In this document: piece after piece, positions 1 to 64,000 of the stretch | Layout of the letters: every line of letters starts with the position of its first letter | How positions within the stretch are numbered: the stretch's first letter is position 1 | Source: Armatimonadota bacterium | GTDB taxonomy: Bacteria; Armatimonadota; Zipacnadia; Zipacnadales; Zipacnadaceae | DNA length: 64,000 nt | Reading direction: 5' to 3' | Assembly (NCBI GenBank): GCA_036504235.1 | Contig: DASXVN010000005.1 | Span: 76,497 to 140,496 of the forward strand | Translations under genes and position numbers: made by a program | Notes under the pieces: generated by a model | Seen by the model: the letters and a program-made list of their open reading frames with translations, nothing else | Told to the model about the DNA's origin: nothing | The model's database searches: none

Positions 1-960
1 CTGCCGGGCTACCGCGAGAACGAACTGGCCCCGCCGGGGACCGACGTGACCGCCCTGGGTGGCTGGTGGGCCGAGCCAGGGCGGGGGTATCTGCCGGGGA
101 CCATCCTCCATCCGGGCGGTCGGGCGGTGCTGTCCACCTACTTGACCGAGGACTGGGGCCTGGGCGCCTCCAGCCGGATTCTCTTCAGCCAGTGCGACTT
201 CTGCCATGCGATCTGGCGGCGAGAAGTCCCTGCGGCGGCAGCCTCGTCGCTGGAGACGCTGCTGGCCCGCCGGACCCTGTATACCCGCTACGTGGTCAAC
301 GATCAGGTGGAAGAGAAGCTAGGCGGCAATCGCCTGGACCTGGTTGCCGAGCAGGGCCGGGGCGGTTGCCTGCAGAGCGGCCCCCTGGCGGTCGCCTGGT
401 ACAACGGGGGAGACGTCCCCACCACCGGGGTCAGCCGCCTGCGGACCTGCGCCCTGATCCCGGAGCACTTCAGCCGCCTGGACGAGGTCTGGCTGGGCGA
501 CCAGCCGCTGGCGGACCTCACCGGCAGCAGCGAGGAAGAGGAATGGGTGTTCCTGCGCGACGGGATCACCTACCTGGGCCTCCGGCCGCTGCGCCTGACC
601 AACCACGGCCGCGGACCAGTCGTCTCCGTGGAGCGCGTGGGGCAGTTCCGGGTGGTCTCCTTCGCTAACTACCAGGGCGAGCCGCGCGACTTTCTCGGCG
701 CGGAGCTACGCCAGACCTGCGGCGGGCTCGCCTTGTGCATAGGGTCCGAGCGCGAGTGGGGAGATTTCGAGGCCTTTCGCACGGCCTGTCGTCCACTAGA
801 ACTGTCCGACACCCGCTATGAGAGCCAGCGCCGGCTGGTGTGTCGCTGGGGCGAGTGGGAAGCTGACGTCCTGTGGGACATGCAGACGGAGGAGATCAAG
901 CGCGCCACGCGAAATGGAATACCGCTGGACGAACCGTTCCTGCAGTACGGCCCCGCCTGA
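1..960 (+). CDS. Hypothetical protein, 5'-truncated. The frame is open from the first base of the window.
   Basis: The reading frame that contains ORF 46..960 has no stop back to position 1. No recognisable motif. Stop at 958-960. Confidence 0.4.
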   Translation: MPGYRENELAPPGTDVTALGGWWAEPGRGYLPGTILHPGGRAVLSTYLTEDWGLGASSRILFSQCDFCHAIWRREVPAAAASSLETLLARRTLYTRYVVNDQVEEKLGGNRLDLVAEQGRGGCLQSGPLAVAWYNGGDVPTTGVSRLRTCALIPEHFSRLDEVWLGDQPLADLTGSSEEEEWVFLRDGITYLGLRPLRLTNHGRGPVVSVERVGQFRVVSFANYQGEPRDFLGAELRQTCGGLALCIGSEREWGDFEAFRTACRPLELSDTRYESQRRLVCRWGEWEADVLWDMQTEEIKRATRNGIPLDEPFLQYGPA

Positions 961-1085
961 GGGAGTACCCGCGGGGACTGATGCAGACAGGCCTGCCCTA
1001 ACTTGCGTTGCTCTCGTCATCGTTGGAGTATTTCAGCTTTGCGCAGTATCTGCGACGGGTTGACTCCTGGGGGAGGCGATGGGGC

Positions 1086-1412
1086 ATGAGAGGTCTATGG
1101 GTCTGGCTGATTTTGATGTTGCTGGCGGCGCTGGTGGTAGGCACGTTGGTCAGGGCGTCGGGGTTACAGCGAGCCAGCGCGGAGGCGCTTCCGGGAGGAC
1201 CGCCGTCGTTCGAGCGCGACGCCCACGCCTATTGGGTCTGGCTGGCGGCCCTGCGCGAGTCGGATCCCGCCCTGTTCAAGGCCTATGCGGTGGAATGCTC
1301 GGGCTTGCCGGTCGAGTACCAGGCGGCGGGGAAAGCTCCGCTCTCCTTTGACGGTTTCCGATCCCGAGCCTGGGAGAGGGTAAACGCCCGCGCCGGCGGA
1401 GGGGCCGGTTGA
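1086..1412 (+). CDS. Small membrane-anchored hypothetical protein (N-terminal TM helix 'LWVWLILMLLAALVVGTLV').
   Basis: An internal ATG at 1086 is preceded by 'GGGGGAGG' at 1069-1078. The ORF track begins at an upstream TTG (1008). Hydrophobic N-terminus. Confidence 0.3.
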   Translation: MRGLWVWLILMLLAALVVGTLVRASGLQRASAEALPGGPPSFERDAHAYWVWLAALRESDPALFKAYAVECSGLPVEYQAAGKAPLSFDGFRSRAWERVNARAGGGAG

Positions 1413-1505
1413 GCCGAGGGGCGAGGTGGCGAGGACACCGCGCCGACCACGTCAGGGGCGGACTTTTGTGCTGCCCGAATCAAAACTGAGGAGACTACTA
1501 TTCGC

Positions 1506-2630
1506 ATGAAACCCGATACGAAATGCCGTCCCAAGTGGAAGAGCGCCATGACCGACCGGGAGCGCTTCAACAACCAGATGCACTACCGCCCCGTGGACCG
1601 TTGCTTCAACATGGAGTTCGGCTACTGGGCCGAGAACTACCAGCAGTGGGACATCTTTGTGGACAACGAGATCCAGAACGACAGCGAGGCGGATGTCTTC
1701 TTTGGCTTTGACAAGCTGGGCGGGGTCGGCGGCACCGTGGGGATGAACCCGGCCTTCCCTAGCACGGTTATCGAGGAGACTGCCACCACCCGCATCCTGA
1801 TGAACGGTGACGGCCTGCTGGCCGAGGTGCCCAAGGACGGCCACGACACGATTCCGCACTACGTCAAGGCCAGCATCGTCACCCCCGACGACTGGAAGCG
1901 CTGCAAGGAAGAGCGCTACCAGCTAGACGACCCGGCGCGGATTGTGGACGTAGCGGCGCTCCAGCAGCAGCACCCGACCGACCGGGACTATGCCCTGGGC
2001 GTCAGTTGCGGTTCCATGATCGGCGTGCCCCGCAACATCCTCACCTTCGAGGGCCTGGCCTACGCCACCTACGACTATCCGGAGATGGTCGAGGACATGG
2101 TGGAGACCATGTGCGTCATGGTGGAGCACTTCCTGGATCAAGTGCTGGGGCATCTCGACTTCGACTTCGCCACCGGCTGGGAGGATATTTGCTTCAAGAA
2201 CGGTCCCATCGTCTCGCTGAAGTTCTTCCAGAGCGTCGTGGTGCCGCGCTACAAGCGGATCAGCAAGCGGCTGCACGCACACGGCATTGACCTGTGGTAC
2301 ACCGACTGCGACGGCGACGTGCGTCCGCTGATGCCGAGCTTCCTGGAGAGCGGCATCAACTGCCTGTTCCCCTTCGAGGTCAACGGCTGCGCCCATCCCT
2401 CCGAGTTGCTCAACGAGTACGGCAAGGACCTGCGCATCATGGGCGGCGTGGACAAGATTGAGCTAGGCAAGGGCAAAGAGGCGATCAAGGCGTACCTGGA
2501 GACCCTGGTGCCCCTGGTAGAGCGCGGCGGGTACATCCCCTTCTGCGACCACCGCTGCCCGCCCAACGTCAAGCCCGACGACTACCTGTACTACCTGGAT
2601 CTCAAAGAAGCCATGTTTGGCATGCACTAG
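1506..2630 (+). CDS. Uroporphyrinogen-decarboxylase (URO-D) family protein.
   Basis: The N-terminal 'MTDRERFNNQMHYRPVDRCF' resembles the URO-D/MtaA-like family N-terminus (MTxRER...DR.P). RBS 'GAGGAG' lies upstream of ATG 1506. Confidence 0.45.
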   Translation: MKPDTKCRPKWKSAMTDRERFNNQMHYRPVDRCFNMEFGYWAENYQQWDIFVDNEIQNDSEADVFFGFDKLGGVGGTVGMNPAFPSTVIEETATTRILMNGDGLLAEVPKDGHDTIPHYVKASIVTPDDWKRCKEERYQLDDPARIVDVAALQQQHPTDRDYALGVSCGSMIGVPRNILTFEGLAYATYDYPEMVEDMVETMCVMVEHFLDQVLGHLDFDFATGWEDICFKNGPIVSLKFFQSVVVPRYKRISKRLHAHGIDLWYTDCDGDVRPLMPSFLESGINCLFPFEVNGCAHPSELLNEYGKDLRIMGGVDKIELGKGKEAIKAYLETLVPLVERGGYIPFCDHRCPPNVKPDDYLYYLDLKEAMFGMH

Positions 2631-2748
2631 CGCGTCACTCATTCTGAGCTAGGGAACACTCGGCGCCGCTCGGGCGACATATCGACGGGCGGCGCTGTCA
2701 TTATTGGACTTCGGCCGCCAGACGCGGCCGCGACTTAGGGGGACCAGG

Positions 2749-5700
2749 ATGTTTGTCAAATCTGTGCGGCTCTGGGTGGTTGGCGCGACTCTGGTCGGGC
2801 TATTGTCGGCCTCCGGGGCGGGGGCCAATCTTGCGCCCAATCCGGGCTTCGAGGAGGGGGCCGAGGGGACCTGCGCCGCCTGGCAGGTCACCGAAGCGGG
2901 CGTGCCGGGAGAGGGCGGGGCGGTGGCCTCGTGGACGACCGAGCAAGCCCATTCCGGAAAGCGCAGCCTCAAGCTGCAGATGACCGGCGACGGTATGGGC
3001 TACGTCCTGGTCGGCTCGCCCCCGCTGCCGGTCGTCGGGGGCTATGAGTACGAGCTGTCCTTCTGGTACAGATCCAGCGGTCTGCGCCCCGAGAACGCCG
3101 AGCGCACGCAGTATTCGGCGATGATGGCGGACAACTTCCTGTGCAGCGCGGCGCCCGCTAAGTACTTGGCCAACCGCCGCCTCCCGCTCTACCAGGATTC
3201 CCCGGAATGGCAGCGGGTGAGCCTGACCTACCGGGTGACCGAACCCGGAGCCGCGACCGTGCAGTTGCGCCTGGCCCTGGGCGCCCGTATGCCCGGGCTC
3301 AAGCCGGTCGTGTACCTTGATGACGTGTCCCTCGAGCCGCTCGACGCTTCCCTCCCTAACGGTGGTTTTGAGGCCGGCGCCGAGGGTCCGGACGGCTGGC
3401 GGCACAGCGACACGGGCAATCCGGCCTGGACCCGCGACCAGGCGCACGGGGGCCAGCGGAGCGTCTCCCTCAGCGAATCGCCCCTCGGCCAGCCCAGCGC
3501 CTGGTACACCGACCTCCCCTGCCGGCCGGACCGCAAGTATGGCCTCAGCGGCTGGATCAAGACCGCCAAACTCAACCCCAACGCCCTTCCCCCGGGCGCC
3601 GTGGTGGCGCTGACTTTCCTGGATGCGCAGGGGGCCGCGGTGGGGGCGCCGGCGGTTAGCGGCCCGGTCGCGGGGGATAGCGCCTGGACCCGGGTGCAGG
3701 TGGAGCCGCAGGTCGCCCCGCCGGGGGCGGTGCTGCTGCGCGCGTCGGTCCAGATGGTCTTTTGCGGCGGCACGGCCTGGTTTGACGACCTCGACCTGAG
3801 CCTGGCCCCCACCGAGGCCGCTACGGTACGACGCGTGGCCCGCACCGTGACCGGGCCGGAGCCCGGCGTAACGTATGCCCCGAATCTCGTGCCCAATCCG
3901 ACCCTGGAGGAGGGCGCCGACGGCAAGCCCGTCGGCTGGACCTTCGTGGGCAAGTCCGACCCCGATTGGACCCCGCAGGAACTGGACACCTACTATAACG
4001 GCAACGGCGGCCGGCCCCTGCCCAGCATGGGGCGGGCGCGGGGCGAGTGGAGCGACGAGGCCTTCGCCGGCAAACACTCGCTGCTGCTGATTCCGGTGGA
4101 GCCGCCGCTGAGCAAGGTTAACCGCTGGTACGGCGAGCAGGAGGTAGACGCCTACTGGCAGTCCGACGCGATGCCCTGCGCGCCGGGGCAGCAGTATTTC
4201 GCCGCGGCGTGGCTCAAGGTGACCAACGACTTCCGCGGGACCTGGAACGGGCCGCTACGGGTCTTCTTCTACGACGCCCAGGGCAATCGCCTCAACACCG
4301 CCCTGCCGCGCACCGCCTTCGAGCCGTGGAGTCCCGGGCAGTGGGCCTGGTACTGCACCGCGCCGCTGACCGCTCCCGCGGGGGCGGCGACGATGCGGCT
4401 GATCCTCAACCAGGGCCTGCGCGCCAATGCGGGCACTTTTGGGCGGATGTGGGCCGACAATCTGGCGGTGTGGGCGCGGCCGGAGCTGGGCCGGGACTTG
4501 CCCGCGCCGGCCACGTACACCGCGGAGAGCTTCCGGCACTTCCTCTTTGACACGCATCGCCAGGTGCGGCCGCCCTATCTGCCCGCGCCGGACTTCGTGC
4601 CGACCGGGGATACCACCTGCGTCAAGGTGAGCACCAGCGCGCTGGGCAACCTTTTCTTTGACCCGAAGCAGCCCACTCCCCTGACCGTGACCGTGGGCAA
4701 CTTCCTGGCCGAAAAGCGGTCGGTGGTGGTGCGCTTGACCAAGTACAGTTGGCAAGGCGCGCGGACCGAGTTGCCGCCGGTGCCGGTGTCCCTGAACGCC
4801 TGGAGCGAGACGGCGGCGCCCGTCGCTCTGCCCGCGGCCGGCAAATACGACTGCTACTACGTGGAGGCGACCGTGCGGGAAGCGGGCGCCCCGACCGGCT
4901 CGGGATTCGGCCGTCTCGCGGTGCTGCCCCGGCCCACGCGCCCGCACTATCCGGCGGCGGAGAGCCACTGGCAGGTCTCCGTCGGCCTCCAGCCGGGAGA
5001 CATGCAGGCCGGCGCTCCGGGCGCTGAGCGGCTGGCGGCAGCGCTCAAGTTGGTGGGCTTCGGCTCGGCCCGGCTGCAGCTCTTCCCGCCGGGGCCGACG
5101 GCGACCAGCGCCCAGGTCGAGGCGACGGTGGACGCGCTGCGGCCCACCCTGGCCTACTTCAAGTCGCTGGGCCTGGACGTGGTCCTCAACATCCAGCAGC
5201 CGGGTAAGGAAATCGCCGCTCAAATCGGCCGCCTGCTAGGCAGCGACGTCGCGGTCTGGGACGTCGGCGGCGTGGAGCAGGCCAATCTGGTCTCCCCGGG
5301 CATCTGCGCCTACGGGTCCATGAAGGTGGAAGACTACGACCGGGCGGTGTCCGAGACGGTTGACGGCCTACGCTCGGCCCTGCCGCAGGCCAAGATCATG
5401 GGCGGCGCCATTGCTACCGACATGGAGGCCAAGGTCCTCCAGCGCTGGTACCAGGCCGGAATCGCCCAGAAGTTTGACGGCTTCACCTACAACACCTACA
5501 TGGGCTGGCCCCTGGTCCTGAAGAACAACTTCGCGGTGATGGACAAGCACGGCGACAGCCGCAAGCCCGCGTGGATTGAGGAAATCCCGGTGTCGTACGG
5601 CATCTACGGGGCCAACCGGCTCATCAGCGAGCAGACCGCCTCGCGCGACCTGGTGCGCACCTTTGTGAGCCTGCTTAGCGACTTCTCCCCGCGCTTCCAG

Positions 5701-7014
5701 CGCATTACCGCCTGGGAAGACCACGCCACGATCAAGATCCTCAGCGGCGACGCCTTCCCGCGCCCGATGTACCCGGCGCTGGTGGTGCTCACCGATAAGT
5801 TCGGGCGGGCCACTTTCGACCAGTCGCTGGGGAACGATCGCCTCTCGATCTACCGCTGGCGGGAGGGGCCGCGCACGCTGGGCATCCTGTGGGCTACGGT
5901 TGGCGAGCAGTCGGTGACCCTGGAGACTACGGCCAAGTCCGTGACCGTCACCGATCTCATGGGCAACGCCGAGCGGCGTCCGGTCAGCGGCGGCCTGGTG
6001 ACGCTGAACCTGACGGAGGCGCCGCTCTACCTGGAGGACGCGGGGGAGTTCACGGTCAGCCGCCGCCTGCAGGTCTCTGTGACGCATGCGGCCTCGGCCC
6101 CGGGGGCGCCCCCGGTGGTGCGGGTGACGCTGAAGAACAACGGTGCGCAGCGCCTGGCCGGGCAGCTTGCGCTTAGCGGCGTGACGCCGCTCGACCCGGC
6201 CTCGACGCCCTTTGACCTCGCCCCCGGCCGGGAGCTGATCCTGACCGCGAAAGTGCTCGGCGAGGCCCCGGTCAACAGCCGCGGCACCTACCGTGCGGTG
6301 GCGACCACCAAAGAGGGCTACGTCTTCGCGGGCCTCGCCAACCTCAACTTCGCCACCGCCGCGCACGCCGCGACACCCCCGGCGCTGGACGGTACCTGGC
6401 AAGGCTGGGAGGCGGCCCCGGTCTTGCGCCTGGACAGCCGCGAGCAGCTCCACGAGAGCCTCAATCCCGGCGAATCCTGGACCGGCCCCGCCGACTCCAG
6501 CGCGAAGCTTCGCCTGCTGTGGGATGACCGGTACCTCTACCTGGGCGTGGAGGCCACCGACGACGTGCTCCGCCTGGCGCCGGAGACGTTGGGCAATGGC
6601 TTCTCCGGCTTCTGTGGCGACAGCCTCGAGTTCGCGGTGCAGCCCGACAACCTGCTGCAGAGCGACGCGCCGCGGCAGGAGTTCGAGCTGTACCGGCCCG
6701 CGGGCCAGACCCGGGCGCGGCTCAACGCCCGCTTCAACGCGCAGGGGAAGGTGGAAATGCGGCAGATCACCAGTTGGACCTGCAGCGTGGTCCCCACCGG
6801 GCACAACGCCGACCTGAACTACCAGGTGGCGATACCCTGGGCCGAGCTGGGTGGCCCGGCCCCCTCAGCGGGGCGGGCGGTCTCCTTCGCGCTGGTGCTC
6901 AACGATACCGATCTCGACCACTTCACCGGCGGCCGCGGCTGGCTCTCCTGGTTTGAGGGCGTAGCCACCGGCAAGAGCCCGGCACTGTACGGCGACGTCG
7001 TGCTGGGCCAGTAG
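2749..7014 (+). CDS. Very large secreted multidomain protein (1421 aa). It has at least three CBM4/9-like modules and a C-terminal CBM9/DOMON-like domain.
   Basis: Signal peptide 'MFVKSVRLWVVGATLVGLLSASGAGA'. The modules start 'NPGFEEGAEGTCAAW', 'LPNGGFEAGAEGPDGW' and 'VPNPTLEEGADGKPVGW'. The C-terminal region 'LDGTWQGWEAAPVLRLD...LRLLWDDRYLYLGVEATDD' is CBM9-like. ATG 2749 is preceded by 'AGGGGG'. The ORF track starts at an upstream TTG (2704). Confidence 0.6.
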   Translation: MFVKSVRLWVVGATLVGLLSASGAGANLAPNPGFEEGAEGTCAAWQVTEAGVPGEGGAVASWTTEQAHSGKRSLKLQMTGDGMGYVLVGSPPLPVVGGYEYELSFWYRSSGLRPENAERTQYSAMMADNFLCSAAPAKYLANRRLPLYQDSPEWQRVSLTYRVTEPGAATVQLRLALGARMPGLKPVVYLDDVSLEPLDASLPNGGFEAGAEGPDGWRHSDTGNPAWTRDQAHGGQRSVSLSESPLGQPSAWYTDLPCRPDRKYGLSGWIKTAKLNPNALPPGAVVALTFLDAQGAAVGAPAVSGPVAGDSAWTRVQVEPQVAPPGAVLLRASVQMVFCGGTAWFDDLDLSLAPTEAATVRRVARTVTGPEPGVTYAPNLVPNPTLEEGADGKPVGWTFVGKSDPDWTPQELDTYYNGNGGRPLPSMGRARGEWSDEAFAGKHSLLLIPVEPPLSKVNRWYGEQEVDAYWQSDAMPCAPGQQYFAAAWLKVTNDFRGTWNGPLRVFFYDAQGNRLNTALPRTAFEPWSPGQWAWYCTAPLTAPAGAATMRLILNQGLRANAGTFGRMWADNLAVWARPELGRDLPAPATYTAESFRHFLFDTHRQVRPPYLPAPDFVPTGDTTCVKVSTSALGNLFFDPKQPTPLTVTVGNFLAEKRSVVVRLTKYSWQGARTELPPVPVSLNAWSETAAPVALPAAGKYDCYYVEATVREAGAPTGSGFGRLAVLPRPTRPHYPAAESHWQVSVGLQPGDMQAGAPGAERLAAALKLVGFGSARLQLFPPGPTATSAQVEATVDALRPTLAYFKSLGLDVVLNIQQPGKEIAAQIGRLLGSDVAVWDVGGVEQANLVSPGICAYGSMKVEDYDRAVSETVDGLRSALPQAKIMGGAIATDMEAKVLQRWYQAGIAQKFDGFTYNTYMGWPLVLKNNFAVMDKHGDSRKPAWIEEIPVSYGIYGANRLISEQTASRDLVRTFVSLLSDFSPRFQRITAWEDHATIKILSGDAFPRPMYPALVVLTDKFGRATFDQSLGNDRLSIYRWREGPRTLGILWATVGEQSVTLETTAKSVTVTDLMGNAERRPVSGGLVTLNLTEAPLYLEDAGEFTVSRRLQVSVTHAASAPGAPPVVRVTLKNNGAQRLAGQLALSGVTPLDPASTPFDLAPGRELILTAKVLGEAPVNSRGTYRAVATTKEGYVFAGLANLNFATAAHAATPPALDGTWQGWEAAPVLRLDSREQLHESLNPGESWTGPADSSAKLRLLWDDRYLYLGVEATDDVLRLAPETLGNGFSGFCGDSLEFAVQPDNLLQSDAPRQEFELYRPAGQTRARLNARFNAQGKVEMRQITSWTCSVVPTGHNADLNYQVAIPWAELGGPAPSAGRAVSFALVLNDTDLDHFTGGRGWLSWFEGVATGKSPALYGDVVLGQ

Positions 7015-7024
7015 CGCGGCCGGG

Positions 7025-9475
7025 CTATTTCGGCGGCGGCGGGCCGCCCGCGCCGGTGACGGTGGGCGGCGGCGTCGGGGCCGGGCCGGTGGGCAGCTCG
7101 GGCGCTACCCGCTGCACCGGCTTGAGCACGGTTTGCCCCAGGTCCACCGTTTGGCCCGGCGTGCAGGTGACGTCCTGCGGCGTCCCGCCTCCGGTATTCC
7201 CGTCCGGCCCCCAGAAGTTGACCCGGTAGGCCAGGCCGGGTATCAGGCCCTCCGCCTGCCACTTGCCCTGGGCGTCGGTGCTCGTCTGCCGGTTGCCGCC
7301 GCCCAGCGCCTGCAGCCGGCTCATTATCTCCTGCGGCGCTTGGCTGTCGCTGTAGAATTGGACCTGCACGCCCGGCTGCGGCTTGCCCGCCTCGTCCACG
7401 ATCTGCCCGGTAGCGCTGCCCAGGGCGGTGAGACGTAACTGGGCGTTCCCCGCCTGGTCCGCTGCGATCTCCACCGTGCCGACCAGCGGATGAATCGGGT
7501 CCATCGCATACAGGATCGCCATCGGGGGGGGCGGTGGCTGGGGGTCGCCCGGCTTCACCGGTGCCATGGGCTTCATCCGCGGCAGGGACGGCGGCACATG
7601 CGGGAGGGTGAAGTGGCCGTTCGCGTCGGTCTCCACGGCCTCCGGCGCAAGAGCCGCGTAGACCAGCGCGCCGACGGCGGGCCGCCCGCGCAGGTCCAGC
7701 ACCGTCCCCGCCACTGTCTTGCCCTCGCGGTCAATGACCAGCGTCGGCACCGCGTGCTCCTCGCCGGCCGCCAGGGTGAAGCGCGCTCCGGGCCACCCCC
7801 GGCTTACCTGGTAGAACTGGTCGCTCTGCAGCAGCAGGAACACGTCATCCCCAGCCGGCAGCGGCCCCAGCCGCGCTTGGCCCAGAGCGTCCGTCGCTAC
7901 CGGCGGCAGCGCGGCGTACCCTCTGACCGGTTGCTCCCTCGGCGGGTCCGGCTGGCCGGGGCTCACCTGCGCCGCGACCAGCACGTCTTTCAGGGGCCGC
8001 CCTTGCGGGTCGGTGGCCTGGCAGGTCACGTACGCGCCGGGGCTGAGGATCAGGATCACTTCGTCCGGCGCTTTGTCCACCCAGGCCTCCGCGACCAGGC
8101 CGGTGGCCGGGTCCTGCGCCAGAATCAACTGCGCGCCGCCCCCGCCCCAGGGATTCCCCATCGGGAAGGGCAGCGACCACGCACCGGTCGCATCGGTCTT
8201 GATGCGGTAGGCACTCGCGACGAACGAGGGCATGCTGGCTACTCTAACCTCCAGGCCCGAGGCGGGCGTCCCGTCGGGCCCCTGGAGATGCCCCTTGAGG
8301 AGCGTCGGCGGCGTCACCACGAAGTCAACGCCCTCGCGGGTTTCACCTTCTTTGAGGTCGAACTGCGGGCGGTTTTGATCTCCCTGCCCGCCCCAGTAGA
8401 GGCCTCCCTGGGCGTACACGCTCACCTGCACATGCCCCGCCGGCACCCGCACCTCGTAGGCGCCGTCCGGGCCGATTTTCACCTCATAGCTGCTGCGGGC
8501 GGGCGTCTTCACGTCGGACCAAACTAGAAAGCCGGCGACATCGGCGCTCGGCCGGCCGGTCGCCGCGTCCGTGACCTTCCCGCGCACCAGAGCTCCCGGG
8601 GTGAGCGTCAGGTCCAGTCCTTTCACTTCATCGCCGGGTTTCAAGACCGGCAGCATCACAGGGGCCGCCACCCAGCCCGCCGGGGGTTCCACGATCTCCA
8701 GTGCCCCGCGGGTGATTCCGAGCCCGTTTAGTCGGTAAGCGCCCTGGTTGTCAGTAACCGCCTGGACAAGTTCGCTGCCCGTCGAGATGCTGACCTTAAT
8801 GCTCGCCACCGGCTGGCCCTCCCGCAGCACGCGGCCGCTGATCGTGGCTTCCGGCGCGAGGATCGTCGGCAGCGTCGCGCCGCCCACGTGAACGACCTGG
8901 CTTACCTCCGCTCGCCTCGGACCCGTGACGACCAAGGACAACTGGTACCCAGCGGGTAGGTCGGGGAAGGAGTAGCGCCCCTCGGGGTCGGTGGTAGCCA
9001 CAATAGCGCCGGACCCGCGCAGGTACGGCGAATTGCTGTAGTTCTGGTCGGACCGGATCAGCGCGGCCACCTTCACGGTCGCGCCGGCCAGGGGGTTGCC
9101 GTCGGGATCGCAGACCCGCCCGCGGTAAGTCGCCGGATTGTCGCCCAGACGGACGGTGATTGGCCCGGGAGGGGTCCCGGTCACCTGGGTCCAGCCGAGT
9201 GCGTAGCCAGGCTTCAGGGCGATCACGGAGCGCGAGCGCGACTCCGGGCCGGCGGCGACGGCCAGGCGGAAGCTCCCGTCGGGGCCGGAGGTGGTCTCGT
9301 CCCAAGTGGGCACGGTGCCGGCGCCGCCCGCCCCGACCCGCGCCCCGGCGGCGGGCGTGCCGTCGGGGAGGAGGACCTGGCCGGTGATCGTGACCGGGTC
9401 GGCGGCGAAGCCAGGCGCGGCCAGACAGAGGCAAAGCAGCGGCAGGAAACGCAACCAAGCAGAGCGAGACGGCAT
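7025..9475 (-). CDS. Secreted protein made of repeated carboxypeptidase-regulatory-like (CarbopepD_reg) beta-sandwich domains, with a Pro-rich C-terminus.
   Basis: Signal peptide 'MPSRSAWLRFLPLLCLCLAAPGFAADP'. Recurrent modules 'ITGQVLLPDGTPAAGARV', 'YRGRVCDPDGNPLAGATVKV' and 'ISGRVLREGQPVASIKVS'. C-terminal tail 'PTGPAPTPPPTVTGAGGPPPPK'. Confidence 0.55.
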   Translation of the reverse strand: MPSRSAWLRFLPLLCLCLAAPGFAADPVTITGQVLLPDGTPAAGARVGAGGAGTVPTWDETTSGPDGSFRLAVAAGPESRSRSVIALKPGYALGWTQVTGTPPGPITVRLGDNPATYRGRVCDPDGNPLAGATVKVAALIRSDQNYSNSPYLRGSGAIVATTDPEGRYSFPDLPAGYQLSLVVTGPRRAEVSQVVHVGGATLPTILAPEATISGRVLREGQPVASIKVSISTGSELVQAVTDNQGAYRLNGLGITRGALEIVEPPAGWVAAPVMLPVLKPGDEVKGLDLTLTPGALVRGKVTDAATGRPSADVAGFLVWSDVKTPARSSYEVKIGPDGAYEVRVPAGHVQVSVYAQGGLYWGGQGDQNRPQFDLKEGETREGVDFVVTPPTLLKGHLQGPDGTPASGLEVRVASMPSFVASAYRIKTDATGAWSLPFPMGNPWGGGGAQLILAQDPATGLVAEAWVDKAPDEVILILSPGAYVTCQATDPQGRPLKDVLVAAQVSPGQPDPPREQPVRGYAALPPVATDALGQARLGPLPAGDDVFLLLQSDQFYQVSRGWPGARFTLAAGEEHAVPTLVIDREGKTVAGTVLDLRGRPAVGALVYAALAPEAVETDANGHFTLPHVPPSLPRMKPMAPVKPGDPQPPPPPMAILYAMDPIHPLVGTVEIAADQAGNAQLRLTALGSATGQIVDEAGKPQPGVQVQFYSDSQAPQEIMSRLQALGGGNRQTSTDAQGKWQAEGLIPGLAYRVNFWGPDGNTGGGTPQDVTCTPGQTVDLGQTVLKPVQRVAPELPTGPAPTPPPTVTGAGGPPPPK

Positions 9476-9820
9476 GGCGATTCACCTCGCGGTAGGGACT
9501 TGATGAGCTTCGGCGCTCAGTACCAAGTATAATATACTCCGGCAGCGCGGAAGTTCCTCCTGAAAGCGAAGAATTTGATCCGTGCGGCGAGACGGCCAGG
9601 CGCGAGGGGGAGAGGGGTATTGGGTGGCGGCGGTGAACTCTATGTCTAATGAATATTTATTTGTTGCCGCTTGGAGGCATTCTGCTTGCGGCTGGCGTTC
9701 ATGCCCCCAAAAGCCTCGCTCCCTCCGCGAGACCATGTTGTCCCCCTATAATCACCTCCAACGCTGCCGGCGTTGGGACGCACTATAAGTCAATCCGATA
9801 CCGGAAAGGACTGAAGTGAC
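9476..9820. promoter_or_regulatory. AT-rich divergent promoter region between the 7025..9475(-) and 9821..11185(+) genes, with two TATAAT-like boxes.
   Basis: A 345-nt non-coding stretch that is markedly AT-richer than its surroundings. 'GTATAATAT' sits near 9527; its reverse complement reads 'TATTATACT' about 45 nt upstream of the minus-strand ATG. 'CCCTATAATCAC' sits near 9745, about 75 nt upstream of ATG 9821. Confidence 0.35.
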
Positions 9821-11185
9821 ATGGGCACCTCGACGTCGTCGCGGGTACGGACGTTGGCGGTAGTACTGCTGATGAGTGGGTGGTTAGGGGTGGCGGTCTC
9901 GGTCGGCTGGGCGGGGATGGCCCAACAATCCCCGGTCTTCAGCGCCAAGGGCCAGGCGGTATACGAAGGGCCGCCGCCGGCGTTGGGCGCGCCCGGTCCC
10001 GACGGCCTGTCCCGGCCCCCCGGTCCCACCAATCTCCGGCTCTACACCACCGGCGGTCAGCCCTCGCCGGTCACGCGCGAGAAGACCGACGTAACTTTGG
10101 ACCTCGTGGCCAAGTACGGCGACGACAAGGACCAGGACCTGCGCCGGTACGAGGCGACCTTCAGCGGGCACTACGTGGTCCGCAACAAGAAGCAGGAGAA
10201 GGTCACCGTCAACGTCTTTTTCCCCTATCCCTCCAGCGCCGACACCATCCCCGGCGCGCGGGTGATGGTCGGCGGCCATGAGCCGGACGGGGCCAAGTAC
10301 ACCCACCAGGGCGTCCAGTGGGAGAGCAGCTTCGATCCGGAAGAGGCCAAGGATATCGTCATCGAGTACCGCGCCTTCGGCACCGAGGACTTCTCCTACA
10401 TGCTGGACCGCGACGAGCGCCTCGGGGAACTCAGCTTTAAGCTCGCGGTAACCGGGACCGAACGCCGGCCTGAGCTGCCCGCGCGCGTCTGCCTGGAGCC
10501 CAGCGGCCCGCTGACCCGGACGGCGGACGGCTGGCACGCCGAGTGGGTTTACACCAACCTGCTGACCACGCGGGACATCGTCATTGTGATTCCGCCCCGC
10601 CTGATGGGAAGCAACCTCGCCTTGTTCTCGAGCCGGCTGGTCTGGGCCGGCCTCCTCACGGTGATCCTGTTCGGTTTGGTTCTGTTCACCGGCGCGGTGG
10701 TCGCCCGGCGGCCCCTGGGCGTCGGCCAGTTTCTGCTGATCGTCCTGGCGCTGGTCACCTTCTACCCGGTCTTGCTGTATATGTCGCAGTATCTGCCCGT
10801 GGCGGCGGCCTTCTGGATCTCCTACCTGGCGGTGAGCGGGCTGGTGCTGGCGAATCTGCGGCGGGGGCAGGGGCTAAGCTTTGCCCTGCGCTATGGCGGC
10901 TTTGCCCTGGTGGTGCTGCTGGGCCTCTCGACCGCGGCCGCTCTGGCCACCAAGGGCTCGGGCGCGCTGGTGACCGTGGGCTGGCTGCTGCTGGTTGGCT
11001 ACATCATGTCCGTGGCGCCGGGCGTGGCCGCGGCGATCAAGGCCGCGCGGCCGCCGCTGCCTCCCGCCCCGCCGCCCCCGGCTCCGCGCCCCTCTCGCCC
11101 GGTCGCCCCGCAACCCGGCGACGCCGGTGCGGCGGAGGAGCCTCGCCCGGCCTCCGCAGAGGCCTCCGAACCAGCGTCACCCTAG
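9821..11185 (+). CDS. CreD-family inner-membrane protein (cell-envelope integrity protein CreD-like).
   Basis: N-terminal TM helix, a ~250-aa extracytoplasmic domain, then five TM helices. The segment 'GQFLLIVLALVTFYPVLLYMSQYLPVAAAFWISYL' aligns with E. coli CreD 'MQYLLVGLSLVMFYLLLLALSEHIGFTVAWIIASL'. Pro-rich C-tail. RBS 'AAAGGA'. Confidence 0.5.
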   Translation: MGTSTSSRVRTLAVVLLMSGWLGVAVSVGWAGMAQQSPVFSAKGQAVYEGPPPALGAPGPDGLSRPPGPTNLRLYTTGGQPSPVTREKTDVTLDLVAKYGDDKDQDLRRYEATFSGHYVVRNKKQEKVTVNVFFPYPSSADTIPGARVMVGGHEPDGAKYTHQGVQWESSFDPEEAKDIVIEYRAFGTEDFSYMLDRDERLGELSFKLAVTGTERRPELPARVCLEPSGPLTRTADGWHAEWVYTNLLTTRDIVIVIPPRLMGSNLALFSSRLVWAGLLTVILFGLVLFTGAVVARRPLGVGQFLLIVLALVTFYPVLLYMSQYLPVAAAFWISYLAVSGLVLANLRRGQGLSFALRYGGFALVVLLGLSTAAALATKGSGALVTVGWLLLVGYIMSVAPGVAAAIKAARPPLPPAPPPPAPRPSRPVAPQPGDAGAAEEPRPASAEASEPASP

Positions 11186-11217
11186 CGCCCACCCAGCGGA
11201 CAGGAGTGCGCCGCTTT

Positions 11218-11961
11218 ATGCCCCAGACTGCGCTGGACTACATTGCCTCGCTCCGCGCGGAGGGCCACCGCGATGCAGATATCGCTGCGGCCCTGCGCGG
11301 CGGCGGGTGGACCCGGTGGCAGGTGCGCTACCTGCTGCGCGGAACAGTGCCGCCGGCCGCTGCGCCAGCCCGGCGGTGGCTGACCCGGACCCTGGTGTTC
11401 CTGGGGCTGCTTGGGTTGGCGCTGGTCGTGATCGCCGGGCTCTTGCGGGTCAGCGCGGAGCGCACCCTCGCGGCGCCCCCCGCCCACCCGCTGCTCCTGC
11501 CCCCCGGCGGCCTGGGGGACATGCCGCCCTCCACCAGCCGGGCACCGTGTCTGGCGCAGGTCCAGCGGCTGATGGTCGCGCAGTTGGCTTACGCCACTGA
11601 CCACGAGAACCGCTTCCCCTGTCCCCGGGACTGGAAGTTGAACCTGCGCGAGTATGGGGTCCCCGAGTCCGACTTCTGGTGCCCCGACGATGCCCGCCGC
11701 CGGCAGTGGTTCCTGGCCAGCTATGCCATGAACCAAGTCTGCGACGGAAGGTGGGGGATAGGTCCCGGTGATCCTCACCTGGTGCTGCTCTTCGACAGCG
11801 AGATGACCTCCGGCGGCCCGGAGTGCGCTCGCTTCCGCCATGATGACGGGGCGAACGTCGGCTTCGCGGACGGCCACTGCGCCTGGCGCTATCCGAGCGA
11901 CTTCAAGCTCGAGCGGTTCACCCCCCAAAGGCCGCGGAAAGTGTGGTGGCAGGACGGATGA
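11218..11961 (+). CDS. DUF1559 (H-X9-DG) pseudopilin-like domain protein. It lacks a prepilin leader; instead it has a cytoplasmic N-terminal domain and a single TM helix.
   Basis: ATG 11218 follows RBS 'AGGAG'. The C-terminal 'FRHDDGANVGFADGHCAWRY' is the DUF1559 H-X9-DG motif. The TM helix is 'LVFLGLLGLALVVIAGLL'. The N-terminal 'ASLRAEGHRDADIAAALRGGGWTRWQVRYLL' is conserved with the next gene. The ORF-track entry 10543..11961 is an upstream extension that overlaps the CreD-like gene. Confidence 0.6.
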   Translation: MPQTALDYIASLRAEGHRDADIAAALRGGGWTRWQVRYLLRGTVPPAAAPARRWLTRTLVFLGLLGLALVVIAGLLRVSAERTLAAPPAHPLLLPPGGLGDMPPSTSRAPCLAQVQRLMVAQLAYATDHENRFPCPRDWKLNLREYGVPESDFWCPDDARRRQWFLASYAMNQVCDGRWGIGPGDPHLVLLFDSEMTSGGPECARFRHDDGANVGFADGHCAWRYPSDFKLERFTPQRPRKVWWQDG

Positions 11962-13577
11962 CCGACCGCCTCGCCGAGGCTCGGGAATACCTAGCTTCTC
12001 TCCGCGCCCAGGGCCACCGTGACGCGGAGATTGCCCGCGCGCTTCGGAAGGCCGGCTGGACGCGAGCCGAGACGCGCGAGTTGCTGCACCCAGCACCGCC
12101 CAACTCGCTGGAATCGGGGACCGCTGAGGTTCGGCTCTCGCCGCCCGCGGTGGCCGAGTTTTCCCGGTGGCGGGGCTGCCTGTTAGGCCTCTCTCTGTTT
12201 GTCGTTGCGGCGCTAGTGCTCTACTCCATCGCTGCGCGCCCTCCCCGAGTTGCCTCCTCGAGCGTGTGCTTGAGCAACGTCAAGCAGCTGCTGCTCGGTT
12301 CGCTGATGTACGCCTCGGACAACGACGAACACTTTCCCCCGGCGCCCGACTGGCCGGAACGGATTTACCCGTATGTGAAGAACGCTTTGATCTATGACTG
12401 CCCCAACGACAAGTCTCCCCGCCACTATTCCGAGACCATTCGGCAACTGAGCTACACCATGAATATGGGGGCTAACCAGCTTTCCACCAAGGCCATCTCT
12501 CGGCCGGTCGAGCTGGGGGTGCTTTTTGATGGCGCCCAGGTTTGCGGCGGCTCGGAGGCTGCGGCCTTTCGCCACAACGAGGGCGCCAATGTGGGCTTCG
12601 CGGATGGCCACGCGAAGTGGCTGTCGCAGACGCAGTTCGCCCAAGTTCCGCTGCAGTACCCGACCACGGGTGGGGTAGTCGCTGAGGCCACTCCGAACCT
12701 GCCCTCGGTTGGCGCGCTTCCGACGGAAGGTAATGACGACCCCACCGAGAGGTATGACATGGTTACGGGCATGTACAAGGCCCGCCCTCGCTACCCCTCC
12801 TCCTCGTCTGACCAGATCCGCGCCAGCGTCGGCATTGAAAGCCCGGACTCCGCCTACTTCGACGAGCGCTTCACCGCAACCGCGCACGGCAGCTACACCC
12901 TCTCGGAGGACTTGCGCCGCCTGATTCGCTCCGGCAAAGCGCAACTGAAGGAGAGCTACGAGTGGGAGGGCACGATCGTCATCGAGGGGCAGCCGCAGCC
13001 GCGAACGCAGACGGTGAGCTGCCGCCTGCTGGCGCGGGACTCGTTCGGCAGCGGGGACGAGCGGGACCTTGTGCCCGGCTTGTGGGTTGCCTACGTGGTC
13101 GCAGTGCGGATGCCGGATGGCGCCTACCAATGGGCGCGGGCCGAAAATCATGTCGTGCCCCAGGGCTGGCGGTTCGGCATTCGCCCCGTCTCACCCAACT
13201 GGGCCAAGCGCGAGGATACGAGCGACCACTCGCCCGTCTACGGCAGCCAGATTCGCACCCCGGTGCGCTTTGAGGCCAAGGGCTTCCGCGACCCCGGCGA
13301 CGTGATCACCTCAGGCCTCAAGTGGGAATGGAACTTCGATGATGGCACTACCGCCACGGGCAACCCGGTCAGCCACACCTTCAAACAGTGCGGCGACTAC
13401 GACGTCTATATCCGCGCGACCTACCAGGGTCGGGTCGCGGAGTACGTGACGACGGTCCTCATCAACAGCAACGACGAGGATGACCGCATTGTCGGCCGCG
13501 AGCACGACCCCCAGATGGCGCGGGATCGCCACAAGGCCATTGACCTGAACAATGGCTACTCCCCGCCGCGGAAGTAG
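11958..13577 (+). CDS. DUF1559 (H-X9-DG) domain protein, paralog of 11218..11961, with the same N-terminal cytoplasmic domain and TM helix plus a C-terminal PKD domain.
   Basis: Its ATG (11958-11960) overlaps the upstream TGA (11959-11961) as 'ATGA'. Domains: 'EYLASLRAQGHRDAEIARALRKAGWTRAETRELL', TM 'LLGLSLFVVAALVLYSIAA', 'CLSNVKQLLLGSLMYASDNDEHFPP', 'AAFRHNEGANVGFADGHAKWLS', and PKD-like 'LKWEWNFDDGTTATGNPVSHTFKQCGDYDVYIRATYQG'. Confidence 0.6.
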   Translation: MTDRLAEAREYLASLRAQGHRDAEIARALRKAGWTRAETRELLHPAPPNSLESGTAEVRLSPPAVAEFSRWRGCLLGLSLFVVAALVLYSIAARPPRVASSSVCLSNVKQLLLGSLMYASDNDEHFPPAPDWPERIYPYVKNALIYDCPNDKSPRHYSETIRQLSYTMNMGANQLSTKAISRPVELGVLFDGAQVCGGSEAAAFRHNEGANVGFADGHAKWLSQTQFAQVPLQYPTTGGVVAEATPNLPSVGALPTEGNDDPTERYDMVTGMYKARPRYPSSSSDQIRASVGIESPDSAYFDERFTATAHGSYTLSEDLRRLIRSGKAQLKESYEWEGTIVIEGQPQPRTQTVSCRLLARDSFGSGDERDLVPGLWVAYVVAVRMPDGAYQWARAENHVVPQGWRFGIRPVSPNWAKREDTSDHSPVYGSQIRTPVRFEAKGFRDPGDVITSGLKWEWNFDDGTTATGNPVSHTFKQCGDYDVYIRATYQGRVAEYVTTVLINSNDEDDRIVGREHDPQMARDRHKAIDLNNGYSPPRK

Positions 13578-13597
13578 CCGCTCGTGCGGGTCTCGGC

Positions 13598-14539
13598 TTA
13601 CCGGTGTGGCGGATCCAGCTTGGTCAGGCTCTGCCCGGTGACCGCATCTACGGTGATGACATAGGGATGCGGCGGCCACTCGGGGCGGGCGCCGTGGTTG
13701 TCCACGGTCACCAGCCACACCGGACCGTCGTCGCCCGGGGGCCGCGGAGGGGTCCAGGCAAAGTTGAGCACCAGCCGGGATTCGCTGAGGTCCACGATAT
13801 CATCGGCCCGAGCGACGGACTGCACCTGCTGCAGCGCCGTCTGCTCGGCGTCCTGCTGGCGGACCCGCGCCTCATATAGCTCGTGGTGCTCCACCGGCGT
13901 GGCGCGAGCGATCATGTCGAGCTTCCCCGTCTCCAGAGAGACGTTGCCGGAGACCCAGGTACCCGTCACTACCCCGGGCTTCACCACCCGTTCCCAGCGG
14001 AAGGAGCGCAGGGGAGCATCGGGTGGGGTATAGGTCTTGTCGTTCGCCAGTTGCAGCCCCTCCGGCCAGCGGCCGAAAGCCCGCCGATAGGTTCGCCGGA
14101 CCAGAGCCTCCGCCTCCGCTTGCGTGCAGTTGCGGTGCGTGGCGGGGGCGCCCTGGCCGCCCAGCCACGATATCAGACTCAGGCTCTTGCCGTCCGGCGC
14201 GAAGCTCACCAGGACCCGGCGCCGTTGCGGCGACCCGCCCTGGGGGGTGTCGTCCACGTCCACCTCCAGCCACGGCGGCGACTCGGACCCCGGCTGCGGC
14301 CAGTCCTGGAAGGCCGGCTTGACCTGGAAGGGCCGCACCCCCAGGGCGCGCGCGACTACGTCCGGGGGCGTGTCGCCCGTGATCGGCAGCGGCAGGTAGC
14401 TGAGGGTGCGGTACACGACCAGCACCAGCAGTCCCAGAGCCAGCAGGACGATTAGGAGCATGAGCGGCACGGTGACGCGCAATCGGGTCGCCGGGCGCGC
14501 CGGGCTGGTCTCCGCCGGGGACGGGAGCGGGGTCGTCAT
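13598..14539 (-). CDS. Hypothetical membrane-anchored protein (Pro/Thr-rich N-terminus, one TM helix, ~250-aa extracytoplasmic domain).
   Basis: ATG at 14539 ('MTTPLPSP...'); the ORF track begins at an upstream GTG (14557). TM helix 'LMLLIVLLALGLLVLVVY'. No recognisable catalytic motif. Confidence 0.35.
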   Translation of the reverse strand: MTTPLPSPAETSPARPATRLRVTVPLMLLIVLLALGLLVLVVYRTLSYLPLPITGDTPPDVVARALGVRPFQVKPAFQDWPQPGSESPPWLEVDVDDTPQGGSPQRRRVLVSFAPDGKSLSLISWLGGQGAPATHRNCTQAEAEALVRRTYRRAFGRWPEGLQLANDKTYTPPDAPLRSFRWERVVKPGVVTGTWVSGNVSLETGKLDMIARATPVEHHELYEARVRQQDAEQTALQQVQSVARADDIVDLSESRLVLNFAWTPPRPPGDDGPVWLVTVDNHGARPEWPPHPYVITVDAVTGQSLTKLDPPHR

Positions 14540-14718
14540 GGCAGGGTCACCTCTCACGGGAGTTGCGGACCACGGCCGAACGCGGGGTCCTTCGCCGCTT
14601 GCCCCGCTTTCCCCTTTTGGGGCCCGTGCAGGTCCGCGGGGCCGGCAGAGAGAATCCGCTTAGGATGCATCTCAGGAGCTGGACTCCAGGTGAATAGGCG
14701 TCACGAAGGAGCGACTAC

Positions 14719-17700
14719 ATGAAACGTCTCATGCTGGTGGTGCTGCTGTCCCTGCTTGCCGTCTCCGCTTTCGCCGCTCCGACGACGCCGGCGGACCGCT
14801 CGCTGCTGGTCGTCGCCACCTACATCGGAGGGGCCGACTTTTTCGAGTTGCCGCTCATTCAGGTCCTGCTCAAACAGGGCTGGCACGTCCAGCGCGCCGA
14901 TATTACCGAGGTGAAGGAGCCGCTGCTCAAGCAGTTCCAGGTGGTGGTCATCACCGACGCCACCCGGCTGGACCCCGCGGCGGCCCAGCTTGACGCCATG
15001 GCGGGCACCCGGCCGATGATCGAAGGCCTCAGCCGGACGCTTTCCTCCTATGTGGAGGAGGGCGGCAACCTGTGGATTTTCGCCCGCTCCTCCAACCACA
15101 TGGGCAGCCCCGACGCGCTGAACGCCATGAACGTGATCCTCGAGCCCTGGGACGCGCAAGTCGCCCACGAGATGATCCGCGATCCGCAGCACGAGTCCAA
15201 TCAACTCCGCTACTGGCGGTACCGCTACTTCTACACCAACGCCATTACCAAAGACCCCCTGACCGAGGGCGTCACCGGTATCTGGTCGCCCAATCAGATC
15301 ATGGTGGGAATCACCTCGCCGCTGACGGTAGGCAAGGAGTGGACGCCGCTGATCCGCGGCATGAAGGGCTCCGGCTCGGACCAGGTGGTCAGCGACAACG
15401 GCTACCCCTTCGACAACGGCAAGCCGGGCCAGCAGAAGGAGGGCGTCATCGCCGCCGTTCGTACACTAGGGCAGGGCCGCATTCTGCTGACCGGATGGTG
15501 TCCCACTATCCCGGCCTTTGGCTTCAACCACGTCGTCTGGGACGACCTCATGCCCAGCGCGGGTCTTGCGGGCAAGAAGAGCGACTGGCTGACCTTCTTC
15601 ACTCGTTCCCTGGCGGTTCTCGCCGACGGGGCCAAGAACGTGGGCGGCTACGCGGGCGCCCCGGTGGTGCGCACGGAGCCTCCCCCCTCGATTATCCGCG
15701 ACTGGGACGCCGTCAAGCCGGGGGTGCCCAACCAGCCGCTATTCAAGGGCATCATCGGCGCCTCCACCAGCCTCTCTGACGGTACGGGCACGGTGGCCGA
15801 CTACGTGAAAGTGGCCCAGGAGATGGGCCTGAACTGGGTCGTCTTCACCGAGGACCTGCAGAAGATCACCGAGGATGGGTTCAAGCAACTGGTCGCCCAG
15901 TGCCAGGCCGCCTCCAGTGAGGACTTCGCCGCCATTCCGGGCCTCAAGTACCTGGAGGTCAACAACAACCACAAGATCATCGTCGGCCCCACCTGCTGGC
16001 CCAAGGCGAGCAAGTTGCACCTGCCCGACAAGACCATCTACGACCCGGTTTTCCTGTGGTTCGAGAGCGGCGTGCCCCTGCACCTGTACTACGACATGAA
16101 GGACAACGCCTACCCGGCCTACACTTATCGCGGGTACAACGCCATGGCGGTGGTGAGTTTCGACGAGGGCAAGCAGATCGAGGACGCGACCGCCGCTTAT
16201 CTGGACAACAATCATCACTGCGACCTGCTCACCCCGGTCGCGGTGAATCTGATGCGCTCGCCTGCGGCGCTGCGGACTTGCAGCTTTTACTACTACGCGC
16301 CCGCCAACAAGCTCGCCGACTGGGTGAAGGACGTGGGTCGCGAGTACCCCCGCTACGGCGGCTGGGGGCAGGGGTTCATCTCCTCAGGACCGCGCATCCG
16401 GCAGTGGGAGGCGGTCAACGGCCACCGCTTCACCGCCGGGCGCTGGTACGTGCCCGGCACCGAGCGCTGGCGCGTGGCGCTCCGCTGCGAGGCGGACGTG
16501 CCGCTCCAGACCGTGGAAATCCTGGAGAACCAGCAGGTCATCCGTACCTACCGGCCGACCGGTACTAGCTTTGAGGTCTACCTGGACGAGCTCCACGACC
16601 GCCAGAAGGTCCTGGTCGCGCGCGTGACCGACCAGAACGGCAACTGGGCCCTGACCGGCGGGATCACGCTCGACGACGGGCTGTACCGGCAGTTCCTGTG
16701 CAGCGACCGCCAGAACTACATGAGCGGCCAGCAGGACACCCGCACCGCCGACGACAAGTACGTAACCATCGGCGCTACCGGGATGATCGACAAGGACACC
16801 CGCGCGGGGTTCGGTAACGTGCAGACCTCCGACTCGCGCGCCCTCAATCCCTACGGCGTGGACGGGGGCTACGGCAACACCTTCTCGATGGGCAACCCCG
16901 TGCAGGTGCGCGGCAAGACCTGGGACTGCTACCCCTACGCGGTCTATCACCAGGGCTTCCGCTACTGCTCGCGCGACGCGATCATCTTCGACGAGCAGTA
17001 CACCCACCGCGCCGCCCCGGACTCGCCGGCCTGGCCCTCGCTGGAGAACCCCTGGCAGGCCCTGGACCCGCAGCGCTACTTCCAGGCGACGGTGACCGGC
17101 TACTACTTCCCCCACCAGTTCGGCGGCATTTCGCCCACGCTGGTGGATTACGACCTCAGCTTCGATCGCCAGCTTGATCTGAGCCGGGTCTGCAACCCGA
17201 ATATGGGCAAGTGGATCTTCTGGACGCACCGGCTGGGCTTCCACCATCCCGAGTTCCACTGGAAGACCGACCGGGTGCCGCTGAAGGGCTTTGTAGGCTG
17301 GGACACGCCGCCGACCAACGTCTACAGCGACAACTTCCCGGCGCTCAACCTGGCGACCCATGAGGGCGAGGTAGACACGGGCGTGGAGGATGTCTGCTCC
17401 CTCGTCAGCCCCGACGGCCAGACGACGACCCTGAAGGCCGGCCCCGACGCCGCGCATCCCGCGGTGTGGCAGGGGACGATGCAGCCCGGCCAGTTCCTCT
17501 CGCTCTATCCCAACCCCGCCGGCGCCGGCGGCTTCTTCCTGCTCAACGGAGACTTCCAGGCCCGCATCGAGCTGGGCTACGACTGGAAGCGCATCTATAC
17601 GGGCCTGTACGACCTGCGGTCCTTCGCGCCCGGCGACCAGTACAACGCCCGGCTGCTGCTCTTCCAGAGCAAGCTGCGCGACACCGATCCGGTCAAGTCC

Positions 17701-18210
17701 TGGACGGCCTTCCGCGATGCCTGGGGTGTCGCCGGTAAGGCCCCCGCGTACGGCCCCAAGCTCACCCGCGGGAAGGTCCTCGACACCCGCTACCTGCTGC
17801 GCCTGCAGGCGCAGGACGGGGCGGTCGTCGCCACCCTCGGCCAGGCCGATCTGGGCCAGCGGCTCCCGTTGGAGATCAACGGACTCAGCGACCACTGCAC
17901 CGCGGGCATCGTCAACAATACCCGCAAAGAATGGCTCCCCGTCGGCGTCGTGAACGGCCAGGCCTACGCCACCCTCGACACCCAGCCAGGCAGCAGCGAC
18001 GTCTACGTCGGCAACCTGGTCGCGTGCAGCCAGCCCGATTTATGGGTCACGGTGCTGCCGGTGGGGGAGGGCTTTGTGGTGGATGTCCACAATCCGACCG
18101 CGCAGGCGGTCAGCGCCACGGTGACGGCGCCGGAGGGCCTGTGGATGATCAAAGCCGGAACGAAAGCCGTAGACGTGCCCGCCGGAACCACGGTGCGGGT
18201 GGTCTGGTAA
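14719..18210 (+). CDS. Large secreted hypothetical protein (1163 aa) with an N-terminal class-I glutamine-amidotransferase-like module of the ThuA / GH42-trimerisation type. Possible glycan-active enzyme.
   Basis: Signal peptide 'MKRLMLVVLLSLLAVSAFAAP'. 'SLLVVATYIGGADFF...QVVVITDA' and 'GQGRILLTGWCP' resemble GATase1-like folds. RBS 'AAGGAG'. Confidence 0.45.
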   Translation: MKRLMLVVLLSLLAVSAFAAPTTPADRSLLVVATYIGGADFFELPLIQVLLKQGWHVQRADITEVKEPLLKQFQVVVITDATRLDPAAAQLDAMAGTRPMIEGLSRTLSSYVEEGGNLWIFARSSNHMGSPDALNAMNVILEPWDAQVAHEMIRDPQHESNQLRYWRYRYFYTNAITKDPLTEGVTGIWSPNQIMVGITSPLTVGKEWTPLIRGMKGSGSDQVVSDNGYPFDNGKPGQQKEGVIAAVRTLGQGRILLTGWCPTIPAFGFNHVVWDDLMPSAGLAGKKSDWLTFFTRSLAVLADGAKNVGGYAGAPVVRTEPPPSIIRDWDAVKPGVPNQPLFKGIIGASTSLSDGTGTVADYVKVAQEMGLNWVVFTEDLQKITEDGFKQLVAQCQAASSEDFAAIPGLKYLEVNNNHKIIVGPTCWPKASKLHLPDKTIYDPVFLWFESGVPLHLYYDMKDNAYPAYTYRGYNAMAVVSFDEGKQIEDATAAYLDNNHHCDLLTPVAVNLMRSPAALRTCSFYYYAPANKLADWVKDVGREYPRYGGWGQGFISSGPRIRQWEAVNGHRFTAGRWYVPGTERWRVALRCEADVPLQTVEILENQQVIRTYRPTGTSFEVYLDELHDRQKVLVARVTDQNGNWALTGGITLDDGLYRQFLCSDRQNYMSGQQDTRTADDKYVTIGATGMIDKDTRAGFGNVQTSDSRALNPYGVDGGYGNTFSMGNPVQVRGKTWDCYPYAVYHQGFRYCSRDAIIFDEQYTHRAAPDSPAWPSLENPWQALDPQRYFQATVTGYYFPHQFGGISPTLVDYDLSFDRQLDLSRVCNPNMGKWIFWTHRLGFHHPEFHWKTDRVPLKGFVGWDTPPTNVYSDNFPALNLATHEGEVDTGVEDVCSLVSPDGQTTTLKAGPDAAHPAVWQGTMQPGQFLSLYPNPAGAGGFFLLNGDFQARIELGYDWKRIYTGLYDLRSFAPGDQYNARLLLFQSKLRDTDPVKSWTAFRDAWGVAGKAPAYGPKLTRGKVLDTRYLLRLQAQDGAVVATLGQADLGQRLPLEINGLSDHCTAGIVNNTRKEWLPVGVVNGQAYATLDTQPGSSDVYVGNLVACSQPDLWVTVLPVGEGFVVDVHNPTAQAVSATVTAPEGLWMIKAGTKAVDVPAGTTVRVVW

Positions 18211-18227
18211 AGGTAGGATAAGGTCCC

Positions 18228-18250
18228 GCGGCGCGGCCGCAGCGCGCCGC
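18228..18250 (+). terminator. GC-rich hairpin (8-bp stem 'GCGGCGCG'/'CGCGCCGC', 7-nt loop) between two co-directional genes. It has no U-tract, so it is an attenuator or RNA-stability element rather than a full terminator.
   Basis: The sequence 'GCGGCGCGgccgcagCGCGCCGC' lies 18 nt after stop 18208-18210 and 19 nt before ATG 18269. Confidence 0.3.
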
Positions 18251-18268
18251 ATAACTCTAGGAGGTACC

Positions 18269-20452
18269 ATGCAATCCCTATCCAAGATAACTGAATTCCC
18301 CGTTTGGCTCGACCTGTCCCCCGAGGTGCGCGTGCAGCTTGTGGGCGAGGGCGATCGTTTGCTCGGTCTCGGCGCGGTCGAGATCGCCGGCGTGCCGGTG
18401 CGCGCCGGAGCCACGCCGATCCGGCCGGACTTCTCCACCCCCGACGCCCGGCACTATCAGGACTTTGTCCTGCTCGAAGTGGTCCAGGACGCCGACGGCG
18501 TCGTGCTGCGCACCGAGGCGCTGGGGCGACCCGAGGTCTACGGTGAGATGATGGACGAGTACTCGTACAACCTCGCCTTTCCGAGGCTGCGCGAGACCGT
18601 GCGGGACCAACTGGACTGGATTCTCCAGCCGGAAGAGCTAGTACTCGACGGGCAGCGCTACGTGGGCCTGTCGCTCGGCTTCCGGTTTGCGAGCGAGACG
18701 CAGGAGATCCACAAGCTGACGACGGTCGCCACCTGGGAAATCGGCGGGGCGGCGGCCGGCAACACCATTTACCATCAGGCATACACCTGCCCGCCGGTCT
18801 ACACCGCCACGGTCGAGAACCACTTCTCCACCACCTGCCTGAAGCGGCTGGACCTGTGGGATAGCTGGCTGGGGCACTCCTATCAGATGTTGCCGCGCTG
18901 GGGGGCTATCCAGCCCTTTGACTTCCAGGCCGCGGCGGAGGGGGTGCTGCTGGGCTACTGGAAAGACCCGCATGCGGTCAAGAGCCTGGTGCAGAAGAAC
19001 CCGGGCGAAGACGTGATCTTCGTGCTGGATGAGTACGACTTCCCGCTGGCCAAGACGGTTACCACGCCGGCCAAGCACATCCTCTTCAGCCCGGCGGAGG
19101 GGCGCGCGGCGCACGAAGTGGTGGATATGTGGACGCGGGCGATGGACCACACCGGCGAGATTATCCGCGGGTTCTTCGGCATCACGCCCTGCGAGCCGCT
19201 GCCCACGGGCGGGCCCTCGTACCACGGGCGCAACAGCGTGGCCCGGGAGGAACTGGCCGGCGGGCCGCAGGCCGACTGGCTGTGGCGCGTCAAGGACGGC
19301 AAGTTCTACTTCCTGCTCGAGGGCGACGAGATCGAGAGCCACGAGTTCCTGTACTGGACGGCGGACAAGATTCTGCCCCGGCTGCACGAGCAGGGGATTA
19401 AGCGCGTCACCTTTGAGCCGGTCCACGAGAGCGATTTCACCGAAGGCTGCATGGATTTCCATGCGCAGACCGGCTGGCATAGCGACCTGGTGGTCACCAG
19501 CATCTGCGGTTCGCGCCGGTACGTGCCCTCCGAGTTCTACGATGGCTGGCGCGGGTGGAACTACCTGGCGGACAAGGCGCGGCAGTTCGGCATGAGCGTC
19601 GGCCACTGGGTCGGCCTGCACCTGACCCCGCGGGCGCCGATCCTGCTGGAGCACCCGGAGTATATCCTGCAGCACGTCAACACCCTGGGCCATAGCGGCG
19701 GCTACAGCCACCAGTTCATCTGCTCGATCAACTGGTGCTCGGGGGCGCGGGAGTGGTTCCTCAACGATATGCGCCGGTGGCACGACGAGGGTGGCCTGGA
19801 GTGGCTGTTCTTCGACTCCTGGCCGAACCTGGGCTGCTCGCCGCTGAACTACGGCGGACGCATGGAGGCGATGCAGTGGGAGTTGGGTCACGTGCTCGCC
19901 GACCTGCAGGGGATTGGCTATAACTGGTTCAGCTTCGAGGGCACCAGCCCCTTTGGCGTCCATCAGTACGGCCTGTGGGACCCCATGACCGAGTACGAGA
20001 AGCATACCTCCGGCGGCGTGATGGGGCAGAACGACTTTGGCGGCTGGATCGGCCACGAGTACATGGGGTACAACCAGACTCTGGGGCCCAACGTCAACGC
20101 GCAGCGCGACCCGGCCGAGCTCCCGGCGATGCGCTTCCGCTACATGGCCAACCGCTCTCTGACCCTGTTTGGCATGAGGGAGGCGGGCCAGGACGCGGCG
20201 CTGGACGCGCTGGAGCAGACCTACCTCAAGCTGCAGCCGCTGATGCGCCAACGGTACCTACTCCCCGACGATCAGGGGGTGCGCTGGGTCTCCGGGGACG
20301 GCCCCGAGGCGCTGTTCGCCTTCAGGTCGTTTACCTATCCGGTTCCGGCGGGCGCCCCCGTCGTCGCCGTCAACGGCCGAGTGGAGACGCCGGTGGCGAC
20401 CAGCGGCGGGGTCCTGCAGACCACGCCCGGGACCGCCTATCGGATCGGTTAG
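18269..20452 (+). CDS. Hypothetical cytoplasmic protein (727 aa, no signal peptide), embedded among secreted glycan-binding proteins.
   Basis: RBS 'AGGAGG' plus ATG 18269; long clean ORF. I recognised no family motifs. Confidence 0.45.
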   Translation: MQSLSKITEFPVWLDLSPEVRVQLVGEGDRLLGLGAVEIAGVPVRAGATPIRPDFSTPDARHYQDFVLLEVVQDADGVVLRTEALGRPEVYGEMMDEYSYNLAFPRLRETVRDQLDWILQPEELVLDGQRYVGLSLGFRFASETQEIHKLTTVATWEIGGAAAGNTIYHQAYTCPPVYTATVENHFSTTCLKRLDLWDSWLGHSYQMLPRWGAIQPFDFQAAAEGVLLGYWKDPHAVKSLVQKNPGEDVIFVLDEYDFPLAKTVTTPAKHILFSPAEGRAAHEVVDMWTRAMDHTGEIIRGFFGITPCEPLPTGGPSYHGRNSVAREELAGGPQADWLWRVKDGKFYFLLEGDEIESHEFLYWTADKILPRLHEQGIKRVTFEPVHESDFTEGCMDFHAQTGWHSDLVVTSICGSRRYVPSEFYDGWRGWNYLADKARQFGMSVGHWVGLHLTPRAPILLEHPEYILQHVNTLGHSGGYSHQFICSINWCSGAREWFLNDMRRWHDEGGLEWLFFDSWPNLGCSPLNYGGRMEAMQWELGHVLADLQGIGYNWFSFEGTSPFGVHQYGLWDPMTEYEKHTSGGVMGQNDFGGWIGHEYMGYNQTLGPNVNAQRDPAELPAMRFRYMANRSLTLFGMREAGQDAALDALEQTYLKLQPLMRQRYLLPDDQGVRWVSGDGPEALFAFRSFTYPVPAGAPVVAVNGRVETPVATSGGVLQTTPGTAYRIG

Positions 20453-20478
20453 GCGCCGCTGCAGGCCGGGAAGAAGAA

Positions 20479-23400
20479 AGGTTGTCTATGAGAGTCTCTG
20501 CCCGCTTCTCTGGGGCCGCGGTGGCCGCACTGCTGGCCCTGCTGGCCCATACTACCCCCGCGGGGGCCTACGCGACGGCGCAGCCGCTGCTGCTGAACAG
20601 TATTTCGCAGGTTGATCCCGCGCCGCGGATAGACGGCGACCTCAGCGACTGGGGGGGCGTGCGCCCCGCCCCGTTCGTGCCTTTTGACCTGACGCAGGCG
20701 GCGGACCTGACTCCGGAGTTGCAGCGGGTGGCGGCTACCGTGCATGCCGCCTCGGTGCGGGCCGCCTATGACGATCAGGCGCTGTACGTGGGGATTGAGT
20801 GGCGCGGGCGGCCGCCGGTCGCGGGCGCTCAGCCCGGACGCGCGAGTGATGCGCTCGGGTTACACGTTCTGTCCGATCGCCTGGCCCATTTCCTGTGTGA
20901 CCCCCTAGCGCCGGGCGCGCAGACCCGCGTGCGCGTGCGCTATGGTGACAACCTGAACTGGAGCGACGCCGCCGGTTCGGGCGCCTCATGCTTCGTTGCA
21001 GTAGGCGCCGACGGCAAGTCCTACGTGCAGGAAATGCGGCTGCCATGGAAGACGATCACCTCGTCGGGCCAGGCGCCGGCGGACGGCCGCCTGCGGTTGA
21101 TGTTCGACTTCTCCTGGAGCGATCTGACCTCGGCGATCATCGCCCAGGCTCCGCTCGAGGTGCTGCACGGGCAGAAGTTCATCACGGCGACGTTCCTGTC
21201 GTCCCCCGACCGGCTCTTTGACCTAAGCGGGTACCTGCCCAACGTCCCTACCTGGGGCACCCTCCAGTTCTCGACGCAACTTACGCCCAACGAGACGCAG
21301 CCCTCGCCGCTAGCGACCGGGGCTACGGTGACCCACGTCGCGCCCGCCGGGCCCTCCCTGGCCGTGGACGGCGACCTGCAGGAGTGGCCGGCCGAGCTCT
21401 TTCAGACCATCTCCTACGCGCCCGGCTATCTGGGTGACCGCTATAGCGGCAAAGTCGCCGCCAGCTACGACGCGAACAACCTGTACTTGGCGCTGCACGC
21501 CCACACGGGGGCCGCGGCGTACAACGTCGAGCATGAGGCTAACCGGCGGGGTTACTGGGGCGGCGACAATCTGCAGGTGCGACTGAGCGACGGCAAGCGC
21601 ACCTTGAATTTGTGCGCCTGGTACGATTCCCTCGTCAAACAGCCGGCGCTCACGGCCGACGGCAAGGACCTCGCGGTGCCCTTCCTGCTGAAGCAGGGGG
21701 CGCGGGAGGCCTACCGGTCGGACGCCGACGGGCAGGGCTACAGCCTGGAGATCGCCCTCCCCTACACGGCGCTGGGCTTTGCCGCCCCGCAAGCGGGTAG
21801 CGCCTGGAAGGGGACCTTCCAGCTCTGGTGGGCCGCGCTGGAGCCCCAGTTCTCCGGGTACTCGGAGGCGACTTTGCAGCCGCGCGGGGGCCTGGCCTAT
21901 CGCTACACGATCCCCAAGGACGCCAACGTCACCCTGGGGGCCTATGACACCGAGGGGCGCTTGCTGCGCTGGATCGTGCGCGGGAGCTACCGGCACAGCG
22001 GGGCCAATGTCGAATATTGGGATGGCCTGGATCAGTGGGGCGAGCCGCTGGCGGCCGGGGCCTATCAGGTGAAGGGGATCGCTTTTTCGCCGCTGGGTCT
22101 GGACTACCAGTTCAGTATCGGCAACTCCGGCACACCCCCCTGGCCTACCGCCGACGGCAAGGGCGACTGGATCGGGGATGAGTCCACGCCCCAGGCCGCC
22201 GCAACTGAGGGGGACTGGGTCTACCTGGCCTCCCCCTGCAACGAGAAGGGCTGGAGCATCGTCGGCGTAGACGGCACGGGCCAGCGCCAGTGGGGCTTTG
22301 GCACCGGCGTCTGCCCGCGCTCCGTCTCCCTGACCGTGGCCGGGGACTACCTCTACGCGCTCTATTCGGGGCCGGAGAATACCACTACCTCGCGCGCCTA
22401 CCAGCCCGGCAGCGGCGAGGGGCGCAACGTATTGGTCTGCCTGGACAAGCGCACCGGCAAGCCCGCCTCCTTCTCGGTGCTGAATCCGAGTCTGGTCGTC
22501 AACCGCTGGCCGTACAATGATGACGAGGTGGTCTCGCACCTGTGGGACCTGCGGGCGAACAAGTCGTTCAACGCCGGCAACTACGGCGGCCAGCCCCGGT
22601 ATTCCACGCATGATATCGGCGAATCCACCAATTCCTTGGGGATCGCCGCCACCGGCGGCCGCCTGTATCTGTCGCTCTTCTACGAGAACAAACTGTGGGT
22701 GCTGGACGCGGCTACCGCAAAGCAGGTGGACGAGATCCCGGTGCCCCAGCCGGTGGGTCTGCACGCGCTGCCGGGCGGTAAGCTACTGGTCGTGAGCGGC
22801 GCCAGCGTGCTGGAAGTGGACCCGCAGACCAAGACCACCCGGCCGGTGATTGACCACGACCTGGTCGCGCCGCATGACGTGACCCTGGACAAGGACGGCA
22901 ATATCTACGTCTCGGACTGGGGCGCGTCCTTCCAGGTGAAGGTGTTCAGCCCCGCCGGCCAGCTCCTGCGGGCCATCGGCACGCCTGGCGGCCGCCCCTG
23001 GGTGGGCAAGTGGGACGCCAACGGCATGTTGGTTCCCCGCGGGATTGCCGTCACCGACGCCGGGAAGCTCTGGGTGGCCGAGGATGACAACTGCCCCTCC
23101 CGGGTAAGTGTCTGGAACGCGGGGACCGGGGCCCTGATCCGCGACTACCTGGGTCCCTCCTCCTACGGGGGCGGCAACTGGTTCTGGGTCAATCCCCAGG
23201 ACCCCACCATGATCATGACCGAGGGCGCGATGTACAAGGTGGATTACGCGAAGAGGACCTGGACGCCCACCTCCATTGCCCTGCGGCGCATGAGCATCGA
23301 CCAACCCTTCATGCCCAACGGCGCGGCCGGGATGCCGACCGCCCGGACCGTAGTGCACGACGGCAAGCCGTATCTGTACGTCGCCGACAATATCAGTATC

Positions 23401-25674
23401 ACCGCCCTGCGCTTGGACGGGGACGTCTTCACGCCGGTGGCGGCAATCGGGTTGCTGGACCCCTTCCTCTCCGGCGACGGCACCGGCGTGGATGTCTGGG
23501 ACAGCGACCTGGGGCATCACCGCTACCTCAACTGGCGGCCCAGTTTCTTCGCCGGGCACGTCGGGCAGATTTACACCTGGCACGACCAGAATGGGGACGG
23601 CAAGGTGCAGGCCGAGGAGATGCAATGGGCGCCCGTGGAGAAGTCCGCCGAGGTCCTGGCGCCCGGTCACTTCGGCAACTGGGACAACTACTGGGGCGGC
23701 GGGATTGGCCCGGACGGGAGCCTATACTTCCGCACCGTAAACGCCAAGCACCACCAGGTCTACCGGCTCGATGTGGAGGGCTGGACCGCCGCCGGCGCGC
23801 CGGTCTACACGCTGGCTAACGCGCACCGGATCATCTCCTCCGACGACCTGGGCTGGCTGGGCGGCCTGTACGTGACCAACGCGAACAAGCTGATCGCCAG
23901 CTACTCGCTCGAGTGGCCGCCGCTGCCCAAGAACGCGGTCGAGTGCTATGACCGAGACGGCAAGTTCCTGTGGGCCGTGGCTCGCTATCGGGGCGCGCAG
24001 CAGATTGACGACCCGGCGGCCACGAACATGTCCGGCGACTTCCCGGTGCCCGGCATGGGCAACGTGATCGGCTCCTGGGAGTGGCACCTCAACCAGCACT
24101 CCTACCTGCTAACCGACGACGGGCTGTACCTGTCGTGGCTCTGCGACGACAATGTGAGCGGCCCCACCCAGAACTGGGGCGAGTCCATGCGCAGCTACTT
24201 CCAGACCCCGGCGGGGGAGACCTATATTGTCAACGGGGGCGCTGACGCCTACCACCTCCTGCGGATCACGGGTCTCGAGGGCGCGCGGCGCTTCACGGGC
24301 CAGCTTGTGCTGACCGAGGCGGACGTGGCGAAGGCCGCTGCGGCCCGGGTGGCCGTGGCCTCGGCTCCGCCCCCACCGCCCCAGCCGGTGCTTCGCGTTA
24401 ACTGGCTCAAGCAGGCGCCGGTCGTGGACGGGGACCTCAGCGAGTGGAACCTGTCCGCGGGCGTCACGCTCAGCGCCGCGCAGAACCGCTCGGCGGAGGT
24501 GGCCCTGGGGCGCGACGCCGCGAACCTGTACCTGGCCTACCGGGTCCACGGGTCGGCGCTGTCCAACAAAGGCGCGGACTGGCGCACGCTGTTCCTGTCG
24601 GGGGATTGCGTGGACCTGATGCTGTCCACCGGCCCGGCGCTCGCGGCCAAGCACTTCGCCCCGGCGGCCGGCGACGAGCGGCTGCTGCTCAGCCTGTACA
24701 ACGGCGAGCCGACGGCGGTGCTCTATCGCCCGGTGGTGCCCGGCGCCACCACACCGGTGCGGCTGATGGCCACGACGCTGGATCAGATCACGCGGCTGGA
24801 CTCCGCGCACGTCGTCTTCCATCGCGAGGCGGACGGCTACGCAGTCGAGGCCTCCGTGCCGCTGACTGATCTGGGCCTCGACCCCGCGACGCCGACGGAC
24901 CTGCGGGGCGACGTGGGCGTGATCTACGCGGACCAGACGGGCGCCAACCGCGCCCTGCGCCAGTACTACTACAATCAGAACACCAAGATCGTCAACGATC
25001 TGACCACCGAGGCGACGCTGCAGCCGGGCGACTGGGGTCCGATCGAGATGGCGCTGGGCCCCAACCTGCTGAGCAATGGCGGCTTTGAGAGCCCCCTGGC
25101 CACCGACGTGACCCAGGGCTGGGTGCTCAACGATGTGCACCCCGGCACCCGGACCGCGGTGAGCGGCGAGGTGACGAACTCGGGCCACGGGGCGCTGCTG
25201 CTGCAGGCGGACCCGGTGGTGTTCACGCCGGAGTCGTATAGCCTGCCGGACTACCGGGCCTTCCTCGACTCCGCCAACGGCGGTAAGGGGGGCGGCCATG
25301 TGGCGGTGATGCAGACGGTGCCGGTGACCGCCGGCGCTCGCTACTGGGTGAAGGCGCATTACCGGACGCTGGAGATGTCGGGCTTCGAGAAGAAGAACCC
25401 GGGTCCGGGACGCGGCTACATCGCGCTCAGTCTCACGATCAACTGGCCGGACGCCAAGAACGGGCGGGAAAGCTGGCAGGGGGTTTTCTCCACCCAGTTG
25501 GACTACCCTGCCTGGCAGACCGCGGTAAGCGGCGTCCCGAATATAGTGACGGCCCCGTTCACCGCCCCCGAGGGCGCCACGCGGGCCACGGTCATCATTC
25601 GCTTCGTGGACAACTACGCCGACAAGCATCCGTCTGCCTGGGTGGATGACGTGGAGTTTGTGCCGGCACCGTAG
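20479..25674 (+). CDS. Giant secreted multidomain protein (1731 aa): CBM9/DOMON-like modules, NHL-type beta-propeller repeats and a C-terminal CBM4/9-like module.
   Basis: ATG 20479 gives signal peptide 'MRVSARFSGAAVAALLALLAHTTPAGAYA'. The ORF-track start at 19975 is an in-frame upstream extension that overlaps the previous gene. CBM9-like 'IDGDLSDWGGVRP...DDQALYVGIEWRG'. NHL-like 'DKDGNIYVSDWGASFQVKVFSPAGQLL' and 'GIAVTDAGKLWVAEDDN'. C-terminal 'GPNLLSNGGFESPLATDVTQGW...WVDDVEFVPAP'. Confidence 0.55.
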   Translation, partial: RLSMRVSARFSGAAVAALLALLAHTTPAGAYATAQPLLLNSISQVDPAPRIDGDLSDWGGVRPAPFVPFDLTQAADLTPELQRVAATVHAASVRAAYDDQALYVGIEWRGRPPVAGAQPGRASDALGLHVLSDRLAHFLCDPLAPGAQTRVRVRYGDNLNWSDAAGSGASCFVAVGADGKSYVQEMRLPWKTITSSGQAPADGRLRLMFDFSWSDLTSAIIAQAPLEVLHGQKFITATFLSSPDRLFDLSGYLPNVPTWGTLQFSTQLTPNETQPSPLATGATVTHVAPAGPSLAVDGDLQEWPAELFQTISYAPGYLGDRYSGKVAASYDANNLYLALHAHTGAAAYNVEHEANRRGYWGGDNLQVRLSDGKRTLNLCAWYDSLVKQPALTADGKDLAVPFLLKQGAREAYRSDADGQGYSLEIALPYTALGFAAPQAGSAWKGTFQLWWAALEPQFSGYSEATLQPRGGLAYRYTIPKDANVTLGAYDTEGRLLRWIVRGSYRHSGANVEYWDGLDQWGEPLAAGAYQVKGIAFSPLGLDYQFSIGNSGTPPWPTADGKGDWIGDESTPQAAATEGDWVYLASPCNEKGWSIVGVDGTGQRQWGFGTGVCPRSVSLTVAGDYLYALYSGPENTTTSRAYQPGSGEGRNVLVCLDKRTGKPASFSVLNPSLVVNRWPYNDDEVVSHLWDLRANKSFNAGNYGGQPRYSTHDIGESTNSLGIAATGGRLYLSLFYENKLWVLDAATAKQVDEIPVPQPVGLHALPGGKLLVVSGASVLEVDPQTKTTRPVIDHDLVAPHDVTLDKDGNIYVSDWGASFQVKVFSPAGQLLRAIGTPGGRPWVGKWDANGMLVPRGIAVTDAGKLWVAEDDNCPSRVSVWNAGTGALIRDYLGPSSYGGGNWFWVNPQDPTMIMTEGAMYKVDYAKRTWTPTSIALRRMSIDQPFMPNGAAGMPTARTVVHDGKPYLYVADNISITALRLDGDVFTPVAAIGLLDPFLSGDGTGVDVWDSDLGHHRYLNWRPSFFAGHVGQIYTWHDQNGDGKVQAEEMQWAPVEKSAEVLAPGHFGNWDNYWGGGIGPDGSLYFRTVNAKHHQVYRLDVEGWTAAGAPVYTLANAHRIISSDDLGWLGGLYVTNANKLIASYSLEWPPLPKNAVECYDRDGKFLWAVARYRGAQQIDDPAATNMSGDFPVPGMGNVIGSWEWHLNQHSYLLTDDGLYLSWLCDDNVSGPTQNWGESMRSYFQTPAGETYIVNGGADAYHLLRITGLEGARRFTGQLVLTEADVAKAAAARVAVASAPPPPPQPVLRVNWLKQAPVVDGDLSEWNLSAGVTLSAAQNRSAEVALGRDAANLYLAYRVHGSALSNKGADWRTLFLSGDCVDLMLSTGPALAAKHFAPAAGDERLLLSLYNGEPTAVLYRPVVPGATTPVRLMATTLDQITRLDSAHVVFHREADGYAVEASVPLTDLGLDPATPTDLRGDVGVIYADQTGANRALRQYYYNQNTKIVNDLTTEATLQPGDWGPIEMALGPNLLSNGGFESPLATDVTQGWVLNDVHPGTRTAVSGEVTNSGHGALLLQADPVVFTPESYSLPDYRAFLDSANGGKGGGHVAVMQTVPVTAGARYWVKAHYRTLEMSGFEKKNPGPGRGYIALSLTINWPDAKNGRESWQGVFSTQLDYPAWQTAVSGVPNIVTAPFTAPEGATRATVIIRFVDNYADKHPSAWVDDVEFVPAP

Positions 25675-25714
25675 CCGGGAGGTCCCGCGGCGGGTCCTGG
25701 CGAAACTTCCTTTC

Positions 25715-25726
25715 TGCAACGTTGCA
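25715..25726. promoter_or_regulatory. Perfect 12-bp palindrome TGCAACGTTGCA about 40 nt upstream of the 25765 gene. Candidate operator.
   Basis: The sequence equals its own reverse complement. It lies in the 90-nt intergenic region between 25674 and 25765. Confidence 0.4.
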
Positions 25727-25764
25727 CCTGCATCTATGACTGTCGGAGCAAAGGGTGAAGCTTG

Positions 25765-28700
25765 ATGAAATCGGTATACCTGGTCGTTCTTCTGGTCCTG
25801 GCGAGCTTGCTGCCGCTGGCCGCCTCGGCGGCGGTGCTGCGCGGCTTTGGCGCCGTGCAGGAATCCACGCTGCCCGCCGGGCAGGGGATGCGCTTTGTCT
25901 GCGATAGTCCGGAGCACGCCGTGCAGCTCATCCACAAACTGGCGCGGGATATGGAGCTGAGCGTCACCGCCAAGTCCGCGTGGGTGACCGTGGCGATCGG
26001 CGACCGGCAGGCGCCCGTCCTGGTGCGCCCGGGCCTGGGGTCCTACCTGGTGCTGGCGCAGGGGACGGACGCCTACTGCTTCACCTCCCCCGAGACGGAC
26101 GCCGCGAAGCTGGGCGCCGCCTTCCCGGCCGCCGCGCCGCTGCTCGCGGGGGCGCGGCTCTACGACGCGGCCTACCGCTATCCCATGTACCTGGACAAGT
26201 GGTCCACCGCCGGTATCGGCACCTGGTACACCCCCTTCAACCCCTTCGACGACAACCCCAAGGGCCTGAAGGACGTGGTCACTCCGCATTTCGAGTACCT
26301 CACCGAGAACAATCTGGCGGTTCACATCGGCGCGGGCGGGGCGGGGCGGCGGGAGACGGTGCCGTACATTCACAAGTACAATCGGCCCTTCCATATCGTG
26401 CAGTGGCATCAGTGGGACGCGGATATCGCCCGCCTGGACCCGTTCGATCTGACCCAGCCCAACCCCAACCTGTTCTCCACCTGGGAGTCCTATTACGGTC
26501 AGATCAGCAACGGCGGCGACCGGCTGCACCAGTACCGGGACTGGACCTTCCTGCGGCTGATGAAGGAATACGTCAACGATCCGCAACTGGTGGACTGGGA
26601 TGAGCCGCACGGCGAGATCGGGCCGGGGCCCTGGCAGCAATACTGGGACTACGGACCGCGCAACCAGGCGCATTTCGCGGCGTGGCTGCAGAGCGCGCGG
26701 GGCTATACCCTGCCCTCGCTGGGGCAGGCCTGGTACCACGACGGCGGGAAGTTCCGCACCTGGGAGCAGGTCCCTATCCCCTTTGACTACTCCTTCTTCG
26801 GCGCGGATAAGGACAGCCTCTTCGCGGACAAGGCCTGGAAGCTGCACACCGGCGACCTGGCTACCGGCCGGACCGGCAAGTGGCAGACCGCCGACTTTGA
26901 TGACTCGCAGTGGACGCCGATCACCAAGCCCGGCGGCGACCTGGGGATTATCGAGATCGAGACCCACCAGCGCTTCTGGTATCGCGGCACGATCAACGTG
27001 TCGGCCGAGTACCTCGCGAAGCACAAAGGCTCGCTGTATCTGGTCTGCGCGGCGATGACCCAGGCCGGCGGGCCGGAGGCCCCGAATCATATCTGGCTCA
27101 ATGGCGTCGAACTGGGTAGTCTGACCGGCCCGGGCGGCTTCTGGATCGTCGGCTCAAAGCTGGCGACCGGCGTGCTACATGCCGGAGCCAACCAGATCGC
27201 CTACTGCCCGACGGCGCCCGACTTTGCCGGGACCTTCTTCGTCTCGCCGCATCCGGTGGAGCGCTACCCCTTCCGCGACTCGGGCCTGAACTCCCGCTAC
27301 TCGGACTGGCGCGACTACGTGGCCTCCTGCGCGGTGGAGCAGGAGCGCAACACCATCCAGGCCATGCGCGGTCTCGACCCCAACCGGCCCATCAAGATCA
27401 TGGCCGCTGCCGACAAGGACCTGTTCAACGAAGTGATGTACGACTACGGCTGCTACTCGCACAATACCGGCGATGAGGCCTTCTACATGCCCTGGGATCG
27501 CCGCAGCGGCTACACCTACGGCCTGCCGGGATCAGCGGAGTCCTCGGGCAGCATGATTGATGTTCATTGGTACAAGCAATGGCAGGGCTGGTACACCTTC
27601 GAGTGCCTGAACGCCTTCGACAACTTCATCGATATCGAGGCGATGATGTACTCGCCGGCCACGCCGCTGTGGAAGGAGAACTTCCCCTACCTACATCTCT
27701 CCAACCGCTACGACCTGAAGAAACCGGAGATCGCCCTGCTGTTTTCCGGGGAGACCAATCGCCTAAATCCCGGCGAGATGGCGGCTATTCCCTTTGTCTT
27801 TGACCTGGGGCGCGGCGACCTGCATTCGATCGGTTACAGCTTTGCCTATGTGGATGAGCCCGCCCTCCGCCGCGGTCTGGCGAGTCCCTACCAGGTGATC
27901 ATCGACTGCGGCACTTGGGTAATGTCGCGGCAGACGGTGGCGGACCTGACCAAATACGTGGAGAACGGCGGCACCTACATCGCCCTGCAGGAGACCGGTC
28001 GGCACACCCCCGCCGAGCGCGACGCCTGGCCGATCAGCACGCTCACCGGCTTCCAGGTGCAGCAAGTGCGGCCGATGGGCGGCTTCGTTTCCATCCTGAA
28101 CGACCAGCCGGTCTTCACCAAGCTGGCCGGGAAGAACTTCATGAACCAGGGCCGCAGCGTGGACTACTCGGGCTACAACTACGCCGACGCCTGCCTCGCG
28201 CTGACCCCGGTGGCCCCGGATACGCAGGCCCTGGCGCGCTATCGCGACGGCTCGATTGCCATCGGCATGCGCAAGCTGGGCAAGGGGCGCGTGATTGTCC
28301 TGGGCAGCCCCTTCTGGCGTGATTCCTACGACAAGCGCGGCATGTGGTGGCCTGGCCCGCAGCAGAACGCCTTCGTCGAGGACCTGCTCACCGGCCTGGG
28401 CCTGCCGCCCGACGTCCCCGCCAACACCTCCGCGGTGTGGCGGGACCGCTTCGTGGCGAACAACGGCACCGAGGAATACCTCGTCATGTGGAATCCCAGC
28501 GACACCGATCCGCAGACCTTCACCACCGACTGGCATACCTCGTTCCCGGCGACGCAGGTGATTGACCCGAAGCTCGGCCAGCCGGTCGAGGCGCAGATTG
28601 ACGGTACGACGATCCACCTGGCGCAGTCGCTGCAGCCGCTGGAGACGCGCATCCTGGCCGTGCAGTCGCCGCGTCCGCCGGCGGATACCGTGGCCGACTG

Positions 28701-29577
28701 GTACGCCAAGACCGCGCTCTGGTGGAAGGGGACCAAACCGGGCCGCACCGTGGAATACCCCGATCTGCCCGTCTTCTATGCGCCCTTCCCGCCCGGCGCC
28801 GGCCAGATCGTGGAGACCAGCTACGTGAAGCCGGAGCTGCTTTCCGCCCTGTCCTCGACGCCCGGCACCGCCGAGGGCTGGGACAGCACGCTGGGGTTCA
28901 TCCAGCCCTTCTACGCCCTGAAGCCCATCACGCCGACCCAGTCGGTGCTGTACCGGAGCACCGTGGACACGCCGCCCTCCTGGAAACCGGGGGACCGCTA
29001 CGTCCTGCGCCTCCAGAGCCAGCCGCGGTATTACGAGGGCGGGTTCCGGGGCGAGGTCTACCTCAACGGCAAACAGCTCCCCGTCGCGGGAGAAATGGAC
29101 GTGTCCAAGGACCTCCGTTTCCCCGGCACCAATGTGCTGGTGATCCTGGCGGATCGGAACGGCTTCGCGGGCGACCCGGACCTGGTGCGCCAGCCGGCGC
29201 CGGCGGAGACGCTGCCGGTGGACGGCGAGTGGACGGTGCGCCTGGGCGAGGATACCGGCACTGGACCGGCGACAATTCCCGGGAGCTTCACCGGCCTGTA
29301 TGCCACCAAGAGCCTCGTGGTCCCGGCCTCCTGGAAGGGCTCGCACGTGTTCCTGAGCGCCCGCGCGAACTACTCGCGCATGGCGGTCAACGAGCGCGTC
29401 TTCTTCTTCAACAACCCGACCTCGTACTACATGGATGTCACCCCGTGGATCAAGTTCGGCCAGCCGAACCAGATCTTCCTGCAGCCCGGCGAGTCTTCCT
29501 CGCAGTGGAAACCGGGCAAGGTGACGGTAGACTCGATCGTGCTCGAGCGCGTGACGGAGGAGCAACTGAAGAAGTAG
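25765..29577 (+). CDS. Large secreted hypothetical protein (1270 aa) with a GATase1-like / beta-galactosidase-trimerisation-like module and a galactose-binding-like domain. Possible glycoside hydrolase.
   Basis: ATG 25765 follows RBS 'AAGGGTGA'. Signal peptide 'MKSVYLVVLLVLASLLPLAASAAV'. Motifs 'GKGRVIVLGSPFW' and 'DFDDSQWTPITKPGGDLGIIE...FWYRGTINV'. Confidence 0.5.
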   Translation: MKSVYLVVLLVLASLLPLAASAAVLRGFGAVQESTLPAGQGMRFVCDSPEHAVQLIHKLARDMELSVTAKSAWVTVAIGDRQAPVLVRPGLGSYLVLAQGTDAYCFTSPETDAAKLGAAFPAAAPLLAGARLYDAAYRYPMYLDKWSTAGIGTWYTPFNPFDDNPKGLKDVVTPHFEYLTENNLAVHIGAGGAGRRETVPYIHKYNRPFHIVQWHQWDADIARLDPFDLTQPNPNLFSTWESYYGQISNGGDRLHQYRDWTFLRLMKEYVNDPQLVDWDEPHGEIGPGPWQQYWDYGPRNQAHFAAWLQSARGYTLPSLGQAWYHDGGKFRTWEQVPIPFDYSFFGADKDSLFADKAWKLHTGDLATGRTGKWQTADFDDSQWTPITKPGGDLGIIEIETHQRFWYRGTINVSAEYLAKHKGSLYLVCAAMTQAGGPEAPNHIWLNGVELGSLTGPGGFWIVGSKLATGVLHAGANQIAYCPTAPDFAGTFFVSPHPVERYPFRDSGLNSRYSDWRDYVASCAVEQERNTIQAMRGLDPNRPIKIMAAADKDLFNEVMYDYGCYSHNTGDEAFYMPWDRRSGYTYGLPGSAESSGSMIDVHWYKQWQGWYTFECLNAFDNFIDIEAMMYSPATPLWKENFPYLHLSNRYDLKKPEIALLFSGETNRLNPGEMAAIPFVFDLGRGDLHSIGYSFAYVDEPALRRGLASPYQVIIDCGTWVMSRQTVADLTKYVENGGTYIALQETGRHTPAERDAWPISTLTGFQVQQVRPMGGFVSILNDQPVFTKLAGKNFMNQGRSVDYSGYNYADACLALTPVAPDTQALARYRDGSIAIGMRKLGKGRVIVLGSPFWRDSYDKRGMWWPGPQQNAFVEDLLTGLGLPPDVPANTSAVWRDRFVANNGTEEYLVMWNPSDTDPQTFTTDWHTSFPATQVIDPKLGQPVEAQIDGTTIHLAQSLQPLETRILAVQSPRPPADTVADWYAKTALWWKGTKPGRTVEYPDLPVFYAPFPPGAGQIVETSYVKPELLSALSSTPGTAEGWDSTLGFIQPFYALKPITPTQSVLYRSTVDTPPSWKPGDRYVLRLQSQPRYYEGGFRGEVYLNGKQLPVAGEMDVSKDLRFPGTNVLVILADRNGFAGDPDLVRQPAPAETLPVDGEWTVRLGEDTGTGPATIPGSFTGLYATKSLVVPASWKGSHVFLSARANYSRMAVNERVFFFNNPTSYYMDVTPWIKFGQPNQIFLQPGESSSQWKPGKVTVDSIVLERVTEEQLKK

Positions 29578-29619
29578 AGGAGATGGTCTCCCTAGCCGAG
29601 CAGGTTGCTTAAGCACGGG

Positions 29620-29651
29620 CCGGAGTACGGGCAGTTCTACCGCTACTCCGG
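29620..29651 (+). terminator. Hairpin (8-bp perfect stem CCGGAGTA/TACTCCGG, 16-nt loop) in the gap before the radical SAM gene. No U-tract.
   Basis: It lies 43 nt after stop 29575-29577 and about 80 nt before ATG 29730. Confidence 0.25.
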
Positions 29652-29729
29652 CTCGCGCCGAGCCTGGCGTTTCCGGCTTGCGAACTGGGGCCCGACGCCG
29701 GACGTCTGCCCTCTTGTGAGCAGACCATC

Positions 29730-31142
29730 ATGAGGGTGCTCGTCATCAACACCAATCGCGAGAGATCGCCCCAGGCGCTTCTCCCAATAGGCGCTTGCCT
29801 GGTGGCTGCGGCGGCGGAACGCGCGGGCCAGGAGGTGCGTTTTCTCGACCTTTGCTTCTCCCGAGACCCCCGGCGCGCCGCGGCGGCGGCGGTCGCCAGC
29901 TTTTCCCCAGACGTCATCGGCCTCTCGATCCGCAACCTCGACAACTGCGACTACCTGAATCCGCACAGCTATCTGCCGGCAGGCCGCGATCTGGTGGCGA
30001 CGCTCCGGGCCGCGTGTTCGGCGGAGATCGTCCTCGGCGGGTCCGCGGTTAGCCAGGTGCCTTTCGCCCTGGCGCGGTATCTCGGCTGCCGCTGGGCCGT
30101 AGTGGGCGCGGGCGAGGTGACCTTTCCGGCGCTGCTGCAGGCCCTCGCGGACGGCGCCGACCCGGCGGCCCTCCCGGGAGTGGCGGACGCGGAGCGGGAG
30201 GACCTCTTTGTCCCCGCCCCACCGGGCGAGGACCTGTCCGCGCCGCAATCCCCCGCGCTGGAGCGCTGGCTGGACCTGTCGCGCTATCGGGCCCGCGACG
30301 CCTCCTGGCCTGTCCAGAGCAAGCGCGGGTGCGCCTCCCGCTGCACCTATTGTGTGTACCCGCTCCTGGAGGGCGCCACCTATCGCCGGCGGGAGCCGGA
30401 ACTGGTGCGGGAAGAGGCCGCGACCGCCCGGCGCGCCGGTCTCCGCCTGGTGGAGTTTGTGGACAGCATCTTCGGCCTGCCCGCCGACCACGCGCTGGCC
30501 TGCTGTGAGGCGCTGGCCCGCCGCCCGGTGGGGCTGCCCCTGTCCGCGATGGAGCTTAACCCCGCCGCGATCACCCCGGAGCTGGTGGGGGCGATGAACG
30601 CCGCGGGCTTCTCGGGCGTGGCGGTCACCGCCGAGAGCGGCTCGGACGCCATGCTGGCGAGTCTGGGCAAGGGCTTCACCGCGGAGGCGCTCGGCCAGGC
30701 GCGCGATCACCTGCGGCATTTGCGGGCCTCCGTGATGTGGATCTTCCTGCTGGGGGGCCCGGGGGAGACGCCGGAGACGGTGCGCGAGACGGCGCGGTTC
30801 CTGGACACGCTGCCGCCCTCGCACCTGGTCCTGGTCACGCACGGGGTGCGCGTGCTGCCCCGCACCGCCCTGCACGGCCGGCTCCTCGCGAGCGGGGAAC
30901 TGTCGCCCGCGGAGGATCTGCTGCTGCCCACCTTCTACCATTCACCGGCGATTACGCCCGCCGCTTCCGAGCGGATTCTCGCCGAGAGCCGGTTTCCCGT
31001 TGGCTCGCGCGTCATGCTGGGAGACGGCGGCCACCGCTGGCTGCCGCTGGCGCAGCGCGTAATGGCCACCTGCGGGGTGCGTCCGCCGTACTGGCGGCAA
31101 CTGCGGTCGCTAAATCGCTTGCGGAGGGTGCTGGGCGCGTGA
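29730..31142 (+). CDS. B12-binding-domain radical SAM protein (class B rSAM).
   Basis: N-terminal Rossmann-like B12-binding region 'MRVLVINTNRERSPQALLPIGACLVAAAA...GLSIRNLDN'. Canonical CxxxCxxC 'CASRCTYC' and 'VEFVDSIFG'. Length and layout are typical of the HpnJ/BchE-type B12-rSAM family. Confidence 0.7.
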   Translation: MRVLVINTNRERSPQALLPIGACLVAAAAERAGQEVRFLDLCFSRDPRRAAAAAVASFSPDVIGLSIRNLDNCDYLNPHSYLPAGRDLVATLRAACSAEIVLGGSAVSQVPFALARYLGCRWAVVGAGEVTFPALLQALADGADPAALPGVADAEREDLFVPAPPGEDLSAPQSPALERWLDLSRYRARDASWPVQSKRGCASRCTYCVYPLLEGATYRRREPELVREEAATARRAGLRLVEFVDSIFGLPADHALACCEALARRPVGLPLSAMELNPAAITPELVGAMNAAGFSGVAVTAESGSDAMLASLGKGFTAEALGQARDHLRHLRASVMWIFLLGGPGETPETVRETARFLDTLPPSHLVLVTHGVRVLPRTALHGRLLASGELSPAEDLLLPTFYHSPAITPAASERILAESRFPVGSRVMLGDGGHRWLPLAQRVMATCGVRPPYWRQLRSLNRLRRVLGA

Positions 31143-31171
31143 CCTGCGGACGCCCGAGGAGGGATAGAACC

Positions 31172-31639
31172 ATGGTCACCACGGATGAGATAGTTATGCA
31201 GGCGCCGCCCGACGCGATCTTCCGCGCCGCGTCCGAGGTTGAGCGCTGGCCTCACTTACTCCCGCATTACCGGTGGGTGAAGGTCCTGGAGCGGGACGGC
31301 GACGCGTGCCTGGTGGAGATGGCGGCGCGTCGCGGGCCCTTCCCCGTGAAGTGGACCTCCCTCAAGACGCAAGACGCGGAGGCGCTGACCGTCCATTACC
31401 GCCACGTGGGCGGCCCCACCCGGGGCATGCGCGTGGTCTGGCTCATTGAGCCTGGTCCCGACGGGACGCTGGTCAGCATCGTCCACGACTTCCGGCTCGA
31501 GATCCCAGTCTTGCGCAGCCTGCCCGGCCAGTTGATCATCGGCCACTGTTTCGTAAAACCGATCGCCAATCGCACCTTACAGCATCTCAAAGCCCACGTG
31601 GAGGCCTCCTCATGCGCCGAGCCGTCCTTACCGGAATAG
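31172..31639 (+). CDS. SRPBCC-superfamily protein (polyketide cyclase/dehydrase, Polyketide_cyc2-like).
   Basis: 'GGAGG' RBS plus ATG 31172. The ~155-aa sequence 'APPDAIFRAASEVERWPHLLPHYRWVKVLERDGD...' has the START/Bet v1-like pattern. It overlaps the next gene by 28 nt. Confidence 0.55.
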   Translation: MVTTDEIVMQAPPDAIFRAASEVERWPHLLPHYRWVKVLERDGDACLVEMAARRGPFPVKWTSLKTQDAEALTVHYRHVGGPTRGMRVVWLIEPGPDGTLVSIVHDFRLEIPVLRSLPGQLIIGHCFVKPIANRTLQHLKAHVEASSCAEPSLPE

Positions 31640-32844
31640 GCCCTATCACCCCCATAGGCGTCGGCAAGGAGGCGTTCTGGGCGGGCTTGCAGGCCGCGCG
31701 CTCCGGCATTGGGCCGATCACGCACTTTGATGCCTCCGGCTTGCGCTCGCAGATGGCTGGGGAGGTCACGGGCTTCGACCCCGCCGTCTGGCTGGATGAG
31801 AAACGGCTCAAACGTACTGACCGCTTCTCGCAGTTCGCGATCGTGGGGGCGCGGCTGGCCCTGGCGGACGCCGGTCTGGACCTGGCGCAGGAGGACCTGA
31901 CGCGCGTGGGCGTCTCGCTGGGGTCGGCGTTGGGCGGGATCGCCTTCGCCGAGCGTGAGGTGGGGGTTCTCAACGGCGAGGGCCTGCGCGAGGTGGACCC
32001 CTCGCTGGCGCTGTGCGTTTTCTGCGGCGCCGGCAGCTCCAATATCGCCATTGATCTGGGCGCGACCGGCCCGGCCTCGGCCAACTCGAATAGCTGCGCC
32101 TCGGGCACCGTCGCGCTGGGGCAGGCCCTGGACTGTATCCGCACCGGCCGCGCCGATGTGGTGCTCGCCGGCGGCGCGGAGGCCCCCCTGGCCCCGCTCT
32201 GCTTCGGCGCTTTCACCCTGCTGCGGGCCATGTCCTGCCGCAACGACGAGCCGGAGCGCGCCTGCCGCCCCTTTGACGTGGACCGCGACGGCTTTGTCAT
32301 GGCCGAGGGGGCCTCGCTGATGGTGATGGAGGAGCGGGAGCACGCCCTCGCACGCGGGGCCCATATCTACGCCGAGGTCGCCGGCCATAGCCTCACCAAC
32401 GACGCCTACCACATGGCTGCCCCCCGTCCGGACGGCTCCTCGGCGGCGCGGGCCATGACCATCGCCCTGGCCGACGCCGACCTGAGCCCGCGCGACATCG
32501 GCTACATCAACGCGCACGGCTCTTCGACGCCGCTCAATGACAAGACCGAAACTCTGGCGATCAAAACAGTTTTCGGGGCGCACGCCTACGACCTGGCGAT
32601 CAGCAGCACCAAGGGCCACCATGGCCACTCCCTGGGCGCGGCCGGCGCGTTGGAGGCGGCCGCCTGCGCGCTCGCGCTGGACCACGGCTGGCTGCCGCCC
32701 ACTGTCAACCTCGACACCCCTGACCCGGAGTGCGATCTGGACTATGTGCCCCGGGCGGGCCGCGACCGCGCGATAGACGCCCTGCTCAGCAACAGCTTTG
32801 GCTTCGGGGGGATCAACGCGTGCGTGGTGATGACCAAGCCTTGA
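31612..32844 (+). CDS. Beta-ketoacyl-ACP synthase I/II family (FabF/FabB-like condensing enzyme).
   Basis: Active-site Cys in 'NSNSCASGTVALGQA'. His motifs 'INAHGSSTPLNDKTETLAIKTVFG' and 'SSTKGHHGHSLGAAGALEA'. C-terminal 'FGFGGINACVVM'. RBS 'GGAGG' 6 nt before ATG 31612. Confidence 0.75.
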   Translation: MRRAVLTGIGPITPIGVGKEAFWAGLQAARSGIGPITHFDASGLRSQMAGEVTGFDPAVWLDEKRLKRTDRFSQFAIVGARLALADAGLDLAQEDLTRVGVSLGSALGGIAFAEREVGVLNGEGLREVDPSLALCVFCGAGSSNIAIDLGATGPASANSNSCASGTVALGQALDCIRTGRADVVLAGGAEAPLAPLCFGAFTLLRAMSCRNDEPERACRPFDVDRDGFVMAEGASLMVMEEREHALARGAHIYAEVAGHSLTNDAYHMAAPRPDGSSAARAMTIALADADLSPRDIGYINAHGSSTPLNDKTETLAIKTVFGAHAYDLAISSTKGHHGHSLGAAGALEAAACALALDHGWLPPTVNLDTPDPECDLDYVPRAGRDRAIDALLSNSFGFGGINACVVMTKP

Positions 32845-33566
32845 TCGGTCCTCACCCCCCTGACCAGGCCGTAGCCGCCGGGAGCGGCGAGTTCCTGGAC
32901 GACCCGGCCACTCCCGCCGCGGCCCTCCGCGCCACCCTGCGCGACCAGGCCTGGATTAACCGCTACCTGGGCGGTGGTCAGGCCACCTGGGCGCACGCCG
33001 GGCCCTATCTGCGCCGGTGCTCTTCCGACCCGCTCCGGGTGCTGGAGATCGGCTGCGGCGGTGGCGATATCCTGCGCCGGTTGGTGGCTGCGGCGCGCCG
33101 CCCGGGGAGGCCCCTTGTGGCGGTCGGGCTGGACCGGAACCCCCGGGTGCTGGCCTGCGCGGCCGAGTGGTCGCGGGACTACCCGGAGATCCGCTTGCTC
33201 TGCGCCGACGCGCTGGACCTGCCCCTGCGCCCGGGCTCGTTTGATCTGGTGCTCCTGCCCACGTTTCTCCACCACCTCCCGCCGGACCGCGCGCCGGCCC
33301 TCCTGCGCGAGGCCGCCCGCCTCAGCCGCGGTCTAGTCGTGGTGGCCGACCTGGCGCCCTCGCCCCTGGCCCGGCTCGGCTGGCCGCTGCTGGCCGCGCT
33401 GCTGCGGCTGCACCCGGTATCGCGCCACGATGGCCTGCTCTCCCTGCGCCACGCCCCCGCCCCCGCGGACCTCGCCGCCTGCGCCCGCGCCGCCGGCCTG
33501 CGCGACTGGAGTCTGCACCGCCATCCCTGGTGCCGCCAGGCGCTGGTCTGCCCCGGCGCGGGCTGA
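32841..33566 (+). CDS. Class I SAM-dependent methyltransferase.
   Basis: 'VLEIGCGGGDILRRLV' is SAM-binding motif I, and 'FDLVLLPTFLHHL' is a post-I-like motif. The start is uncertain: TTG 32841 overlaps the KS stop (TTGA), and the ORF track runs from 32730 inside the KS gene. Confidence 0.5.
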   Translation: MIGPHPPDQAVAAGSGEFLDDPATPAAALRATLRDQAWINRYLGGGQATWAHAGPYLRRCSSDPLRVLEIGCGGGDILRRLVAAARRPGRPLVAVGLDRNPRVLACAAEWSRDYPEIRLLCADALDLPLRPGSFDLVLLPTFLHHLPPDRAPALLREAARLSRGLVVVADLAPSPLARLGWPLLAALLRLHPVSRHDGLLSLRHAPAPADLAACARAAGLRDWSLHRHPWCRQALVCPGAG

Positions 33567-33664
33567 ACCGTGGCTGGCTCTGTGCGTCGCAAAGCTCGGG
33601 CCCGGAATACCGGCTCCCCGGTAGAACGCATTCTAGAGTTGCGAAAAGAAGGAGACTGAAAGTC

Positions 33665-34624
33665 ATGGAGAATTCAGGACGCTATCTGATACTGGTTCTG
33701 GCCGCGGTCCTGGCGCTTACGGCCCTGGCGGTCGCGCCGGTCGCCGTCTATGCCGCTGACGCGCCGGCCATGATGGTCGCCAGTAGCAGCACGGCCGTGC
33801 AGTTCCGCGCGGACATGCGCCGGCTCTGGGAAGACCACATCATCTACACGCGCGGGGTCATCATCAGCGTGGCCGCCGGCTTGCCCGATGCCGATGCGGT
33901 AAGTGCGCGGCTGATGCAGAACCAGGTGGATATCGGCAACGCGGTGAAGCCCTACTACGGCGACGCGGCGGGGGAGAAGCTGACCGCGCTGCTCAAGGAG
34001 CATATCAACGGGGCTGGCCAGGTGCTGGGGGCGGCCAAGGCCGGCGACCAGGACAAATTGGCTGCGGCGCAGAAGGCGTGGTACGCCAACGCCAACGAAA
34101 TCGCGGCCTTCCTCAATGGCGCGAACCCGGACAACTGGCCCCTCGCCGATCTCCAGGGCATGATGAAGACGCACCTCGACACGACCACCGCGGAGGCCGT
34201 CGCGCGGCTGAAGGGCGACTGGGCAGGCGACCTGGCGGCTTTCGACAAGGTGCAGACGCACATTCTCATGATGTCCGATGCGCTGAGCCTGGGGATAATC
34301 CAGCAGTTCCCGGCCAAGTTCGCCGAGGCGCCGGACGCTCAGGTTTCGATGAACGATAATGCCTTTGACCCGCAGGAAGTGACCGTGGCGGCCGGCAGCA
34401 CCGTCGTCTGGACCAACCAGGGCGAGCACCCGCACAACGTCACCGCCGACACCGGGGGCGGGCCGAAGTCCGGGACTATCCAGCCGGGGGAGAGCTACCA
34501 GTGGGTAGTTCCGGCCGGGGCCGTGGCGGGCGCCAAGTACTTCTACCACTGCTCCTTCCACGCCCCGGCGGGCGACGGGACGACCCTGGGGCCGAACATG
34601 AGCGGCGTCGTCATTGTGAAGTAA
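33665..34624 (+). CDS. Secreted cupredoxin (type-1 copper, plastocyanin/azurin-like) domain protein with a ~240-aa N-terminal domain of unknown function.
   Basis: Signal peptide 'MENSGRYLILVLAAVLALTALAVAPVAVYA'. C-terminal 'VVWTNQGEHPHNVT...KYFYHCSFHAPAGDG...NMSG' supplies the His/Cys/His/Met copper ligands. RBS 'AAGGAG'. Confidence 0.55.
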   Translation: MENSGRYLILVLAAVLALTALAVAPVAVYAADAPAMMVASSSTAVQFRADMRRLWEDHIIYTRGVIISVAAGLPDADAVSARLMQNQVDIGNAVKPYYGDAAGEKLTALLKEHINGAGQVLGAAKAGDQDKLAAAQKAWYANANEIAAFLNGANPDNWPLADLQGMMKTHLDTTTAEAVARLKGDWAGDLAAFDKVQTHILMMSDALSLGIIQQFPAKFAEAPDAQVSMNDNAFDPQEVTVAAGSTVVWTNQGEHPHNVTADTGGGPKSGTIQPGESYQWVVPAGAVAGAKYFYHCSFHAPAGDGTTLGPNMSGVVIVK

Positions 34625-34690
34625 GCGGGAAACGCGCGGGAGGCCGACGCGCCAGTATTGGCCCCGACCTCCTCGCAGGTGGCACTCACC

Positions 34691-34735
34691 CCGGTCCGGC
34701 GGGCCCCCGTGCCCTGCCGGACCGGTCTGTTTTGC
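34691..34735 (+). terminator. Rho-independent terminator.
   Basis: 10-bp stem CCGGTCCGGC/GCCGGACCGG, 15-nt loop, followed by 'TCTGTTTTG'. It lies 67 nt after the cupredoxin stop. Confidence 0.55.
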
Positions 34736-34881
34736 GGTTACTCCTCGGGCTTTATCGGTGAAGGGAAATCCGCCGGGAAAGAGAAACAGTTCCTGCCCTT
34801 TGCCCCGGAGCGCGCTCGGGCGCCCGTTGGGAGGGGGGTTGCGCCGGTCCTGAGCGCGAGTATCTGGGCGGAGGAGAGACC

Positions 34882-35952
34882 ATGGCCGCACCGATCCGCA
34901 TGCCCGATCTGGGCACGACCGTTGATGAATGTATGATTATGGGCTGGCGCGTTGCGGAGGGCGACACCGTGGCCCTCGGCGATATCCTGGCCGATATTGA
35001 GACCGACAAGGCGATCATCGAACTGGAGTCGGTCGCCGCCGGCGTCGTGCTCAAGCTGCTGGCCGAGGCCGACGCGATGGTGCAGGTCGGCGACGTGCTG
35101 GCCTACATCGGCGAGCCGGGCGAGGCCCTCCCCGAGGAGGCTCCCGCCGCGCCCGTGGCGGTCGCGCCGCTAGTCCGGAATCTGGCCGCCAAACTGGGCG
35201 TAGACCTGGCGACCGTCACCGGCACCGGCCAGGGCGGCGTCCTTACCCGTGAGGATGTCCAACGCGCGAGTCAGGCCCCCGTCGCGCCGGCTGAGCCGGA
35301 GGGCGCCGCCCTTTCCCGCGTGCAGGAGGCCGTGGCGCGGGCGGTGGCGAGCAGTTGGGCGGACAAGCCGCATACTTATTTCACCGCCGCCGTGGACATG
35401 ACCGCGGCGGTGGCGCTCCGCGAGCGCGCGCAGGCCGAGGGCAGTCCGCTCAGCCACGACGCGCTGCTGCTGGCCGCGATGGCGGCCGCCCTGCCGGAGT
35501 TCCCCGCGCTGCGCTCGGTCTGGCAGGAGGGCCGCGTGGTGGCGATCCCCGGCCTGCATCTGGCGGTGGCCATTGGCCGGGAGCAGGAGCTGTTTCTCCC
35601 GGTGATCTTCGACGTGGACCGGCTCTCCCTGGCGCAGGTGCAGGCGCAACTCAACGAACTGGTCGCCGAGATTCAGGCGGGCACCCTCCCGGCCTCGCGC
35701 CTGACCGGCGCATGTCTCGCCCTGACCAATCTCGGCATGTTCCCGATTGAGTCCTTCGACCCGATCATCTTCCCCGAGCACAGCGCGATCCTCGCGGCCG
35801 GAGCGGTCACGCTGACGCCCGTAGCGGTTGACGGGCAGGTCGTGATCCGCCCGATTATGCGCATGACCCTGGCCGCCGACCACCGCGTCATCAACGGCCG
35901 CACCGCCGCCGGCTTCCTCGCCGCCGTCAAGGCACATCTGGAGACAGTCTAG
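34882..35952 (+). CDS. Dihydrolipoamide acyltransferase (E2) of a 2-oxoacid/acetoin dehydrogenase complex.
   Basis: Lipoyl domain 'ADIETDKAIIELES' (lipoyl-Lys). Peripheral-subunit-binding domain 'LVRNLAAKLGVDLATVTGTGQGGVLTREDV'. Catalytic 'DHRVINGRTAAGFL'. Confidence 0.7.
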   Translation: MAAPIRMPDLGTTVDECMIMGWRVAEGDTVALGDILADIETDKAIIELESVAAGVVLKLLAEADAMVQVGDVLAYIGEPGEALPEEAPAAPVAVAPLVRNLAAKLGVDLATVTGTGQGGVLTREDVQRASQAPVAPAEPEGAALSRVQEAVARAVASSWADKPHTYFTAAVDMTAAVALRERAQAEGSPLSHDALLLAAMAAALPEFPALRSVWQEGRVVAIPGLHLAVAIGREQELFLPVIFDVDRLSLAQVQAQLNELVAEIQAGTLPASRLTGACLALTNLGMFPIESFDPIIFPEHSAILAAGAVTLTPVAVDGQVVIRPIMRMTLAADHRVINGRTAAGFLAAVKAHLETV

Positions 35953-35974
35953 CTTTAGCTGTGCAAGCCTTACT

Positions 35975-36019
35975 CCCCCTCTCCTGCGGCGTTCGTCGGC
36001 GAACGCCCCGGAGAGGGGG
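35975..36019 (+). promoter_or_regulatory. Strong intercistronic hairpin between the E2 and E1-alpha genes.
   Basis: Two-tier stem 'CCCCCTCTCC...GGCGTTCG tcgg CGAACGCC...GGAGAGGGGG', followed by a G/C-run mini-hairpin and the RBS 'AAGGAG'. No U-tract. Confidence 0.4.
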
Positions 36020-36052
36020 CGGGGGGGGTGAGGCCTCCCCCGAAGGAGTAAC

Positions 36053-37012
36053 ATGGCACACGACGCACCCTTATTGATATCGCTGTACCGCCAGATGGTG
36101 ATGATTCGCCAGTTTGAGGAGCGCGTGAAGTTCCTCTTTCTGGAGGGCATCATGCCCGGCACCATTCACCAGTACCAGGGCCAGGAGGCCGTCGCCGTGG
36201 GCGTGTGCAGCGCGCTCGACCCGGGCGACGTGATCACCAGCACCCACCGCCCGCACGGCCACGCGATTGCGCGCGGGCTGAGTGTCGAGTCCATGATGCA
36301 CGAGCTATTCGGCAAGGCCACCGGCTGCTGCCACGGCAAGGGCGGCTCCATGCACCTCGGCGACCTGGAGCAGGGGATGCTGCCCGCCATCGCCATTGTC
36401 GGGGGCGGCGTGCCGATTGCCACCGGCATCGCCCTGGCCTTCCAGATGCGCCGGGAGCCGCAGGTGGCGGTCTGCTTCATGGGCGACGGCGCGACCAACG
36501 AGGGCGCCTTCCACGAGGCGGTCAACATGGGCGCGATCTGGTCGCTGCCGGTCGTCTACGTCATCGAGAACAACCGCTACAGCGCCTCCACGCCCATCTG
36601 CCAGACCGCCAAAGTGCCGCACCTCTCCGATCGCGCCTGCGCTTACGGGATCCCCGGCGTCACGGTGGACGGCAACGACCTGCTGGCCGTCCGCGAGGCC
36701 GCGCAGACGGCGCTGGCCCGCGCCCGTGGGGGAGAGGGGCCGACGCTCCTGGAGGGCATGACCTACCGCCTCACCGGCCATTCGCGCCGCGACCCTTGTG
36801 CCTACCAGCCGGAGGAGGAGCGCCGGCGCGCCCAGGAGCAGGAGCCGATCGGGCGCTTCGGCGCATGGCTGCTGGCCGAGGACGTCGCCGACCAGCCGGC
36901 GTTGGACGCGGTGCGCGCTGAGGTGGACGCCGAGATCGAAGCGGCCGTCCAGTCGGCCAGCGCCGCGCCCGATCCCGCGCCGCAAGATGCGCTCAACGAC
37001 GTCTTCGCCTAA
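36053..37012 (+). CDS. TPP-dependent 2-oxoacid (pyruvate/acetoin) dehydrogenase E1 component, alpha subunit.
   Basis: 'YRQMVMIRQFEERV', 'GTIHQYQGQEAVAVG' and 'MGDGATNEGAFHEAVNMGAIWSLPVVYVIENNRY' (TPP-binding GDG...N motif). Confidence 0.75.
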   Translation: MAHDAPLLISLYRQMVMIRQFEERVKFLFLEGIMPGTIHQYQGQEAVAVGVCSALDPGDVITSTHRPHGHAIARGLSVESMMHELFGKATGCCHGKGGSMHLGDLEQGMLPAIAIVGGGVPIATGIALAFQMRREPQVAVCFMGDGATNEGAFHEAVNMGAIWSLPVVYVIENNRYSASTPICQTAKVPHLSDRACAYGIPGVTVDGNDLLAVREAAQTALARARGGEGPTLLEGMTYRLTGHSRRDPCAYQPEEERRRAQEQEPIGRFGAWLLAEDVADQPALDAVRAEVDAEIEAAVQSASAAPDPAPQDALNDVFA

Positions 37013-37030
37013 ACTCTCAGGAGGAAACTT

Positions 37031-38047
37031 GTGGCTCATATCACGATAGCGGAAGCCTTGCGCGATGGTTTGCGCGAGGAGATGGCGCGCGATGACCGCG
37101 TGTTCTGCATTGGCGAGGATATCGGCATCCCCGGCGGCTGGGGCGGCGCTTTCACGGTGACGCTCGGGCTGGAGAAGGACTTCCGGGAGCGGATCATTGA
37201 CACGCCGATCTCCGAGGCCGGCTTCTTCGGCGTGGCGCTGGGCGCGGCGGTGATGGGCCTGCGCCCGGTGGCCGACGTGCAGTACAGCGACTTTCTCTTC
37301 TGCGCGATGGACCAGGTCGTCAACCAGATCGCGACCCTGCGCTACATGTCGGGCGGGAAGGTCACCGTGCCCCTGGTGATGCGCGCCCCGGTCGGCGCCA
37401 CCGGTCGCGGGGCCCAGCACGCCCGCAATCCGGAGGCCATCTTCTACGGCATCCCCGGCCTGAAAATCGTCTGCCCCGCCACCGCCTACGACGCCAAGGG
37501 CCTGCTCAAGGCGGCTATCCGCGAGGACAATCCGGTGCTGATCTTCGAGCATAAGCTGCTCTACGGCTCCAAGGGCGCACGGGCGGAGTCGGGCAACATC
37601 GACGCCTCCAGCGAGGTCCCGGCGGAGGACTATATCGTACCGATTGGCTCAGGGATCGTGCGGCGGGAGGGCAGCGACGTGACGATCATCGGTACGCTCC
37701 TGATGATGCACCGCGCGCTGCTGGCGGCCGAGCGCCTGGCGGCCGAGGGGATCAGCGCCGAGGTCATCGACCCGCGCAGCCTGGTGCCCTTCGACTGGCC
37801 GCTGGTGGAGGCCTCCGCGCAAAAGACCGGCCGCGCGGTGATTGTCGAGGAGGGCCCGCGCACCGGTGGCATTGGCGGCGAGCTGGCCGCGACGCTCTCC
37901 GAGCGCCTGGTCGACTACCTGCTGGCCCCGGTCGCGCGGGTGGCCTCGCCGGATATCCCGGTGCCCTTCGCTCCGCCGATGGAGGATTTCTACCGCCCGA
38001 CCGTAGAGCGAATCATGGAGGCAGCGCGCGTCGTCGTGAACGGGTAG
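37031..38047 (+). CDS. 2-oxoacid dehydrogenase E1 component, beta subunit.
   Basis: GTG start 5 nt after 'AGGAGGA'. Motifs 'DDRVFCIGEDIG..GGWGGAF', 'RIIDTPISEAGFFGVALGAAVMGLRPV' and 'RAPVGATGRGAQH'. Confidence 0.75.
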   Translation: MAHITIAEALRDGLREEMARDDRVFCIGEDIGIPGGWGGAFTVTLGLEKDFRERIIDTPISEAGFFGVALGAAVMGLRPVADVQYSDFLFCAMDQVVNQIATLRYMSGGKVTVPLVMRAPVGATGRGAQHARNPEAIFYGIPGLKIVCPATAYDAKGLLKAAIREDNPVLIFEHKLLYGSKGARAESGNIDASSEVPAEDYIVPIGSGIVRREGSDVTIIGTLLMMHRALLAAERLAAEGISAEVIDPRSLVPFDWPLVEASAQKTGRAVIVEEGPRTGGIGGELAATLSERLVDYLLAPVARVASPDIPVPFAPPMEDFYRPTVERIMEAARVVVNG

Positions 38048-38071
38048 GCGCCGTCTCAAGGAGTGCTCACC

Positions 38072-39025
38072 ATGGCCGAGGTTGTTTGCCTGGGGATTCT
38101 GGTCGCTGATGTCTGGGCTCGTCCGGTGGACCGCTGGCCGGAACACGGGCGGCTGGGCGTGGTGGGCCAGACTGGACTGTCCCTGGGCGGCTGCGCGGCC
38201 AACACCGGCACCGATTTGCAGCGTCTGGGCGTCTCCGTGGCGGTGCAGGGCTGCGTGGGGGAGGACGGTTTCGGCGATTTTGTCACCGATTCCCTGCGAC
38301 AGGACGGGATTGACGTCAGCGGCATTTACCGCACCCGCGCGGCCGGCACCTCGACCACGATGATCATGATCGACAGCGCCGGGGAGCGCACCTACCTGCA
38401 CTGCTTCGGCGCGAACGGTCACCTCGACCCGGCGCGGTTGGACATGGCCGCGATCAAGTCCGCGAAGCTGCTGCACCTGGCGGGCGTACTGCTCATGCCC
38501 GGCTTTGACGGTGAGCCGCAGGCCCAGGTCCTGGCCGCAGCGCAGGCAGCGGGCGTGACCACCTGCGTGGACACCGCCTGGGACGACACCGGCCGTTGGA
38601 TGCAGACCGTCGCCCCGTTGCTGCCGCATGTTGACCTGTTCCTGCCCAGCCTCCCGGAGGCCCAGAAACTAACCGGTCGGGACTGCCCGGAGGAGATGGC
38701 CCGGGTCCTGCTCGATGCTGGCGCGGGCCTGGTGGGCATAAAGCTGGGCCCTGACGGCAGCTACGTGCGCACCGCCGACGCGGAGTTGCGGATGCCGGCC
38801 TATCGGGTGCACGTGGTGGATGGCAGCGGCGCGGGGGACGCGTTCGTGGCGGGGTTCCTCTATGGCCACCTGCACAACTGGGACCTGGAGCGCACCCTGC
38901 GTTTCGCCAACGCCGTCGGCGCCCTGGCCACTACCGCCGCCGGGACCACCACCGCCGTGCGCGACTACGATCAGGTGATTGAGCTACTGGAGACCCACGA
39001 ACCAGGCCAGTGGGCGGGGCGCTAG
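38072..39025 (+). CDS. PfkB-family carbohydrate kinase (ribokinase-like).
   Basis: N-terminal 'VVCLGILVAD' and the C-terminal anion-hole/ATP motif 'DGSGAGDAFVAGFLYG'. RBS 'AAGGAG' 8 nt before ATG 38072. Confidence 0.65.
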   Translation: MAEVVCLGILVADVWARPVDRWPEHGRLGVVGQTGLSLGGCAANTGTDLQRLGVSVAVQGCVGEDGFGDFVTDSLRQDGIDVSGIYRTRAAGTSTTMIMIDSAGERTYLHCFGANGHLDPARLDMAAIKSAKLLHLAGVLLMPGFDGEPQAQVLAAAQAAGVTTCVDTAWDDTGRWMQTVAPLLPHVDLFLPSLPEAQKLTGRDCPEEMARVLLDAGAGLVGIKLGPDGSYVRTADAELRMPAYRVHVVDGSGAGDAFVAGFLYGHLHNWDLERTLRFANAVGALATTAAGTTTAVRDYDQVIELLETHEPGQWAGR

Positions 39026-39032
39026 CAGAAAG

Positions 39033-39175
39033 CCGTTGCCGTACGTAGGGGTGGATCTTTCGCGGAGCCGTATCCCGCGGAACATCCACCCGCGCCTGCC
39101 GCTGATCCACGGCTTCGTGGTTGCCGCGGGTGGACGTCGCGGCGCAGACGCCACGAGGTCCACCCCTACAGGGGA
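39033..39175. repeat. Intergenic repeat element (REP/MITE-like), full copy, with 13-bp imperfect terminal inverted repeats and internal palindromes.
   Basis: The 60-bp core 'GCCGTTGCCGTacGTAGGGGTGGATCTTTCGCGGagCCGTATCCcGCGGAACATCCACCCGCG' at 39033-39093 is about 93% identical to 44744-44804. The ends 'GTAGGGGTGGATC' (39045-39057) and 'GGTCCACCCCTAC' (39157-39169) are inverted. It begins 8 nt after the PfkB stop, between convergent genes. Confidence 0.5.
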
Positions 39176-39179
39176 TTGC

Positions 39180-40049
39180 TCAGGCCTGCCCTGCCGCCCC
39201 TAGCACCTCACACTTCTCCGCCACCAAGTTGCTGACCGCCTCCAGCGCCGGCCGCATCACGTCCGCCTCCAGGCCGGTACCCAGCAGTTCGTGCGGGTCC
39301 TCGGCGCGCCAGTTTTCGGCCAGCGAGCGCTCCAGTTGCGCCAGGAAGACCAGCCGCTGCGCGGTGCCGTAGTTGACCTGGGGGACGCCCCGTCCCGCCG
39401 CTTCGCGCAATTGCTCGTCCTCCGCGCCGCTGCCCCCGTGCAAGACCAGTGGTGCCGGCACGACCTCGGCCAACCGCGCGATCAGGTCCAGATCGAGTTG
39501 GTACTTGCCCGTGGTCAGGTGGCGGTTGCCGGCGGTGATGCCCAGCGCGTGGACGCCGGTGCGGCGGGCGAAATCCGCGGCCACCTCCGGCTCCGTGTTG
39601 TCGTGGTCGCCGCCCAGCAGGGAGCCGACCTCGGACTCCACCTCCACGCCAACCGCCGCGGCCTGACGCACAAGGTCCGCCGTCTTGCTGACATGCGCCT
39701 CCGGATCGTCGGTGGGGTTACTGTACATGACCACGTTGAAGCCCAGCGGCAGCGCCGCCACGGCCCAATCCCAGTAGGGCGTCTCGTTGAACAGGTACGC
39801 CACCGGCACGGTCGCGGCCTCCGCGGCGAGACGGCCGGCCTGCGCGTAGGCGGGGAAGAAGCGCTGATCCATGCCCAGGGCGGGCGGCAGGTAGAGGCCG
39901 CTCTGGCCAATCATAATCGGCGCCCGCGCTCGCTCCGCGCCGCGCAGGATGGCCAGCAGGCTGGCCTCATCCCAGGGCTCGAAATAGGCGACCGCATAGC
40001 CGCCTTGGCGTGCGGCGGCCATGATCTGACTGAAAGGTTCCATCGGCAT
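39180..40049 (-). CDS. Class II (metal-dependent) ketose-bisphosphate aldolase family protein (fructose/tagatose-bisphosphate aldolase-like).
   Basis: 'GYAVAYFEPWDEASLLAIL', 'PVAYLFNETPYWD' and 'LVLHGGSGAEDEQLREA'. The start is ambiguous: GTG 40061, ATG 40049 or ATG 40043. Confidence 0.6.
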   Translation of the reverse strand: MPMEPFSQIMAAARQGGYAVAYFEPWDEASLLAILRGAERARAPIMIGQSGLYLPPALGMDQRFFPAYAQAGRLAAEAATVPVAYLFNETPYWDWAVAALPLGFNVVMYSNPTDDPEAHVSKTADLVRQAAAVGVEVESEVGSLLGGDHDNTEPEVAADFARRTGVHALGITAGNRHLTTGKYQLDLDLIARLAEVVPAPLVLHGGSGAEDEQLREAAGRGVPQVNYGTAQRLVFLAQLERSLAENWRAEDPHELLGTGLEADVMRPALEAVSNLVAEKCEVLGAAGQA

Positions 40050-40250
40050 CGGCCTAACCACCCCTGTGCTCGTCTCGGGCGAGTCCTGCGGCAGCGCGGG
40101 TAAGTTCCCCGCCAGACCGCGATTTCCTCGCCCGCGGCGCCCCGAGCCTCCGCCCCGGTGCGTCGTCGCTTGACACGAGGAGGCCCGGGAGTACTATCGG
40201 CGAAATCCCCAATCGACTCCGGAAACCCAGAGAGGCGAGTGAGTTCGTCC

Positions 40251-40595
40251 ATGAAGACACGGAAACGATCACCGGCGATCCTCGCGGCGCTCCTGATGCT
40301 CGCCGCCCTCGCAGCGAGCGCTCACGCGGCCGCCCCGCCGCTGGTGCCGGGGCGTTACGTGACCAAGTTCATCCTCAAGGTGGCGGACAACACCCAGCCC
40401 GAGGGGGGTCTTTTCCTACGGCCTCTAGGGAGCGACCAGGAAATCTGGCCGCAGGGGAAGGGTCGCGTGGCAGCCTTCCTCGGCACGCCGATGGGGGAGG
40501 CCGGCCCCGGCCGGCGGGGCTTCTGGGAGAGTTCATCCTGGCCGCAGACGATGGCGGCGCTGTTGCGCTGGCTGGCCGGCGGACCGGAGGGCTAG
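40251..40595 (+). CDS. Small secreted hypothetical protein (114 aa).
   Basis: ATG 40251 gives signal peptide 'MKTRKRSPAILAALLMLAALAASAHAAAPP'. The ORF track starts upstream at 40158. Confidence 0.35.
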   Translation: MKTRKRSPAILAALLMLAALAASAHAAAPPLVPGRYVTKFILKVADNTQPEGGLFLRPLGSDQEIWPQGKGRVAAFLGTPMGEAGPGRRGFWESSSWPQTMAALLRWLAGGPEG

Positions 40596-40770
40596 TCGCG
40601 AACCGGCCCGCCGGGAACGCCCCTGGTGGCGCTGGCGCCACTGGCCGGCGGCCCTGGCCGAGTTGGTGCGCTTGACCGCCTCTTCCGGGTAGGGGCGCGT
40701 GGGGCGGAGCGCAGCGCCTTCACCCCCGAGAGAGGAATCGGGGCGCCGCTCGGAGAACCGGCCTCGATGG

Positions 40771-40782
40771 GTAAACGTTTAC
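40771..40782. promoter_or_regulatory. Perfect 12-bp palindrome GTAAACGTTTAC, 62 nt upstream of the beta-helix gene. It matches a LacI/GalR-type operator core.
   Basis: The sequence equals its own reverse complement. With flanks, 'gGTAAACGTTTACa' differs by one base from the LacI-family consensus TGTAAACGTTTACA. Confidence 0.4.
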
Positions 40783-40843
40783 ACGGCAGGTGGCTGCGAG
40801 GCCGCGGTAGCAGCGAACCTGACTGACTGAGAGGCGAAACAAG

Positions 40844-42304
40844 ATGCGCTTCCTGACTGTACTGAGCCTGGCCGTCCTCCTGGTGACCTGGGGCCTGGCC
40901 GCCCACGCGGCGGAACCGGGCCCGGCCGTGTCGCTCAACGCCGCGGACTATCCGGACTTGCAGGCAGCCGTCAACGCCTTGCCCAACTCCGGCGGCACGG
41001 TGCTGCTCCCCCCGGGCACGATCAAGCTCGACAAGACTCTGAACCTGTCCTTCGCCCTGCACCAGAACCCACAGTTCTCGGTCACTCTCCAGGGCGCGGG
41101 CACGCTAGCCACGGTCCTCCTGCTCGATACCAAGGGGCAGCCGGGGCTGGATTTCACCGGCAACTCCTACTGGAAGGTCTCCAATCTGCACCTCATGAAC
41201 CGCAGCGGTAATGTCGGCGTGCTCCTGGCCCGGACCCCCGCCAACGGCCGGGGCTGTTCCGGGGAGTTCAACAACGTGCTCTTCAGCGGCTGCTTCCCCG
41301 TCGCCGCGGTCTACCTGACCGGCGCGGAGGTCTGCCGCTTCTACCACTGCCAGTTCAGCAACCAACTGAAGAAGTGGTACAACCAGGACGTCGCCGGCGT
41401 GACCGAGGGCGAGGCCTGCGTCATGATCTCCCCGAACAACGTCCGGGGCCTGCAGAGCCCCTACTGCACAGAGGGCACCGGCGGCGGCTCCAACACCGAG
41501 TACTACTTCGACGGCTGCACCTTCAACAACGAGGCGCCGGAGTCCCGCGGGCTCAAGATCTTCGGCCAGGCCTCCGACATCCGCGTCACCAACAGCTATC
41601 TGCACTCCGATGGCTTCACCGCGATCTACCTGGACGCCACCAAGGGCAATCTCTCCGGCTTGTCCCTGCGCGATCTCCGGATTGAGGGCGAGCACGGGCA
41701 GCACGCTCTCTACGCGATCGGCCACACCAATCAGGTCACCATCGAGGGCGGCTCCTGGAACGCCACCAAGGAAGTAATCCTGCAGGAGGCTGCCCCGGTC
41801 GCCTTCGTGGATGCCGGCGGCCCCTGCGTCTCGAAGGTCGGCGCGGCCAACAAGTGGCGGATCTCGCAGCTTTCCATGTCGATCTGGGACGGCTGGGGCT
41901 ACTCTAAGGAGTACCGCCAGATGGCGCAGGAGATGCGCGGCGGTCCGCTGCCCACCGCTTGGGCGGACAACGTGCCGCACGTCTACATGCGCTTCCATAC
42001 CCTGCTGAACAGCGTCATCGAACCCTGCGAGCCGGTCACCTTGCGCTGGCGCGAAGCCCTAGCCAGACCGGCGAACGCGGGCGACCAGGGGACAGTCAAC
42101 GGGCTGAGCGCCGAACAGGCGCAGGGCCTGTTCGAAGCAAGTTTCCAGCCTGGCGAGGCCAATCAGCGCCTGCGTGACCGGATGCGCCAAGTTGCCCTGG
42201 GCGCGGGCAGTGCCGGCAACCGGATCACGGTGACCAGCCGCGGACTGCTGGAAATAGACGCCGCCACCGCCCGGCACAATAGCCTCACTATCTTGCCCAA
42301 GTAG
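40844..42304 (+). CDS. Secreted right-handed parallel beta-helix protein (pectate-lyase / GH28-like fold).
   Basis: Signal peptide 'MRFLTVLSLAVLLVTWGLAAHAAEP'. 'ADYPDLQAAVNALPNSGGTVLLPPGTIKL' is the hallmark N-terminus of pectin-lyase-fold proteins. Repeated 'N..G....L' coils follow. Confidence 0.55.
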   Translation: MRFLTVLSLAVLLVTWGLAAHAAEPGPAVSLNAADYPDLQAAVNALPNSGGTVLLPPGTIKLDKTLNLSFALHQNPQFSVTLQGAGTLATVLLLDTKGQPGLDFTGNSYWKVSNLHLMNRSGNVGVLLARTPANGRGCSGEFNNVLFSGCFPVAAVYLTGAEVCRFYHCQFSNQLKKWYNQDVAGVTEGEACVMISPNNVRGLQSPYCTEGTGGGSNTEYYFDGCTFNNEAPESRGLKIFGQASDIRVTNSYLHSDGFTAIYLDATKGNLSGLSLRDLRIEGEHGQHALYAIGHTNQVTIEGGSWNATKEVILQEAAPVAFVDAGGPCVSKVGAANKWRISQLSMSIWDGWGYSKEYRQMAQEMRGGPLPTAWADNVPHVYMRFHTLLNSVIEPCEPVTLRWREALARPANAGDQGTVNGLSAEQAQGLFEASFQPGEANQRLRDRMRQVALGAGSAGNRITVTSRGLLEIDAATARHNSLTILPK

Positions 42305-42312
42305 AAAGCAGG

Positions 42313-42376
42313 CGCGAGAGGAACGGGGGGCAGGTGCGCCTGACCGGCGCGGAGAACCCTGCCCCCGTTCTCGCGT
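42313..42376 (+). terminator. Long imperfect hairpin downstream of the beta-helix gene. Probable terminator.
   Basis: 'GCGAGAGGAACGGGGGGCAGG' (42313-42333) pairs with 'CCTGCCCCCGTTCTCGCG' (42358-42376). It is followed by 'TTGCGG', a weak U-tract. Confidence 0.35.
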
Positions 42377-42466
42377 TGCGGTACAGCCCTTACCCTAGTA
42401 CGTGCCCAACAATCGGAGAGCCAGGCCCCCCGCGCCGCCCTCCGCCTACGACAGGAGAATCCCACT

Positions 42467-44731
42467 ATGCCCCAATATTTCACGCGAGATTACTTCACTT
42501 ACGACGGCAAGCCCAGCTTCATTTTCGGCGGTGATTTCAACTACACGCGCTGCCGGGCTGACGACTGGCGCGACCGCATGCTCAAGATGCGCGCCGCCGG
42601 GCTCAACACCCTCAATCTGTACGCCACCTGGGCCTTCCATGAGTTGGCGGAGGGCGAGTGGGACTTCTCCGGCGACCGCGATCTGGCCCGCTACCTGGAC
42701 ACGGCCCAGGAGCTAGGCCTGTGGGTAGTCTTCCGCCTGGGGCCCTTCATCCACGGCGAGTGGCGCAACGGCGGCCTGCCCCAGTGGCTGCTCGACAAGC
42801 TGGGCAAGCGCGCCCGCTCCAACGATCCCGAGTACCTGCGCCTGGCCAAGCTCTGGTACGAGAAGGAGCTGGAAATCGCCGTGCCGCGCCTGATCAGCCG
42901 GGGCGGGCCGATCATTATGGTGCAGGTGGAGAATGAACTGGGCTCGGCGGGCTCCAAGGGTGACGACATCCCCCGCGGCTCCACCGACCCCGAGGAGAAC
43001 GCCAAGCATGTGCTCTACTTCCACGGCCTCCTGCAGGAGCACGGCGTGGACGTGCCGGTGCTGGACATCAACCACTTCCCGGGCAAGGAAGACATGCCCA
43101 ATCTCATCAGCCCGGGGGGCGCCTACATCGTCAACTGCTTCGGCAGCGAGGGCGACTTCTGGCCGCTGAGCCTGGACGGCTGGGACCGGCACGACCGGCC
43201 GCTCATGACCATCGAGACGATGGGCGGCATGTTCCAGCGCTTCTACGACTGGCCGGCGTACCAGAACACCAACGGCTATCAGGGGCCGATCGTCAAACCT
43301 GAGTACCTGGAGGCGGTCACCCACCAGCACCTGGCGGAGGGCAGCAACGCCATCAACTATTACGTATTCGTGGACGGTCAGCATCCCGATGAGGGCAACG
43401 AGCGGATGCTGCCCTACCGGGACATGAACTACCAGGCGCCGATCACCGCCACCGGCACCTTGCGCGAGTCCTACCGCTCCGTCAAGCGCCTGGGCTGGTT
43501 CCTGCGGGCCTTCGAGCAGGAGATGCTGACCTCCCAGCCTAACCCGACCTGGATGCACGCGGTCTCCTATGGCCAGGCGCACCCCGGCACCGAGGAGACC
43601 GGCGATCTGTTCGCCATGTATCACGCCGAGGGCAAGGAGATTCCCGACGCGCTCAAGCATGTATCGGTGCTCAAGGCGAGCGGCCGGGCCACCAAGGGCC
43701 TGAACCTGAGCGAGTCCAACTTCGCCTTCCTGTTCAACATCAGCACCCGGGGCACCCAGTGGAAGTGCGACGTGCGCCTGACCACCTCGCCGCGCGGCAT
43801 CCCCTGCGAGGTCTCGGCCGAATACCCCCGCCGGACGCAGCTTTCCCTGCCGCCGCAGCGCACCAAGTGCCTGCCTTTCTTTGTCAAGCTGACCGAGGGG
43901 ACCTTCCTGGAGTACTCCACGGCGGAGTTGCTGGACCGCCGGCCCTTCGGCGCCGGGGTGCAGGTGATCCTCCACGCGGACGCCGACGAGTTGGTGGAGA
44001 CGCGCCTGGTCCTGCCCGAGCGCCGGGAGGCGCGCCACGACGGCGCCAGCCTGGCCCTGTGGGAGAGCCCGAACACCCTGCTGCTGGCCGGCGTCCCCGG
44101 CGAGAACCTGTCCGTGGTCACGGTGGGGGAGGCCGAGCCGGTGCGCATCGTGCTGATGGAGCGGCGTCTGGCCGGGCAGGTCTGGGACCTCGCAGCCCCC
44201 GGCGGCCCGGTAGTGGCGGCGAGCAACCTGGCGATCCTGGAGAGCACCGTCAGCGGTAGCCAAACCGTGGCCACCGTGCAGCTCACGGAGCCGGATGTGT
44301 TCCTGCACCTGATCTGCGATCGCGAGCCGGTAGTGGGCCTGCCGCAAGTGGAACTCACCGGCGGCTGGGACCCGGCGACCGGCGTCTACAGCGCCTCCGG
44401 CCGGGCCGCGGTGCCCCCGGTGGAGATTCCCTTCACCCAGCGACGCGAGGGCGAGTTGTGGGTCTGGGAGGCCGAGGTCCGTCCGGAGCAACTGGCGGGC
44501 CTGGCGGAGCTGATCCTGCACGCCGAGTACGACGGCGACTGCGCCCGGGCCTACCTCGACGAGACGCTCATCAGCGACCACTATATGGGCCGCTGGCAGT
44601 ACTGGGAGGCGGGCCTGAAGAACTGGCTCACCGCCCCGGCCACCCTGCGCCTGGAGTTCGAGCGCACCCGCCAGGTGGACCTGCGCGTCATGCCGGTAGT
44701 GGAGACCGAGATGCGCGTGGAGTGGAAGTAG
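42467..44731 (+). CDS. Glycoside hydrolase family 35 beta-galactosidase.
   Basis: 'KPSFIFGGDFNYTRCRADDWRDRMLKMRAAGLNTLNLYATWAFHE' and 'GPFIHGEWRNGGLPQWL' match the GH35 signature region ('GPYICAEWDFGG.P.WL'). 'VQVENELGS' contains the catalytic-acid Glu. RBS 'AGGAG'. Confidence 0.7.
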   Translation: MPQYFTRDYFTYDGKPSFIFGGDFNYTRCRADDWRDRMLKMRAAGLNTLNLYATWAFHELAEGEWDFSGDRDLARYLDTAQELGLWVVFRLGPFIHGEWRNGGLPQWLLDKLGKRARSNDPEYLRLAKLWYEKELEIAVPRLISRGGPIIMVQVENELGSAGSKGDDIPRGSTDPEENAKHVLYFHGLLQEHGVDVPVLDINHFPGKEDMPNLISPGGAYIVNCFGSEGDFWPLSLDGWDRHDRPLMTIETMGGMFQRFYDWPAYQNTNGYQGPIVKPEYLEAVTHQHLAEGSNAINYYVFVDGQHPDEGNERMLPYRDMNYQAPITATGTLRESYRSVKRLGWFLRAFEQEMLTSQPNPTWMHAVSYGQAHPGTEETGDLFAMYHAEGKEIPDALKHVSVLKASGRATKGLNLSESNFAFLFNISTRGTQWKCDVRLTTSPRGIPCEVSAEYPRRTQLSLPPQRTKCLPFFVKLTEGTFLEYSTAELLDRRPFGAGVQVILHADADELVETRLVLPERREARHDGASLALWESPNTLLLAGVPGENLSVVTVGEAEPVRIVLMERRLAGQVWDLAAPGGPVVAASNLAILESTVSGSQTVATVQLTEPDVFLHLICDREPVVGLPQVELTGGWDPATGVYSASGRAAVPPVEIPFTQRREGELWVWEAEVRPEQLAGLAELILHAEYDGDCARAYLDETLISDHYMGRWQYWEAGLKNWLTAPATLRLEFERTRQVDLRVMPVVETEMRVEWK

Positions 44732-44743
44732 GGGAGCCGTAGT

Positions 44744-44804
44744 GCCGTTGCCGTTTGTAGGGGTGGATCTTTCGCGGGCCGTATCCGCGGAACATCCACC
44801 CGCG
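44744..44804. repeat. Second, truncated copy of the intergenic repeat seen at 39033.
   Basis: 'GCCGTTGCCGTttGTAGGGGTGGATCTTTCGCGGgCCGTATCCGCGGAACATCCACCCGCG' lies 13 nt after the GH35 stop. It lacks the right-hand terminal inverted repeat. Confidence 0.5.
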
Positions 44805-44860
44805 TTCGCCGCAAACGAACCTAGTCCCGCGCACGCACCAATCACAGGGAGACGACCATC

Positions 44861-46753
44861 ATGCCCGCCAAGCAGCGCAGCCTCATCTGGAGCCTCAGCG
44901 ACGACCCGGCGTACGCCGGGTACAACGACAACTTCCGCGCGCAGGCCGAGTTGGCCGCGGCGGCGGGCGCTACTCATATCAACATCACCCGCATCCCGCC
45001 CAGCCGCTGGCAGATGGTGGACCCGCGCGATCCGCACCCGGAGTGGACCTCCTGGCCGATTTGGTCCATGGCCCTCAGCGGCATGTTCAAGCTGGCCGTG
45101 CCGGAGGCGCTGGCGGAGTGGCTGCCCCGTGCGGAGGCCGAGCGCAATCTGGACCTGCTGGCCGAGCGCTGTGACATTCTGCGCTCCCTGGGCCTGCGGG
45201 CCGCCTACGCGGGCAATGACCCCATGTGGCTGCCGGAGGGCGTCTTCCGGGCGCATCCCGAGTGGCGCGGGGCGCAGGGCGAGTTGCTCTGCATTGCCCG
45301 GCTCTCGTACTTCAGCCCCTGCGTGGATCACCCCGAGGTCCTGGAGATGTACCGCTGGGCCATGGAGCAGCTCTGCCGCCGCGTGCCGGAGCTGGACTAC
45401 TGGGCCTCCTTCACCAACGACTCCGCCGGCGGGCTGTGTTGGTCGGGATCGTATCCCGGCGACAACGGTCCGGCCTGGTGTCACGAGCGCAGCCACACCG
45501 AGCGGGTAGTTGGCTTTCTCTCCGCCCTGCAGCAGGGGGCGCGCGATGCGGGGTGCGAGGTCGAGGCCGACCTGCGCGTATGCAGCGTCCCGCCCGCCTT
45601 CGACTACCACCAGCTCCGGCCGGGCCAGCTCTACAACGGTCGGAACCAGGAGGGGCGGCCGGTCGGCTCGGGTGTGGGCAGCAACTCGTACTGGGGCAAC
45701 CACATGTACCCGGTGCTGGGGCTGCCCAGGATGTTCTCCTTTGCCGAGGAGCTGGAGGGCGCCCTCGCGGCCGACACGGTTACGGTCTCGATCGGGTTTG
45801 GCCCGCTCGTGGAGGACGCCCTGATCCCGCTGTATCGCGAGCTGGTCGCCGCCCCTACCCGCGGCCCGGCGGCGCGCACCGCGGCGCTGCGGCGCGTGGC
45901 GGCCACCCTGGTCGCCGAGGAGCACGCCGAGCAGTTGGTGGAGGTCTGGACGCTGATTGAGCGCTCGGTCGAGTGCGCCCGGCACGTCCGCGGCTACGGC
46001 TACGCCAGTATCGCTCTGGTCGGCGCGGGCATGATGCGCTGGCTGACCATGCCGCTGGTGCCGGATCCCTCCCGCCTTACACCGGAGGAGAAGGCCTTCT
46101 ATCAGCGCCACCGGGTCGTCACCAACGAGATCGAGGCGGACAGCTACCACGCGATCCTGGGGCGGCCGGGAGTGATCGGCTCCTCCGCGGTGTGGATGGC
46201 TCAAAACTCGTTCAACGAGGCCATCGCGTACGCGCGCCGCGCCGCCTCGGGGATGCGCGGTTTGGTCGCTTCCGCCGGGGACGAGGGCGCCGCCGCGCTG
46301 CTGCGGGCCTGGGGCGACCGGGCGCAGACCCTGGCCTGCGTCTACACCACCTGCCGCAATTTCATCCAGTACGAGGAGGCGCTGGCTCAGCGCTCGCCCG
46401 AGGAGGTCGAGGTGATCTGGCGCGACCAGACGGGGACCTATGGCCTCAGCCGCGCCGGGGTTGAACTGCGGGCCATCGCTCGCTCGGAGTTGGATAACGC
46501 CTACGAACTGGCGGCGCTGCTGGAGCAGGCGACGGCCCCGATCTTGCCGCTGGCCGCGACCCCGGAAGGGGAGGACTCCTTCGTCTTCAGCCCCGACCTG
46601 ACCGCGCAACTCCGCCGCAAGGCCGAGCTGATGCTGGATCACTGGGCGGAGTACAACGAGGACTACCCCGCGCAGCCGCAAGTGCAGGCGCGCCAGGTCA
46701 CCGAGCAGGGCGACGTCCGCCCCGGCCTGGCGGACAACTGGAGCGACTTCTAG
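44861..46753 (+). CDS. Hypothetical cytoplasmic protein (630 aa).
   Basis: ATG 44861 follows 'AGGGAG'. Clean long ORF with no signal peptide. I recognised no family. Confidence 0.45.
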   Translation: MPAKQRSLIWSLSDDPAYAGYNDNFRAQAELAAAAGATHINITRIPPSRWQMVDPRDPHPEWTSWPIWSMALSGMFKLAVPEALAEWLPRAEAERNLDLLAERCDILRSLGLRAAYAGNDPMWLPEGVFRAHPEWRGAQGELLCIARLSYFSPCVDHPEVLEMYRWAMEQLCRRVPELDYWASFTNDSAGGLCWSGSYPGDNGPAWCHERSHTERVVGFLSALQQGARDAGCEVEADLRVCSVPPAFDYHQLRPGQLYNGRNQEGRPVGSGVGSNSYWGNHMYPVLGLPRMFSFAEELEGALAADTVTVSIGFGPLVEDALIPLYRELVAAPTRGPAARTAALRRVAATLVAEEHAEQLVEVWTLIERSVECARHVRGYGYASIALVGAGMMRWLTMPLVPDPSRLTPEEKAFYQRHRVVTNEIEADSYHAILGRPGVIGSSAVWMAQNSFNEAIAYARRAASGMRGLVASAGDEGAAALLRAWGDRAQTLACVYTTCRNFIQYEEALAQRSPEEVEVIWRDQTGTYGLSRAGVELRAIARSELDNAYELAALLEQATAPILPLAATPEGEDSFVFSPDLTAQLRRKAELMLDHWAEYNEDYPAQPQVQARQVTEQGDVRPGLADNWSDF

Positions 46754-46876
46754 CGGCGAGACCGTCTTTCTCTCCGGGAGGAGGAATCCTCGGCGGGGGC
46801 GTTGAAATAACTTAGTCTTCGTCGCCTGCCTGTAGCCGGGGCGGCGACCATCTCGCCGCCAGGAGTAACGCCGTCT

Positions 46877-47416
46877 ATGACCAGACAACAGGTTTTTCGC
46901 CGTCAGATCTACATCGTGCTCGCCATCATCGTGCTCATTGGCGGGGTAGTCGCGGTTCGCCAGTACCTCAATACCTTCGGCTATGTCGTCCAGTTGGGTC
47001 CGGTGTCGCGCGCTCTCTTGGTCAATGCCAACGGCAAGCTCGAGGAGTGGACCGATGAGCCGACGCTGAACGCGATCCGGGCGGCGCTTCCCATGCACCG
47101 CGCCGGGGCGGGATTCATGCTGCCCGGAGACGAGCACGAGAGCTACGGCCTCGTCCTGATCGACGCGCAGGGCCAGCCGCACATGCTGGTTCTGCCGGTG
47201 GGGTTCAGCGTCATGGTCGGGCTCAAGCCCAAAGAAGGCAGCGAGAACGCCTGGGCCATGCCCGAGTTGCTGGGTCTGCTGGGTAACCTCGAGATAGAGA
47301 AAGTCAAGGCGAAGCAGTTGGGCGATCCCGCCAGTGCGGCCCAGTTGGAGTACTGGTACAACACCTTTGGCGACGGCAAGCGCCTGCCGAAGCCTCCCAC
47401 GGAGGGTGCAAAGTAG
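46877..47416 (+). CDS. Small hypothetical protein with an N-terminal TM anchor (179 aa). Its stop directly abuts the FGGY kinase start.
   Basis: RBS 'AGGAG'. TM helix 'IYIVLAIIVLIGGVVAV'. Stop TAG 47414-47416 is immediately followed by ATG 47417. Confidence 0.4.
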   Translation: MTRQQVFRRQIYIVLAIIVLIGGVVAVRQYLNTFGYVVQLGPVSRALLVNANGKLEEWTDEPTLNAIRAALPMHRAGAGFMLPGDEHESYGLVLIDAQGQPHMLVLPVGFSVMVGLKPKEGSENAWAMPELLGLLGNLEIEKVKAKQLGDPASAAQLEYWYNTFGDGKRLPKPPTEGAK

Positions 47417-48964
47417 ATGGCCTCAGCTCCCGGTCCCTATGTATTGGGCATTGACTGTGGCACCCAGTCGGTCCGCGCCGCGATCTTCAACGTGAGCGGT
47501 CAGTTGCTGGGCGTAGCCACGCGGCCCTCGAATATCTTCTACCCCCGGGTAAGCTGGGCGGAGCAGAACGCCGACGACTGGTGGGAGGCGCTCAAGACGG
47601 TCGTGCCCGCCGCTCTGGCGCAGGCCGGTCTGGTGGGCACCGATATCAGCGCGCTGAGCGTGGACGGCACCTCCTGCACCGTCGTCTGCTGCCAGGCGGA
47701 CGGGACGCCGCTGCGCCCCGCCATCCTCTGGATGGACCAGCGCGCCTTCGCCGAGGCCCGCAAGGTGACCCTCACCCAGAGCCCCGTTTTGCAGTACGTT
47801 TCCTGGCAGGAGTCGCCCGAGTGGATGATTCCCAAGGCTCTCTGGCTCCGCGCCAACGAGCCGCATGTCTACGACAGCGCCGATTTCATCGTTGAGGGTC
47901 GCGACTGGCTCATGCACCAACTCACCGGTGAGTGGACCGCCTCGCTGTGCAACGCCACCGCCAAGTGGAACTACGCCCGCCCCGCCGGCGGCTATCCCCG
48001 GGAGCTGCTCGAGGCCCTGGGTGCCGAGGAACTGCTCGGCAAATGGCCGACGGAGGTCCTGCCCATGGGCGCTCCCGCGGGCCGGGTCGCCGCCGCGGCC
48101 GCGGCGGAGCTGGGGCTGCCGACCGGCATCCCGGTGGCCCAGGGCGGCATTGACGCCTACGCGGCCATGCTGGGCTCCAACGTCGTGGTCCCGGGTCGTA
48201 TGGCCATGGTCATGGGGAGCAGCACCTGCCACATGGCCTTCTCCGACCAGCCGATTTTCAACTCGCACGTCTGGGGTCCCTATCCCGACGCGCTGACCGA
48301 GGGGAGCTGGGTCCTGGAGGGCGGCCAGACCGCCACCGGCTCCATTCTCACCTGGCTCGCCGACAACTTCGCCTGCCCGGATATCATCGAGAAGGAAGCC
48401 AGCGGTCTGTCCCGTTACGCTCGTCTGGACGAGCAGGCCGCGAAGATTCCGCCCGGCGCCGAGGGCCTGGTGCTGCTCGACTACTGGCAGGGCAACCGCA
48501 CTCCCCTGCGCGATCCGCTGGCCCGCGGCGCGGTCTGGGGCCTGTCGCTCAAGCACACCATGCCGCATCTGTGGCGCGCGGTGCTGGAGGGCACGGCCAT
48601 GGGCAGCCGCCACATCATCGAGGACCTGGCCGAGGCCGGCTTCACCGTGGAGGGCATCTACGCCTGCGGCGGCGGCTCCGTTTCCGAGCTGTGGCTGCAG
48701 ATTCACGCCGATGTCACCGGCATCCCCCTGTACCTGCCGGCCAAGCGCGAGATGGCCAGCGTGCTGGGCACCGCCGTCTGCGCCGCGGTCGGCGCGGGCC
48801 TCTTCCCGGACCTGAACGCCGCCACCCAGGCCATGGTGACCATCGAGCGCCAGATAGACCCCGATCCGGCGCGCCATTCCTTCTACCGTGACCTCTACCA
48901 CCACTACATCGCGACCTACCCGGCCCTCCGCGATCTCATGCACGAGGTCGCGCGGGAGGACTAA
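47417..48964 (+). CDS. FGGY-family carbohydrate kinase (ribulokinase/xylulokinase-like).
   Basis: 'YVLGIDCGTQSVRAAIF', 'PKALWL', 'GGIDAYAAMLGS' and 'YACGGGSVSELWLQIHADVTGIPL' are typical FGGY N- and C-domain motifs. Confidence 0.7.
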   Translation: MASAPGPYVLGIDCGTQSVRAAIFNVSGQLLGVATRPSNIFYPRVSWAEQNADDWWEALKTVVPAALAQAGLVGTDISALSVDGTSCTVVCCQADGTPLRPAILWMDQRAFAEARKVTLTQSPVLQYVSWQESPEWMIPKALWLRANEPHVYDSADFIVEGRDWLMHQLTGEWTASLCNATAKWNYARPAGGYPRELLEALGAEELLGKWPTEVLPMGAPAGRVAAAAAAELGLPTGIPVAQGGIDAYAAMLGSNVVVPGRMAMVMGSSTCHMAFSDQPIFNSHVWGPYPDALTEGSWVLEGGQTATGSILTWLADNFACPDIIEKEASGLSRYARLDEQAAKIPPGAEGLVLLDYWQGNRTPLRDPLARGAVWGLSLKHTMPHLWRAVLEGTAMGSRHIIEDLAEAGFTVEGIYACGGGSVSELWLQIHADVTGIPLYLPAKREMASVLGTAVCAAVGAGLFPDLNAATQAMVTIERQIDPDPARHSFYRDLYHHYIATYPALRDLMHEVARED

Positions 48965-48987
48965 CCCACCGTAGCGAACCACCTTGC

Positions 48988-49020
48988 GGGGCGGGACTTC
49001 GGTTCCGCCCCCGTTTGTTT
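48988..49020 (+). terminator. Rho-independent terminator with a C(UUCG)G tetraloop.
   Basis: 10-bp stem 'GGGGCGGGAC'/'GTTCCGCCCC' (one G-U pair), loop TTCG, then 'CGTTTGTTT'. It begins 24 nt after the FGGY stop. Confidence 0.6.
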
Positions 49021-49032
49021 GGAGGAACAGCC

Positions 49033-51063
49033 ATGCCCGGCCTCCACAACCACTGCCTCGCGCTAGAACTTGACGACCTCGGCAACCTCGCCTCTTTGCG
49101 CAACCTCACCACCGGCCGCGAGTACCTGAGCCAGCCGGGGCTGGACCTGTGGCAGATGATCTACCCCTCGGAGGACGATCCCGAGACCCCCCTACGCAGT
49201 TCCCAGCAGGCCCGGCCCGAGATCGTCGCGGAGGGCGACACCTTGACGGTCACCTATCCGGCGTTGGTGGACTTCCGGGGGCGGCCCGTCGCGGTCCGCT
49301 TCCGCTATACGGTCCGCCTGGCGGGCGAGGAGTTGCTGTTCCGCGCCGAGATCACCAACGAGGCGGCGCCGGAGATTCGCGAGCTGTGGTTCCCCCTGAT
49401 CGGCGGCCTGGACGGCCTGGGCGAGCGGGAGGAGGCCAGCTTCCTGCTCTATCCCGAGTCCGCTGGGCGGCGGATTCTGGACCCCCGGCGCAACCTGGCG
49501 GACCGCGACGCCCAGCCGGTGCGCGGAGTGCGCTTCAACTACCTGCGCGATTTCTACCCGGGCCGCGCCTCCATGCAGTGGCTGGGCCTGTACGGCGACC
49601 AGGGCAGCCTCTACGTCGGCTCCCACGACTCCAGCCTGCAGACCACCGCCACCAACGCCCTGCTCCATATCGGCGCGACTCCGGCCGAGGACTCGCTCTC
49701 GCTGGGGTTCATCAAGTACCCCTTCGTCGGCGCCGGGCAGACCTGGTTCGGCGAGCCCTTCCTGGTCGCCGTGCACAGCGATTCCTGGCGGCGCGACGCC
49801 CGGCGCTACCGGGCTTTTTGCGATACCTACCAGGACCACGGCCGCCGCAAGCCCCAGTGGGTGCAGGCTCTGCCCGGGATGCAGGACGTGGTCATGCTGC
49901 ACCAGCACGGCCGGGTGAACTACCGTTACGACCAGATTCCCGAGATCGCCGCCGCGGCTGCTGCCGGGGGCCTCGACGTGGTCAAGCTCACCGGCTGGTC
50001 GCACGGCGGCCACGATAACATGTACCCGGATTTCCTGCCCAGTGACCGCCTCGGTGGCGAGTCGGCGCTGGTGGATAACTTCCGCCAGGTGCAGGCGGCC
50101 GGCTACCGCCTGGTGCTGTACTTCCACTTCATCCAGATGTCGCCCAACTCCGAGTTCTACCAGCAGCACGGTGAGTTCTGCACCATGAAGGGCCCCTACG
50201 GCAACCCCTTCGTGGACATCTTCACCTGGCCCAGCCATGGCTCGCTGATCGCCATGAACGAGCGCTTCCCGCTGTACAACGCCTGCGTGGGAACCGCCCC
50301 CTGGCAGGAGCAGGTGCTGGCCTGCGTGCGCCGGGGTCTGGACTGGGGCGTGGATTGCGTGTTCCTCGACCAGGTTGCCGGCGGGCCCAGTTCCTTCCTT
50401 TGTTTCGACGAGCGCCACGGGCATCCCAGCCCCGCGTTCGCCTGCGGACCGGGCAAGACCGAGCTATCGCGCCGGGCCCGGGAGATGGTCAAGGCGGAGG
50501 GCGAGGAGATCGCCCTGGGCGCGGAGTACGTTGCCGACGTGCTCCTGCAGTACTACGACTTCACGCTGCCCTTCGGCCTGGGGTTCCTGTACGGGGGCCA
50601 GCATTTCGGGGAGATGTACCGCTACACCTTCCCCGAGGACATCCTGTGCAGCCAGTACCTCGCGCGCGAGAACTACGAGCAGCTCCACTACAGCTTCGTG
50701 ATGGGCTACCGGTTCTTCCTGGCCGCTCGGCAGCAGTGCGAGCTGCTCACGGACCTGGACCCCGCGTTCGTCGCGCGGCTGGCGGAGCTGAACGCCCTGC
50801 GCCGCCGCCATGCCGGCGTGCTCCTGGGCGGTCGCTTCCGGGAGACCGAGCCGCTAGTGGTGGACAATCCGGCGCTAGTAGCTCGCGCCTACGAGACCAG
50901 TCACGAGGCCGCCGTGGCGGTGTGGAATCCGACCGACCAGCCCCAGGAGCTAGCGGTCGCGTGGCCCGGGAAGCGCCTGACGCAGGCGGAGGCCGCCGCG
51001 GGAGCGCTCCCGGCCGGAGCGCCTCTGGCCCCGCAGGACGTAGCCGTACTGACCTTTGCCTGA
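49033..51063 (+). CDS. Hypothetical cytoplasmic protein (676 aa), possibly a glycan-active enzyme.
   Basis: ATG 49033 lies 6 nt after 'GGAGGA' and after its own terminator. No signal peptide. I recognised no family. Confidence 0.45.
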   Translation: MPGLHNHCLALELDDLGNLASLRNLTTGREYLSQPGLDLWQMIYPSEDDPETPLRSSQQARPEIVAEGDTLTVTYPALVDFRGRPVAVRFRYTVRLAGEELLFRAEITNEAAPEIRELWFPLIGGLDGLGEREEASFLLYPESAGRRILDPRRNLADRDAQPVRGVRFNYLRDFYPGRASMQWLGLYGDQGSLYVGSHDSSLQTTATNALLHIGATPAEDSLSLGFIKYPFVGAGQTWFGEPFLVAVHSDSWRRDARRYRAFCDTYQDHGRRKPQWVQALPGMQDVVMLHQHGRVNYRYDQIPEIAAAAAAGGLDVVKLTGWSHGGHDNMYPDFLPSDRLGGESALVDNFRQVQAAGYRLVLYFHFIQMSPNSEFYQQHGEFCTMKGPYGNPFVDIFTWPSHGSLIAMNERFPLYNACVGTAPWQEQVLACVRRGLDWGVDCVFLDQVAGGPSSFLCFDERHGHPSPAFACGPGKTELSRRAREMVKAEGEEIALGAEYVADVLLQYYDFTLPFGLGFLYGGQHFGEMYRYTFPEDILCSQYLARENYEQLHYSFVMGYRFFLAARQQCELLTDLDPAFVARLAELNALRRRHAGVLLGGRFRETEPLVVDNPALVARAYETSHEAAVAVWNPTDQPQELAVAWPGKRLTQAEAAAGALPAGAPLAPQDVAVLTFA

Positions 51064-51070
51064 GGCGGCG

Positions 51071-52030
51071 CTAGGGCACCAGCACCAGCTTGCCGTAGGC
51101 GCTCTCTTCCATGATCGTGTGGTGCGCCCGGGGGGCCTCCGCCAGGGGAATCTCCTCCCCGACCACCGGGCGCAGCGTGCCGTTGCTCAGGCCGGCAAAG
51201 GTCGCCGCGTGGATCGCCTCCAGCTCCTTGCCCTTCGCGGCGGTCAGGTACACCCCAGTCACCCAGATCTCCTTGAACAGGTCGCGCGGGCTGAGTTCCT
51301 GCACCGGCCCGCGCGCGCCGATGACCACCAGGCGCCCGCTGGCGGCCAGAGCGGGCAGGTCGCGCGCCAGGTTTTCCTCGGCCCGCATCTCCAGAATCAC
51401 GTCAATTCCCCGGCCCTCCGTGGCCTCCGCGGCCTGCTGGAGGTGCGCGGGATCGGTGTGGTCCCACACGACGGGGACGCCCTGGTCGGCCAGCAGTTGC
51501 CGCCCGCGCTGACTCCCCGCGGTGCCGATCACGCGCATCCCCGCGGCCCGGGCGAACTGCACGGCGGCCATTCCCACGCCGCCGCTGGCCCCGTGCACCA
51601 GGACCGTCTCGCCGGGCACCGCCATGCCCCGCTGGAACAGGGCCCGGTAGGCGGTGCCGTAGGGAATCCACAGGGTCGCGCCCTGGCTGAAGCTGACGTT
51701 ATCCGGCAGCGGCCGGACCTGGGCCTCGGTGCAGAGCGTCTGCTCGGCGTAGGAGCCGGTCAGCGTCCCCGCGGCGTAGACCCGGTCGCCCTCGTGGACG
51801 CGCGTGACCTCCGCTCCCACCGCCGCCACCACGCCGGCCGCGTCGTTCCCCGGCGTAAAGGGCCGCGGGATCTCCCCATACCGCCCCGAGCGGATATAGG
51901 CCTCCACCGGATTGACCCCCGCCGCCTTGACCGCCACCAGCACCTGCCCGGCGTCCGGCGTCAGGTCGGGGACTTCCTCCAGCTTCATGACGTCCGGCTC
52001 GCCGAATTCATGCACCCGAATGGCCTTCAT
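51071..52030 (-). CDS. NADPH:quinone oxidoreductase / zinc-type MDR family (Qor-like).
   Basis: 'MKAIRVHEFGEPDVMKLEEVPDLTPDAGQVLVAVKAAGVNPVE', 'LVHGASGGVGMAAVQFA' and the C-terminal 'GKLVLVP'. ATG at 52030 with 'AGGAGACG' upstream. Confidence 0.7.
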   Translation of the reverse strand: MKAIRVHEFGEPDVMKLEEVPDLTPDAGQVLVAVKAAGVNPVEAYIRSGRYGEIPRPFTPGNDAAGVVAAVGAEVTRVHEGDRVYAAGTLTGSYAEQTLCTEAQVRPLPDNVSFSQGATLWIPYGTAYRALFQRGMAVPGETVLVHGASGGVGMAAVQFARAAGMRVIGTAGSQRGRQLLADQGVPVVWDHTDPAHLQQAAEATEGRGIDVILEMRAEENLARDLPALAASGRLVVIGARGPVQELSPRDLFKEIWVTGVYLTAAKGKELEAIHAATFAGLSNGTLRPVVGEEIPLAEAPRAHHTIMEESAYGKLVLVP

Positions 52031-52290
52031 GCGCGATCGTCTCCTCTGGCTGCGACTAGTAGTGACCAGCAAGAGCAGACGAGGCCGGGGAGCGGAGGGT
52101 TTGGTGGAGGGTGAGAGGGGTCGTCTCCACGTAGGGGCGCGTTATGCGGAGCGAAGCGGAGCAACACACGCCCGCGCCAGGGCGGCAGGGGGAGGCAGGA
52201 GGCCAGTGTAACCTCATCCGCCTTCGCTGAAGCTACGGCGGACAGGCCCCCCGGCCCCCTCTCCCGCGGCAGGGAGGGCGCGAGGGCCGG

Positions 52291-53268
52291 CTAGCGCGAC
52301 TCGAGACCAGGCAGCCGCGCCTTGAGGAAGGCGGCGAGGTCCCCTCGGTAGGCGAGGGCGACCCGCGCCAGCAGGTAGCGCTTGAGGAGCCGTCCCCGCA
52401 GGAGCGCCCCCGGCGAACGTCCCCACGGCTCGCGGATCGTCCACAGATAGTGGTCAAAGACCATCCGCTGCAGGTCGCCCTCCCAGCGGCGGGCATAGCT
52501 CGCCGGAAAGCGGTCGCGGAACTCCGCCGAGCGCATTAGCTCCCCCAGCTTCTCGATGATGCCCAGCATCTTGGTCAGTTCCCGCCCCTCCCCGGCGGCG
52601 TAGCTGTGCGGCGTCAGGCGCCAGGTGGCGCCGGGCTCCGGCAGGTAGCAGGCGCCGTAGCGCAGCGCCAGGGCCCGCAGGGCGAAGGTGTCGCACAAGT
52701 GCCCCAGTTCTCGCCGGAAGCCGCCCTCCTCCAGGAACAGATCGCGCCGGTAGATAGTGGCGTGAGTGAGAGAGTGCCAGGTCGGCTCGGCCTGCAGGTA
52801 GTCGCGCAGGAATACCTCCGGCGAGGCGTACAGCGGCTCGGTCCAGCGGCGGACGCCCCGGATCTCCACGCTGTCCGGCGCGCCCGGCTGATGGCCCCGC
52901 AGGGCGATCTGGCCGAAAACGATGGCCGCCTCGGGGTGCCGCTCGGCCAGGGCCAGGGCGTGCTCGAGAAAGCCGGGCAGCACGTAGTCGTCGGCCGCCC
53001 CGAAGTAGACGTAATCGCCGGTAGCGGCGCGCAGGAGGCGGTCCAGCGAGGCCACCACTCCCAGATTGCGCTCGTTTTGCGCCACCCGCAGGTAAGGGCA
53101 CCGCTGGGCGTAGGACTCCATGATCTCCACGCTGGTGTCGGTGGAGGCGTCGTCCAGGAGCAGAAACTCCTCGGGCGGCCGCGACTGGCCCAGCACGGCC
53201 TCAATCGCCTCGGGGAGGTACTGGCTGTGATTGTAGTTGGGGATGCAGGCGGTCAGGGACAGGGTCAT
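52291..53268 (-). CDS. Family 2 glycosyltransferase.
   Basis: 'LTACIPNYNHSQYLPEAIEAVLGQS' and 'EFLLLDDASTDTS' (the DxD-region signature of GT2). ATG 53268 follows 'GGAAGGAAGAG'. Confidence 0.65.
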   Translation of the reverse strand: MTLSLTACIPNYNHSQYLPEAIEAVLGQSRPPEEFLLLDDASTDTSVEIMESYAQRCPYLRVAQNERNLGVVASLDRLLRAATGDYVYFGAADDYVLPGFLEHALALAERHPEAAIVFGQIALRGHQPGAPDSVEIRGVRRWTEPLYASPEVFLRDYLQAEPTWHSLTHATIYRRDLFLEEGGFRRELGHLCDTFALRALALRYGACYLPEPGATWRLTPHSYAAGEGRELTKMLGIIEKLGELMRSAEFRDRFPASYARRWEGDLQRMVFDHYLWTIREPWGRSPGALLRGRLLKRYLLARVALAYRGDLAAFLKARLPGLESR

Positions 53269-53419
53269 AGCTCTCTTCCTTCCATGTGACGGGCCCATAG
53301 GTTCAGCAGGCGCGCCTTGAGGCGGCCCAGCCCGGGGCGGAGCCGGCGCAGCGCGGACCGCGGGCGCCCCCGGCTCCTCGAGTCCTCTCCCCAGACCGGC
53401 GTGACCAAGTGGAACTCCC

Positions 53420-54322
53420 TCACGGCCGCGCCTCCGGGGGCGCGGCGGCGGCCACCTCCGCCAGCACCGCCGCCACGGTGTCCGCGACCGGCGGCGGGGT
53501 CAGGCCCAGTTCCTCGCGCAGGCGCGTGGTGTCCAGCGTCGCGTAGGGGGGGACGCTCTCCAACTCCAGCCCCGAGTCCGCGGCCGGCATCGGCTGCACC
53601 AGGTCCGCGGCGGCCCCCAGCCGCTCGGCCAGGCGGTAGGCCAGCTCCGGATAGGGGAGGTCTTCCTCCCCCGACACCTGGACAATCCCCGCGGCCCGCC
53701 GCTCGCCGACCCGCGCCAGCGCCTCCGCCACCAGGGCCACCGGGACCGGGGGCAGCACCATGTCGCTGAAGGGATGGATGGCCTCGCCGCGGCGCAGCGC
53801 CTGAGCCCACTCGCGCAGCAGGGCCCACTCGGGGCTGAGCACCTTGGTCAGCCGCACCACCGCCGCGGGTCCGGGGCCGCCGAGCAGGCGGCGCTCCAAC
53901 TCCGCCTTCTGGCGGCCATACTCGGTGCGCGGACTGACCGGCTCCTCGGCCCGGCGATAGGGGACCGCGCCGTCATAGACCAAGTTGGAGGAGGTGTACA
54001 CGAGGAAGACGCCCCGGCGGGAGAGGCTCGCGGCCAGCGCCGCCTGCGCCTCTACGTTGACTAGTCGGGTGCCCACGGGGTCCCGGCGGCAGCGGCCCAG
54101 CGCGGTCTCGCCCGCGCAGAGATAGGCCACGGCCACCTCCGGCAGCAGCGGCCAGCCGCGGGGGTCGGCGGCAAGATCGAGGAAAAGCTGCCCCGCGAGA
54201 AGCGTGCCGGGGCGGCGGGTGGTAGTGAATACGGGGGTGCCCGCCGCCCGCAGGTGGGCGGCCAGCGCCCGGCCGATCAGCCCCTCGCCGCCCACCACCA
54301 GGGCCGGCTCCGGCGCGGCCAT
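53420..54322 (-). CDS. NAD(P)-dependent sugar-nucleotide reductase/epimerase (RmlD-like short-chain fold).
   Basis: 'LVVGGEGLIGRALAAHL' (GxxGxxG) and 'VYTSSNLVYDG'. Its ATG overlaps the upstream TGA (TGATG at 54320-54324). Confidence 0.5.
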   Translation of the reverse strand: MAAPEPALVVGGEGLIGRALAAHLRAAGTPVFTTTRRPGTLLAGQLFLDLAADPRGWPLLPEVAVAYLCAGETALGRCRRDPVGTRLVNVEAQAALAASLSRRGVFLVYTSSNLVYDGAVPYRRAEEPVSPRTEYGRQKAELERRLLGGPGPAAVVRLTKVLSPEWALLREWAQALRRGEAIHPFSDMVLPPVPVALVAEALARVGERRAAGIVQVSGEEDLPYPELAYRLAERLGAAADLVQPMPAADSGLELESVPPYATLDTTRLREELGLTPPPVADTVAAVLAEVAAAAPPEARP

Positions 54323-55215
54323 CAGAGCGTCTCCCCGGCCGAGAGCCGCTCCTCGGGAACCGCGATGATGTGCGGCTCGGCGTCGGGATAGGCGACATAC
54401 GGGGCCACTCGGTAGCGCTCAGTCAGGGAGTTCAGTTGCGCCGCCAGCGCCTGCTCGTCACCGGGCAGGTGGTAGCTGGCCGCGATGACCACCGGCCGGT
54501 AGCACCGCAGCGTCTCCGCCGCACCCGCCAGGGCGGCCGCCTCCCCGCCCTCCACGTCCAGCTTGAGCAGGTCCACGCGCCCCAGCCCGGCGGCGATCTC
54601 GTCCACCGTCGTCGCCCGCACCGTCACTCGTCCGCTGATCTCCACGCCGAAGTTGGTGGTCAGCGCCTGGACGCCCAGGTTGGTGTGCGCCCACTCCAGG
54701 GTCATCTCGCCCGGCGCGGCGGCCAGGGCCCCGGCCAGCACCGTGATCTCCGCCCCGCCAGCGCCGGCCACGTTTTCCCGCAGCAGCGCCAGGTTCTGCG
54801 GGCACGGCTCCACGCTGACGACCTTGCCGGCCGGCCCCACCAGCTTGGCGGCGAGCCGCGCGAAGCAGCCCACGTGCGCGCCCCCGTCAATCACCACGTC
54901 CCCCGGCCGCAGGAACCGCGAGGCGTCGTACTGGTCCAGACAATAGACGGGGAACCACAGTTGGATCAGCGCCGCCCAGCTCGCCTCCGCCTCGGAGCCC
55001 TCGCGAGGGCGGGAGAGCACGAAGCGCTCCCGGCCCAGCGTGAGCAGGAAGGTGTCCGGGTCGCGCGGGCCCAGGTGAAGGCCGAAAAGTCGTCGCCAGG
55101 CCGGGGACTGCGCCGCCCGCCGGGGACTGAGCAGAAAGCCTAGCGTCGGCCAGGACAAGCCCCGCGTGGCCCGCAGCCGCTGCGCCAGCATCCGCCGGAA
55201 GGCCAGCGGGTTCAT
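54322..55215 (-). CDS. FkbM-family methyltransferase.
   Basis: 'VVIDGGAHVGCF' and 'LLKLDVEGGE' are FkbM-domain signatures. Its ATG (55215-55213) overlaps the upstream TGA (55214-55212) as ATGA. Confidence 0.6.
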   Translation of the reverse strand: MNPLAFRRMLAQRLRATRGLSWPTLGFLLSPRRAAQSPAWRRLFGLHLGPRDPDTFLLTLGRERFVLSRPREGSEAEASWAALIQLWFPVYCLDQYDASRFLRPGDVVIDGGAHVGCFARLAAKLVGPAGKVVSVEPCPQNLALLRENVAGAGGAEITVLAGALAAAPGEMTLEWAHTNLGVQALTTNFGVEISGRVTVRATTVDEIAAGLGRVDLLKLDVEGGEAAALAGAAETLRCYRPVVIAASYHLPGDEQALAAQLNSLTERYRVAPYVAYPDAEPHIIAVPEERLSAGETL

Positions 55216-55907
55216 GCCCCGTCCTTCCGCGCGCAGCACAGGGCCAGCAGGTAGTTCGCCATGGGCTGGAAGCCGGTGTGGACCACCTCGTCATTCATGG
55301 AGAAGAGAAACACGTCGCGGAAGTAGCCCTCCAGCAGCCGCCGCAGAGCGGGGCCGTCTTTGCAGTTCACGTGGCCGGCGCGGCTGGGCTCGGAGGCGTA
55401 GGCCTGGGACTGCAGCGAGGGAGTCCCCACGATCAGCACGCCCTCCGGCGCCAGGGAGGCGACCAGGTGGCCCACGAAGTCGCGCTCCCGCTCCGGGGCG
55501 ATGTGCTCCAGCACGTCCAGAGCGTAGGCGGCGTCAAAGTCGCCCGGCACCGGGCCGGTCAGCAGATCGTGGACGCGGTACTCGCAAGGCCAGTGAGCGT
55601 CCTGGCGGGCGGTGGCGTCGGCGATGAAGACGGGGTCAAAGTCCACGGCGGTGAGCCGGGCCACCTCCTGCTGCACCAGCCGCGTGCCGAAGGCGTCCGC
55701 GCAGCCGACCTCCAGGACGTGGCGGCGGCCGGTGAGCATCTTGGCGACGAACTTGTAGCGGGCCAGCAGGAAGACCAGCCGCTTGGGGTCGTCATGCCAG
55801 GTCTGATTGCTCATCAGCCCCAGCGGGGTGAGGCCCTCGCCGTCGCGCAGCTCCACGCACCGCTGGTATTGAGTTTCGCGAGTATGCTCGGACACGGGGT
55901 CCCCCAA
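55212..55907 (-). CDS. Class I SAM-dependent methyltransferase.
   Basis: 'HVLEVGCADAFGTRLV' (motif I) and 'YALDVLEHI'. It abuts the upstream gene (stop at 55908-55910). Confidence 0.55.
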   Translation of the reverse strand: MGDPVSEHTRETQYQRCVELRDGEGLTPLGLMSNQTWHDDPKRLVFLLARYKFVAKMLTGRRHVLEVGCADAFGTRLVQQEVARLTAVDFDPVFIADATARQDAHWPCEYRVHDLLTGPVPGDFDAAYALDVLEHIAPERERDFVGHLVASLAPEGVLIVGTPSLQSQAYASEPSRAGHVNCKDGPALRRLLEGYFRDVFLFSMNDEVVHTGFQPMANYLLALCCARKDGA

Positions 55908-56669
55908 TCACTCGAAGTAGATGAAAGAATGGTCGCCGCGGTAGCCGGTCTGGCCGAAGATCCACTCCCACTCCGCGGGGGTGTGGAAGGCGCGGCAGGT
56001 GAGCTGCCAATAGAGCAGATTCACCTTCTCGCGCTCGTTGCGGTAGGCCTCGACGCACAGGTACTGGGCGGCGCGGCTGACCCGCTCCAGCTCGGCCAGC
56101 GCGGCCCACAACTCGTTGATATACAGGTTGTGCAGGGTGTTGATCGAGTAGACGAAGTCAAAGGAATCGTCCGGATAGGGAAGCTGCGCGGCGCTGCCCA
56201 GGTGCAGAAAAGGCTGCACTTCCGGCTTGGCGTTTTCCAGCGCATATGCCGAGATATCCAGCCCGACCACTTCCACGCCGGGCACCACCTGGGTGAACTC
56301 GTAGAGCAGGAAGGCCTTCCCGCAGCCCACGTCCAGAATTCTCATGCCCGGCTGCAGGCCGTAGTGGGCCACCATCTGCTCGGCCACCGCCCGCCAACGG
56401 CCGTCGTAGCGGTAGCCGCCGTAGCCGTACTTGCGGTCGCCGTCCCAGTAGTCGCGGCCGAACTGAATCGCCACCGCCGCGACCTCGGCCTTGTCGGCCT
56501 CGTTGACCCGGGCGAGGTAGTCGCGGGTGGTGGCTTTGTGGATGGGACTGAGAAAGTCAACGTAAGACACGGGCGGTACCGCCTGTACAGCGTAGTGGTT
56601 ATGGTTGGTGCTGGTACTCCAGCGGCTGCCGACGAATCTCCTCCCAGTTCTCTTCGACCCAGGAGACAA
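55908..56669 (-). CDS. Class I SAM-dependent methyltransferase (Methyltransf_11/23-like).
   Basis: 'MRILDVGCGKAFLLYEF' and 'FDFVYSINTLHNL'. The start is uncertain: TTG 56669 overlaps the upstream gene by 70 nt; an internal GTG near 56573 would leave a ~26-nt gap. Confidence 0.5.
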   Translation of the reverse strand: MSPGSKRTGRRFVGSRWSTSTNHNHYAVQAVPPVSYVDFLSPIHKATTRDYLARVNEADKAEVAAVAIQFGRDYWDGDRKYGYGGYRYDGRWRAVAEQMVAHYGLQPGMRILDVGCGKAFLLYEFTQVVPGVEVVGLDISAYALENAKPEVQPFLHLGSAAQLPYPDDSFDFVYSINTLHNLYINELWAALAELERVSRAAQYLCVEAYRNEREKVNLLYWQLTCRAFHTPAEWEWIFGQTGYRGDHSFIYFE

Positions 56670-57600
56670 CCTCCGCCAGGCCCTCCTCGATGGGGACCGT
56701 CGGCCGCCAGCCCAGTCCGGCGCGGGCGCGGGTGGACTCGATCACATAGGCGGCGTCCTGTCCGGGGCGCTCGGCGACCGTCTCGGTGGCGGTGGCGAAA
56801 TCCCGCCCCAGGCGCTCGCAGATCAGCCGTACCACCTCGCGCACCGCGATCCCCGCATCCGGCGAAAGGTGGTAAGTGCTACCCAGCTCACCCCGGTCGA
56901 GGATCGCTAGTTCCCCTCGCGACACGTCGCGAATATGGATATACGACTTGACCGCGGCCCCGCCGCCATGCAACTGGATCGCGCGCCCCAGCAGCAGGTA
57001 GATCACCGAGCGCGGGATGATCTTGAAAAGCTGCTGCCGGGCGCCGTAGACGTTGGTGGCCCGGACGGTGACCAGCGGGAAGCCGAACTGCTTGTAGTAC
57101 GTCCGCAGGAGCAGGTCCGCGGCCGCCTTGGAGGCGGCGTAGGGCGTGCTCGGATGGAGCGGCGCGTCCTCATAGACGCTCCCCACGCAGGTGCCGTAGA
57201 CCTCCGGCGAGGAGACGTGCAGGTAGCGCTGCAGGTAGTCCCGGCGGCGCAGATGATTGACCAGTCCGGCCAGGGCCACGCAGTTGGTCTGAAACCACTG
57301 CTCCGGGTGCTCCCAGCTAGGCGCCACCTCGCTCTGCGCGGCGAAGTTGACGATCGCCTGCGGGCGTTCGGCGTCCAGCAGGGCCAGCAGCTCCGGCAGG
57401 TCCCGGTTTAGGTCCAGTTGGTAGTAGCGGTAGCGCGAGAGGTCGGGGCGCAGTTTGTAGCGCAAGGCCAGGGCCGAGCGCTCCTGAGAGCGGCTCACGC
57501 CCAGGACCTCCTGGGTCGGATCGTCGAGCAGCAGGTCCACGAAGTCCTGCCCCGAGAAGGAATTGGCGCCCAGCACGACGACTTTGCGGGTGGTGCTCAT
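56599..57600 (-). CDS. NDP-sugar 4,6-dehydratase (RfbB/RmlB-like extended SDR).
   Basis: 'VVVLGANSFSGQDFVDLLL' and the catalytic 'PYAASKAAADLLLRTYYKQFGFPLVTVRATNVYG' (YxxxK), similar to dTDP-glucose 4,6-dehydratase. ATG 57600 overlaps the upstream TGA as ATGA. Confidence 0.6.
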   Translation of the reverse strand: MSTTRKVVVLGANSFSGQDFVDLLLDDPTQEVLGVSRSQERSALALRYKLRPDLSRYRYYQLDLNRDLPELLALLDAERPQAIVNFAAQSEVAPSWEHPEQWFQTNCVALAGLVNHLRRRDYLQRYLHVSSPEVYGTCVGSVYEDAPLHPSTPYAASKAAADLLLRTYYKQFGFPLVTVRATNVYGARQQLFKIIPRSVIYLLLGRAIQLHGGGAAVKSYIHIRDVSRGELAILDRGELGSTYHLSPDAGIAVREVVRLICERLGRDFATATETVAERPGQDAAYVIESTRARAGLGWRPTVPIEEGLAEVVSWVEENWEEIRRQPLEYQHQP

Positions 57601-58619
57601 GGCGTGACGGCTCCTGGTGAGTCGAGATCGGATTGCGCCCGTCGCAGCAGGGCCCGGGCCGCCGTAAGCTGCCGCGCGGCCGACTCCGGCGCGGGGCCCT
57701 CCCCGGCGGCGAAGCGACGGCGGGCGCTGCCCTCCGGCAGCAGCCCGTTGAGCAGGATGCAGCACCACTTGAGGCGATACAGGGGCAGCAGCGCCCCGCA
57801 GCGGGCCAGGTGGAGGCCCGGATCAGACAGCTCCGCGGCTACCGCCCCGGCGAACTCCGGGTACAGCTCCGGCGGCACGGGTACCGCCGGCTGGCAGAAG
57901 AAATCGCCGACCAGCTTAGCCGGATCGTCCCAGCCCGCGTACTCAAAGTCCAGAAAGCGCAGGCGGCCGCCCGCCTCGCGCAGGGCGTTGTGAAAACCGA
58001 AGTCGGAGGGCGACAGGCAATGGTCGGCCTCCGGCAGGGCTAGTTCCGCCTCGCGCCCCTCCAGCGCCCCCGCCACGCGCTCGCAGGCGGGCGCCAGCTC
58101 CTCCCGCACGAAGCTCTGCGCCTCGCCGCCGGTGACCTCGGCCAATCGCCGCACCCGCCGCGCCACGCACTCCCGGTGGTCGGCGAGGGTGAAGCAGGCC
58201 TCCGAGGCGGGCGGCAGGGCGCTGGCCTCCGGGAGAGGCTGGAGCCGGTGGAGCGCCCGGTACAGCGCCAGCGCCTGGCCCAGCTCCTCTCGCCCTACCT
58301 CCCCGGAAACCAGCCGCTCCCCGCACACGTACTCATACAGCGCGGCGTTCCCGGCGCGGTCGCAGGCCAGCGGTTGGGGGACGCAGCGCAGACCGTGGTC
58401 CCAGGCGAACGACAGGAAGGCCCACTCGGCGCCCAGGCGGTCGCGGAGGTCCTCCGGGTGGCGGAAGTAGACCTTGAGCGCGACCTTCCGGCCGCCGACC
58501 TCAACCCGGAAGACCCGGTTGTTGGCCCCGCCGGTCAGGGGCTCCAGGTGCGGCACGCCGGCCAGACCGGCGTGCGCCAGCAGCCGCGCTAGCGTCTCGC
58601 GAGTCGGCGCCTGGTTCAT
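57597..58619 (-). CDS. Phosphotransferase-enzyme-family (APH/choline-kinase-like) small-molecule kinase.
   Basis: 'LEPLTGGANNRVFRVEVGGRKVALKVY' is the nucleotide-binding N-lobe typical of the APH fold. ATG 58619 overlaps the upstream TGA as ATGA. Confidence 0.5.
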   Translation of the reverse strand: MNQAPTRETLARLLAHAGLAGVPHLEPLTGGANNRVFRVEVGGRKVALKVYFRHPEDLRDRLGAEWAFLSFAWDHGLRCVPQPLACDRAGNAALYEYVCGERLVSGEVGREELGQALALYRALHRLQPLPEASALPPASEACFTLADHRECVARRVRRLAEVTGGEAQSFVREELAPACERVAGALEGREAELALPEADHCLSPSDFGFHNALREAGGRLRFLDFEYAGWDDPAKLVGDFFCQPAVPVPPELYPEFAGAVAAELSDPGLHLARCGALLPLYRLKWCCILLNGLLPEGSARRRFAAGEGPAPESAARQLTAARALLRRAQSDLDSPGAVTP

Positions 58620-59197
58620 CGGCGCAGCAACTCCCCTAGCTCGGCCCACGAGGCGACCCGGGGGAAACGGGTCTCGCCCTCGTGTTGCCCGTGCGGGTCA
58701 AAGAGCACCCGGCAGACGCCCGCGGGGAACTCCGGCTCGGCCAGAAACTCGGGCAGATCGTCCACGAAGTGGGTGCAGCCGAGGGCGGCGATCCGCGCCA
58801 GCTTGTCCGCCTTGGTCAGCTCCAGAAAGACGCGGTCGGCGGGCAGGCCGTGCTCGGCCAGCCACTGCCGGGCGGCGGCGTGCAGGTCGTACTGCGGCCC
58901 TCGGAAGGGGTAGCGGGTCTTGTGGCTAATGATCCAGACGGAAACCTGCTCGCTGAGGCAGCGGGCCAGGAACTCCAGCGCGCCGGGAAAGGCCTGCGCC
59001 TCGTCCAGACGCGCGCCGTACAGGTAGCCCTGCAACTCGGTCCAGTCCTCCTCGCGGTCGCCGCGGCGCAGGTAGTCGCGGACGGCGTACTTGCTCACGG
59101 GCAGGTCGGCGGGGATCAGGCCGCGCTCCACCGCGACGCGATGAAACCCGGCGTCATAGCAGACCAGGGTATTGTCAAAGTCCACCCCGAGGCGCAT
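58616..59197 (-). CDS. HAD-superfamily hydrolase (phosphatase).
   Basis: 'MRLGVDFDNTLV' is the DxDxT motif I, and 'WIISHK' is motif II-like. Confidence 0.6.
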   Translation of the reverse strand: MRLGVDFDNTLVCYDAGFHRVAVERGLIPADLPVSKYAVRDYLRRGDREEDWTELQGYLYGARLDEAQAFPGALEFLARCLSEQVSVWIISHKTRYPFRGPQYDLHAAARQWLAEHGLPADRVFLELTKADKLARIAALGCTHFVDDLPEFLAEPEFPAGVCRVLFDPHGQHEGETRFPRVASWAELGELLRR

Positions 59198-59200
59198 GGG

Positions 59201-60247
59201 TCAGACCGACTCCCCGCTCAGCTCGAGTAGCGGGCGCGCCACCCGCGCGGCCTCCAGATCATCCAGCGCCTGATCAATCGCGCTCAGCGGGTAGACCGGG
59301 CCCAGCAGCGGCTCCAGATTCAGCCGCCCCGCGGCGATCAACCGGGCGTAGCGCGGAAAATCGCGGTCCGGCTGGGTATCGCCGCCCCAGGTGCCGAGCA
59401 GCCGCTTGCCCTGATTGAGCTGCCGAGGGTCGAGCGCCACCTGCTCCCCGTGGGGGGCGTTGCCCACGATGACGGCCGCCCCGCCCTGGCTGCGGACCGC
59501 GGCCAACGCCGCGCCCATGACCTCCGGCCGCCCGGTGGCCTCAATCGCGTAGTCCACGCCCCCCGGGCAAAGCCGCGCGATCTCCGCCGCCGGGTCCGCC
59601 TCCCCGGCCAGAATCACCGCAGTCGCCCCCAGTTGCCGGGCCAGGTCCAGCTTGGCGGGCACCACGTCAATCGCGATAATCGGCGTGTTCCCGGCGATCT
59701 GGGCCGCGGCTACCGCGCACAGGCCCACGCCGCCCAGGCCGAAGACGGCCAGACTCTCCCCCGGCCGGGACCCGGCGGCGTTGAAGACCGCCCCTGCGCC
59801 GGTGGCGACCGCGCAGCCGAGCAGCGCCGCGTGCCGCAGGGACAGCCCCGCCGGCAGCACCGTCAGCCGGTTCTCGCTGAGCACCGCGTGGGTGGCGAAA
59901 GTGGTGATCGCGCCGGCGTTGACGGTCCGCCCCGCCCAGTCATAGACGGTGCCGGGCACGTCGCGGCCGCTGCCCTTGATCCAGGAGAGAATCACGGCGT
60001 CGCCGGGCCGGACCTTGGTGACGCCTGCTCCGACCTCGCGCACCACCCCGCTGCCCTCGTGCCCCAGGCAGTGCGGCAGGTAGCGGTCCTCGCCGCGCCG
60101 GCCGCGGACCTCCAGCACCTGCGTGTGGCAGACGCCGCTGTAGGCGATCTCCACCAGCGCCTGGCCCGGCTTCAGCGCCGGAATCTCCAGTTCGGCAATT
60201 TCCAGCGGTCGGCCCAACTCCACCAAGACAGCGGCAGTGGTCTTCAT
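59201..60247 (-). CDS. Zinc-dependent alcohol dehydrogenase (MDR family).
   Basis: 'GVCHTQVLEVRG....CLGHEGSGVV' (Zn ligands) and 'GLGGVGLCAVAAAQIAG' (NAD fold). Confidence 0.65.
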   Translation of the reverse strand: MKTTAAVLVELGRPLEIAELEIPALKPGQALVEIAYSGVCHTQVLEVRGRRGEDRYLPHCLGHEGSGVVREVGAGVTKVRPGDAVILSWIKGSGRDVPGTVYDWAGRTVNAGAITTFATHAVLSENRLTVLPAGLSLRHAALLGCAVATGAGAVFNAAGSRPGESLAVFGLGGVGLCAVAAAQIAGNTPIIAIDVVPAKLDLARQLGATAVILAGEADPAAEIARLCPGGVDYAIEATGRPEVMGAALAAVRSQGGAAVIVGNAPHGEQVALDPRQLNQGKRLLGTWGGDTQPDRDFPRYARLIAAGRLNLEPLLGPVYPLSAIDQALDDLEAARVARPLLELSGESV

Positions 60248-60254
60248 CGTAGGC

Positions 60255-61187
60255 TCAACTCGTTTCCCCGGCTAGACGTCGCCGGACGCGCTCGGCGATA
60301 CTCGCGGGCGTCAGGCCGTAGCGTTCCCGCAGATAGGCCTGATCGCCGGCCTCGGGGAGGAAGTAGTCGCCGGTGCCCACGCGCAGTAGACGGGCACCGG
60401 GGCGGTCTTGGTCGGCCCGCCACTCGGCCACGCTGCCGCCCAGGCCCCCCAGGACGCTGTGCTCCTCCACGGTCGCCACCAAGCGGAAGCGGGCAAAGGC
60501 CGCCGCCAGCAGCGCCTCGTCAAGCGGCTTGACCGTGTGGAAACTGACCACCTGCGTTGAGACACCGGCCTCCGCCAGCACCGCCGCAGCCTCCAGGGCC
60601 AGGGGCAGGACGTTGCCGGCCGCCAGGAGACACACGTCCTCCCCGGGGCGGACTACAAGCGCGCGGCCCAGGGCGAACTCCGGCGGCGCGGCGTGGACAG
60701 TCGGCTCGCCTTTCTTGCCCAGGCGCAGGTAGACCGGGCCGGGCTGCTGGGCCGCGGCCCGCAGGGCCAGCCGCGCCTCCACCGGGTCGCCGGGGGCCAC
60801 GACCGTCATGTTGGGCAGGACGCGCAACAGGGCCAGGTCCTCGCACGACTGGTGCGTGGGACCGTTAGCGGCATAGGACAGGCCTCCGCCCACCCCCGCG
60901 ATGATTACCGGCAAGTTGTGATAGCACACGTCCACCCGGATCTGCTCCAGACAGCGCGTGGTCGTGAAGGGGGCGATGGTGTAGGTGATCGGCCGCAGCC
61001 CGCACAACGCCATCCCCGCGGCGACGCTCATCATGTTGGCCTCGGCCACCCCGCAATTGTAGAATTGGTCGGGGAAGCGGGCCTTAAAGTCGTCAAACAT
61101 GCGGTTGCCGATGTCCCCGGAGAGCAGGACCACCGGCGCGCCGCTCTCGGCCAGCGCGGTTAGCTCGGCGACGAAGGCGTTTCTCAT
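60255..61187 (-). CDS. Transketolase, C-terminal (pyrimidine-binding plus C-domain) subunit of a split transketolase.
   Basis: 'FYNCGVAEANMMSVAAGMALCGLRPI' and 'PTHQSCEDLALLRVLPNMTVVAPGD'. ATG 61187 overlaps the upstream TGA as ATGA. Confidence 0.7.
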   Translation of the reverse strand: MRNAFVAELTALAESGAPVVLLSGDIGNRMFDDFKARFPDQFYNCGVAEANMMSVAAGMALCGLRPITYTIAPFTTTRCLEQIRVDVCYHNLPVIIAGVGGGLSYAANGPTHQSCEDLALLRVLPNMTVVAPGDPVEARLALRAAAQQPGPVYLRLGKKGEPTVHAAPPEFALGRALVVRPGEDVCLLAAGNVLPLALEAAAVLAEAGVSTQVVSFHTVKPLDEALLAAAFARFRLVATVEEHSVLGGLGGSVAEWRADQDRPGARLLRVGTGDYFLPEAGDQAYLRERYGLTPASIAERVRRRLAGETS

Positions 61188-62005
61188 ACCGGCCCCAACT
61201 CCGCCTGCGCCCGCGCGACTTCCTCGGCGTTGGGCACGCGGTAGTGCCAGTTGTTGTCGTCCTCCATGAAGGACACGCCCCGGCCCTTGACGGTGTGGGC
61301 GATCAGCGCCACCGGCCGCCCGCTGCCGTCGGGAACTCGCTCCAGCGCCGCGGCGAGGGCGGCCAGGTCGTGGCCGTCCACCTCGGCGGCGCTCCAGCCG
61401 AAAGCCTCCCATTTCTCGCGCAGGGGGGCCAGGGCCAGCACTTCATTGCTGCGCCCGGTGGCCTGCCACTTGTTGTAGTCCACGATCGCCACCAGGTTGT
61501 CGAGGCCCTGGGCGGGGGCCATCATCGCCGCCTCCCACACTGAGCCCTCGTTGCACTCGCCATCGCTCATGATCACGAACACCCGGTAGTCGCGCCCCTG
61601 AATCCGGCCGGCCAGGGCCATGCCCAGGCCCAGCGACAGGCCGTGCCCCAGGGAACCGCTGGCGATCTCCACGCCCGGCGCACAGGCCGCTCCGGGGTGC
61701 TCGGGCAGGCAGCCCCCCGGCTCGGCGTAGTGGTCGAGCAACTCCGCCGGGAAGAAGCCCCGGTACGCCAAAGCGGCGTAGAGAGCCGTGGCCGCGTGGC
61801 CCTTGCTGAACAGGAGCCGGTCGCGCGCGAGATCGTCGGGACGCCGGGGGTCAATCCGCAGCGCCTCCCAGTAGGCGGCCACCAGCAGGTCCACGCAGGA
61901 CAGCGCCGAGGCCAGATGCGGCGCGCCCGCGGCGTGCGACATCTGGACCAGCCGGCTGCGGATCCGGCGCGAGAGGGCCGTCAACTCGCTCAGATCGTGC
62001 TTCAT
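61184..62005 (-). CDS. Transketolase, N-terminal (TPP-binding) subunit of a split transketolase.
   Basis: 'LFSKGHAATALYAALAYRGF', 'GSLGHGLSLGLGMALAG' and 'VFVIMSDGECNEGSVWEA'. ATG 62005 overlaps the upstream TGA as ATGA. Confidence 0.7.
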   Translation of the reverse strand: MKHDLSELTALSRRIRSRLVQMSHAAGAPHLASALSCVDLLVAAYWEALRIDPRRPDDLARDRLLFSKGHAATALYAALAYRGFFPAELLDHYAEPGGCLPEHPGAACAPGVEIASGSLGHGLSLGLGMALAGRIQGRDYRVFVIMSDGECNEGSVWEAAMMAPAQGLDNLVAIVDYNKWQATGRSNEVLALAPLREKWEAFGWSAAEVDGHDLAALAAALERVPDGSGRPVALIAHTVKGRGVSFMEDDNNWHYRVPNAEEVARAQAELGPV

Positions 62006-63000
62006 GACAGGGGCCGGGCGCGCATCGTCTCGACGTTGAAGAATTTGGGGTCGGTCAGCGCTTCCGGGACCAGGCCGGCGTCGAAAGCCGCCAGCAGCCC
62101 CCGCACGGCGTCCTCGAGACTGCGCTGCGCCTCCCAGCCCAACTCGCGGCGGAGGGTCTCCGAGGAGATGTGGTAGGAGCGCCGGTCCTCGTAGGGAGTA
62201 ACCTCGATCTCCACGTCCGGTCCCACCACCTCCCGCACGATATGCGCGATCTCCAGGACCGTGTGGTTCCGCATACCCGCGTTGAACACGCGGCCGTCAA
62301 TCGCCGCGGCGGGATACTGGAGCATCTGCACGTACACGTCGGCAATATCCTCCACGTGAATGTTAGGCCGCTTCTGCTCCCCGCCCAGGACCGTGATCTG
62401 GCGGCGGTGATAGGCCTGGTTGGTGAGGATGTTGACCACCACGTCCAGCCGCAGCCGGGGCGAGTAGCCGCAGACCGTGGCGGGGCGGATGCTCACCGTA
62501 GTGAAGCCGGGTTGCCGCTCGGCCAGCAGTTCCTCCTCACAGATCGCCTTGTACCGGGAGTATCCGGTCAGCGGATTGAGCGGCAGGTCCTCCGTGACCT
62601 CGGCCTCTTCCTTGGGCCCATAGACGCTGGAGCTGGAGGCGAAGATGAAGCGCTCCACGCCGCTGTCGCGGGCCAGCCGCACCAGGGGCCGGAAGGAGTC
62701 GTAGTTGACCGACTTGCCCAGTTCCGGGTCAAGGTCAAAGCTGGGGTCGTTGGAGATGGCGGCGAGGTGGACCACCGCCTGGCAGCCGGGCAGAATCTGC
62801 GCCAGCAGTTGCTCGTCGCGCAGGTCGCCGGCAATGGCCGTGAACCGCGGATGAGCGGCCACCGCGCCCAGCGGCGCGTGGCCGTAGAGGAAGAGGTCCA
62901 GCACCTTCACCGCGTGTCCGGCGGCCAGCAACTTGGGAACCAGGACGGAGCCGACGTAGCCGGCCCCGCCCGTAACTAGTACGGTACTATTCGTCTCCAT
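62002..63000 (-). CDS. NAD-dependent nucleotide-sugar epimerase/dehydratase (extended SDR).
   Basis: 'VLVTGGAGYVGSVLVPKLL' and 'YSRYKAICEEEL' (YxxxK). Confidence 0.65.
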   Translation of the reverse strand: METNSTVLVTGGAGYVGSVLVPKLLAAGHAVKVLDLFLYGHAPLGAVAAHPRFTAIAGDLRDEQLLAQILPGCQAVVHLAAISNDPSFDLDPELGKSVNYDSFRPLVRLARDSGVERFIFASSSSVYGPKEEAEVTEDLPLNPLTGYSRYKAICEEELLAERQPGFTTVSIRPATVCGYSPRLRLDVVVNILTNQAYHRRQITVLGGEQKRPNIHVEDIADVYVQMLQYPAAAIDGRVFNAGMRNHTVLEIAHIVREVVGPDVEIEVTPYEDRRSYHISSETLRRELGWEAQRSLEDAVRGLLAAFDAGLVPEALTDPKFFNVETMRARPLS

Positions 63001-63065
63001 GAGGACCAGTATACCCCGTTTCTTATGGTAAACGCCCGCCCTCGGCGCGGGGCGCGAGGTTCTGA

Positions 63066-63992
63066 CTAAGGCTTAACGGCCACCACCTGCAAGCCGGTGA
63101 CCGACAACTCCCGTAGGCTGTAACGTTGAAAATCCGGATGAAGTGCCCCCCGCAGTTCCTCCGTCACCCAGGGCGTAATCTGCTCCAGATCCGGCAGGAA
63201 AGTGTGTCCCAGCGGCTTTTGCGCCATGCCGTAGTTGTCGGTGATGCCGCCCGCCAGGCGGTGCGGCAGGCAGTATCCCGCGTAGGCCACGGTGAAGCCG
63301 GCCGCACGGAACTCCCGCAGATAGTCGGAGGCGCGGTGCCGGAAACTGAGCGGCCCCCGCGCCCGGTACTCCTCCTCGCTGTAGCGCAAGCAGTCCAGCG
63401 GCGCGTCGTCCAGGTGCGCGTGGTCGCGCAGATCAATGTCATGGCAGCACCAGCCGCCCGGCCGCAGCATCCGGAAGGTATTGCCCAGGACCGCCGGCAG
63501 GTCGTCCACGTGCTCGAGAACCGTGATCGAAAAGAGCGTGTCCAGGGAATCGTCAGCCAGGGCCAGCGCCTCCGCCCCCACCTGGGGCAGCACCGTCAGC
63601 AGGCCGGGCCGCAGCTCCACGTAGTGGGGCTCCCCGGCGACCGGCATGACCAGCTCCTCCAGGGTGCAAGGCGCCTGGTAGAAGGTGCCCAGCAGCGCCG
63701 CGATGGTCTCGGCGTAGGAGAGGGGTAGGCGGTTGGCCACGGGCGTCAGGTTGTTGATGTAGACCCGGTCGGCGCCGGACAAGAGTAGCGCCAGGGCGAG
63801 GCCCGGATGCGGATAGCTGCCGATCTCCAGGACCTCCCCGCGCAGCGGCGCGCCGACCACCGTGGCCCCCTGCCGCAGGGAGCGCAGGCAGATGGTCAGA
63901 TGAAACTCGGACCCGGCGACATTGTAGCTCAGGCGCAGCGACTCTTGCAGGGAGCGGCTGATCTTGTCCACCGAGTAGCCCGGCGGCCCCAT
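63066..63992 (-). CDS. Class I SAM-dependent methyltransferase. Its start is close to the window edge.
   Basis: 'VLEIGSYPHPGLALALLLSGA' and 'DTLFSITVLEHVDD'. The ORF begins at 63992, 8 nt from the window end, so the true start may lie further upstream. Confidence 0.5.
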   Translation of the reverse strand: MGPPGYSVDKISRSLQESLRLSYNVAGSEFHLTICLRSLRQGATVVGAPLRGEVLEIGSYPHPGLALALLLSGADRVYINNLTPVANRLPLSYAETIAALLGTFYQAPCTLEELVMPVAGEPHYVELRPGLLTVLPQVGAEALALADDSLDTLFSITVLEHVDDLPAVLGNTFRMLRPGGWCCHDIDLRDHAHLDDAPLDCLRYSEEEYRARGPLSFRHRASDYLREFRAAGFTVAYAGYCLPHRLAGGITDNYGMAQKPLGHTFLPDLEQITPWVTEELRGALHPDFQRYSLRELSVTGLQVVAVKP

Positions 63993-64000
63993 GCCCAGCA

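Follow-up and report, generated by a model that had tools for sequence, protein, structure and literature searches.

Two tandem H-X9-DG proteins with a predicted cytoplasmic three-helix module in place of a prepilin leader

Two adjacent genes, here called A and B, encode H-X9-DG proteins that lack a class III prepilin leader; they probably represent non-polymerising, membrane-tethered pilin-fold ectoproteins that bear a cytoplasmic interaction handle and derive from prepilin-type pseudopilins. The first-pass annotation of the 64-kb stretch of DNA in which they lie (the window) had described a cytoplasmic folded segment followed by one transmembrane helix (TM) and a pilin-like H-X9-DG ectodomain. 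Hydropathy, AlphaFold2, and homology to exported pilin domains and to a PKD domain support this predicted topology; the positive-inside bias is weak (3 versus 2 Lys/Arg in the flanks), and it is on these three lines that the assignment rests. Two interpretations had been offered, a one-component regulator of the ToxR/CadC type or an uncleaved membrane-anchored pseudopilin, and it is the latter that the evidence favours.

The features of the locus are collected in Table 1. Both open reading frames were recovered where the annotation had placed them, with the N-terminal peptides it had quoted, and the proposed translational coupling was confirmed by the position of the B start codon within the ATGA that ends A. 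The products of A and B are identical to NCBI proteins P0001 and P0003, respectively, and the source genome belongs to the Armatimonadota rather than to the Planctomycetota or Verrucomicrobiota. The CreD-like gene that precedes A by 32 nt probably forms one operon with A and B. Its assignment to the CreD family proved weakly supported: its own scores are sub-threshold (14.7 bits versus a gathering score of 23 for PF06123, and 16.3 bits versus a cut-off of 275 for NF008712), and what speaks for the name is a precomputed PF06123 match in two homologues, P0167 and P0168, that are 61–62% identical to it. The orthologue of this gene in locus L004 is 74% identical and conserved in position. On the other side of the array, the 319-aa convergent neighbour gave a weak PepSY match; it also stands beside the array in L003–L005, with 55% identity to L004_9798 in the same position.

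Table 1. Features of the A/B locus, numbered from the first nucleotide of the window
Feature	Position	Strand	Basis
Upstream gene for a 454-aa polytopic membrane protein with distant CreD similarity	9821..11185	+	profile scores, homologues
AGGAG ribosome-binding site, 11 nt 5' of the gene A ATG	11202..11206	+	sequence reading
Gene A (247 aa), with N-module and TM, then a disordered linker and the pilin-fold H-X9-DG body	11218..11961	+	ORF
Gene A N-module of three helices, residues 5-40, on the predicted cytoplasmic side	11230..11337	+	
Gene A TM core, residues 58-76, TLVFLGLLGLALVVIAGLL	11389..11445	+	Kyte-Doolittle, AlphaFold2
Gene A Pro-rich disordered linker, residues 84-107	11467..11538	+	pLDDT, right-anchored alignment
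Gene A pilin-fold body, residues 108-247	11539..11958	+	
Gene A H-X9-DG motif	11839-11874	+	motif position
ATGA: gene A stop codon overlapped by gene B start codon	11958..11961	+	sequence reading
Gene B (539 aa), with N-module, TM and H-X9-DG body, followed by an unannotated domain, the PKD domain and a tail	11958..13577	+	ORF
Gene B N-module, residues 2-43, three helices	11961..12086	+	
Gene B TM segment, residues 74-92, W-R-G-C edge motif just before	12177..12233	+	Kyte-Doolittle
Gene B H-X9-DG body, residues about 104-230, begins CLSNVKQL	12267..12647	+	TIGR04294, alignment
Gene B H-X9-DG motif	12573-12608	+	motif position
Gene B extracytoplasmic domain without annotation, residues about 270-430, 'PDG..W-A-R-A-E' motif	12765..13247	+	alignments, BLASTP
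Gene B PKD domain, residues 434-489	13257..13424	+	Pfam and PDB matches
Convergent neighbour, 319 aa, single N-terminal TM	13598..14557	-	ORF comparison

Hydropathy analysis (Kyte-Doolittle, 19-residue window) revealed one hydrophobic segment per protein, with a mean of 2.74 in A and 2.49 in B. Neither contains an acidic residue, and that of A, which has no Gly at its cytoplasmic edge, lies within a helix extending from residue 53 to 83 in the AlphaFold2 model of the gene A product (mean pLDDT 86.3). The class III leader was absent, as claimed: PF07963 matched neither protein at E ≤ 1, and the prepilin motif [GA][FMLIVY][TS]..E had zero occurrences in the six frames of the window, a count that takes in any alternative start codon. 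Genes for a pilus or for type II secretion were likewise absent from the Pfam matches of the window ORFs scanned.

The bodies of A and B present the type IV pilin fold, and their designation as DUF1559 proteins holds in part. The H-X9-DG profile TIGR04294 scored 21.6 bits for A and 27.6 bits for B, above its curated cut-off of 19, whereas PF07596 gave no match to either at E ≤ 1. Homology to proteins with both PF07963 and PF07596, such as the distant matches P0008–P0020, is clear, and three relatives that carry the N-terminal module (P0044, P0049 and P0069) do pass PF07596, with 30.8–37.5 bits versus 23.3. Alignment A3 revealed blocks common to the A/B bodies and the canonical proteins (CLSNVKQL..Y..D, CP and, at the C-terminal end, RH..G.N.GFADGH). 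By these sequence criteria, A and B are divergent DUF1559 relatives and not members of Pfam PF07596. Beyond its H-X9-DG body, B has the PKD domain that had been attributed to it, matched by PF18911 (E = 1.2e-9, 38.5 bits versus a cut-off of 27), by PF00801 (E = 2.8e-7, 30.9 bits versus 23.5) and by the ColH PKD in the PDB (E = 4.9e-10). The domain between body and PKD has no sequence match in Pfam or the PDB; it is found by alignment in paralogues without an H-X9-DG body, and BLASTP matched it to L004_6873.

Canonical prepilin H-X9-DG/DUF1559 proteins (PF07963 + PF07596, TIGR04294), known from Armatimonadota, Planctomycetota and Verrucomicrobiota, share with A and B a homologous ectodomain and the pilin fold, but begin with a (K/R)-G-F-T-L-I-E leader where A and B have a three-helix module, a Pro-rich linker and an ordinary TM. 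The module was found in none of the best 80 GTDB loci with relatives of the A/B body (0/80). When the sequences were anchored on the right, FTLIELLVV appeared replaced and ILFPVFARAR retained in the relatives; the second half of the canonical alpha-1N helix, AAILFPVFARAREKA, is the same in close relatives of A and B. The TM, together with the AAILFPVFARAREKA segment that follows it in those relatives, is the counterpart of the pilin alpha-1 helix. Given this homology of the TM and the next helix to alpha-1 in canonical prepilin DUF1559 proteins, an ancestral leader has been replaced: the half with G-1/F+1/E+5 is gone, and the module and the Pro-rich linker stand in front. In A the linker (pLDDT 48–65) parts the TM helix from the alpha-1C helix (residues 108–128), so that alpha-1, continuous in a pilin, is interrupted, and in B the spacing is near canonical, about 5 residues shorter.

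As A has no G-1, B no in-register G-1/F+1 and neither an E+5, both proteins would go unprocessed and would not form filaments, in which case the TM would be a permanent signal-anchor. A different outcome would follow if module and linker together made up a folded leader of 55–75 aa, cut off by prepilin peptidase at the cytoplasmic face (after RWRG in B) or by signal peptidase I after the TM, to leave a mature pilin-like protein for assembly or release. According to mutagenesis of Pseudomonas PilA, prepilin peptidases depend chiefly on Gly at -1 and accept substitutions at +1 and +5, and B-type proteins do have a basic-Gly-Cys motif where the TM meets the cytoplasm (RWRG/C in B, WWRG/C in P0026 and L004_4240, and the same motif in P0006); small residues also occur behind the TM, VSA/E in A and IAA/R in B. 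However, this Gly is off the canonical register by 1, 2 or 5 residues, depending on the member, and is missing from A, P0002, P0004 and the three-TM variants. The hydrophobic cores of 19–21 residues fit an anchor better than a Sec signal peptide, whose hydrophobic region is shorter, and one family member (L006_1847 / P0029) consists of module and TM with no ectodomain. Moreover, the literature searched gives no pilin leader that is so large, or folded, and we regard this kind of processing as quite unlikely, although B, whose edge Gly-Cys recurs in several orthologues, may still be cut by a prepilin peptidase.

The N-modules of A and B are 58% identical to each other and were modelled by AlphaFold2 as three confident helices with no beta wing. 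Their family has the signature Y-[VI]..R..G.[ST]D..I...L..AGW....[IV]..LL, and an exhaustive search at E ≤ 1e-3 matched the module to 200 further cluster representatives. The concern that the N-terminal segment might be annotation noise was answered by its presence in other genomes, as module and H-X9-DG occur together in at least 17 cluster representatives, frequently in tandem gene arrays. Across the family, the module precedes the first TM in 58 proteins and follows the last predicted TM in 53 (37 C-terminal and 16 internal), and about 25 further proteins are soluble, some with tandem copies; where repeated, it is present in 2 to 7 tandem copies, and in large surface proteins of the beta-helix or Ig-like type it also forms the C-terminal tail. 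The span from module to body in the relatives contains either one TM or a DUF4190 hairpin plus one TM, an odd number that keeps the body outside, and the module is predicted to lie on the cytoplasmic side. Tandem arrays in L004, L006 and L007, with up to six paralogues, combine the same module with differing ectodomains or, in the module-and-TM protein mentioned above, with none, which suggests that module and TM behave as a portable anchor.

The resemblance of this segment to a helix-turn-helix (HTH) of the LuxR or sigma region-4 type, suggested at first, was not upheld: six isolated modules gave no LuxR/GerE, sigma-70 region 4 or OmpR-type winged-helix match in Pfam, even at E ≤ 10. The wingless three-helix unit is nearest to the RecX repeats, one of which its fold superposes on, and to the C-terminal domain of RepB'. 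PF22448 matched five of the six modules at E ≤ 10; its score with the B module in isolation was 28.5 bits (cut-off 26.1), the alignment covering just 23 of 54 model positions, and with full-length B it was 16.9 bits, under the cut-off. A profile of 105 module sequences matched RecX (3c1d) at E = 0.004, and matches to the RecX families PF21982/PF02631 were confined to other members of the family, P0028 and P0061 among them. This similarity to RecX and to the RepB' primase (PF21982/PF02631, PF22448) is weak and partial; RecX is a RecA regulator and RepB' a primase, whereas the module studied here is part of membrane proteins and has its own signature.

These data also bear on the ToxR/CadC interpretation, in which the module would be a putative DNA-binding HTH and the pilin-like ectodomain a sensor. 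The part of it that stands is the predicted topology, with a helical N-terminal domain inside, a single TM and an outer domain, and the third helix of A does have a net charge of +2. However, the winged helix of the OmpR type carried by ToxR and CadC is lacking in A and B, and of 105 family members 66% have a net acidic third helix and 15% a net positive one (0 in B, family mean -1.0). Modules in tandem copies or in the tails of surface proteins argue in the same direction, and runs of up to six tandem paralogues, one without any ectodomain, are unlike a sensor-regulator. A regulator of this type is therefore very unlikely; given the more basic third helix of the A/B subfamily, the module may bind nucleic acids or lipids.

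Over the 36 module codons compared between B and its L004 paralogue, 15 differences were synonymous only and 5 non-synonymous, and by this measure the N-module is under purifying selection. An annotation artefact, with true starts downstream and the N-terminal segment untranslated or in another frame, is hardly credible and in effect refuted, since, for all the long spurious ORFs that high-GC DNA produces in the window, the module is conserved at the protein level, folds confidently in AlphaFold2, has 200 matches, begins at the same start codon in six orthologues and, in both genes, follows a correctly spaced ribosome-binding site, while a downstream start would still give no prepilin motif.

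We compared A and B with other proteins of similar layout. RodZ consists of a cytoplasmic HTH, which binds MreB and not DNA, one TM and a periplasmic domain. It thus offers the same layout and, by analogy, the protein-contact logic proposed here, but its HTH is of the XRE type, its periplasmic domain is not a pilin and its sequence is unrelated. Archaeal ArlF/ArlG (FlaF/FlaG) combine an archaellin fold with an uncleaved N-terminal TM and, as predicted for A and B, have no class III cleavage site and are anchored in the membrane outside the filament. They lack a cytoplasmic domain, however, and are components of a defined motility machine, whereas the A/B window has no type IV filament genes. 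A precedent for leader replacement comes from Tuwongella immobilis, in which three SBP_bac_10 (DUF1559) proteins have Sec/SPI signal peptides (PMC8567305), so that the DUF1559 domain is delivered, as in A and B, without a class III prepilin signal; there the Sec signal is cleavable and no cytoplasmic domain is present, whereas A and B have a cytoplasmic module and an anchor that is probably uncleaved.

If A and B are fixed membrane tethers, as we favour, they would be type II (N-in/C-out) bitopic proteins descended from H-X9-DG (DUF1559-like) prepilin-type pseudopilins, neither processed by prepilin peptidase nor extracted from the membrane into a filament. The pilin-fold domain, in B together with the extra and PKD domains, would be displayed on the outer face of the cytoplasmic membrane, and A and B would be produced in coupled amounts, probably along with the CreD-like polytopic protein encoded upstream. 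The most speculative step is the role of the module, which, by analogy with RodZ, might be a protein-protein handle for self-association of the paralogues or for docking to a common cytoplasmic partner.

An unlikely but more far-reaching scheme is a trans-acting assembly code. The modules of tandem paralogues would stack in the cytoplasm, as RecX repeats do in cis, and thereby order the differing ectodomains, both pilin-fold and PKD, within a membrane complex that is defined but not filamentous; in a variant, the module would be a folded pro-leader, and assembly would be licensed once prepilin peptidase had removed it in a regulated step. If true, such a scheme would constitute a previously unrecognised organisation of pilin-fold proteins, and would give a function to a family of cytoplasmic domains that is widespread but unmodelled.

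Both N-terminal peptides quoted in the first-pass annotation were found in A and B, and each protein has a single strongly hydrophobic segment (residues 58–76 in A, 74–92 in B). Inspection of the sequence revealed an AGGAG 11 nt 5' of the ATG of gene A, and the proposed translational coupling was upheld, the ATG of gene B sitting within the ATGA that closes gene A. The PKD domain attributed to B was located by Pfam at residues 434–489. The assignment of the upstream gene to the CreD family stood only in part, as Pfam, NCBIfam and its homologues supported a weak CreD likeness. Some of these homologues (P0168, P0169 and P0172) carry zinc ribbons (PF12773, PF13240), another small domain commonly present on membrane proteins, which may parallel the three-helix module of A and B. 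A promoter and terminator scan detected no promoter, and terminator numbers were at background.

Features of the A/B region, in window coordinates
Feature	Position	Strand	Description
Polytopic membrane protein, 454 aa	9821..11185	+	ORF; packed close upstream of A
Gene A, 247 aa	11218..11961	+	ORF; gene model is NCBI protein P0001 (Armatimonadota MAG)
Gene B, 539 aa	11958..13577	+	ORF; gene model is NCBI protein P0003 (Armatimonadota MAG)
Unannotated extracytoplasmic domain of B, residues about 270–430	12765..13247	+	Conserved PDG..(Q/E)WARAE motif
Single-TM protein, 319 aa	13598..14557	-	Faint PepSY match only; 55% identical relative, convergent to the array in loci L003–L005

The neighbours of A and B encode large secreted or carbohydrate-related proteins (CarboxypepD_reg repeats, CBM9, NHL, GH35), and Pfam scans of the window ORFs detected neither pilus nor type II secretion genes. 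Partial synteny was observed between window 7025..9475 (-) and 14719..18210 (+) and positions 9938..11074 and 13948..17316 of L001, the locus of the B relative P0006; the 816-aa CarboxypepD_reg-repeat protein shares 36% identity with L001_9938, and a 1163-aa protein with no above-threshold Pfam annotation shares 29–35% with L001_13948. Further on, a housekeeping and metabolic block (29730..39025 and 42467..44731) includes a B12-binding radical SAM enzyme, a ketoacyl synthase, a cupredoxin, a PfkB kinase, 2-oxoacid dehydrogenase E2, E1alpha and E1beta components and a GH35 beta-galactosidase, and appears unrelated to A and B.

The H-X9-DG model TIGR04294 matched both proteins above its cut-off of 19 bits (A, 21.6; B, 27.6). 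PF07596 (DUF1559) gave no Pfam match in A or B at E≤1; it does match the module-bearing relatives P0044, P0049 and P0069, and the distant matches of B are proteins with PF07963 plus PF07596. Alignment A3 revealed blocks common to the body and canonical proteins (CLSNVKQL..MY..D, YPYvkN...CP, SY..N and RH..G.NvGFADGHakW). Judged by sequence, the body of A and B is a divergent pseudopilin-type H-X9-DG domain. The additional PDG..(Q/E)WARAE domain is common to B-type proteins, P0021, P0027, P0035 and the ORF L004_6873, and that of B found no match in Pfam and PDB sequence searches.

The reported absence of a class III leader was confirmed for both proteins, in which PF07963 (N_methyl) had no Pfam match at E≤1. 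When all six frames of the 64-kb window were scanned with regular expressions, no G/A-F-T-L-I-E-type motif appeared, and the only two H-X9-DG motifs were those at 11839 and 12573. The TM segments of A and B contain no acidic residue. When sequences were anchored on the CLSN cysteine, many module-bearing relatives were seen to have kept one half of the canonical alpha-1N helix: the second (AAILFPVFARAREKA) is retained, and the first (G-FTLIELLVV) is swapped for unrelated hydrophobic residues. In the gene A protein, a disordered Pro-rich linker of 24 residues also lies between the TM and the alpha-1C helix. The leader has therefore been replaced and is not just unrecognised.

The combination of module, TM and H-X9-DG body recurs in other genomes, as had been asked of it: it was found in P0002 (A-type, 49% identical), in P0004, P0005 and P0006 (B-type, 37–44%) and in 11 further 50%-identity representatives (P0026, P0035, P0044, P0045, P0049, P0057, P0064, P0067, P0069, P0149 and P0160). 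Some of these carry an inserted DUF4190 hairpin and hence three TMs instead of one (P0067 is ambiguous); the number stays odd, and therefore the body stays outside. The architecture is rare, and most clusters are metagenomic singletons. A genome scan with full-length B returned canonical body relatives only and did not include the source genome among its loci; the module was absent from all of its 80 best GTDB loci, which were nearly all from Armatimonadota, with a few from Abditibacteriota, candidate division WS1 and unclassified MAGs. The module genes stand in tandem arrays: L004 has a CreD-like gene, four module genes and a convergent 320-aa gene, L006 five to six consecutive module genes, and L007 three. 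In these arrays module and TM are joined to the H-X9-DG body alone or to the body with the extra domain and PKD; L004_6873, P0021 and P0027 have the extra domain and PKD and no body, and P0029 has nothing further. As the same unit is joined to differing ectodomains or to none, it behaves as a portable anchor. Within the six-gene array of L006, N-module ORF fragments followed by out-of-frame H-X9-DG ORFs (416..1757 and 4041..5379) are probably frameshifts, assembly errors or pseudogenes. At L006 834..1757, the canonical LFPIFARATAKA segment belongs to an H-X9-DG body that sits on a polytopic N-terminal region of apparently about 5–6 TMs, a further non-prepilin way to anchor this domain.

We consider it probable that A and B are pilin-fold ectoproteins, oriented N-in/C-out, that remain permanently anchored and do not polymerise, a signal-anchor with a cytoplasmic three-helix handle having taken the place of their class III signal. 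This model starts from demonstrated homology, fold, motif loss and module distribution; under it, A and B would not be cleaved, would not assemble into filaments, and their handle would act in protein-protein contact. An unlikely alternative is that module and linker form a giant leader that is removed from A and B, which stays alive because a W-R-G-C edge motif is conserved in B-type proteins. An N-terminally extended Sec signal is retained solely as part of this low-probability giant-leader reading. A lipobox was also considered for the G-C conserved where the TM of B begins on its cytoplasmic edge, and rejected, since this G-C precedes the hydrophobic segment and a lipobox follows it.

The module was predicted to form three short helices, both in A (5–14, 19–28 and 33–40; block-mean pLDDT 95–97 for residues 11–40) and in B (2–17, 22–31 and 36–43; pLDDT 82, from a 105-sequence alignment). 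Its supposed likeness to LuxR or sigma region 4 was not borne out, as no LuxR, sigma-4 or OmpR-type model matched at E≤10. The sole recurrent Pfam match, in five of six modules, was a partial one to RepB_primase_C (PF22448; best score 28.5 bits, cut-off 26.1, covering 23 of 54 positions), and NCBIfam returned nothing meaningful. PDB profile matches, mostly de novo designed helical proteins, reflect an idealised helical sequence and were rejected as evidence of homology. The module, with the signature Y-[VI]..R..G.[ST]D..I...L..AGW....[IV]..LL, was detected in 200 proteins at E≤1e-3 (15 at E≤1e-10) when 1.84 billion representatives were searched exhaustively with its profile. Of 137 matches classified, 58 have it at the N-terminus, ahead of the first TM, and 53 past the last predicted TM (C-terminal in 37, internal in 16), a group that includes large proteins with a hydrophobic segment at the N-terminus; about 25 were soluble, some with 2–7 tandem copies. 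The net charge of the third helix is negative in 66% of the family members and positive in 15% (A, +2; B, 0). Being always on the cytoplasmic side, often repeated and acidic in its third helix, the module is better understood as a protein-interaction unit than as a DNA-reading head, and the ToxR-like regulator proposed from the topology is quite improbable. Among the profile matches, P0022, P0023 and P0028 (1358–2842 aa) have 6–7 tandem copies; P0023, with no predicted TM, weakly matches many small helix-turn-helix families (RecX_HTH, DUF6471, DUF3606, DUF1456). Such sequences suggest a large superfamily of three-helix repeats.

An annotation artefact is hardly credible: alternative start codons do not rescue a leader, the start is shared by six orthologues, and the N-terminal segment is clearly translated, because most codon differences between B and its L004 paralogue are synonymous (15 of the 20 differing among 36).

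A and B may have functional analogues in ArlF/ArlG, which are uncleaved archaellin-fold anchors, and in RodZ, which joins a cytoplasmic helix-turn-helix to a TM and a periplasmic domain. The literature found on DUF1559, H-X9-DG, SBP_bac_10 and Armatimonadetes pseudopilins does not describe the architecture. Planctomycetota, Verrucomicrobiota and Armatimonadota have hugely expanded sets of H-X9-DG/DUF1559 pseudopilin-like proteins: Fimbriimonas has 79 PulG-like genes, 14 of them without the methylation motif (PMC4072686), and Tuwongella about 100 (PMC8567305). Three SBP_bac_10 proteins of Tuwongella with Sec/SPI signals (PMC8567305) offer a precedent for leader replacement.

What follows for the family and the module are testable leads and not answers, and current views are not overturned. 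The module is a widespread small cytoplasmic domain, without a model in the Pfam and NCBIfam copies searched, that is a mark of the cytoplasmic end in many membrane and surface proteins unrelated to one another. Variants like A and B, implausible for cleavage or polymerisation, retain the fold and the H-X9-DG motif, which suggests that the H-X9-DG domain is able to work as a membrane-tethered unit instead of a fibre subunit, and this bears on the role of the whole family.

Follow-up and report, generated by a model that had tools for sequence, protein, structure and literature searches.

What do four tightly packed genes for a cobalamin-binding radical SAM enzyme (rSAM), an SRPBCC protein, a ketosynthase (KS) and a methyltransferase (MT) do in the genome of an uncultured Armatimonadota bacterium? 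The window analysed here, a stretch of 64,000 nucleotides, holds them as four co-directional ORFs on the + strand, and the ORF coordinates confirm the span of 29730-33566 given in an initial annotation (Table 1). That annotation proposed an as yet undescribed system for tailoring lipids or polyketides with housekeeping ACP, which is a fair description. The four genes form a conserved, uncharacterised biosynthetic module, beyond chance clustering. The cassette appears to be a compact, probably O2-independent variant of a widespread uncharacterised cluster that is built like the bacterial phenolic-lipid operons.

Table 1. Genes of the cassette, with positions numbered from the start of the window.
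Gene	Position	Strand	Product length	Description
rSAM	29730-31142	+	470 aa	class-B (cobalamin-binding) radical SAM enzyme; unnamed sister family of TIGR04072
SRPBCC	31172-31639	+	155 aa	helix-grip, polyketide aromatase/cyclase type; GAGGAGGG before ATG
KS	31612-32844	+	410 aa	FabF-derived ketosynthase, SRPBCC-linked KS clade
MT	32841-33566	+	241 aa from TTG	class I SAM methyltransferase, PRK06202-like

The SRPBCC gene and the KS start share a 28-nt overlap, as first described. The MT start was said to overlap the KS stop, and a possible TTG fits this (cTTGAtc). A second open in-frame start is the GTG at 32730; the short form is favoured because homologous methyltransferases are 238-248 aa long. 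Downstream of the cassette are a cupredoxin gene and, by Pfam, the 2-oxoacid dehydrogenase genes E2, E1alpha and E1beta, in agreement with the initial annotation. The glycan-degradation genes that it placed upstream were not confirmed, and the two large ORFs there have NHL/SGL matches only, or no Pfam match. Searches of the whole window with tblastn found no homologues of ACP, type III PKS, U32 or flavin monooxygenase proteins, and the cassette accordingly has no ACP of its own, as had been noted.

The genes are kept together across genomes and phyla. The quartet recurs in other Armatimonadota. It occurs in identical order at three other loci (L007, L008, L173) and reordered at a fourth (L009), with protein identities of 42-69% and genome GC contents from 52 to 69%. 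Extended forms are seen in Gemmatimonadaceae (DUF92-rSAM-FAD-flavin reductase-MT-SRPBCC-KS) and at the Armatimonadota loci L174 and L175 (rSAM-MT-U32-...-SRPBCC-KS). The KS gene lies directly downstream of the SRPBCC gene in 69 of the 73 metagenome loci with room for it. The median distance from SRPBCC stop to KS start is 2 nt; for 70 of 87 pairs it lies between -37 and +30 nt. Full contexts contain an MT in 20 of 20 cases and a FAD enzyme in 17. SRPBCC and KS are a near-obligate pair at the heart of the module and, together with MT, make up its conserved core, with rSAM as an accessory in Armatimonadota and some Gemmatimonadaceae. No ACP was found beside the SRPBCC-linked KS at any locus looked at. 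Full-text literature searches and recent reviews of radical SAM enzymes yielded no published characterised match to the cassette, in keeping with the original impression that it corresponds to no characterised pathway.

The KS has the ketoacyl-synt N and C domains and an intact Cys-His-His triad, as expected of the FabF-type enzyme originally described (Cys162, His302 and His339; codons 32095-32097, 32515-32517 and 32626-32628), together with Lys334 and Phe398. Catalytic, ACP-gating and malonyl-binding residues are kept, and the catalytic and gating residues are invariant throughout the SRPBCC-linked clade. The protein carries the annotation beta-ketoacyl-ACP synthase II, and it clears the NCBIfam fabF equivalog model TIGR03150 (523 bits, cut-off 493.75). 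Such a score could mean that there is no dedicated pathway here at all, the KS being a housekeeping FabF beside three unrelated genes. A variant of this reading makes the SRPBCC protein a RatA-type toxin, in line with homologues labelled 'ribosome-associated toxin RatA' (JGI) and, in one case, 'type II toxin-antitoxin system RatA family toxin' (NCBI). We strongly disfavour both forms and consider them very improbable. SRPBCC-KS adjacency recurs in about 70 independent metagenome loci and in at least three named phyla, and an antitoxin-like partner is absent. All 64 SRPBCC-linked KSs, including that of the window, form a single clade (bootstrap 99/100) apart from the fabD- or acpP-linked FabFs of E. 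coli, T. roseum, E. faecalis and Monoglobus. Of the KS homologues with 63-68% identity, the three that were looked up are all SRPBCC-linked. The clade has its own changes, in E. coli numbering I108L, F133L, V134A, T137V, I138F, I159N, A162S and T305S. The window KS is thus placed by phylogeny as a dedicated-clade enzyme and not a housekeeping FabF.

The SRPBCC protein matches Polyketide_cyc (PF03364) and Polyketide_cyc2 (PF10604), which supports its first description as polyketide cyclase-like. Its PDB sequence matches are WhiE, BexL and TcmN ARO/CYC (E 4e-9 to 1e-6), and its homologues in the plasmid collection are Streptomyces aromatase/cyclases only. An AF2 model (pLDDT 93.8) gives TTHA0849, TcmN, ZhuI and WhiE as top Foldseek matches with TM ~0.8. 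The protein resembles the aromatase/cyclases of type II PKS, which are among its nearest relatives in sequence and modelled fold (30-35% identity to the Streptomyces ARO/CYCs). Type II PKS systems with monodomain ARO/CYCs (TcmN, WhiE-ORFVI, ZhuI) also pair a separate KS from the FabF/KS-alpha superfamily with an ARO/CYC-like protein of the helix-grip type, and the TcmN pocket residues W28, Y35, W65 and S67 are kept. Unlike these systems, the cassette lacks a chain-length factor, a dedicated ACP and a ketoreductase, and its KS falls with FabF, not with KS-alpha. The catalytic Arg69 of TcmN is also missing, replaced by Lys in the window protein and by Gln in most of the family, in which H32, Y33, R34, R54, H78, H105 and E144 are the invariant polar residues. 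Since the family lacks Arg69 and carries its own invariant His/Arg/Glu set, its chemistry may differ from that of TcmN.

A closer parallel is found in small operons of MT, oxidoreductase and type III PKS, such as srsABC of Streptomyces griseus and the mycobacterial polyketide-quinone operons. Further examples with a FAD oxidoreductase are hidABC of cyanobacteria (hierridins) and a planctomycete operon of a type that makes alkylresorcinols (PMC10896814). These phenolic-lipid operons are the nearest known systems, and not the hopanoid or BchE systems. The MT, confirmed as a SAM methyltransferase by Methyltransf_25 and Methyltransf_11 matches and SAM motif I (VLEIGCGGGD, nt 33039-33068), has PRK06202 as its NCBIfam match (131 bits). 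The same model is the best match of the MTs from type III PKS operons (232, 136 and 116 bits). The window MT is 37% identical (E 1e-16) to that of the Paludisphaera borealis MT-oxidoreductase-type III PKS operon. Across their full length, MT and FAD enzyme are 28-38% identical to those of the canonical type III PKS operons of Paludisphaera, Roseomonas and Paracoccus, and cassette-type clusters and type III PKS operons have the signatures PRK06202 and GG-red-SF/QhpG in common. Both share the layout of a small operon that ends in the enzyme forming the carbon skeleton, and the flavoenzyme family is shared by most related clusters. The window cassette differs in having a cobalamin radical SAM enzyme and no flavin oxidoreductase, and in having, instead of a type III PKS, an SRPBCC protein and FabF-type KS that would necessarily work on ACP-bound substrates.

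The rSAM family makes the same connection. Among 86 genome loci, its members adjoin a type III PKS in 56 (anammox bacteria, Nitrospirota, Desulfobacterota and Elusimicrobia) and are accompanied by SRPBCC-KS in 11. Type III PKS and SRPBCC are mutually exclusive, occurring together in none of these 86 loci and in none of 83 SRPBCC-centred loci. Desulfuromonadales have a complete FAD monooxygenase-MT-rSAM-type III PKS set. The translationally coupled pair of SRPBCC and FabF-derived KS appears to stand in the place of the type III PKS. At three Nitrospirota loci an ACP and a different KS coexist with a type III PKS, so a KS beside rSAM need not replace the PKS.

The rSAM has B12-binding (48 bits) and Radical_SAM (52 bits) domains and CASRCTYC (CX3CX2C) at residues 201-208 (nt 30330-30353), and is the class-B enzyme that was first recognised. 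HpnJ and BchE, named in the initial annotation among the class-B families for its placement, score only 67 bits (cut-off 578) and 24 bits (cut-off 481). TIGR04072 is the top NCBIfam model at 267 bits, followed by BzaD (162 bits, cut-off 450) and TsrM-type (124 bits, cut-off 500), and in the PDB the closest entry by sequence is TsrM 6WTE (E 1e-31). Among relatives with an assigned function, HMM and PDB searches place TsrM (characterised) and BzaD (predicted) closest, both aromatic Csp2 C-methylases, although identity is low and the scores fall far below the family cut-offs. Arg68 is invariant in the rSAM family and aligns with TsrM Arg69, the arginine beneath the corrin. The TsrM iron ligand Glu273 aligns with Ile247 and is not conserved; with this ligand missing, canonical radical chemistry on an sp3 carbon or a cyclase role is possible. 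TsrM methylates C2 of tryptophan and BzaD, by prediction, C6 of benzimidazole (PMC12931638).

The TIGR04072 match also bears on the ladderane-type link drawn initially, which holds in so far as this 'lipid biosynthesis / ladderane' model is the best one for rSAM, and fails at its cut-off of 360, which no tested family member reaches (267-333 bits). The anammox 'ladderane' clusters (TIGR04072 B12-rSAM, FabF homologues, SAM MT, amxACP, amxFabZ) likewise pair a B12-rSAM with at least one FabF-like KS and a SAM MT (PMC13459092; PMC2649909). In an alternative reading along the lines proposed for ladderane-type clusters, a specialised FabF would elongate an unusual acyl-ACP, rSAM and MT would add methyl branches or rings to the aliphatic chain, and SRPBCC would be a lipid-binding carrier or dehydratase. 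The FabF-like features of the KS, the location of I108L and F133L in the acyl pocket, and the membership of the lipid binders COQ10 and RatA in the SRPBCC superfamily (PF03364) are consistent with such fatty-acid tailoring. We nevertheless judge it unlikely. The cassette, unlike the ladderane clusters, has an SRPBCC protein, and in the surveyed loci the SRPBCC-KS pair comes with no ACP, FabZ, FabG or desaturase-like gene. Even in anammox genomes, members of the window rSAM family adjoin type III PKS and not FAS-type genes. The MT and FAD partners belong to alkylresorcinol operon families, and SRPBCC is rich in invariant polar residues and closest in sequence to ARO/CYCs.

The reading we prefer, to which we give about an even chance, is that an ACP-dependent KS and a cyclase make a phenolic polyketide or lipid that is later methylated by MT and rSAM. 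The KS, by its residues a fully competent decarboxylating condensing enzyme with intact ACP gating, would accept an acyl-ACP supplied by housekeeping fatty-acid synthase and extend it with malonyl-ACP with incomplete reduction, in an iterative, non-reducing mode. SRPBCC would bind the reactive beta-keto chain, then fold and aromatise it to a resorcinol- or pyrone-type ring. The PRK06202-type MT would methylate the phenol, and rSAM would add a further O2-free modification, most likely a C-methyl on the aromatic ring. Against a phenolic product count the strong likeness of the KS to FabF, the function-unassigned TTHA0849 as best fold match of SRPBCC, and the absence of a hydroxylase, thioesterase and ACP from the window cassette. 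We also know of no FabF-type homodimer that, with neither a chain-length factor nor a dedicated ACP, builds an unreduced poly-beta-keto chain.

The product could instead be the head group of a polyketide-derived respiratory electron carrier, which we think improbable. KS and SRPBCC, or type III PKS in other lineages, would make a small aromatic acid or resorcinol that is hydroxylated, O-/C-methylated by MT and rSAM and, in some lineages, prenylated by UbiA, with the window as a reduced version. Hydroxylation would fall to the FAD enzyme in aerobes and to a U32-like Fe-S protein in anaerobes. The FAD enzymes match UbiH/Coq6 and MenJ/GG-reductase models. In Armatimonadota, Nitrospirota and Desulfuromonadales, MT and rSAM occur together with a U32-like protein that has 10 invariant cysteines; in ubiquinone synthesis, the O2-independent hydroxylases are the U32 proteins UbiU and UbiV. 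In several lineages, respiratory and copper genes adjoin the rSAM clusters: COX1 and SCO1 at L021, L039, L044 and L059, cupredoxin/COX2-like genes (C19 and C30) at eight loci, and CtaA/CtaB in Gemmatimonadaceae. In the window, the blue-copper protein gene lies 98 nt downstream. However, these neighbourhoods may be lineage-specific synteny, and Armatimonadota quartets do not share the cupredoxin gene as a conserved neighbour. To our knowledge, no such polyketide-derived quinone has been reported from these phyla. Hydroxylase and prenyltransferase are absent from the window cassette and its closest quartets (L007, L008, L173), so none of these cassettes is sufficient by itself for quinone synthesis. 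For mycobacteria and Streptomyces, polyketide quinones made by type III PKS operons have been reported to serve as respiratory carriers (PMC9927152). A UbiA prenyltransferase gene adjoins in 6 of the 20 full contexts, in three different arrangements; that about 30% of the related clusters carry it is a hint of a prenylated product in place of an alkyl one.

The four genes of the cassette lie on the forward strand and occupy 3.8 kb in total, within a window of approximately 69% GC. They encode a cobalamin-binding radical SAM enzyme (rSAM), a helix-grip protein (SRPBCC), a FabF-like ketosynthase (KS), and a SAM methyltransferase (MT). Open reading frames are found where the initial annotation had placed them, co-directional and overlapping or nearly abutting, and its four domain assignments agree with Pfam and NCBIfam matches. 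The coordinates bear out the 28-nt overlap between the KS start and the SRPBCC gene, and the MT start overlaps the KS stop, as had also been read, by 4 nt. A scan for promoters and terminators around the cassette gave no signal above shuffled expectation, and tblastn found no acyl carrier protein (ACP), type III polyketide synthase (T3PKS), U32 protein, or flavin monooxygenase in the 64-kb window.

Two large ORFs precede the cassette, and long antisense ORFs run across both, as is expected for GC-rich DNA. Their matches (NHL/SGL or none) do not bear out the glycan-degradation genes that the initial annotation had placed on this side. On the downstream side, the cupredoxin/2-oxoacid dehydrogenase region described previously is present as genes for a blue-copper protein, E2, E1alpha, E1beta, and a PfkB kinase. 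The blue-copper protein is membrane-anchored, with a signal or anchor at its N terminus and, at the C terminus, a type-1 copper (cupredoxin) domain carrying the motif ...HCSFH...M; because this neighbour is not kept in other quartets (rSAM, SRPBCC, KS, and MT together), we left it out of the cassette. The E2 protein carries lipoyl, E3-binding, and catalytic domains. The dehydrogenase could be of the branched-chain type and a source of acyl primers, and its genes are not kept beside other quartets.

Coordinates of the cassette genes, of their neighbours in the window, and of U32-like proteins in related loci (L-numbers)
Feature	Location	Strand	Description
Large ORF 5' of cassette	window 19975-25674	+	1899 aa, only weak NHL/SGL beta-propeller matches
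Large ORF directly 5' of cassette	window 25762-29577	+	1271 aa, no Pfam match
rSAM	window 29730-31142	+	470 aa
SRPBCC	window 31172-31639	+	155 aa, good Shine-Dalgarno
KS	window 31612-32844	+	410 aa
MT	window 32841-33566	+	241 aa counted from TTG start
Cupredoxin	window 33665-34624	+	319 aa, 98 nt 3' of MT
2-oxoacid dehydrogenase E2, E1alpha, E1beta, then PfkB-family sugar kinase	window 34882-39025	+	3' of cupredoxin gene
U32-like protein	L003 10275-11513
U32-like protein	L064 7042-8265
U32-like protein	L011 8614-9858	-
U32-like protein	L174 1420-2658
U32-like protein	L175 3157-4374
U32-like protein	L094 2657-3877

The cassette belongs to a large, cross-phylum, unstudied family of clusters. A scan of genome collections with an alignment of rSAM homologues as the query returned 80 loci, which together with six more contexts make 86 rSAM-centred loci; these were mapped by tblastn, ORF clustering, and Pfam. 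The four genes had been proposed as a unit from the window alone, and the exact quartet occurs again in the Armatimonadota loci L007 and L008 and, with gene order likewise preserved, in L173, a 3.25-Mb contig of 52% GC. L173 (ENA ERZ21831265 ctg82136l) is labelled 'uncultured Desulfobulbus sp.', which looks doubtful because its proteins are closest to those of Armatimonadota; glycosidase genes (GH127, GH3, and GH42-like) lie on the flanks of its quartet. A further locus (L009) has the reordered quartet rSAM-MT-SRPBCC-KS, and the Gemmatimonadaceae order is DUF92-rSAM-FAD enzyme-flavin reductase-MT-SRPBCC-KS. L174 and L175 represent a longer Armatimonadota form, rSAM-MT-U32-like-(second rSAM)-coiled-coil protein-SRPBCC-KS. 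The three KS homologues looked up, with identities of 63-68% (L173, L174, and L175), were all SRPBCC-linked. Other close rSAM homologues are solitary (L001 and L002) or accompanied only by MT, U32, and a second rSAM (L003 and L004), so the module is not anchored by the rSAM, which is a mobile accessory.

The core of the module is the SRPBCC-KS pair. Clusters of this family abound in uncultured lineages of soil and sediment; scanning metagenomes with aligned SRPBCC sequences gave at least 582 matching stretches, of which 80 were kept and analysed with three other contexts. Among these 83 SRPBCC-centred loci, the KS gene lies immediately 3' of SRPBCC in 69 of the 73 with room for it. The median distance from SRPBCC stop to KS start is 2 nt, with 70 of 87 pairs falling between -37 and +30 nt. 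Where full flanks were available (n = 20), an MT was always present (20), followed by a flavoenzyme (17), a UbiA-family prenyltransferase (6), and an rSAM (1). Layouts include MT-FAD-SRPBCC-KS, MT-SRPBCC-KS-FAD, and SRPBCC-KS-MT (FAD denoting the flavoenzyme), and the named sources include Armatimonadota, Chloroflexota, Thermomicrobiales, and Gemmatimonadaceae. No ACP or T3PKS was found in any of the 83 loci, and no second KS in the window or adjoining the SRPBCC-KS pair in related loci. A minimal type II PKS comprises a KS-alpha, a chain-length factor, and a dedicated ACP; the cassette, with its single KS, does not fit this type.

The KS had been called a bona fide Cys-His-His condensing enzyme of the FabF type, and this holds: it has Cys162, His302, and His339, together with Lys334 and Phe398, and it scores 523 bits against TIGR03150 (cut-off 493.75). 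This score lies above the fabF equivalog cut-off, so annotation pipelines name the protein FabF. The features that define FabF biochemically (the triad, Lys335, the gating Phe400, Asp265, and Asn404) are all present and invariant in its clade. Since every catalytic and ACP-gating residue is kept, the KS is a competent decarboxylating condensing enzyme that needs ACP-bound substrates, presumably on the host cell's own AcpP.

We nevertheless reject a housekeeping FabF on the strength of gene context and tree position. We built a neighbour-joining tree of 127 sequences, comprising 64 SRPBCC-linked KSs, three ACP- and T3PKS-linked KSs, 51 library representatives, five other KSs, and four anchors drawn from fab loci (E. 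coli acpP-fabF, Thermomicrobium roseum fabD-fabF, Monoglobus acpP-fabF, and E. faecalis fabF-fabZ). All 64 SRPBCC-linked KSs form a single clade (bootstrap 99/100) that also takes in L084, L089, and six library representatives, and all four anchors fall outside it. The possibility raised earlier that the KS is simply the housekeeping enzyme thus finds no support in the clade or in its context: no ACP adjoins any SRPBCC-linked KS, and none was found in the window. Changes specific to the clade (I108L, F133L, V134A, T137V, I138F, I159N, A162S, and T305S in E. coli numbering) sit in the acyl pocket and beside the active-site Cys.

N-terminal extensions of KS representatives showed no similarity to cluster proteins except for one weak KS-SRPBCC fusion. 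In this natural fusion protein (P0447, 604 aa), a FabF-like KS (residues 11-419, 46% identity) is followed at the C terminus by an SRPBCC-like domain (residues 455-566; 22% identity, E 3e-8), a weak hint that the two proteins are able to act as a single unit. An apparent KS-rSAM fusion in L050 and L052 was rejected, as the 790-aa ORF is an open upstream frame in GC-rich DNA and the KS and rSAM frames differ. Another pairing of a FabF paralogue with a small protein that binds lipid occurs in a different small cluster on a plasmid of Streptomyces sp. NBC_01383 (L181, 268-6170), where a FabF-like KS accompanies an SCP2 sterol-binding protein, FAD oxidoreductase, P450, ACP, and FabG.

The SRPBCC protein resembles the aromatase/cyclases of type II PKSs. 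Its best sequence matches among solved structures are WhiE, BexL, and TcmN (E 4e-9 to 1e-6), and annotated plasmids yield no homologues other than type II PKS aromatase/cyclases of Streptomyces, at 30-35% identity. The predicted model (pLDDT 93.8) has a helix-grip fold with TM scores of approximately 0.8 to TTHA0849, TcmN, ZhuI, and WhiE. The TcmN pocket residues W28, Y35, W65, and S67 are kept. The position of the catalytic Arg69 of TcmN is Lys in the window protein and Gln in most family members. Polar residues invariant within the family itself (H32, Y33, R34, R54, H78, H105, and E144) form a set that looks catalytic and not merely lipid-binding. Homologues are annotated as the RatA toxin, and the only feature in common with RatA/COQ10 START proteins is PF03364, with a weak match to the COQ10-like CC1736 (1T17, E 0.017). 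The operon partners argue against a toxin role, which we consider very unlikely; chance adjacency of the genes is effectively excluded.

The remaining partners link the cassette to phenolic-lipid operons of the hid type, which have an MT-flavin oxidoreductase-T3PKS layout; srs is another alkylresorcinol/phenolic-lipid operon type. PRK06202 is the only notable NCBIfam match of the window MT. This MT had no match in the plasmid collection at E 1e-10, and the related MT of L088, used as the query, reached T3PKS operons. MT homologues are present in an MT-oxidoreductase-T3PKS operon of Paludisphaera borealis and in T3PKS-MT-FAD operons of Roseomonas and Paracoccus. The window and Paludisphaera MTs share 37% identity (E 1e-16), and PRK06202 is the best match of both. 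Flavoenzymes of SRPBCC-KS clusters are 28-34% identical to the operon oxidoreductases over nearly their full length, and NCBIfam signatures are common to both sets of enzymes. In MT-FAD-SRPBCC-KS clusters, the SRPBCC-KS pair holds the position of the T3PKS in MT-FAD-T3PKS operons. The window shares the PRK06202-like MT with the hid-type operon but lacks both its GG-reductase-family flavoenzyme and the T3PKS at its core, the latter being absent from the 83 SRPBCC-centred loci as well. Alkylresorcinol production has been shown for the planctomycete operon type, a relative of the hidABC operon of cyanobacteria (PMC10896814).

We rate the cassette as an operon of the phenolic-lipid type in which the core synthase is non-homologous and a cobalamin rSAM is present. 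That it makes a resorcinol- or pyrone-type phenolic lipid through the KS and SRPBCC proteins, modified by the MT and rSAM, is a reading to which we give about even weight. The KS would take acyl-ACP out of fatty-acid synthesis and extend it with malonyl-ACP. The tightly co-translated SRPBCC protein would then catch the beta-keto chain and cyclise or aromatise it, the two proteins together filling the role of the T3PKS in homologous clusters. The MT would methylate the phenol, and the rSAM would make a further modification without O2, most plausibly C-methylation of the ring. The gene arrangements are observed directly, and we infer from there what the substrates and product are, that the KS works iteratively without reduction, and which reaction the rSAM performs. 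The main weaknesses of this mechanism are the very FabF-like character of the KS, the difference between the catalytic residues of SRPBCC and those of TcmN, and the lack of a hydroxylase, thioesterase, and ACP in the window cassette. We know of no FabF-type homodimer that builds polyketides without a chain-length factor.

The assignment of the rSAM to the cobalamin-binding class B stands, with scores of 48.3 bits for PF02310 (cut-off 32.1) and 51.8 bits for PF04055 (cut-off 29.5). Its motif C201-X3-C205-X2-C208 is invariant in 28 homologues. The best NCBIfam model is TIGR04072, 'lipid biosynthesis (ladderane-type)', at 267 bits, under the 360-bit equivalog cut-off; five relatives (anammox, Geobacter-type, Nitrospirota, Gemmatimonadaceae, and Armatimonadota) score 290-333 bits and likewise fall below it. 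BzaD (162 against 450) and the Trp 2-C-methyltransferase TsrM (124 against 500) follow, with HpnJ (67 against 578) and BchE (24 against 481) further off. Membership of any of these five families is rejected, all scores being under the curated cut-offs. TsrM is the best PDB match (E 1e-31). TsrM Arg69, which sits under the corrin ring, aligns with rSAM Arg68, invariant in the family, and TsrM Glu273, a ligand of the unique iron of the cluster, aligns with Ile247. The rSAM may therefore use canonical radical chemistry. Aromatic (Csp2) C-methylation is established for TsrM and predicted for BzaD (PMC12931638).

The usual partner of this uncharacterised rSAM family is a T3PKS. Across the 86 rSAM-centred loci, the rSAM accompanies a T3PKS alone in 53, a T3PKS with a different KS in 3 (ACP detected in 3/3), SRPBCC and KS in 9, SRPBCC with the KS lost at a contig end in 2, a KS alone in 3, and none of the three in 16; T3PKS and SRPBCC never occur together (0). 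Most rSAM-T3PKS loci have the T3PKS directly 3' of the rSAM on the same strand. They include the anammox genera Scalindua, Brocadia, and Jettenia, as well as Nitrospirota, Desulfobacterota, and Elusimicrobia, and the full set FAD monooxygenase-MT-DUF2147-rSAM-T3PKS is present in Desulfuromonadales. SRPBCC-linked rSAMs are not monophyletic, with a Gemmatimonadaceae clade at 100% support and Armatimonadota sequences elsewhere, which suggests repeated partner exchange in a tree whose deep branches are weakly resolved. Fatty-acid tailoring in the style of the ladderane clusters would account for the similarity of the rSAM to TIGR04072 and for the FabF character of the KS; the T3PKS and alkylresorcinol-operon links and the absence of FAS genes count against it, and we consider it unlikely. 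To our knowledge, discussion of this rSAM family has been confined to ladderane lipids. Anammox pairs of rSAM followed by T3PKS occur in the MAG loci L013, L016, L022, L026, L031, L034, L048, L056, L063, and L080, and seem to have been overlooked in ladderane work. According to an early comparative study, Kuenenia has no PKS-like enzymes (PMC2649909).

The initial annotation had matched the cassette to no characterised pathway, and full-text searches and recent reviews of radical SAM enzymes likewise turned up no published rSAM-T3PKS pair or SRPBCC-KS-MT cluster. Literature searches combining SRPBCC with ketosynthase and resorcinol, or with UbiA and ketoacyl, found no description either. If the phenolic-lipid reading is correct, the cassette represents a second, non-homologous bacterial route to these compounds, built from an FAS-type ketosynthase and a small cyclase on the cell's own ACP. 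Mining tools keyed on T3PKS or KS/CLF pairs would probably miss such a route, in which the KS is labelled simply 'FabF'. The rSAM family gains a context in its T3PKS partner, anammox bacteria included, and a cassette of this size is small enough to synthesise and so is testable.

A polyketide-derived quinone or quinol, overlapping in part with the phenolic-lipid reading, is a doubtful alternative product. It draws on the UbiA prenyltransferases of approximately 30% of clusters, on the UbiH- and MenJ-like flavoenzymes, and on a conserved U32-like protein with ten invariant cysteines that recalls UbiU/UbiV. Two points weigh on the other side: the four genes of the window cassette include no hydroxylase, and the cupredoxin gene beside them is not conserved. 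UbiA-family genes adjoin MT-FAD-SRPBCC-KS clusters in three arrangements (L089, 8517-9419 on the reverse strand; L097, L099, L117, L121, L136, and L172), which suggests a prenylated product in some cluster versions. The U32-like proteins (approximately 410 aa) are highly conserved, with a mean column identity of 67% over three phyla. They match Peptidase_U32 only weakly, have a C-terminal CX4CX2CX2C among their invariant cysteines, and always adjoin a PRK06202-type MT and B12-rSAMs. They are candidate O2-independent Fe-S hydroxylases; UbiU and UbiV are U32 proteins that serve as O2-independent ubiquinone hydroxylases. From cluster to cluster, a flavin-dependent version seems to alternate with a U32/B12-rSAM version, as O2-dependent and O2-independent versions do in ubiquinone biosynthesis, so the product may be a redox lipid of the membrane that is made under anoxia.

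Very tentatively, the SRPBCC-KS and rSAM-T3PKS clusters may be two versions of one unrecognised pathway to a polyketide-derived, methylated membrane quinol or quinone. The O2-dependent form would use a flavin hydroxylase and the O2-independent form the U32 Fe-S protein and rSAM, and the pathway would range over Armatimonadota, Gemmatimonadota, Chloroflexota, Nitrospirota, Desulfobacterota, and anammox Planctomycetota. Its core synthase would be a FabF-type KS homodimer with a cyclase, working on housekeeping ACP; if true, this would be a new minimal PKS architecture functionally equivalent to a T3PKS. Also on the side of a quinone product, COX1, SCO1, cupredoxin, and heme-A genes adjoin rSAM clusters in several lineages. 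The window cupredoxin gave no tblastn match with the cupredoxins adjoining rSAM-T3PKS pairs. In Nitrospirota and Planctomycetota, cupredoxin/COX2-like genes unrelated to that of the window lie directly beside rSAM-T3PKS pairs in L014, L027, L034, L040, L046, L063, L067, and L070, and COX1 and SCO1 do so in L021, L039, L044, and L059.

Follow-up and report, generated by a model that had tools for sequence, protein, structure and literature searches.

GTAG-footed stem-loop repeats in an uncultured Armatimonadota genome, very probably REP elements arranged as head-to-head dimers

In a 64,000-nucleotide stretch of an Armatimonadota bacterium genome (the window), a palindromic sequence of about 60 bp occurs twice behind genes, and this raises the question of what kind of element it is. 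A preliminary description had put the identity of the two copies at about 93 % and had called them REP/MITE-like. Using blastn on all intergenic regions of the window, we recovered one significant pair only, 39032-39094 and 44744-44804, with 93.65 % identity over 63 columns (E=5e-18), in agreement with the earlier figure. The copies share exact blocks of 21 nt (GTAGGGGTGGATCTTTCGCGG, at 39045 and 44757) and 20 nt (CCGCGGAACATCCACCCGCG, at 39075 and 44785), and neither block was matched in any of 100 shuffles, even with 3 mismatches allowed. As first described, both copies lie after plus-strand stops, those of a PfkB kinase gene (39025) and a GH35 gene (44731; the protein is named 'MAG TPA: beta-galactosidase [Armatimonadota bacterium]' at NCBI). 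The distances differ from the 8-13 nt given, though: the similarity begins 6 and 12 nt after the stops and the GTAG tags begin 19 and 25 nt past them.

The imperfect palindrome turned out to be genuine, with a stem of 8 bp, a C·C mismatch and 8 bp. The proposed folding check likewise predicted stem-loops, and all three first-family units of the window (A, B and C; Table 1) fold alone into the same one. From 5′ to 3′, a unit consists of GTAG, an 8-bp outer stem (GGGTGGAN), the C·C mismatch, an 8-bp inner stem, a loop and GCG, which amounts to 16 pairs and one mismatch in about 50 nt (46-50 nt) with a loop of 4-9 nt. The outer stem is common to A and B, while the inner stems differ and are each self-complementary. 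DNA fold energies of the interrupted 17-position stem range from -14.6 to -18.2 kcal/mol (z = -2.8 to -3.4). In the RNA fold, the flank 5′ of unit A pairs with the spacer on its 3′ side. An attC-like reading was rejected, as the unit ends carry no GTTRRRY/RYYYAAC core sites.

The first copy had been taken for an element of ~143 bp bounded by 13-bp inverted ends. Measured from GTAG to CTAC, it is 125 bp long (39045-39169). The inverted ends exist (GTAGGGGTGGATC, 39045-39057; GGTCCACCCCTAC, 39157-39169), but they are the 5′ parts of hairpin units and not terminal inverted repeats, and the right-hand portion forms a complete hairpin unit of its own, the third one, read on the minus strand from 39169 to 39125. 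Units A (+) and B (-) are inverted with their GTAG ends outward and form a head-to-head REP heterodimer of the BIME/REPIN-like type.

Table 1. Coordinates of the repeat units, their flanks and neighbouring genes in the window. R1 is a compact covariance model of the units, used for bit scores and E-values.
Feature	Position	Strand	Evidence or remark
PfkB-family kinase gene	38063..39025	+	Pfam PF00294, E=3.5e-61
5′ flank common to A and C (GCCGTTGCCGT and 2 variable nt)	39032..39044	+	39032-39042 identical to 44744-44754
Family-1 unit A: GTAG, GGGTGGAT, C, TTTCGCGG, 9-nt loop, CCGCGGAA, C, ATCCACCC, GCG	39045..39094	+	R1 58.4 bits, E=4e-12
Spacer of the head-to-head dimer, 30 nt	39095..39124	.	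partly kept in the second dimer (GGCTTC..GGTTGCC)
Family-1 unit B: GTAG, GGGTGGAC, C, TCGTGGCG, TCTG loop, CGCCGCGA, C, GTCCACCC, GCG	39125..39169	-	R1 68.3 bits, E=1e-14
Class-II fructose-bisphosphate aldolase gene	39180..40061	-	Pfam PF01116, E=1.3e-43
Possible decayed family-2 unit (GTAGGGGCGCGTGGGGCGGAGCGCAGCGCC...)	40689..40734	+	weak R1 match: 15.4 bits, E=0.29
GH35 beta-galactosidase gene, upstream of unit C	42467..44731	+	Pfam PF01301, E=1.7e-55
5′ flank of unit C, common to unit A	44744..44756	+	
Family-1 unit C, A-type singleton	44757..44804	+	R1 58.4 bits
Family-2 unit GTAGGGGCGCGTTATGCGGAGCGAAGCGGAGCAACACACGCCCGCG	52131..52176	+	R1 66.3 bits, E=4e-14

The source contig (JGI Ga0376481_000112, 219,479 bp, from an Armatimonadota MAG) was followed beyond both ends of the window, over 8.5 kb on the left and 9 kb on the right (17.5 kb), giving 81.5 kb of sequence in total. 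A second A/B dimer was found at window-equivalent positions 72875-72999, ~34 kb from the first. The two dimers are 87 % identical over the aligned region, their similarity stops exactly at CTAC, and the B-unit half is invariant between them (alignment positions 90-140 of dimer 1, against the copy at L033 78-138). The repeated entity is the whole 125-bp dimer, besides which there are singletons like unit C. We also identified a sister family (GTAGGGGCGCGT...ACACGCCCG, family 2) with six units at -6740, -6631, 52131, 69212, 69318 and 71382, among which two pairs form head-to-head dimers. Together, 11 strong units occupy 7 loci within the 81.5 kb, all on the one contig. GTAG-type REPs usually reach more than 100 copies scattered over a genome. 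The inverted doublet is replicated from GTAG to CTAC in both A/B dimers, as in a REPIN, but its two REPs are not predicted to pair into one long hairpin: the arms are 73 % complementary and the minimum-energy fold consists of two hairpins.

The preliminary description would have settled for a local duplication if only two copies existed, but the second A/B dimer and at least six family-2 units were added to them. The distance of just 5.7 kb between the first two copies could point to a segmental duplication at this locus, or to a chance similarity restricted to it. Either is nevertheless extremely unlikely, as the flanks and flanking genes are unrelated, the similarity is limited to the 63-nt element, more copies lie ~34 kb off and shuffles yield no matches. 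A strict MITE of 125-143 bp, which has terminal inverted repeats and is mobilised by a DDE transposase, with unit C as a truncated copy, could account for the inverted 13-nt ends and for the repetition of an entire dimer with sharp ends. We consider this very unlikely, since each 'end' begins a complete, independently folding hairpin, the low complementarity of the two arms does not suit it, and no target-site duplication was seen when the right flanks of the two dimers were compared. Moreover, the sister-family units have the same GTAGGGG foot on different bodies, which fits hairpin-recognising Y1 enzymes and not TIR-binding DDE enzymes. Of the original 'REP/MITE-like' label, the REP half holds, given the unpaired 5′ GTAG, the G+C-rich stem-loop, the extragenic position after stops and the inverted dimers; the MITE half was abandoned on account of the two independent hairpins at the ends, the existing singleton and the right flanks without target-site duplication.

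The shared fold is apparent across both families. All 11 units carry GTAG and then GGG without exception, the GTAG being unpaired and outside the stem. In the alignment of these units 91.5 % of cells are paired, compared to 30-56 % in register-slid controls, and compensatory double changes affect 5 of 13 pairs. The covariation score is 0.394 versus 0.173 in shuffles, and none of 500 shuffles reached the observed value. G·U pairs are confined to the GTAG strand, which fits an action as single-stranded RNA or DNA. Taken together, the units are very probably REPs of the GTAG-tagged superfamily, residing in the genome of an uncultured member of Armatimonadota.

Regarding their placement, all units are intergenic. 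The intergenic region follows at least one gene end in 10 of the 11 strong units, and seven of the 11 begin 0-40 nt past the stop of a same-strand gene. Dimer 1 fills the gap between the convergent PfkB and aldolase genes, with unit A starting 19 nt past the former stop (39025) and unit B 10 nt past the latter (39180, minus strand). Unit C lies 25 nt past the GH35 stop and 56 nt ahead of the next ORF (44861), and in one unit the GTAG itself provides the TAG stop of a gene. The 52131 unit is antisense to its neighbours because it is located between two minus-strand genes, and the unit at 71382 sits between divergent genes. The heptamer GTAGGGG occurs 14 times in the window, five of these in the intergenic 13.9 %. 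Hairpins unrelated to the units also follow genes in the window (35975-36030 and 42321-42370).

Intrinsic terminators were considered and rejected: the hairpins are G+C-rich and not followed by a T-run (their tails read GCGCCTGCC, GCGGCAACC and GCGTTCGCC), and a terminator scan of 38000-46000 does not flag them. Rfam searches over the whole window gave 0 matches at the gathering score, and below it only chance-level ones (E 0.6-0.7, 17 bits against a 45-bit cut-off). A broader possibility is that the units are 3′-end hairpins encoded by the host, i.e. terminators without a U-tract or mRNA stabilisers, which resemble each other through shared constraint or gene conversion and involve neither transposition nor a RAYT. 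Their position directly after stops, the G·U pairs on the transcribed strand, the unrelated hairpins behind other genes and the lack of a RAYT in the window or flanks would all suit such an origin. However, it would hardly explain the 87 % identity of two 125-bp dimers separated by 34 kb, their invariant stretches of ~50 nt and their sharp GTAG/CTAC ends, nor why GTAG, the recognition foot of RAYTs with no role in a terminator, is invariant and unpaired. The lack of a T-run after the units, the unit antisense to its neighbours and the one in a divergent region also speak against it, as does the absence of unit C from the orthologous site in relatives, and we regard it as rather improbable.

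This absence was seen in three relatives whose GH35 genes are 74-77 % identical. In one of the three, a different GTAG dimer occupies a nearby site at which the window has no unit. The units also coincide with breaks in other assemblies. Among short-read contigs matching the window at 100 % identity, six of eight ends are located in a unit or at most 7 nt from one; for example, contig L027 ends at 52174, inside the 52131 unit. These repeats would account for the fragmentation of short-read assemblies of the organism every 5-12 kb. Some of the breaks may, however, be due to hairpins being poorly covered by reads and not to repetition.

We scanned the pattern GTAGGGGTGGAN{18,40}TCCACCCGCG over 185,579 species genomes and JGI metagenome contigs, sets that do not contain the source genome. 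Most matches were due to chance and lay inside genes, and only L001, L006, L008, L014, L015, L016 and L024 proved to be true hairpin relatives. Units built on the same GTAGGGGTGGAC...GTCCACCCGCG frame, frequently paired head to head, were recovered from Candidatus Zipacnadum (Armatimonadota), a Sphaerobacteraceae MAG and several metagenome contigs. Viral contigs gave 9 raw matches to the 18-base pattern of family 1 and no match to the family 2 pattern. Six-frame translations of both dimers, searched as a concatenate, had no match in the protein database at E<=1, and no expanded paralogue family was identified in the region.

We also searched for the enzyme expected to accompany such elements. 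Neither phmmer with E. coli RayT nor a scan for the HUH...YxxNP motif, both applied to every six-frame ORF of the window and of the collected loci, identified a RAYT or Y1 transposase in the window or flanks, and PF01797 was absent from Pfam scans and precomputed Pfam lists of the same regions. Such an outcome is to be expected for a single-copy gene with about 2 % of the genome in view. The best 120 matches listed for E. coli RayT in the protein database are all enterobacterial, so these cannot reach an Armatimonadota RAYT. By analogy with what is established for GTAG REPs, the most likely mechanism is that a single-copy RAYT (HUH/Y1), with its gene elsewhere in the genome, copies the units and moves them in the form of single-stranded DNA hairpins. 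The enzyme would recognise the GTAG foot together with the base of the stem. Insertions would persist chiefly right behind genes, where the hairpin, once transcribed, may keep 3′ exonucleases off the upstream mRNA or aid termination without a U-tract.

REPs have been studied mostly in Proteobacteria, and a literature search found no paper linking REPIN or RAYT with Armatimonadota. A clear system of GTAG-REP dimers in this phylum adds one more phylum to the range of REPs. The elements are of an ordinary kind and leave the current understanding of REPs unchanged. In practice, the units mark likely 3′ ends of transcription units, and the R1 model serves the annotation of such elements in MAGs. 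A more far-reaching reading, which we think unlikely, is that they represent a distinct REP lineage across Armatimonadota and Chloroflexota-like genomes, with the GTAGGGG foot, a long bipartite stem with fixed C·C mismatch, exchangeable inner stem-loops and an undescribed RAYT subclass, or else the main 3′-end hairpin of these high-G+C genomes, free of both U-tract and RAYT.

Compared to known systems, the arrangement resembles the BIMEs of E. coli (REP Y/Z, TnpA-REP/RayT) in the two inverted REP types, the 5′ GTAG foot, the imperfect stem and the location at 3′ gene ends, but there is no sequence similarity and no RayT homologue in the window or flanks. Several TnpA-REP subclasses are known to have 'long' and 'long with bulge' REPs. 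As in the REPINs of Pseudomonas (Bertels & Rainey 2011, PMC3116915), an inverted doublet is the repeated unit and singletons occur alongside doublets; unlike in those, the halves here are not copies of each other and no single long hairpin is predicted. The GTAG superfamily, as described by Di Nocera, De Gregorio & Rocco 2013 (PMC3733652), comprises families GTAG-1 to GTAG-24, typically with units of 20-40 bp and stems of 6-13 bp. Their neighbouring ORFs are convergent or unidirectional and the nearest stops less than 20 bp away, GTAG can itself act as the TAG stop, and head-to-head dimers, often heterodimers, are formed with spacers of 20-100 bp. Our units agree with it in being short, G+C-rich imperfect palindromes that form stem-loops, in the conserved unpaired terminal GTAG, in subfamilies with compensatory stem changes, in G·T pairs, in head-to-head heterodimers and in an extragenic location just 3′ of ORFs, including GTAG as TAG stop. 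They differ in size, being ~50 nt long with an 8+8 bp stem that a fixed C·C mismatch interrupts, where the described stems have 6-13 bp, and in their host, as Armatimonadota is missing from the phyla listed in PMC3733652. From this comparison, made with the numbered families (e.g. GTAG-23 of Thermomicrobium) by description, the units are taken as a probable new family within the known GTAG-REP kind.

The hairpin repeats of the window belong to a type of element that is well known but form a new family within it, probably one of GTAG-type REP dimers. The two similar copies of about 60 bp reported in the preliminary description are real: positions 39032-39094 and 44744-44804 are 93.65 % identical over 63 columns (E=5e-18), and no other intergenic regions of the window match each other significantly. 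They share the exact blocks GTAGGGGTGGATCTTTCGCGG (at 39045 and 44757) and CCGCGGAACATCCACCCGCG (at 39075 and 44785), which were unmatched in 100 dinucleotide-preserving shuffles with 3 mismatches permitted, and both copies form the described palindrome when folded. The first copy had also been seen as a longer element bounded by 13-nt inverted ends. The sequence GTAGGGGTGGA does recur inverted, with a third occurrence on the minus strand at 39169, but the ends do not bound one element. Based on this third occurrence, the alignment of the three units and their separate folds, the long copy consists of two complete hairpin units.

The three units (A and B, which form dimer 1, and C) share one architecture according to the alignment and the separate folds. 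From 5′ to 3′, each displays an unpaired GTAG, an outer stem of 8 bp (GGGTGGAN), a C opposite C, an inner stem of 8 bp, a loop of 4-9 nt, the two return arms and GCG. The inner stems of A and C differ in sequence from that of B with pairing kept in both, and the last outer-stem pair switches from T-A to C-G among the units. In dimer 1, A and B are arranged tail-to-tail in sequence with the GTAG ends outward and a spacer of 30 nt. Its arms show just 73 % mutual complementarity, and the minimum-energy fold is two separate hairpins. When 11 units from the window and its flanks were compared, 91.5 % of stem cells were paired, against 30-56 % in register-slid controls. Double compensatory changes were found in 5 of 13 pairs, covariation was 0.394 versus 0.173 ± 0.028 for shuffles, and G·U pairs were confined to the GTAG strand. 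Many units of the window and of L032 and L033, the contigs carrying its flanks, also have in common about 8 pyrimidine-rich nt before the tag (gTTTCCsC-GTAGGGG; GCCGTTGCCGT in A and C), which may belong to the element itself, reflect a target preference or mark where the presumed transposase cleaves.

Repeat units and short-read contigs, in window coordinates or their equivalents in the flanks
Feature	Position	Strand	Position in flank contig	Remarks
Unit A	39045-39094	+		inner stem TTTCGCGG/CCGCGGAA
Unit B	39169 to 39125	-		inner stem TCGTGGCG/CGCCGCGA, loop TCTG
Unit C	44757-44804	+		inner stem TTTCGCGG/CCGCGGAA
Second A/B dimer	72875-72999			87 % identical to dimer 1 over aligned region
Family-2 head-to-head dimer	-6740/-6631		L032 1743-1876	
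Family-2 head-to-head dimer	69212/69318		L033 3671-3801	
Family-2 single unit	71382		L033 1570-1631	
Family-2 copy in the window	52131-52176	+		
Possible decayed family-2 copy	40689-40734	+		weak
Short-read contig L026	27378-39061			
Short-read contig L012	39140-44773			
Short-read contig L027	44760-52174			
Short-read contig L034	57161-69205			

The flanks of the window were read from the source contig (JGI 3300035523 Ga0376481_000112) over 8,495 nt on the left side and 9,000 nt on the right. The possibility of a local duplication with only two copies does not hold in the 81.5 kb read, as the flanking sequence contains a further dimer and a sister family. In the second dimer, the half with unit B is invariant and the similarity ends exactly at CTAC, and with its identity to dimer 1 this indicates that the whole dimer is the repeated entity. 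The sister family, family 2, has the frame GTAGGGGCGCGT...ACACACGCCCG and a stem with regularly spaced 1x1 mismatches. In total, the 81.5 kb contain 11 units, distributed over 7 loci. The covariance model R1, built from the same 11 units that it scores, gave 44-72 bits to 11 of 11, and nothing else strong was recovered by it over the window. Short-read contigs 100 % identical to the window (Logan, SRR11794808) mostly end at the repeats: six of the eight ends lie inside units A, B, C or 52131, or 7 nt ahead of unit 69212, while units make up <1 % of the sequence. Such breaks are the expected effect of multi-copy k-mers on de Bruijn assembly and as such an indirect sign of repetition; poor read coverage over hairpins may also account for them in part.

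The window has a G+C content of 68.6 %; its source contig, 219,479 bp long, belongs to a MAG labelled Armatimonadota bacterium by NCBI. Dimer 1 occupies the gap between the convergent genes for a PfkB kinase (stop 39025) and a class-II aldolase (stop 39180), its tags lying 19 nt and 10 nt from the respective stops and each sense to its own gene. Unit C is located 25 nt past the stop of GH35, a beta-galactosidase gene, and 56 nt ahead of the next ORF, and the GTAG of unit -6740 supplies the TAG stop of a WbsX-like gene. No T-run was found 3′ of any unit, the terminator scan left the units unflagged, and no tRNA or Rfam match was found.

Two other inverted repeats were noticed in the window. A long unrelated hairpin directly past a stop codon (35975-36030; CCCCCTCTCC..CGTTCG-tcgg-CGAACG..GGAGAGGGGG) has a short match at 52247-52270, an 18-nt piece recurring near 52250. 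It could be either a further small repeat or a hairpin resembling a terminator. The other, at 42321-42370, has G+C-rich arms of 13 bp (GAACGGGGGGCAGG...CCTGCCCCCGTTC) and lies 17 nt past the stop of a 486-aa ORF; no second copy of it was seen. No Pfam match was obtained for several ORFs next to the glycoside-hydrolase genes, 179-1,163 aa in length (40844-42304, 44861-46753, 46877-47416, 14719-18210 and 18269-20452). The one of 630 aa shows conserved synteny with GH35 in two relatives (L030 and L046).

We compared the unit-C site with three contigs (L030, L046 and L044) whose GH35 orthologues are 74-77 % identical. Unit C is absent from the orthologous site in all three: L046 has a 48-nt spacer there, L044 an unrelated hairpin, and L030 (GH35 77 % identical; 6960-7090) an unrelated palindrome that has no GTAG tag and whose arms (GAGGAGGGGCCGCGATGAGCG...CGCTCATCCGGCCCCTCCTC) measure about 35 nt. 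One gene beyond this site, L046 (JGI 3300041809, GH35 75 % identical) carries at 3816-3911 a classical short GTAG homodimer, GTAGGGCGCGGACTCGTGCCGCGCC twice, with the unit GTAG + GGCGCGG / ACTCGTG / CCGCGCC, GTAG ends outward and a 46-nt spacer. The orthologous site of the window (46754-46876) is without a repeat. Occupancy of orthologous sites thus changes, which, judged from these sequences, is more in keeping with insertion and loss than with conservation of a regulatory site.

Two public DNA collections, neither including the window's own genome, were scanned for related units. The frame GTAGGGGTGGAC...GTCCACCCGCG was found with self-complementary interiors, often in head-to-head dimers, in Candidatus Zipacnadum vermilionense (Armatimonadota), in a Sphaerobacteraceae MAG and in the metagenome contigs L014, L015, L016 and L024. 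L014 (ENA FWPV01003250.1, 2443-2558) contains a head-to-head heterodimer of a GGGTGGAC-stem and a GGGCGGAT-stem unit with a spacer of only 4 nt, which shows the same modular family in a metagenome organism. As no earlier report of such elements in Armatimonadota was found in the literature searched, the repeats extend a known kind of element to this phylum, an ordinary finding.

Regarding dissemination, the E. coli TnpA-REP/RayT and Pseudomonas REPIN-RAYT systems serve as the analogy. By this analogy, the units would be spread by a single-copy HUH/Y1 transposase that recognises their GTAG foot when the DNA is single-stranded. Copies would persist at gene 3′ ends, where the hairpin, once transcribed, may help termination or make the upstream mRNA more stable. 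Searches and Pfam lists revealed no RAYT (REP-associated tyrosine transposase) in the 81.5 kb read, which is uninformative for a single-copy gene. The best 120 matches of a protein search with E. coli RayT were all enterobacterial, and six-frame translations of both dimers gave no match.

In length the units exceed classical REPs, but for several TnpA-REP subclasses REPs termed 'long' or 'long with bulge' have been described. In the description of GTAG-tagged REPs by Di Nocera et al. 2013 (PMC3733652), the superfamily is characterised by an unpaired GTAG tag, by subfamilies whose stems differ by complementary changes and contain G·T pairs, by head-to-head dimers, frequently heterodimers, with spacers of 20-100 bp, by insertion sites no more than about 20 bp from stops where the neighbouring ORFs converge or run in one direction, and by a tag that can provide a TAG stop. 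All five features are matched by the units of the window and its flanks.
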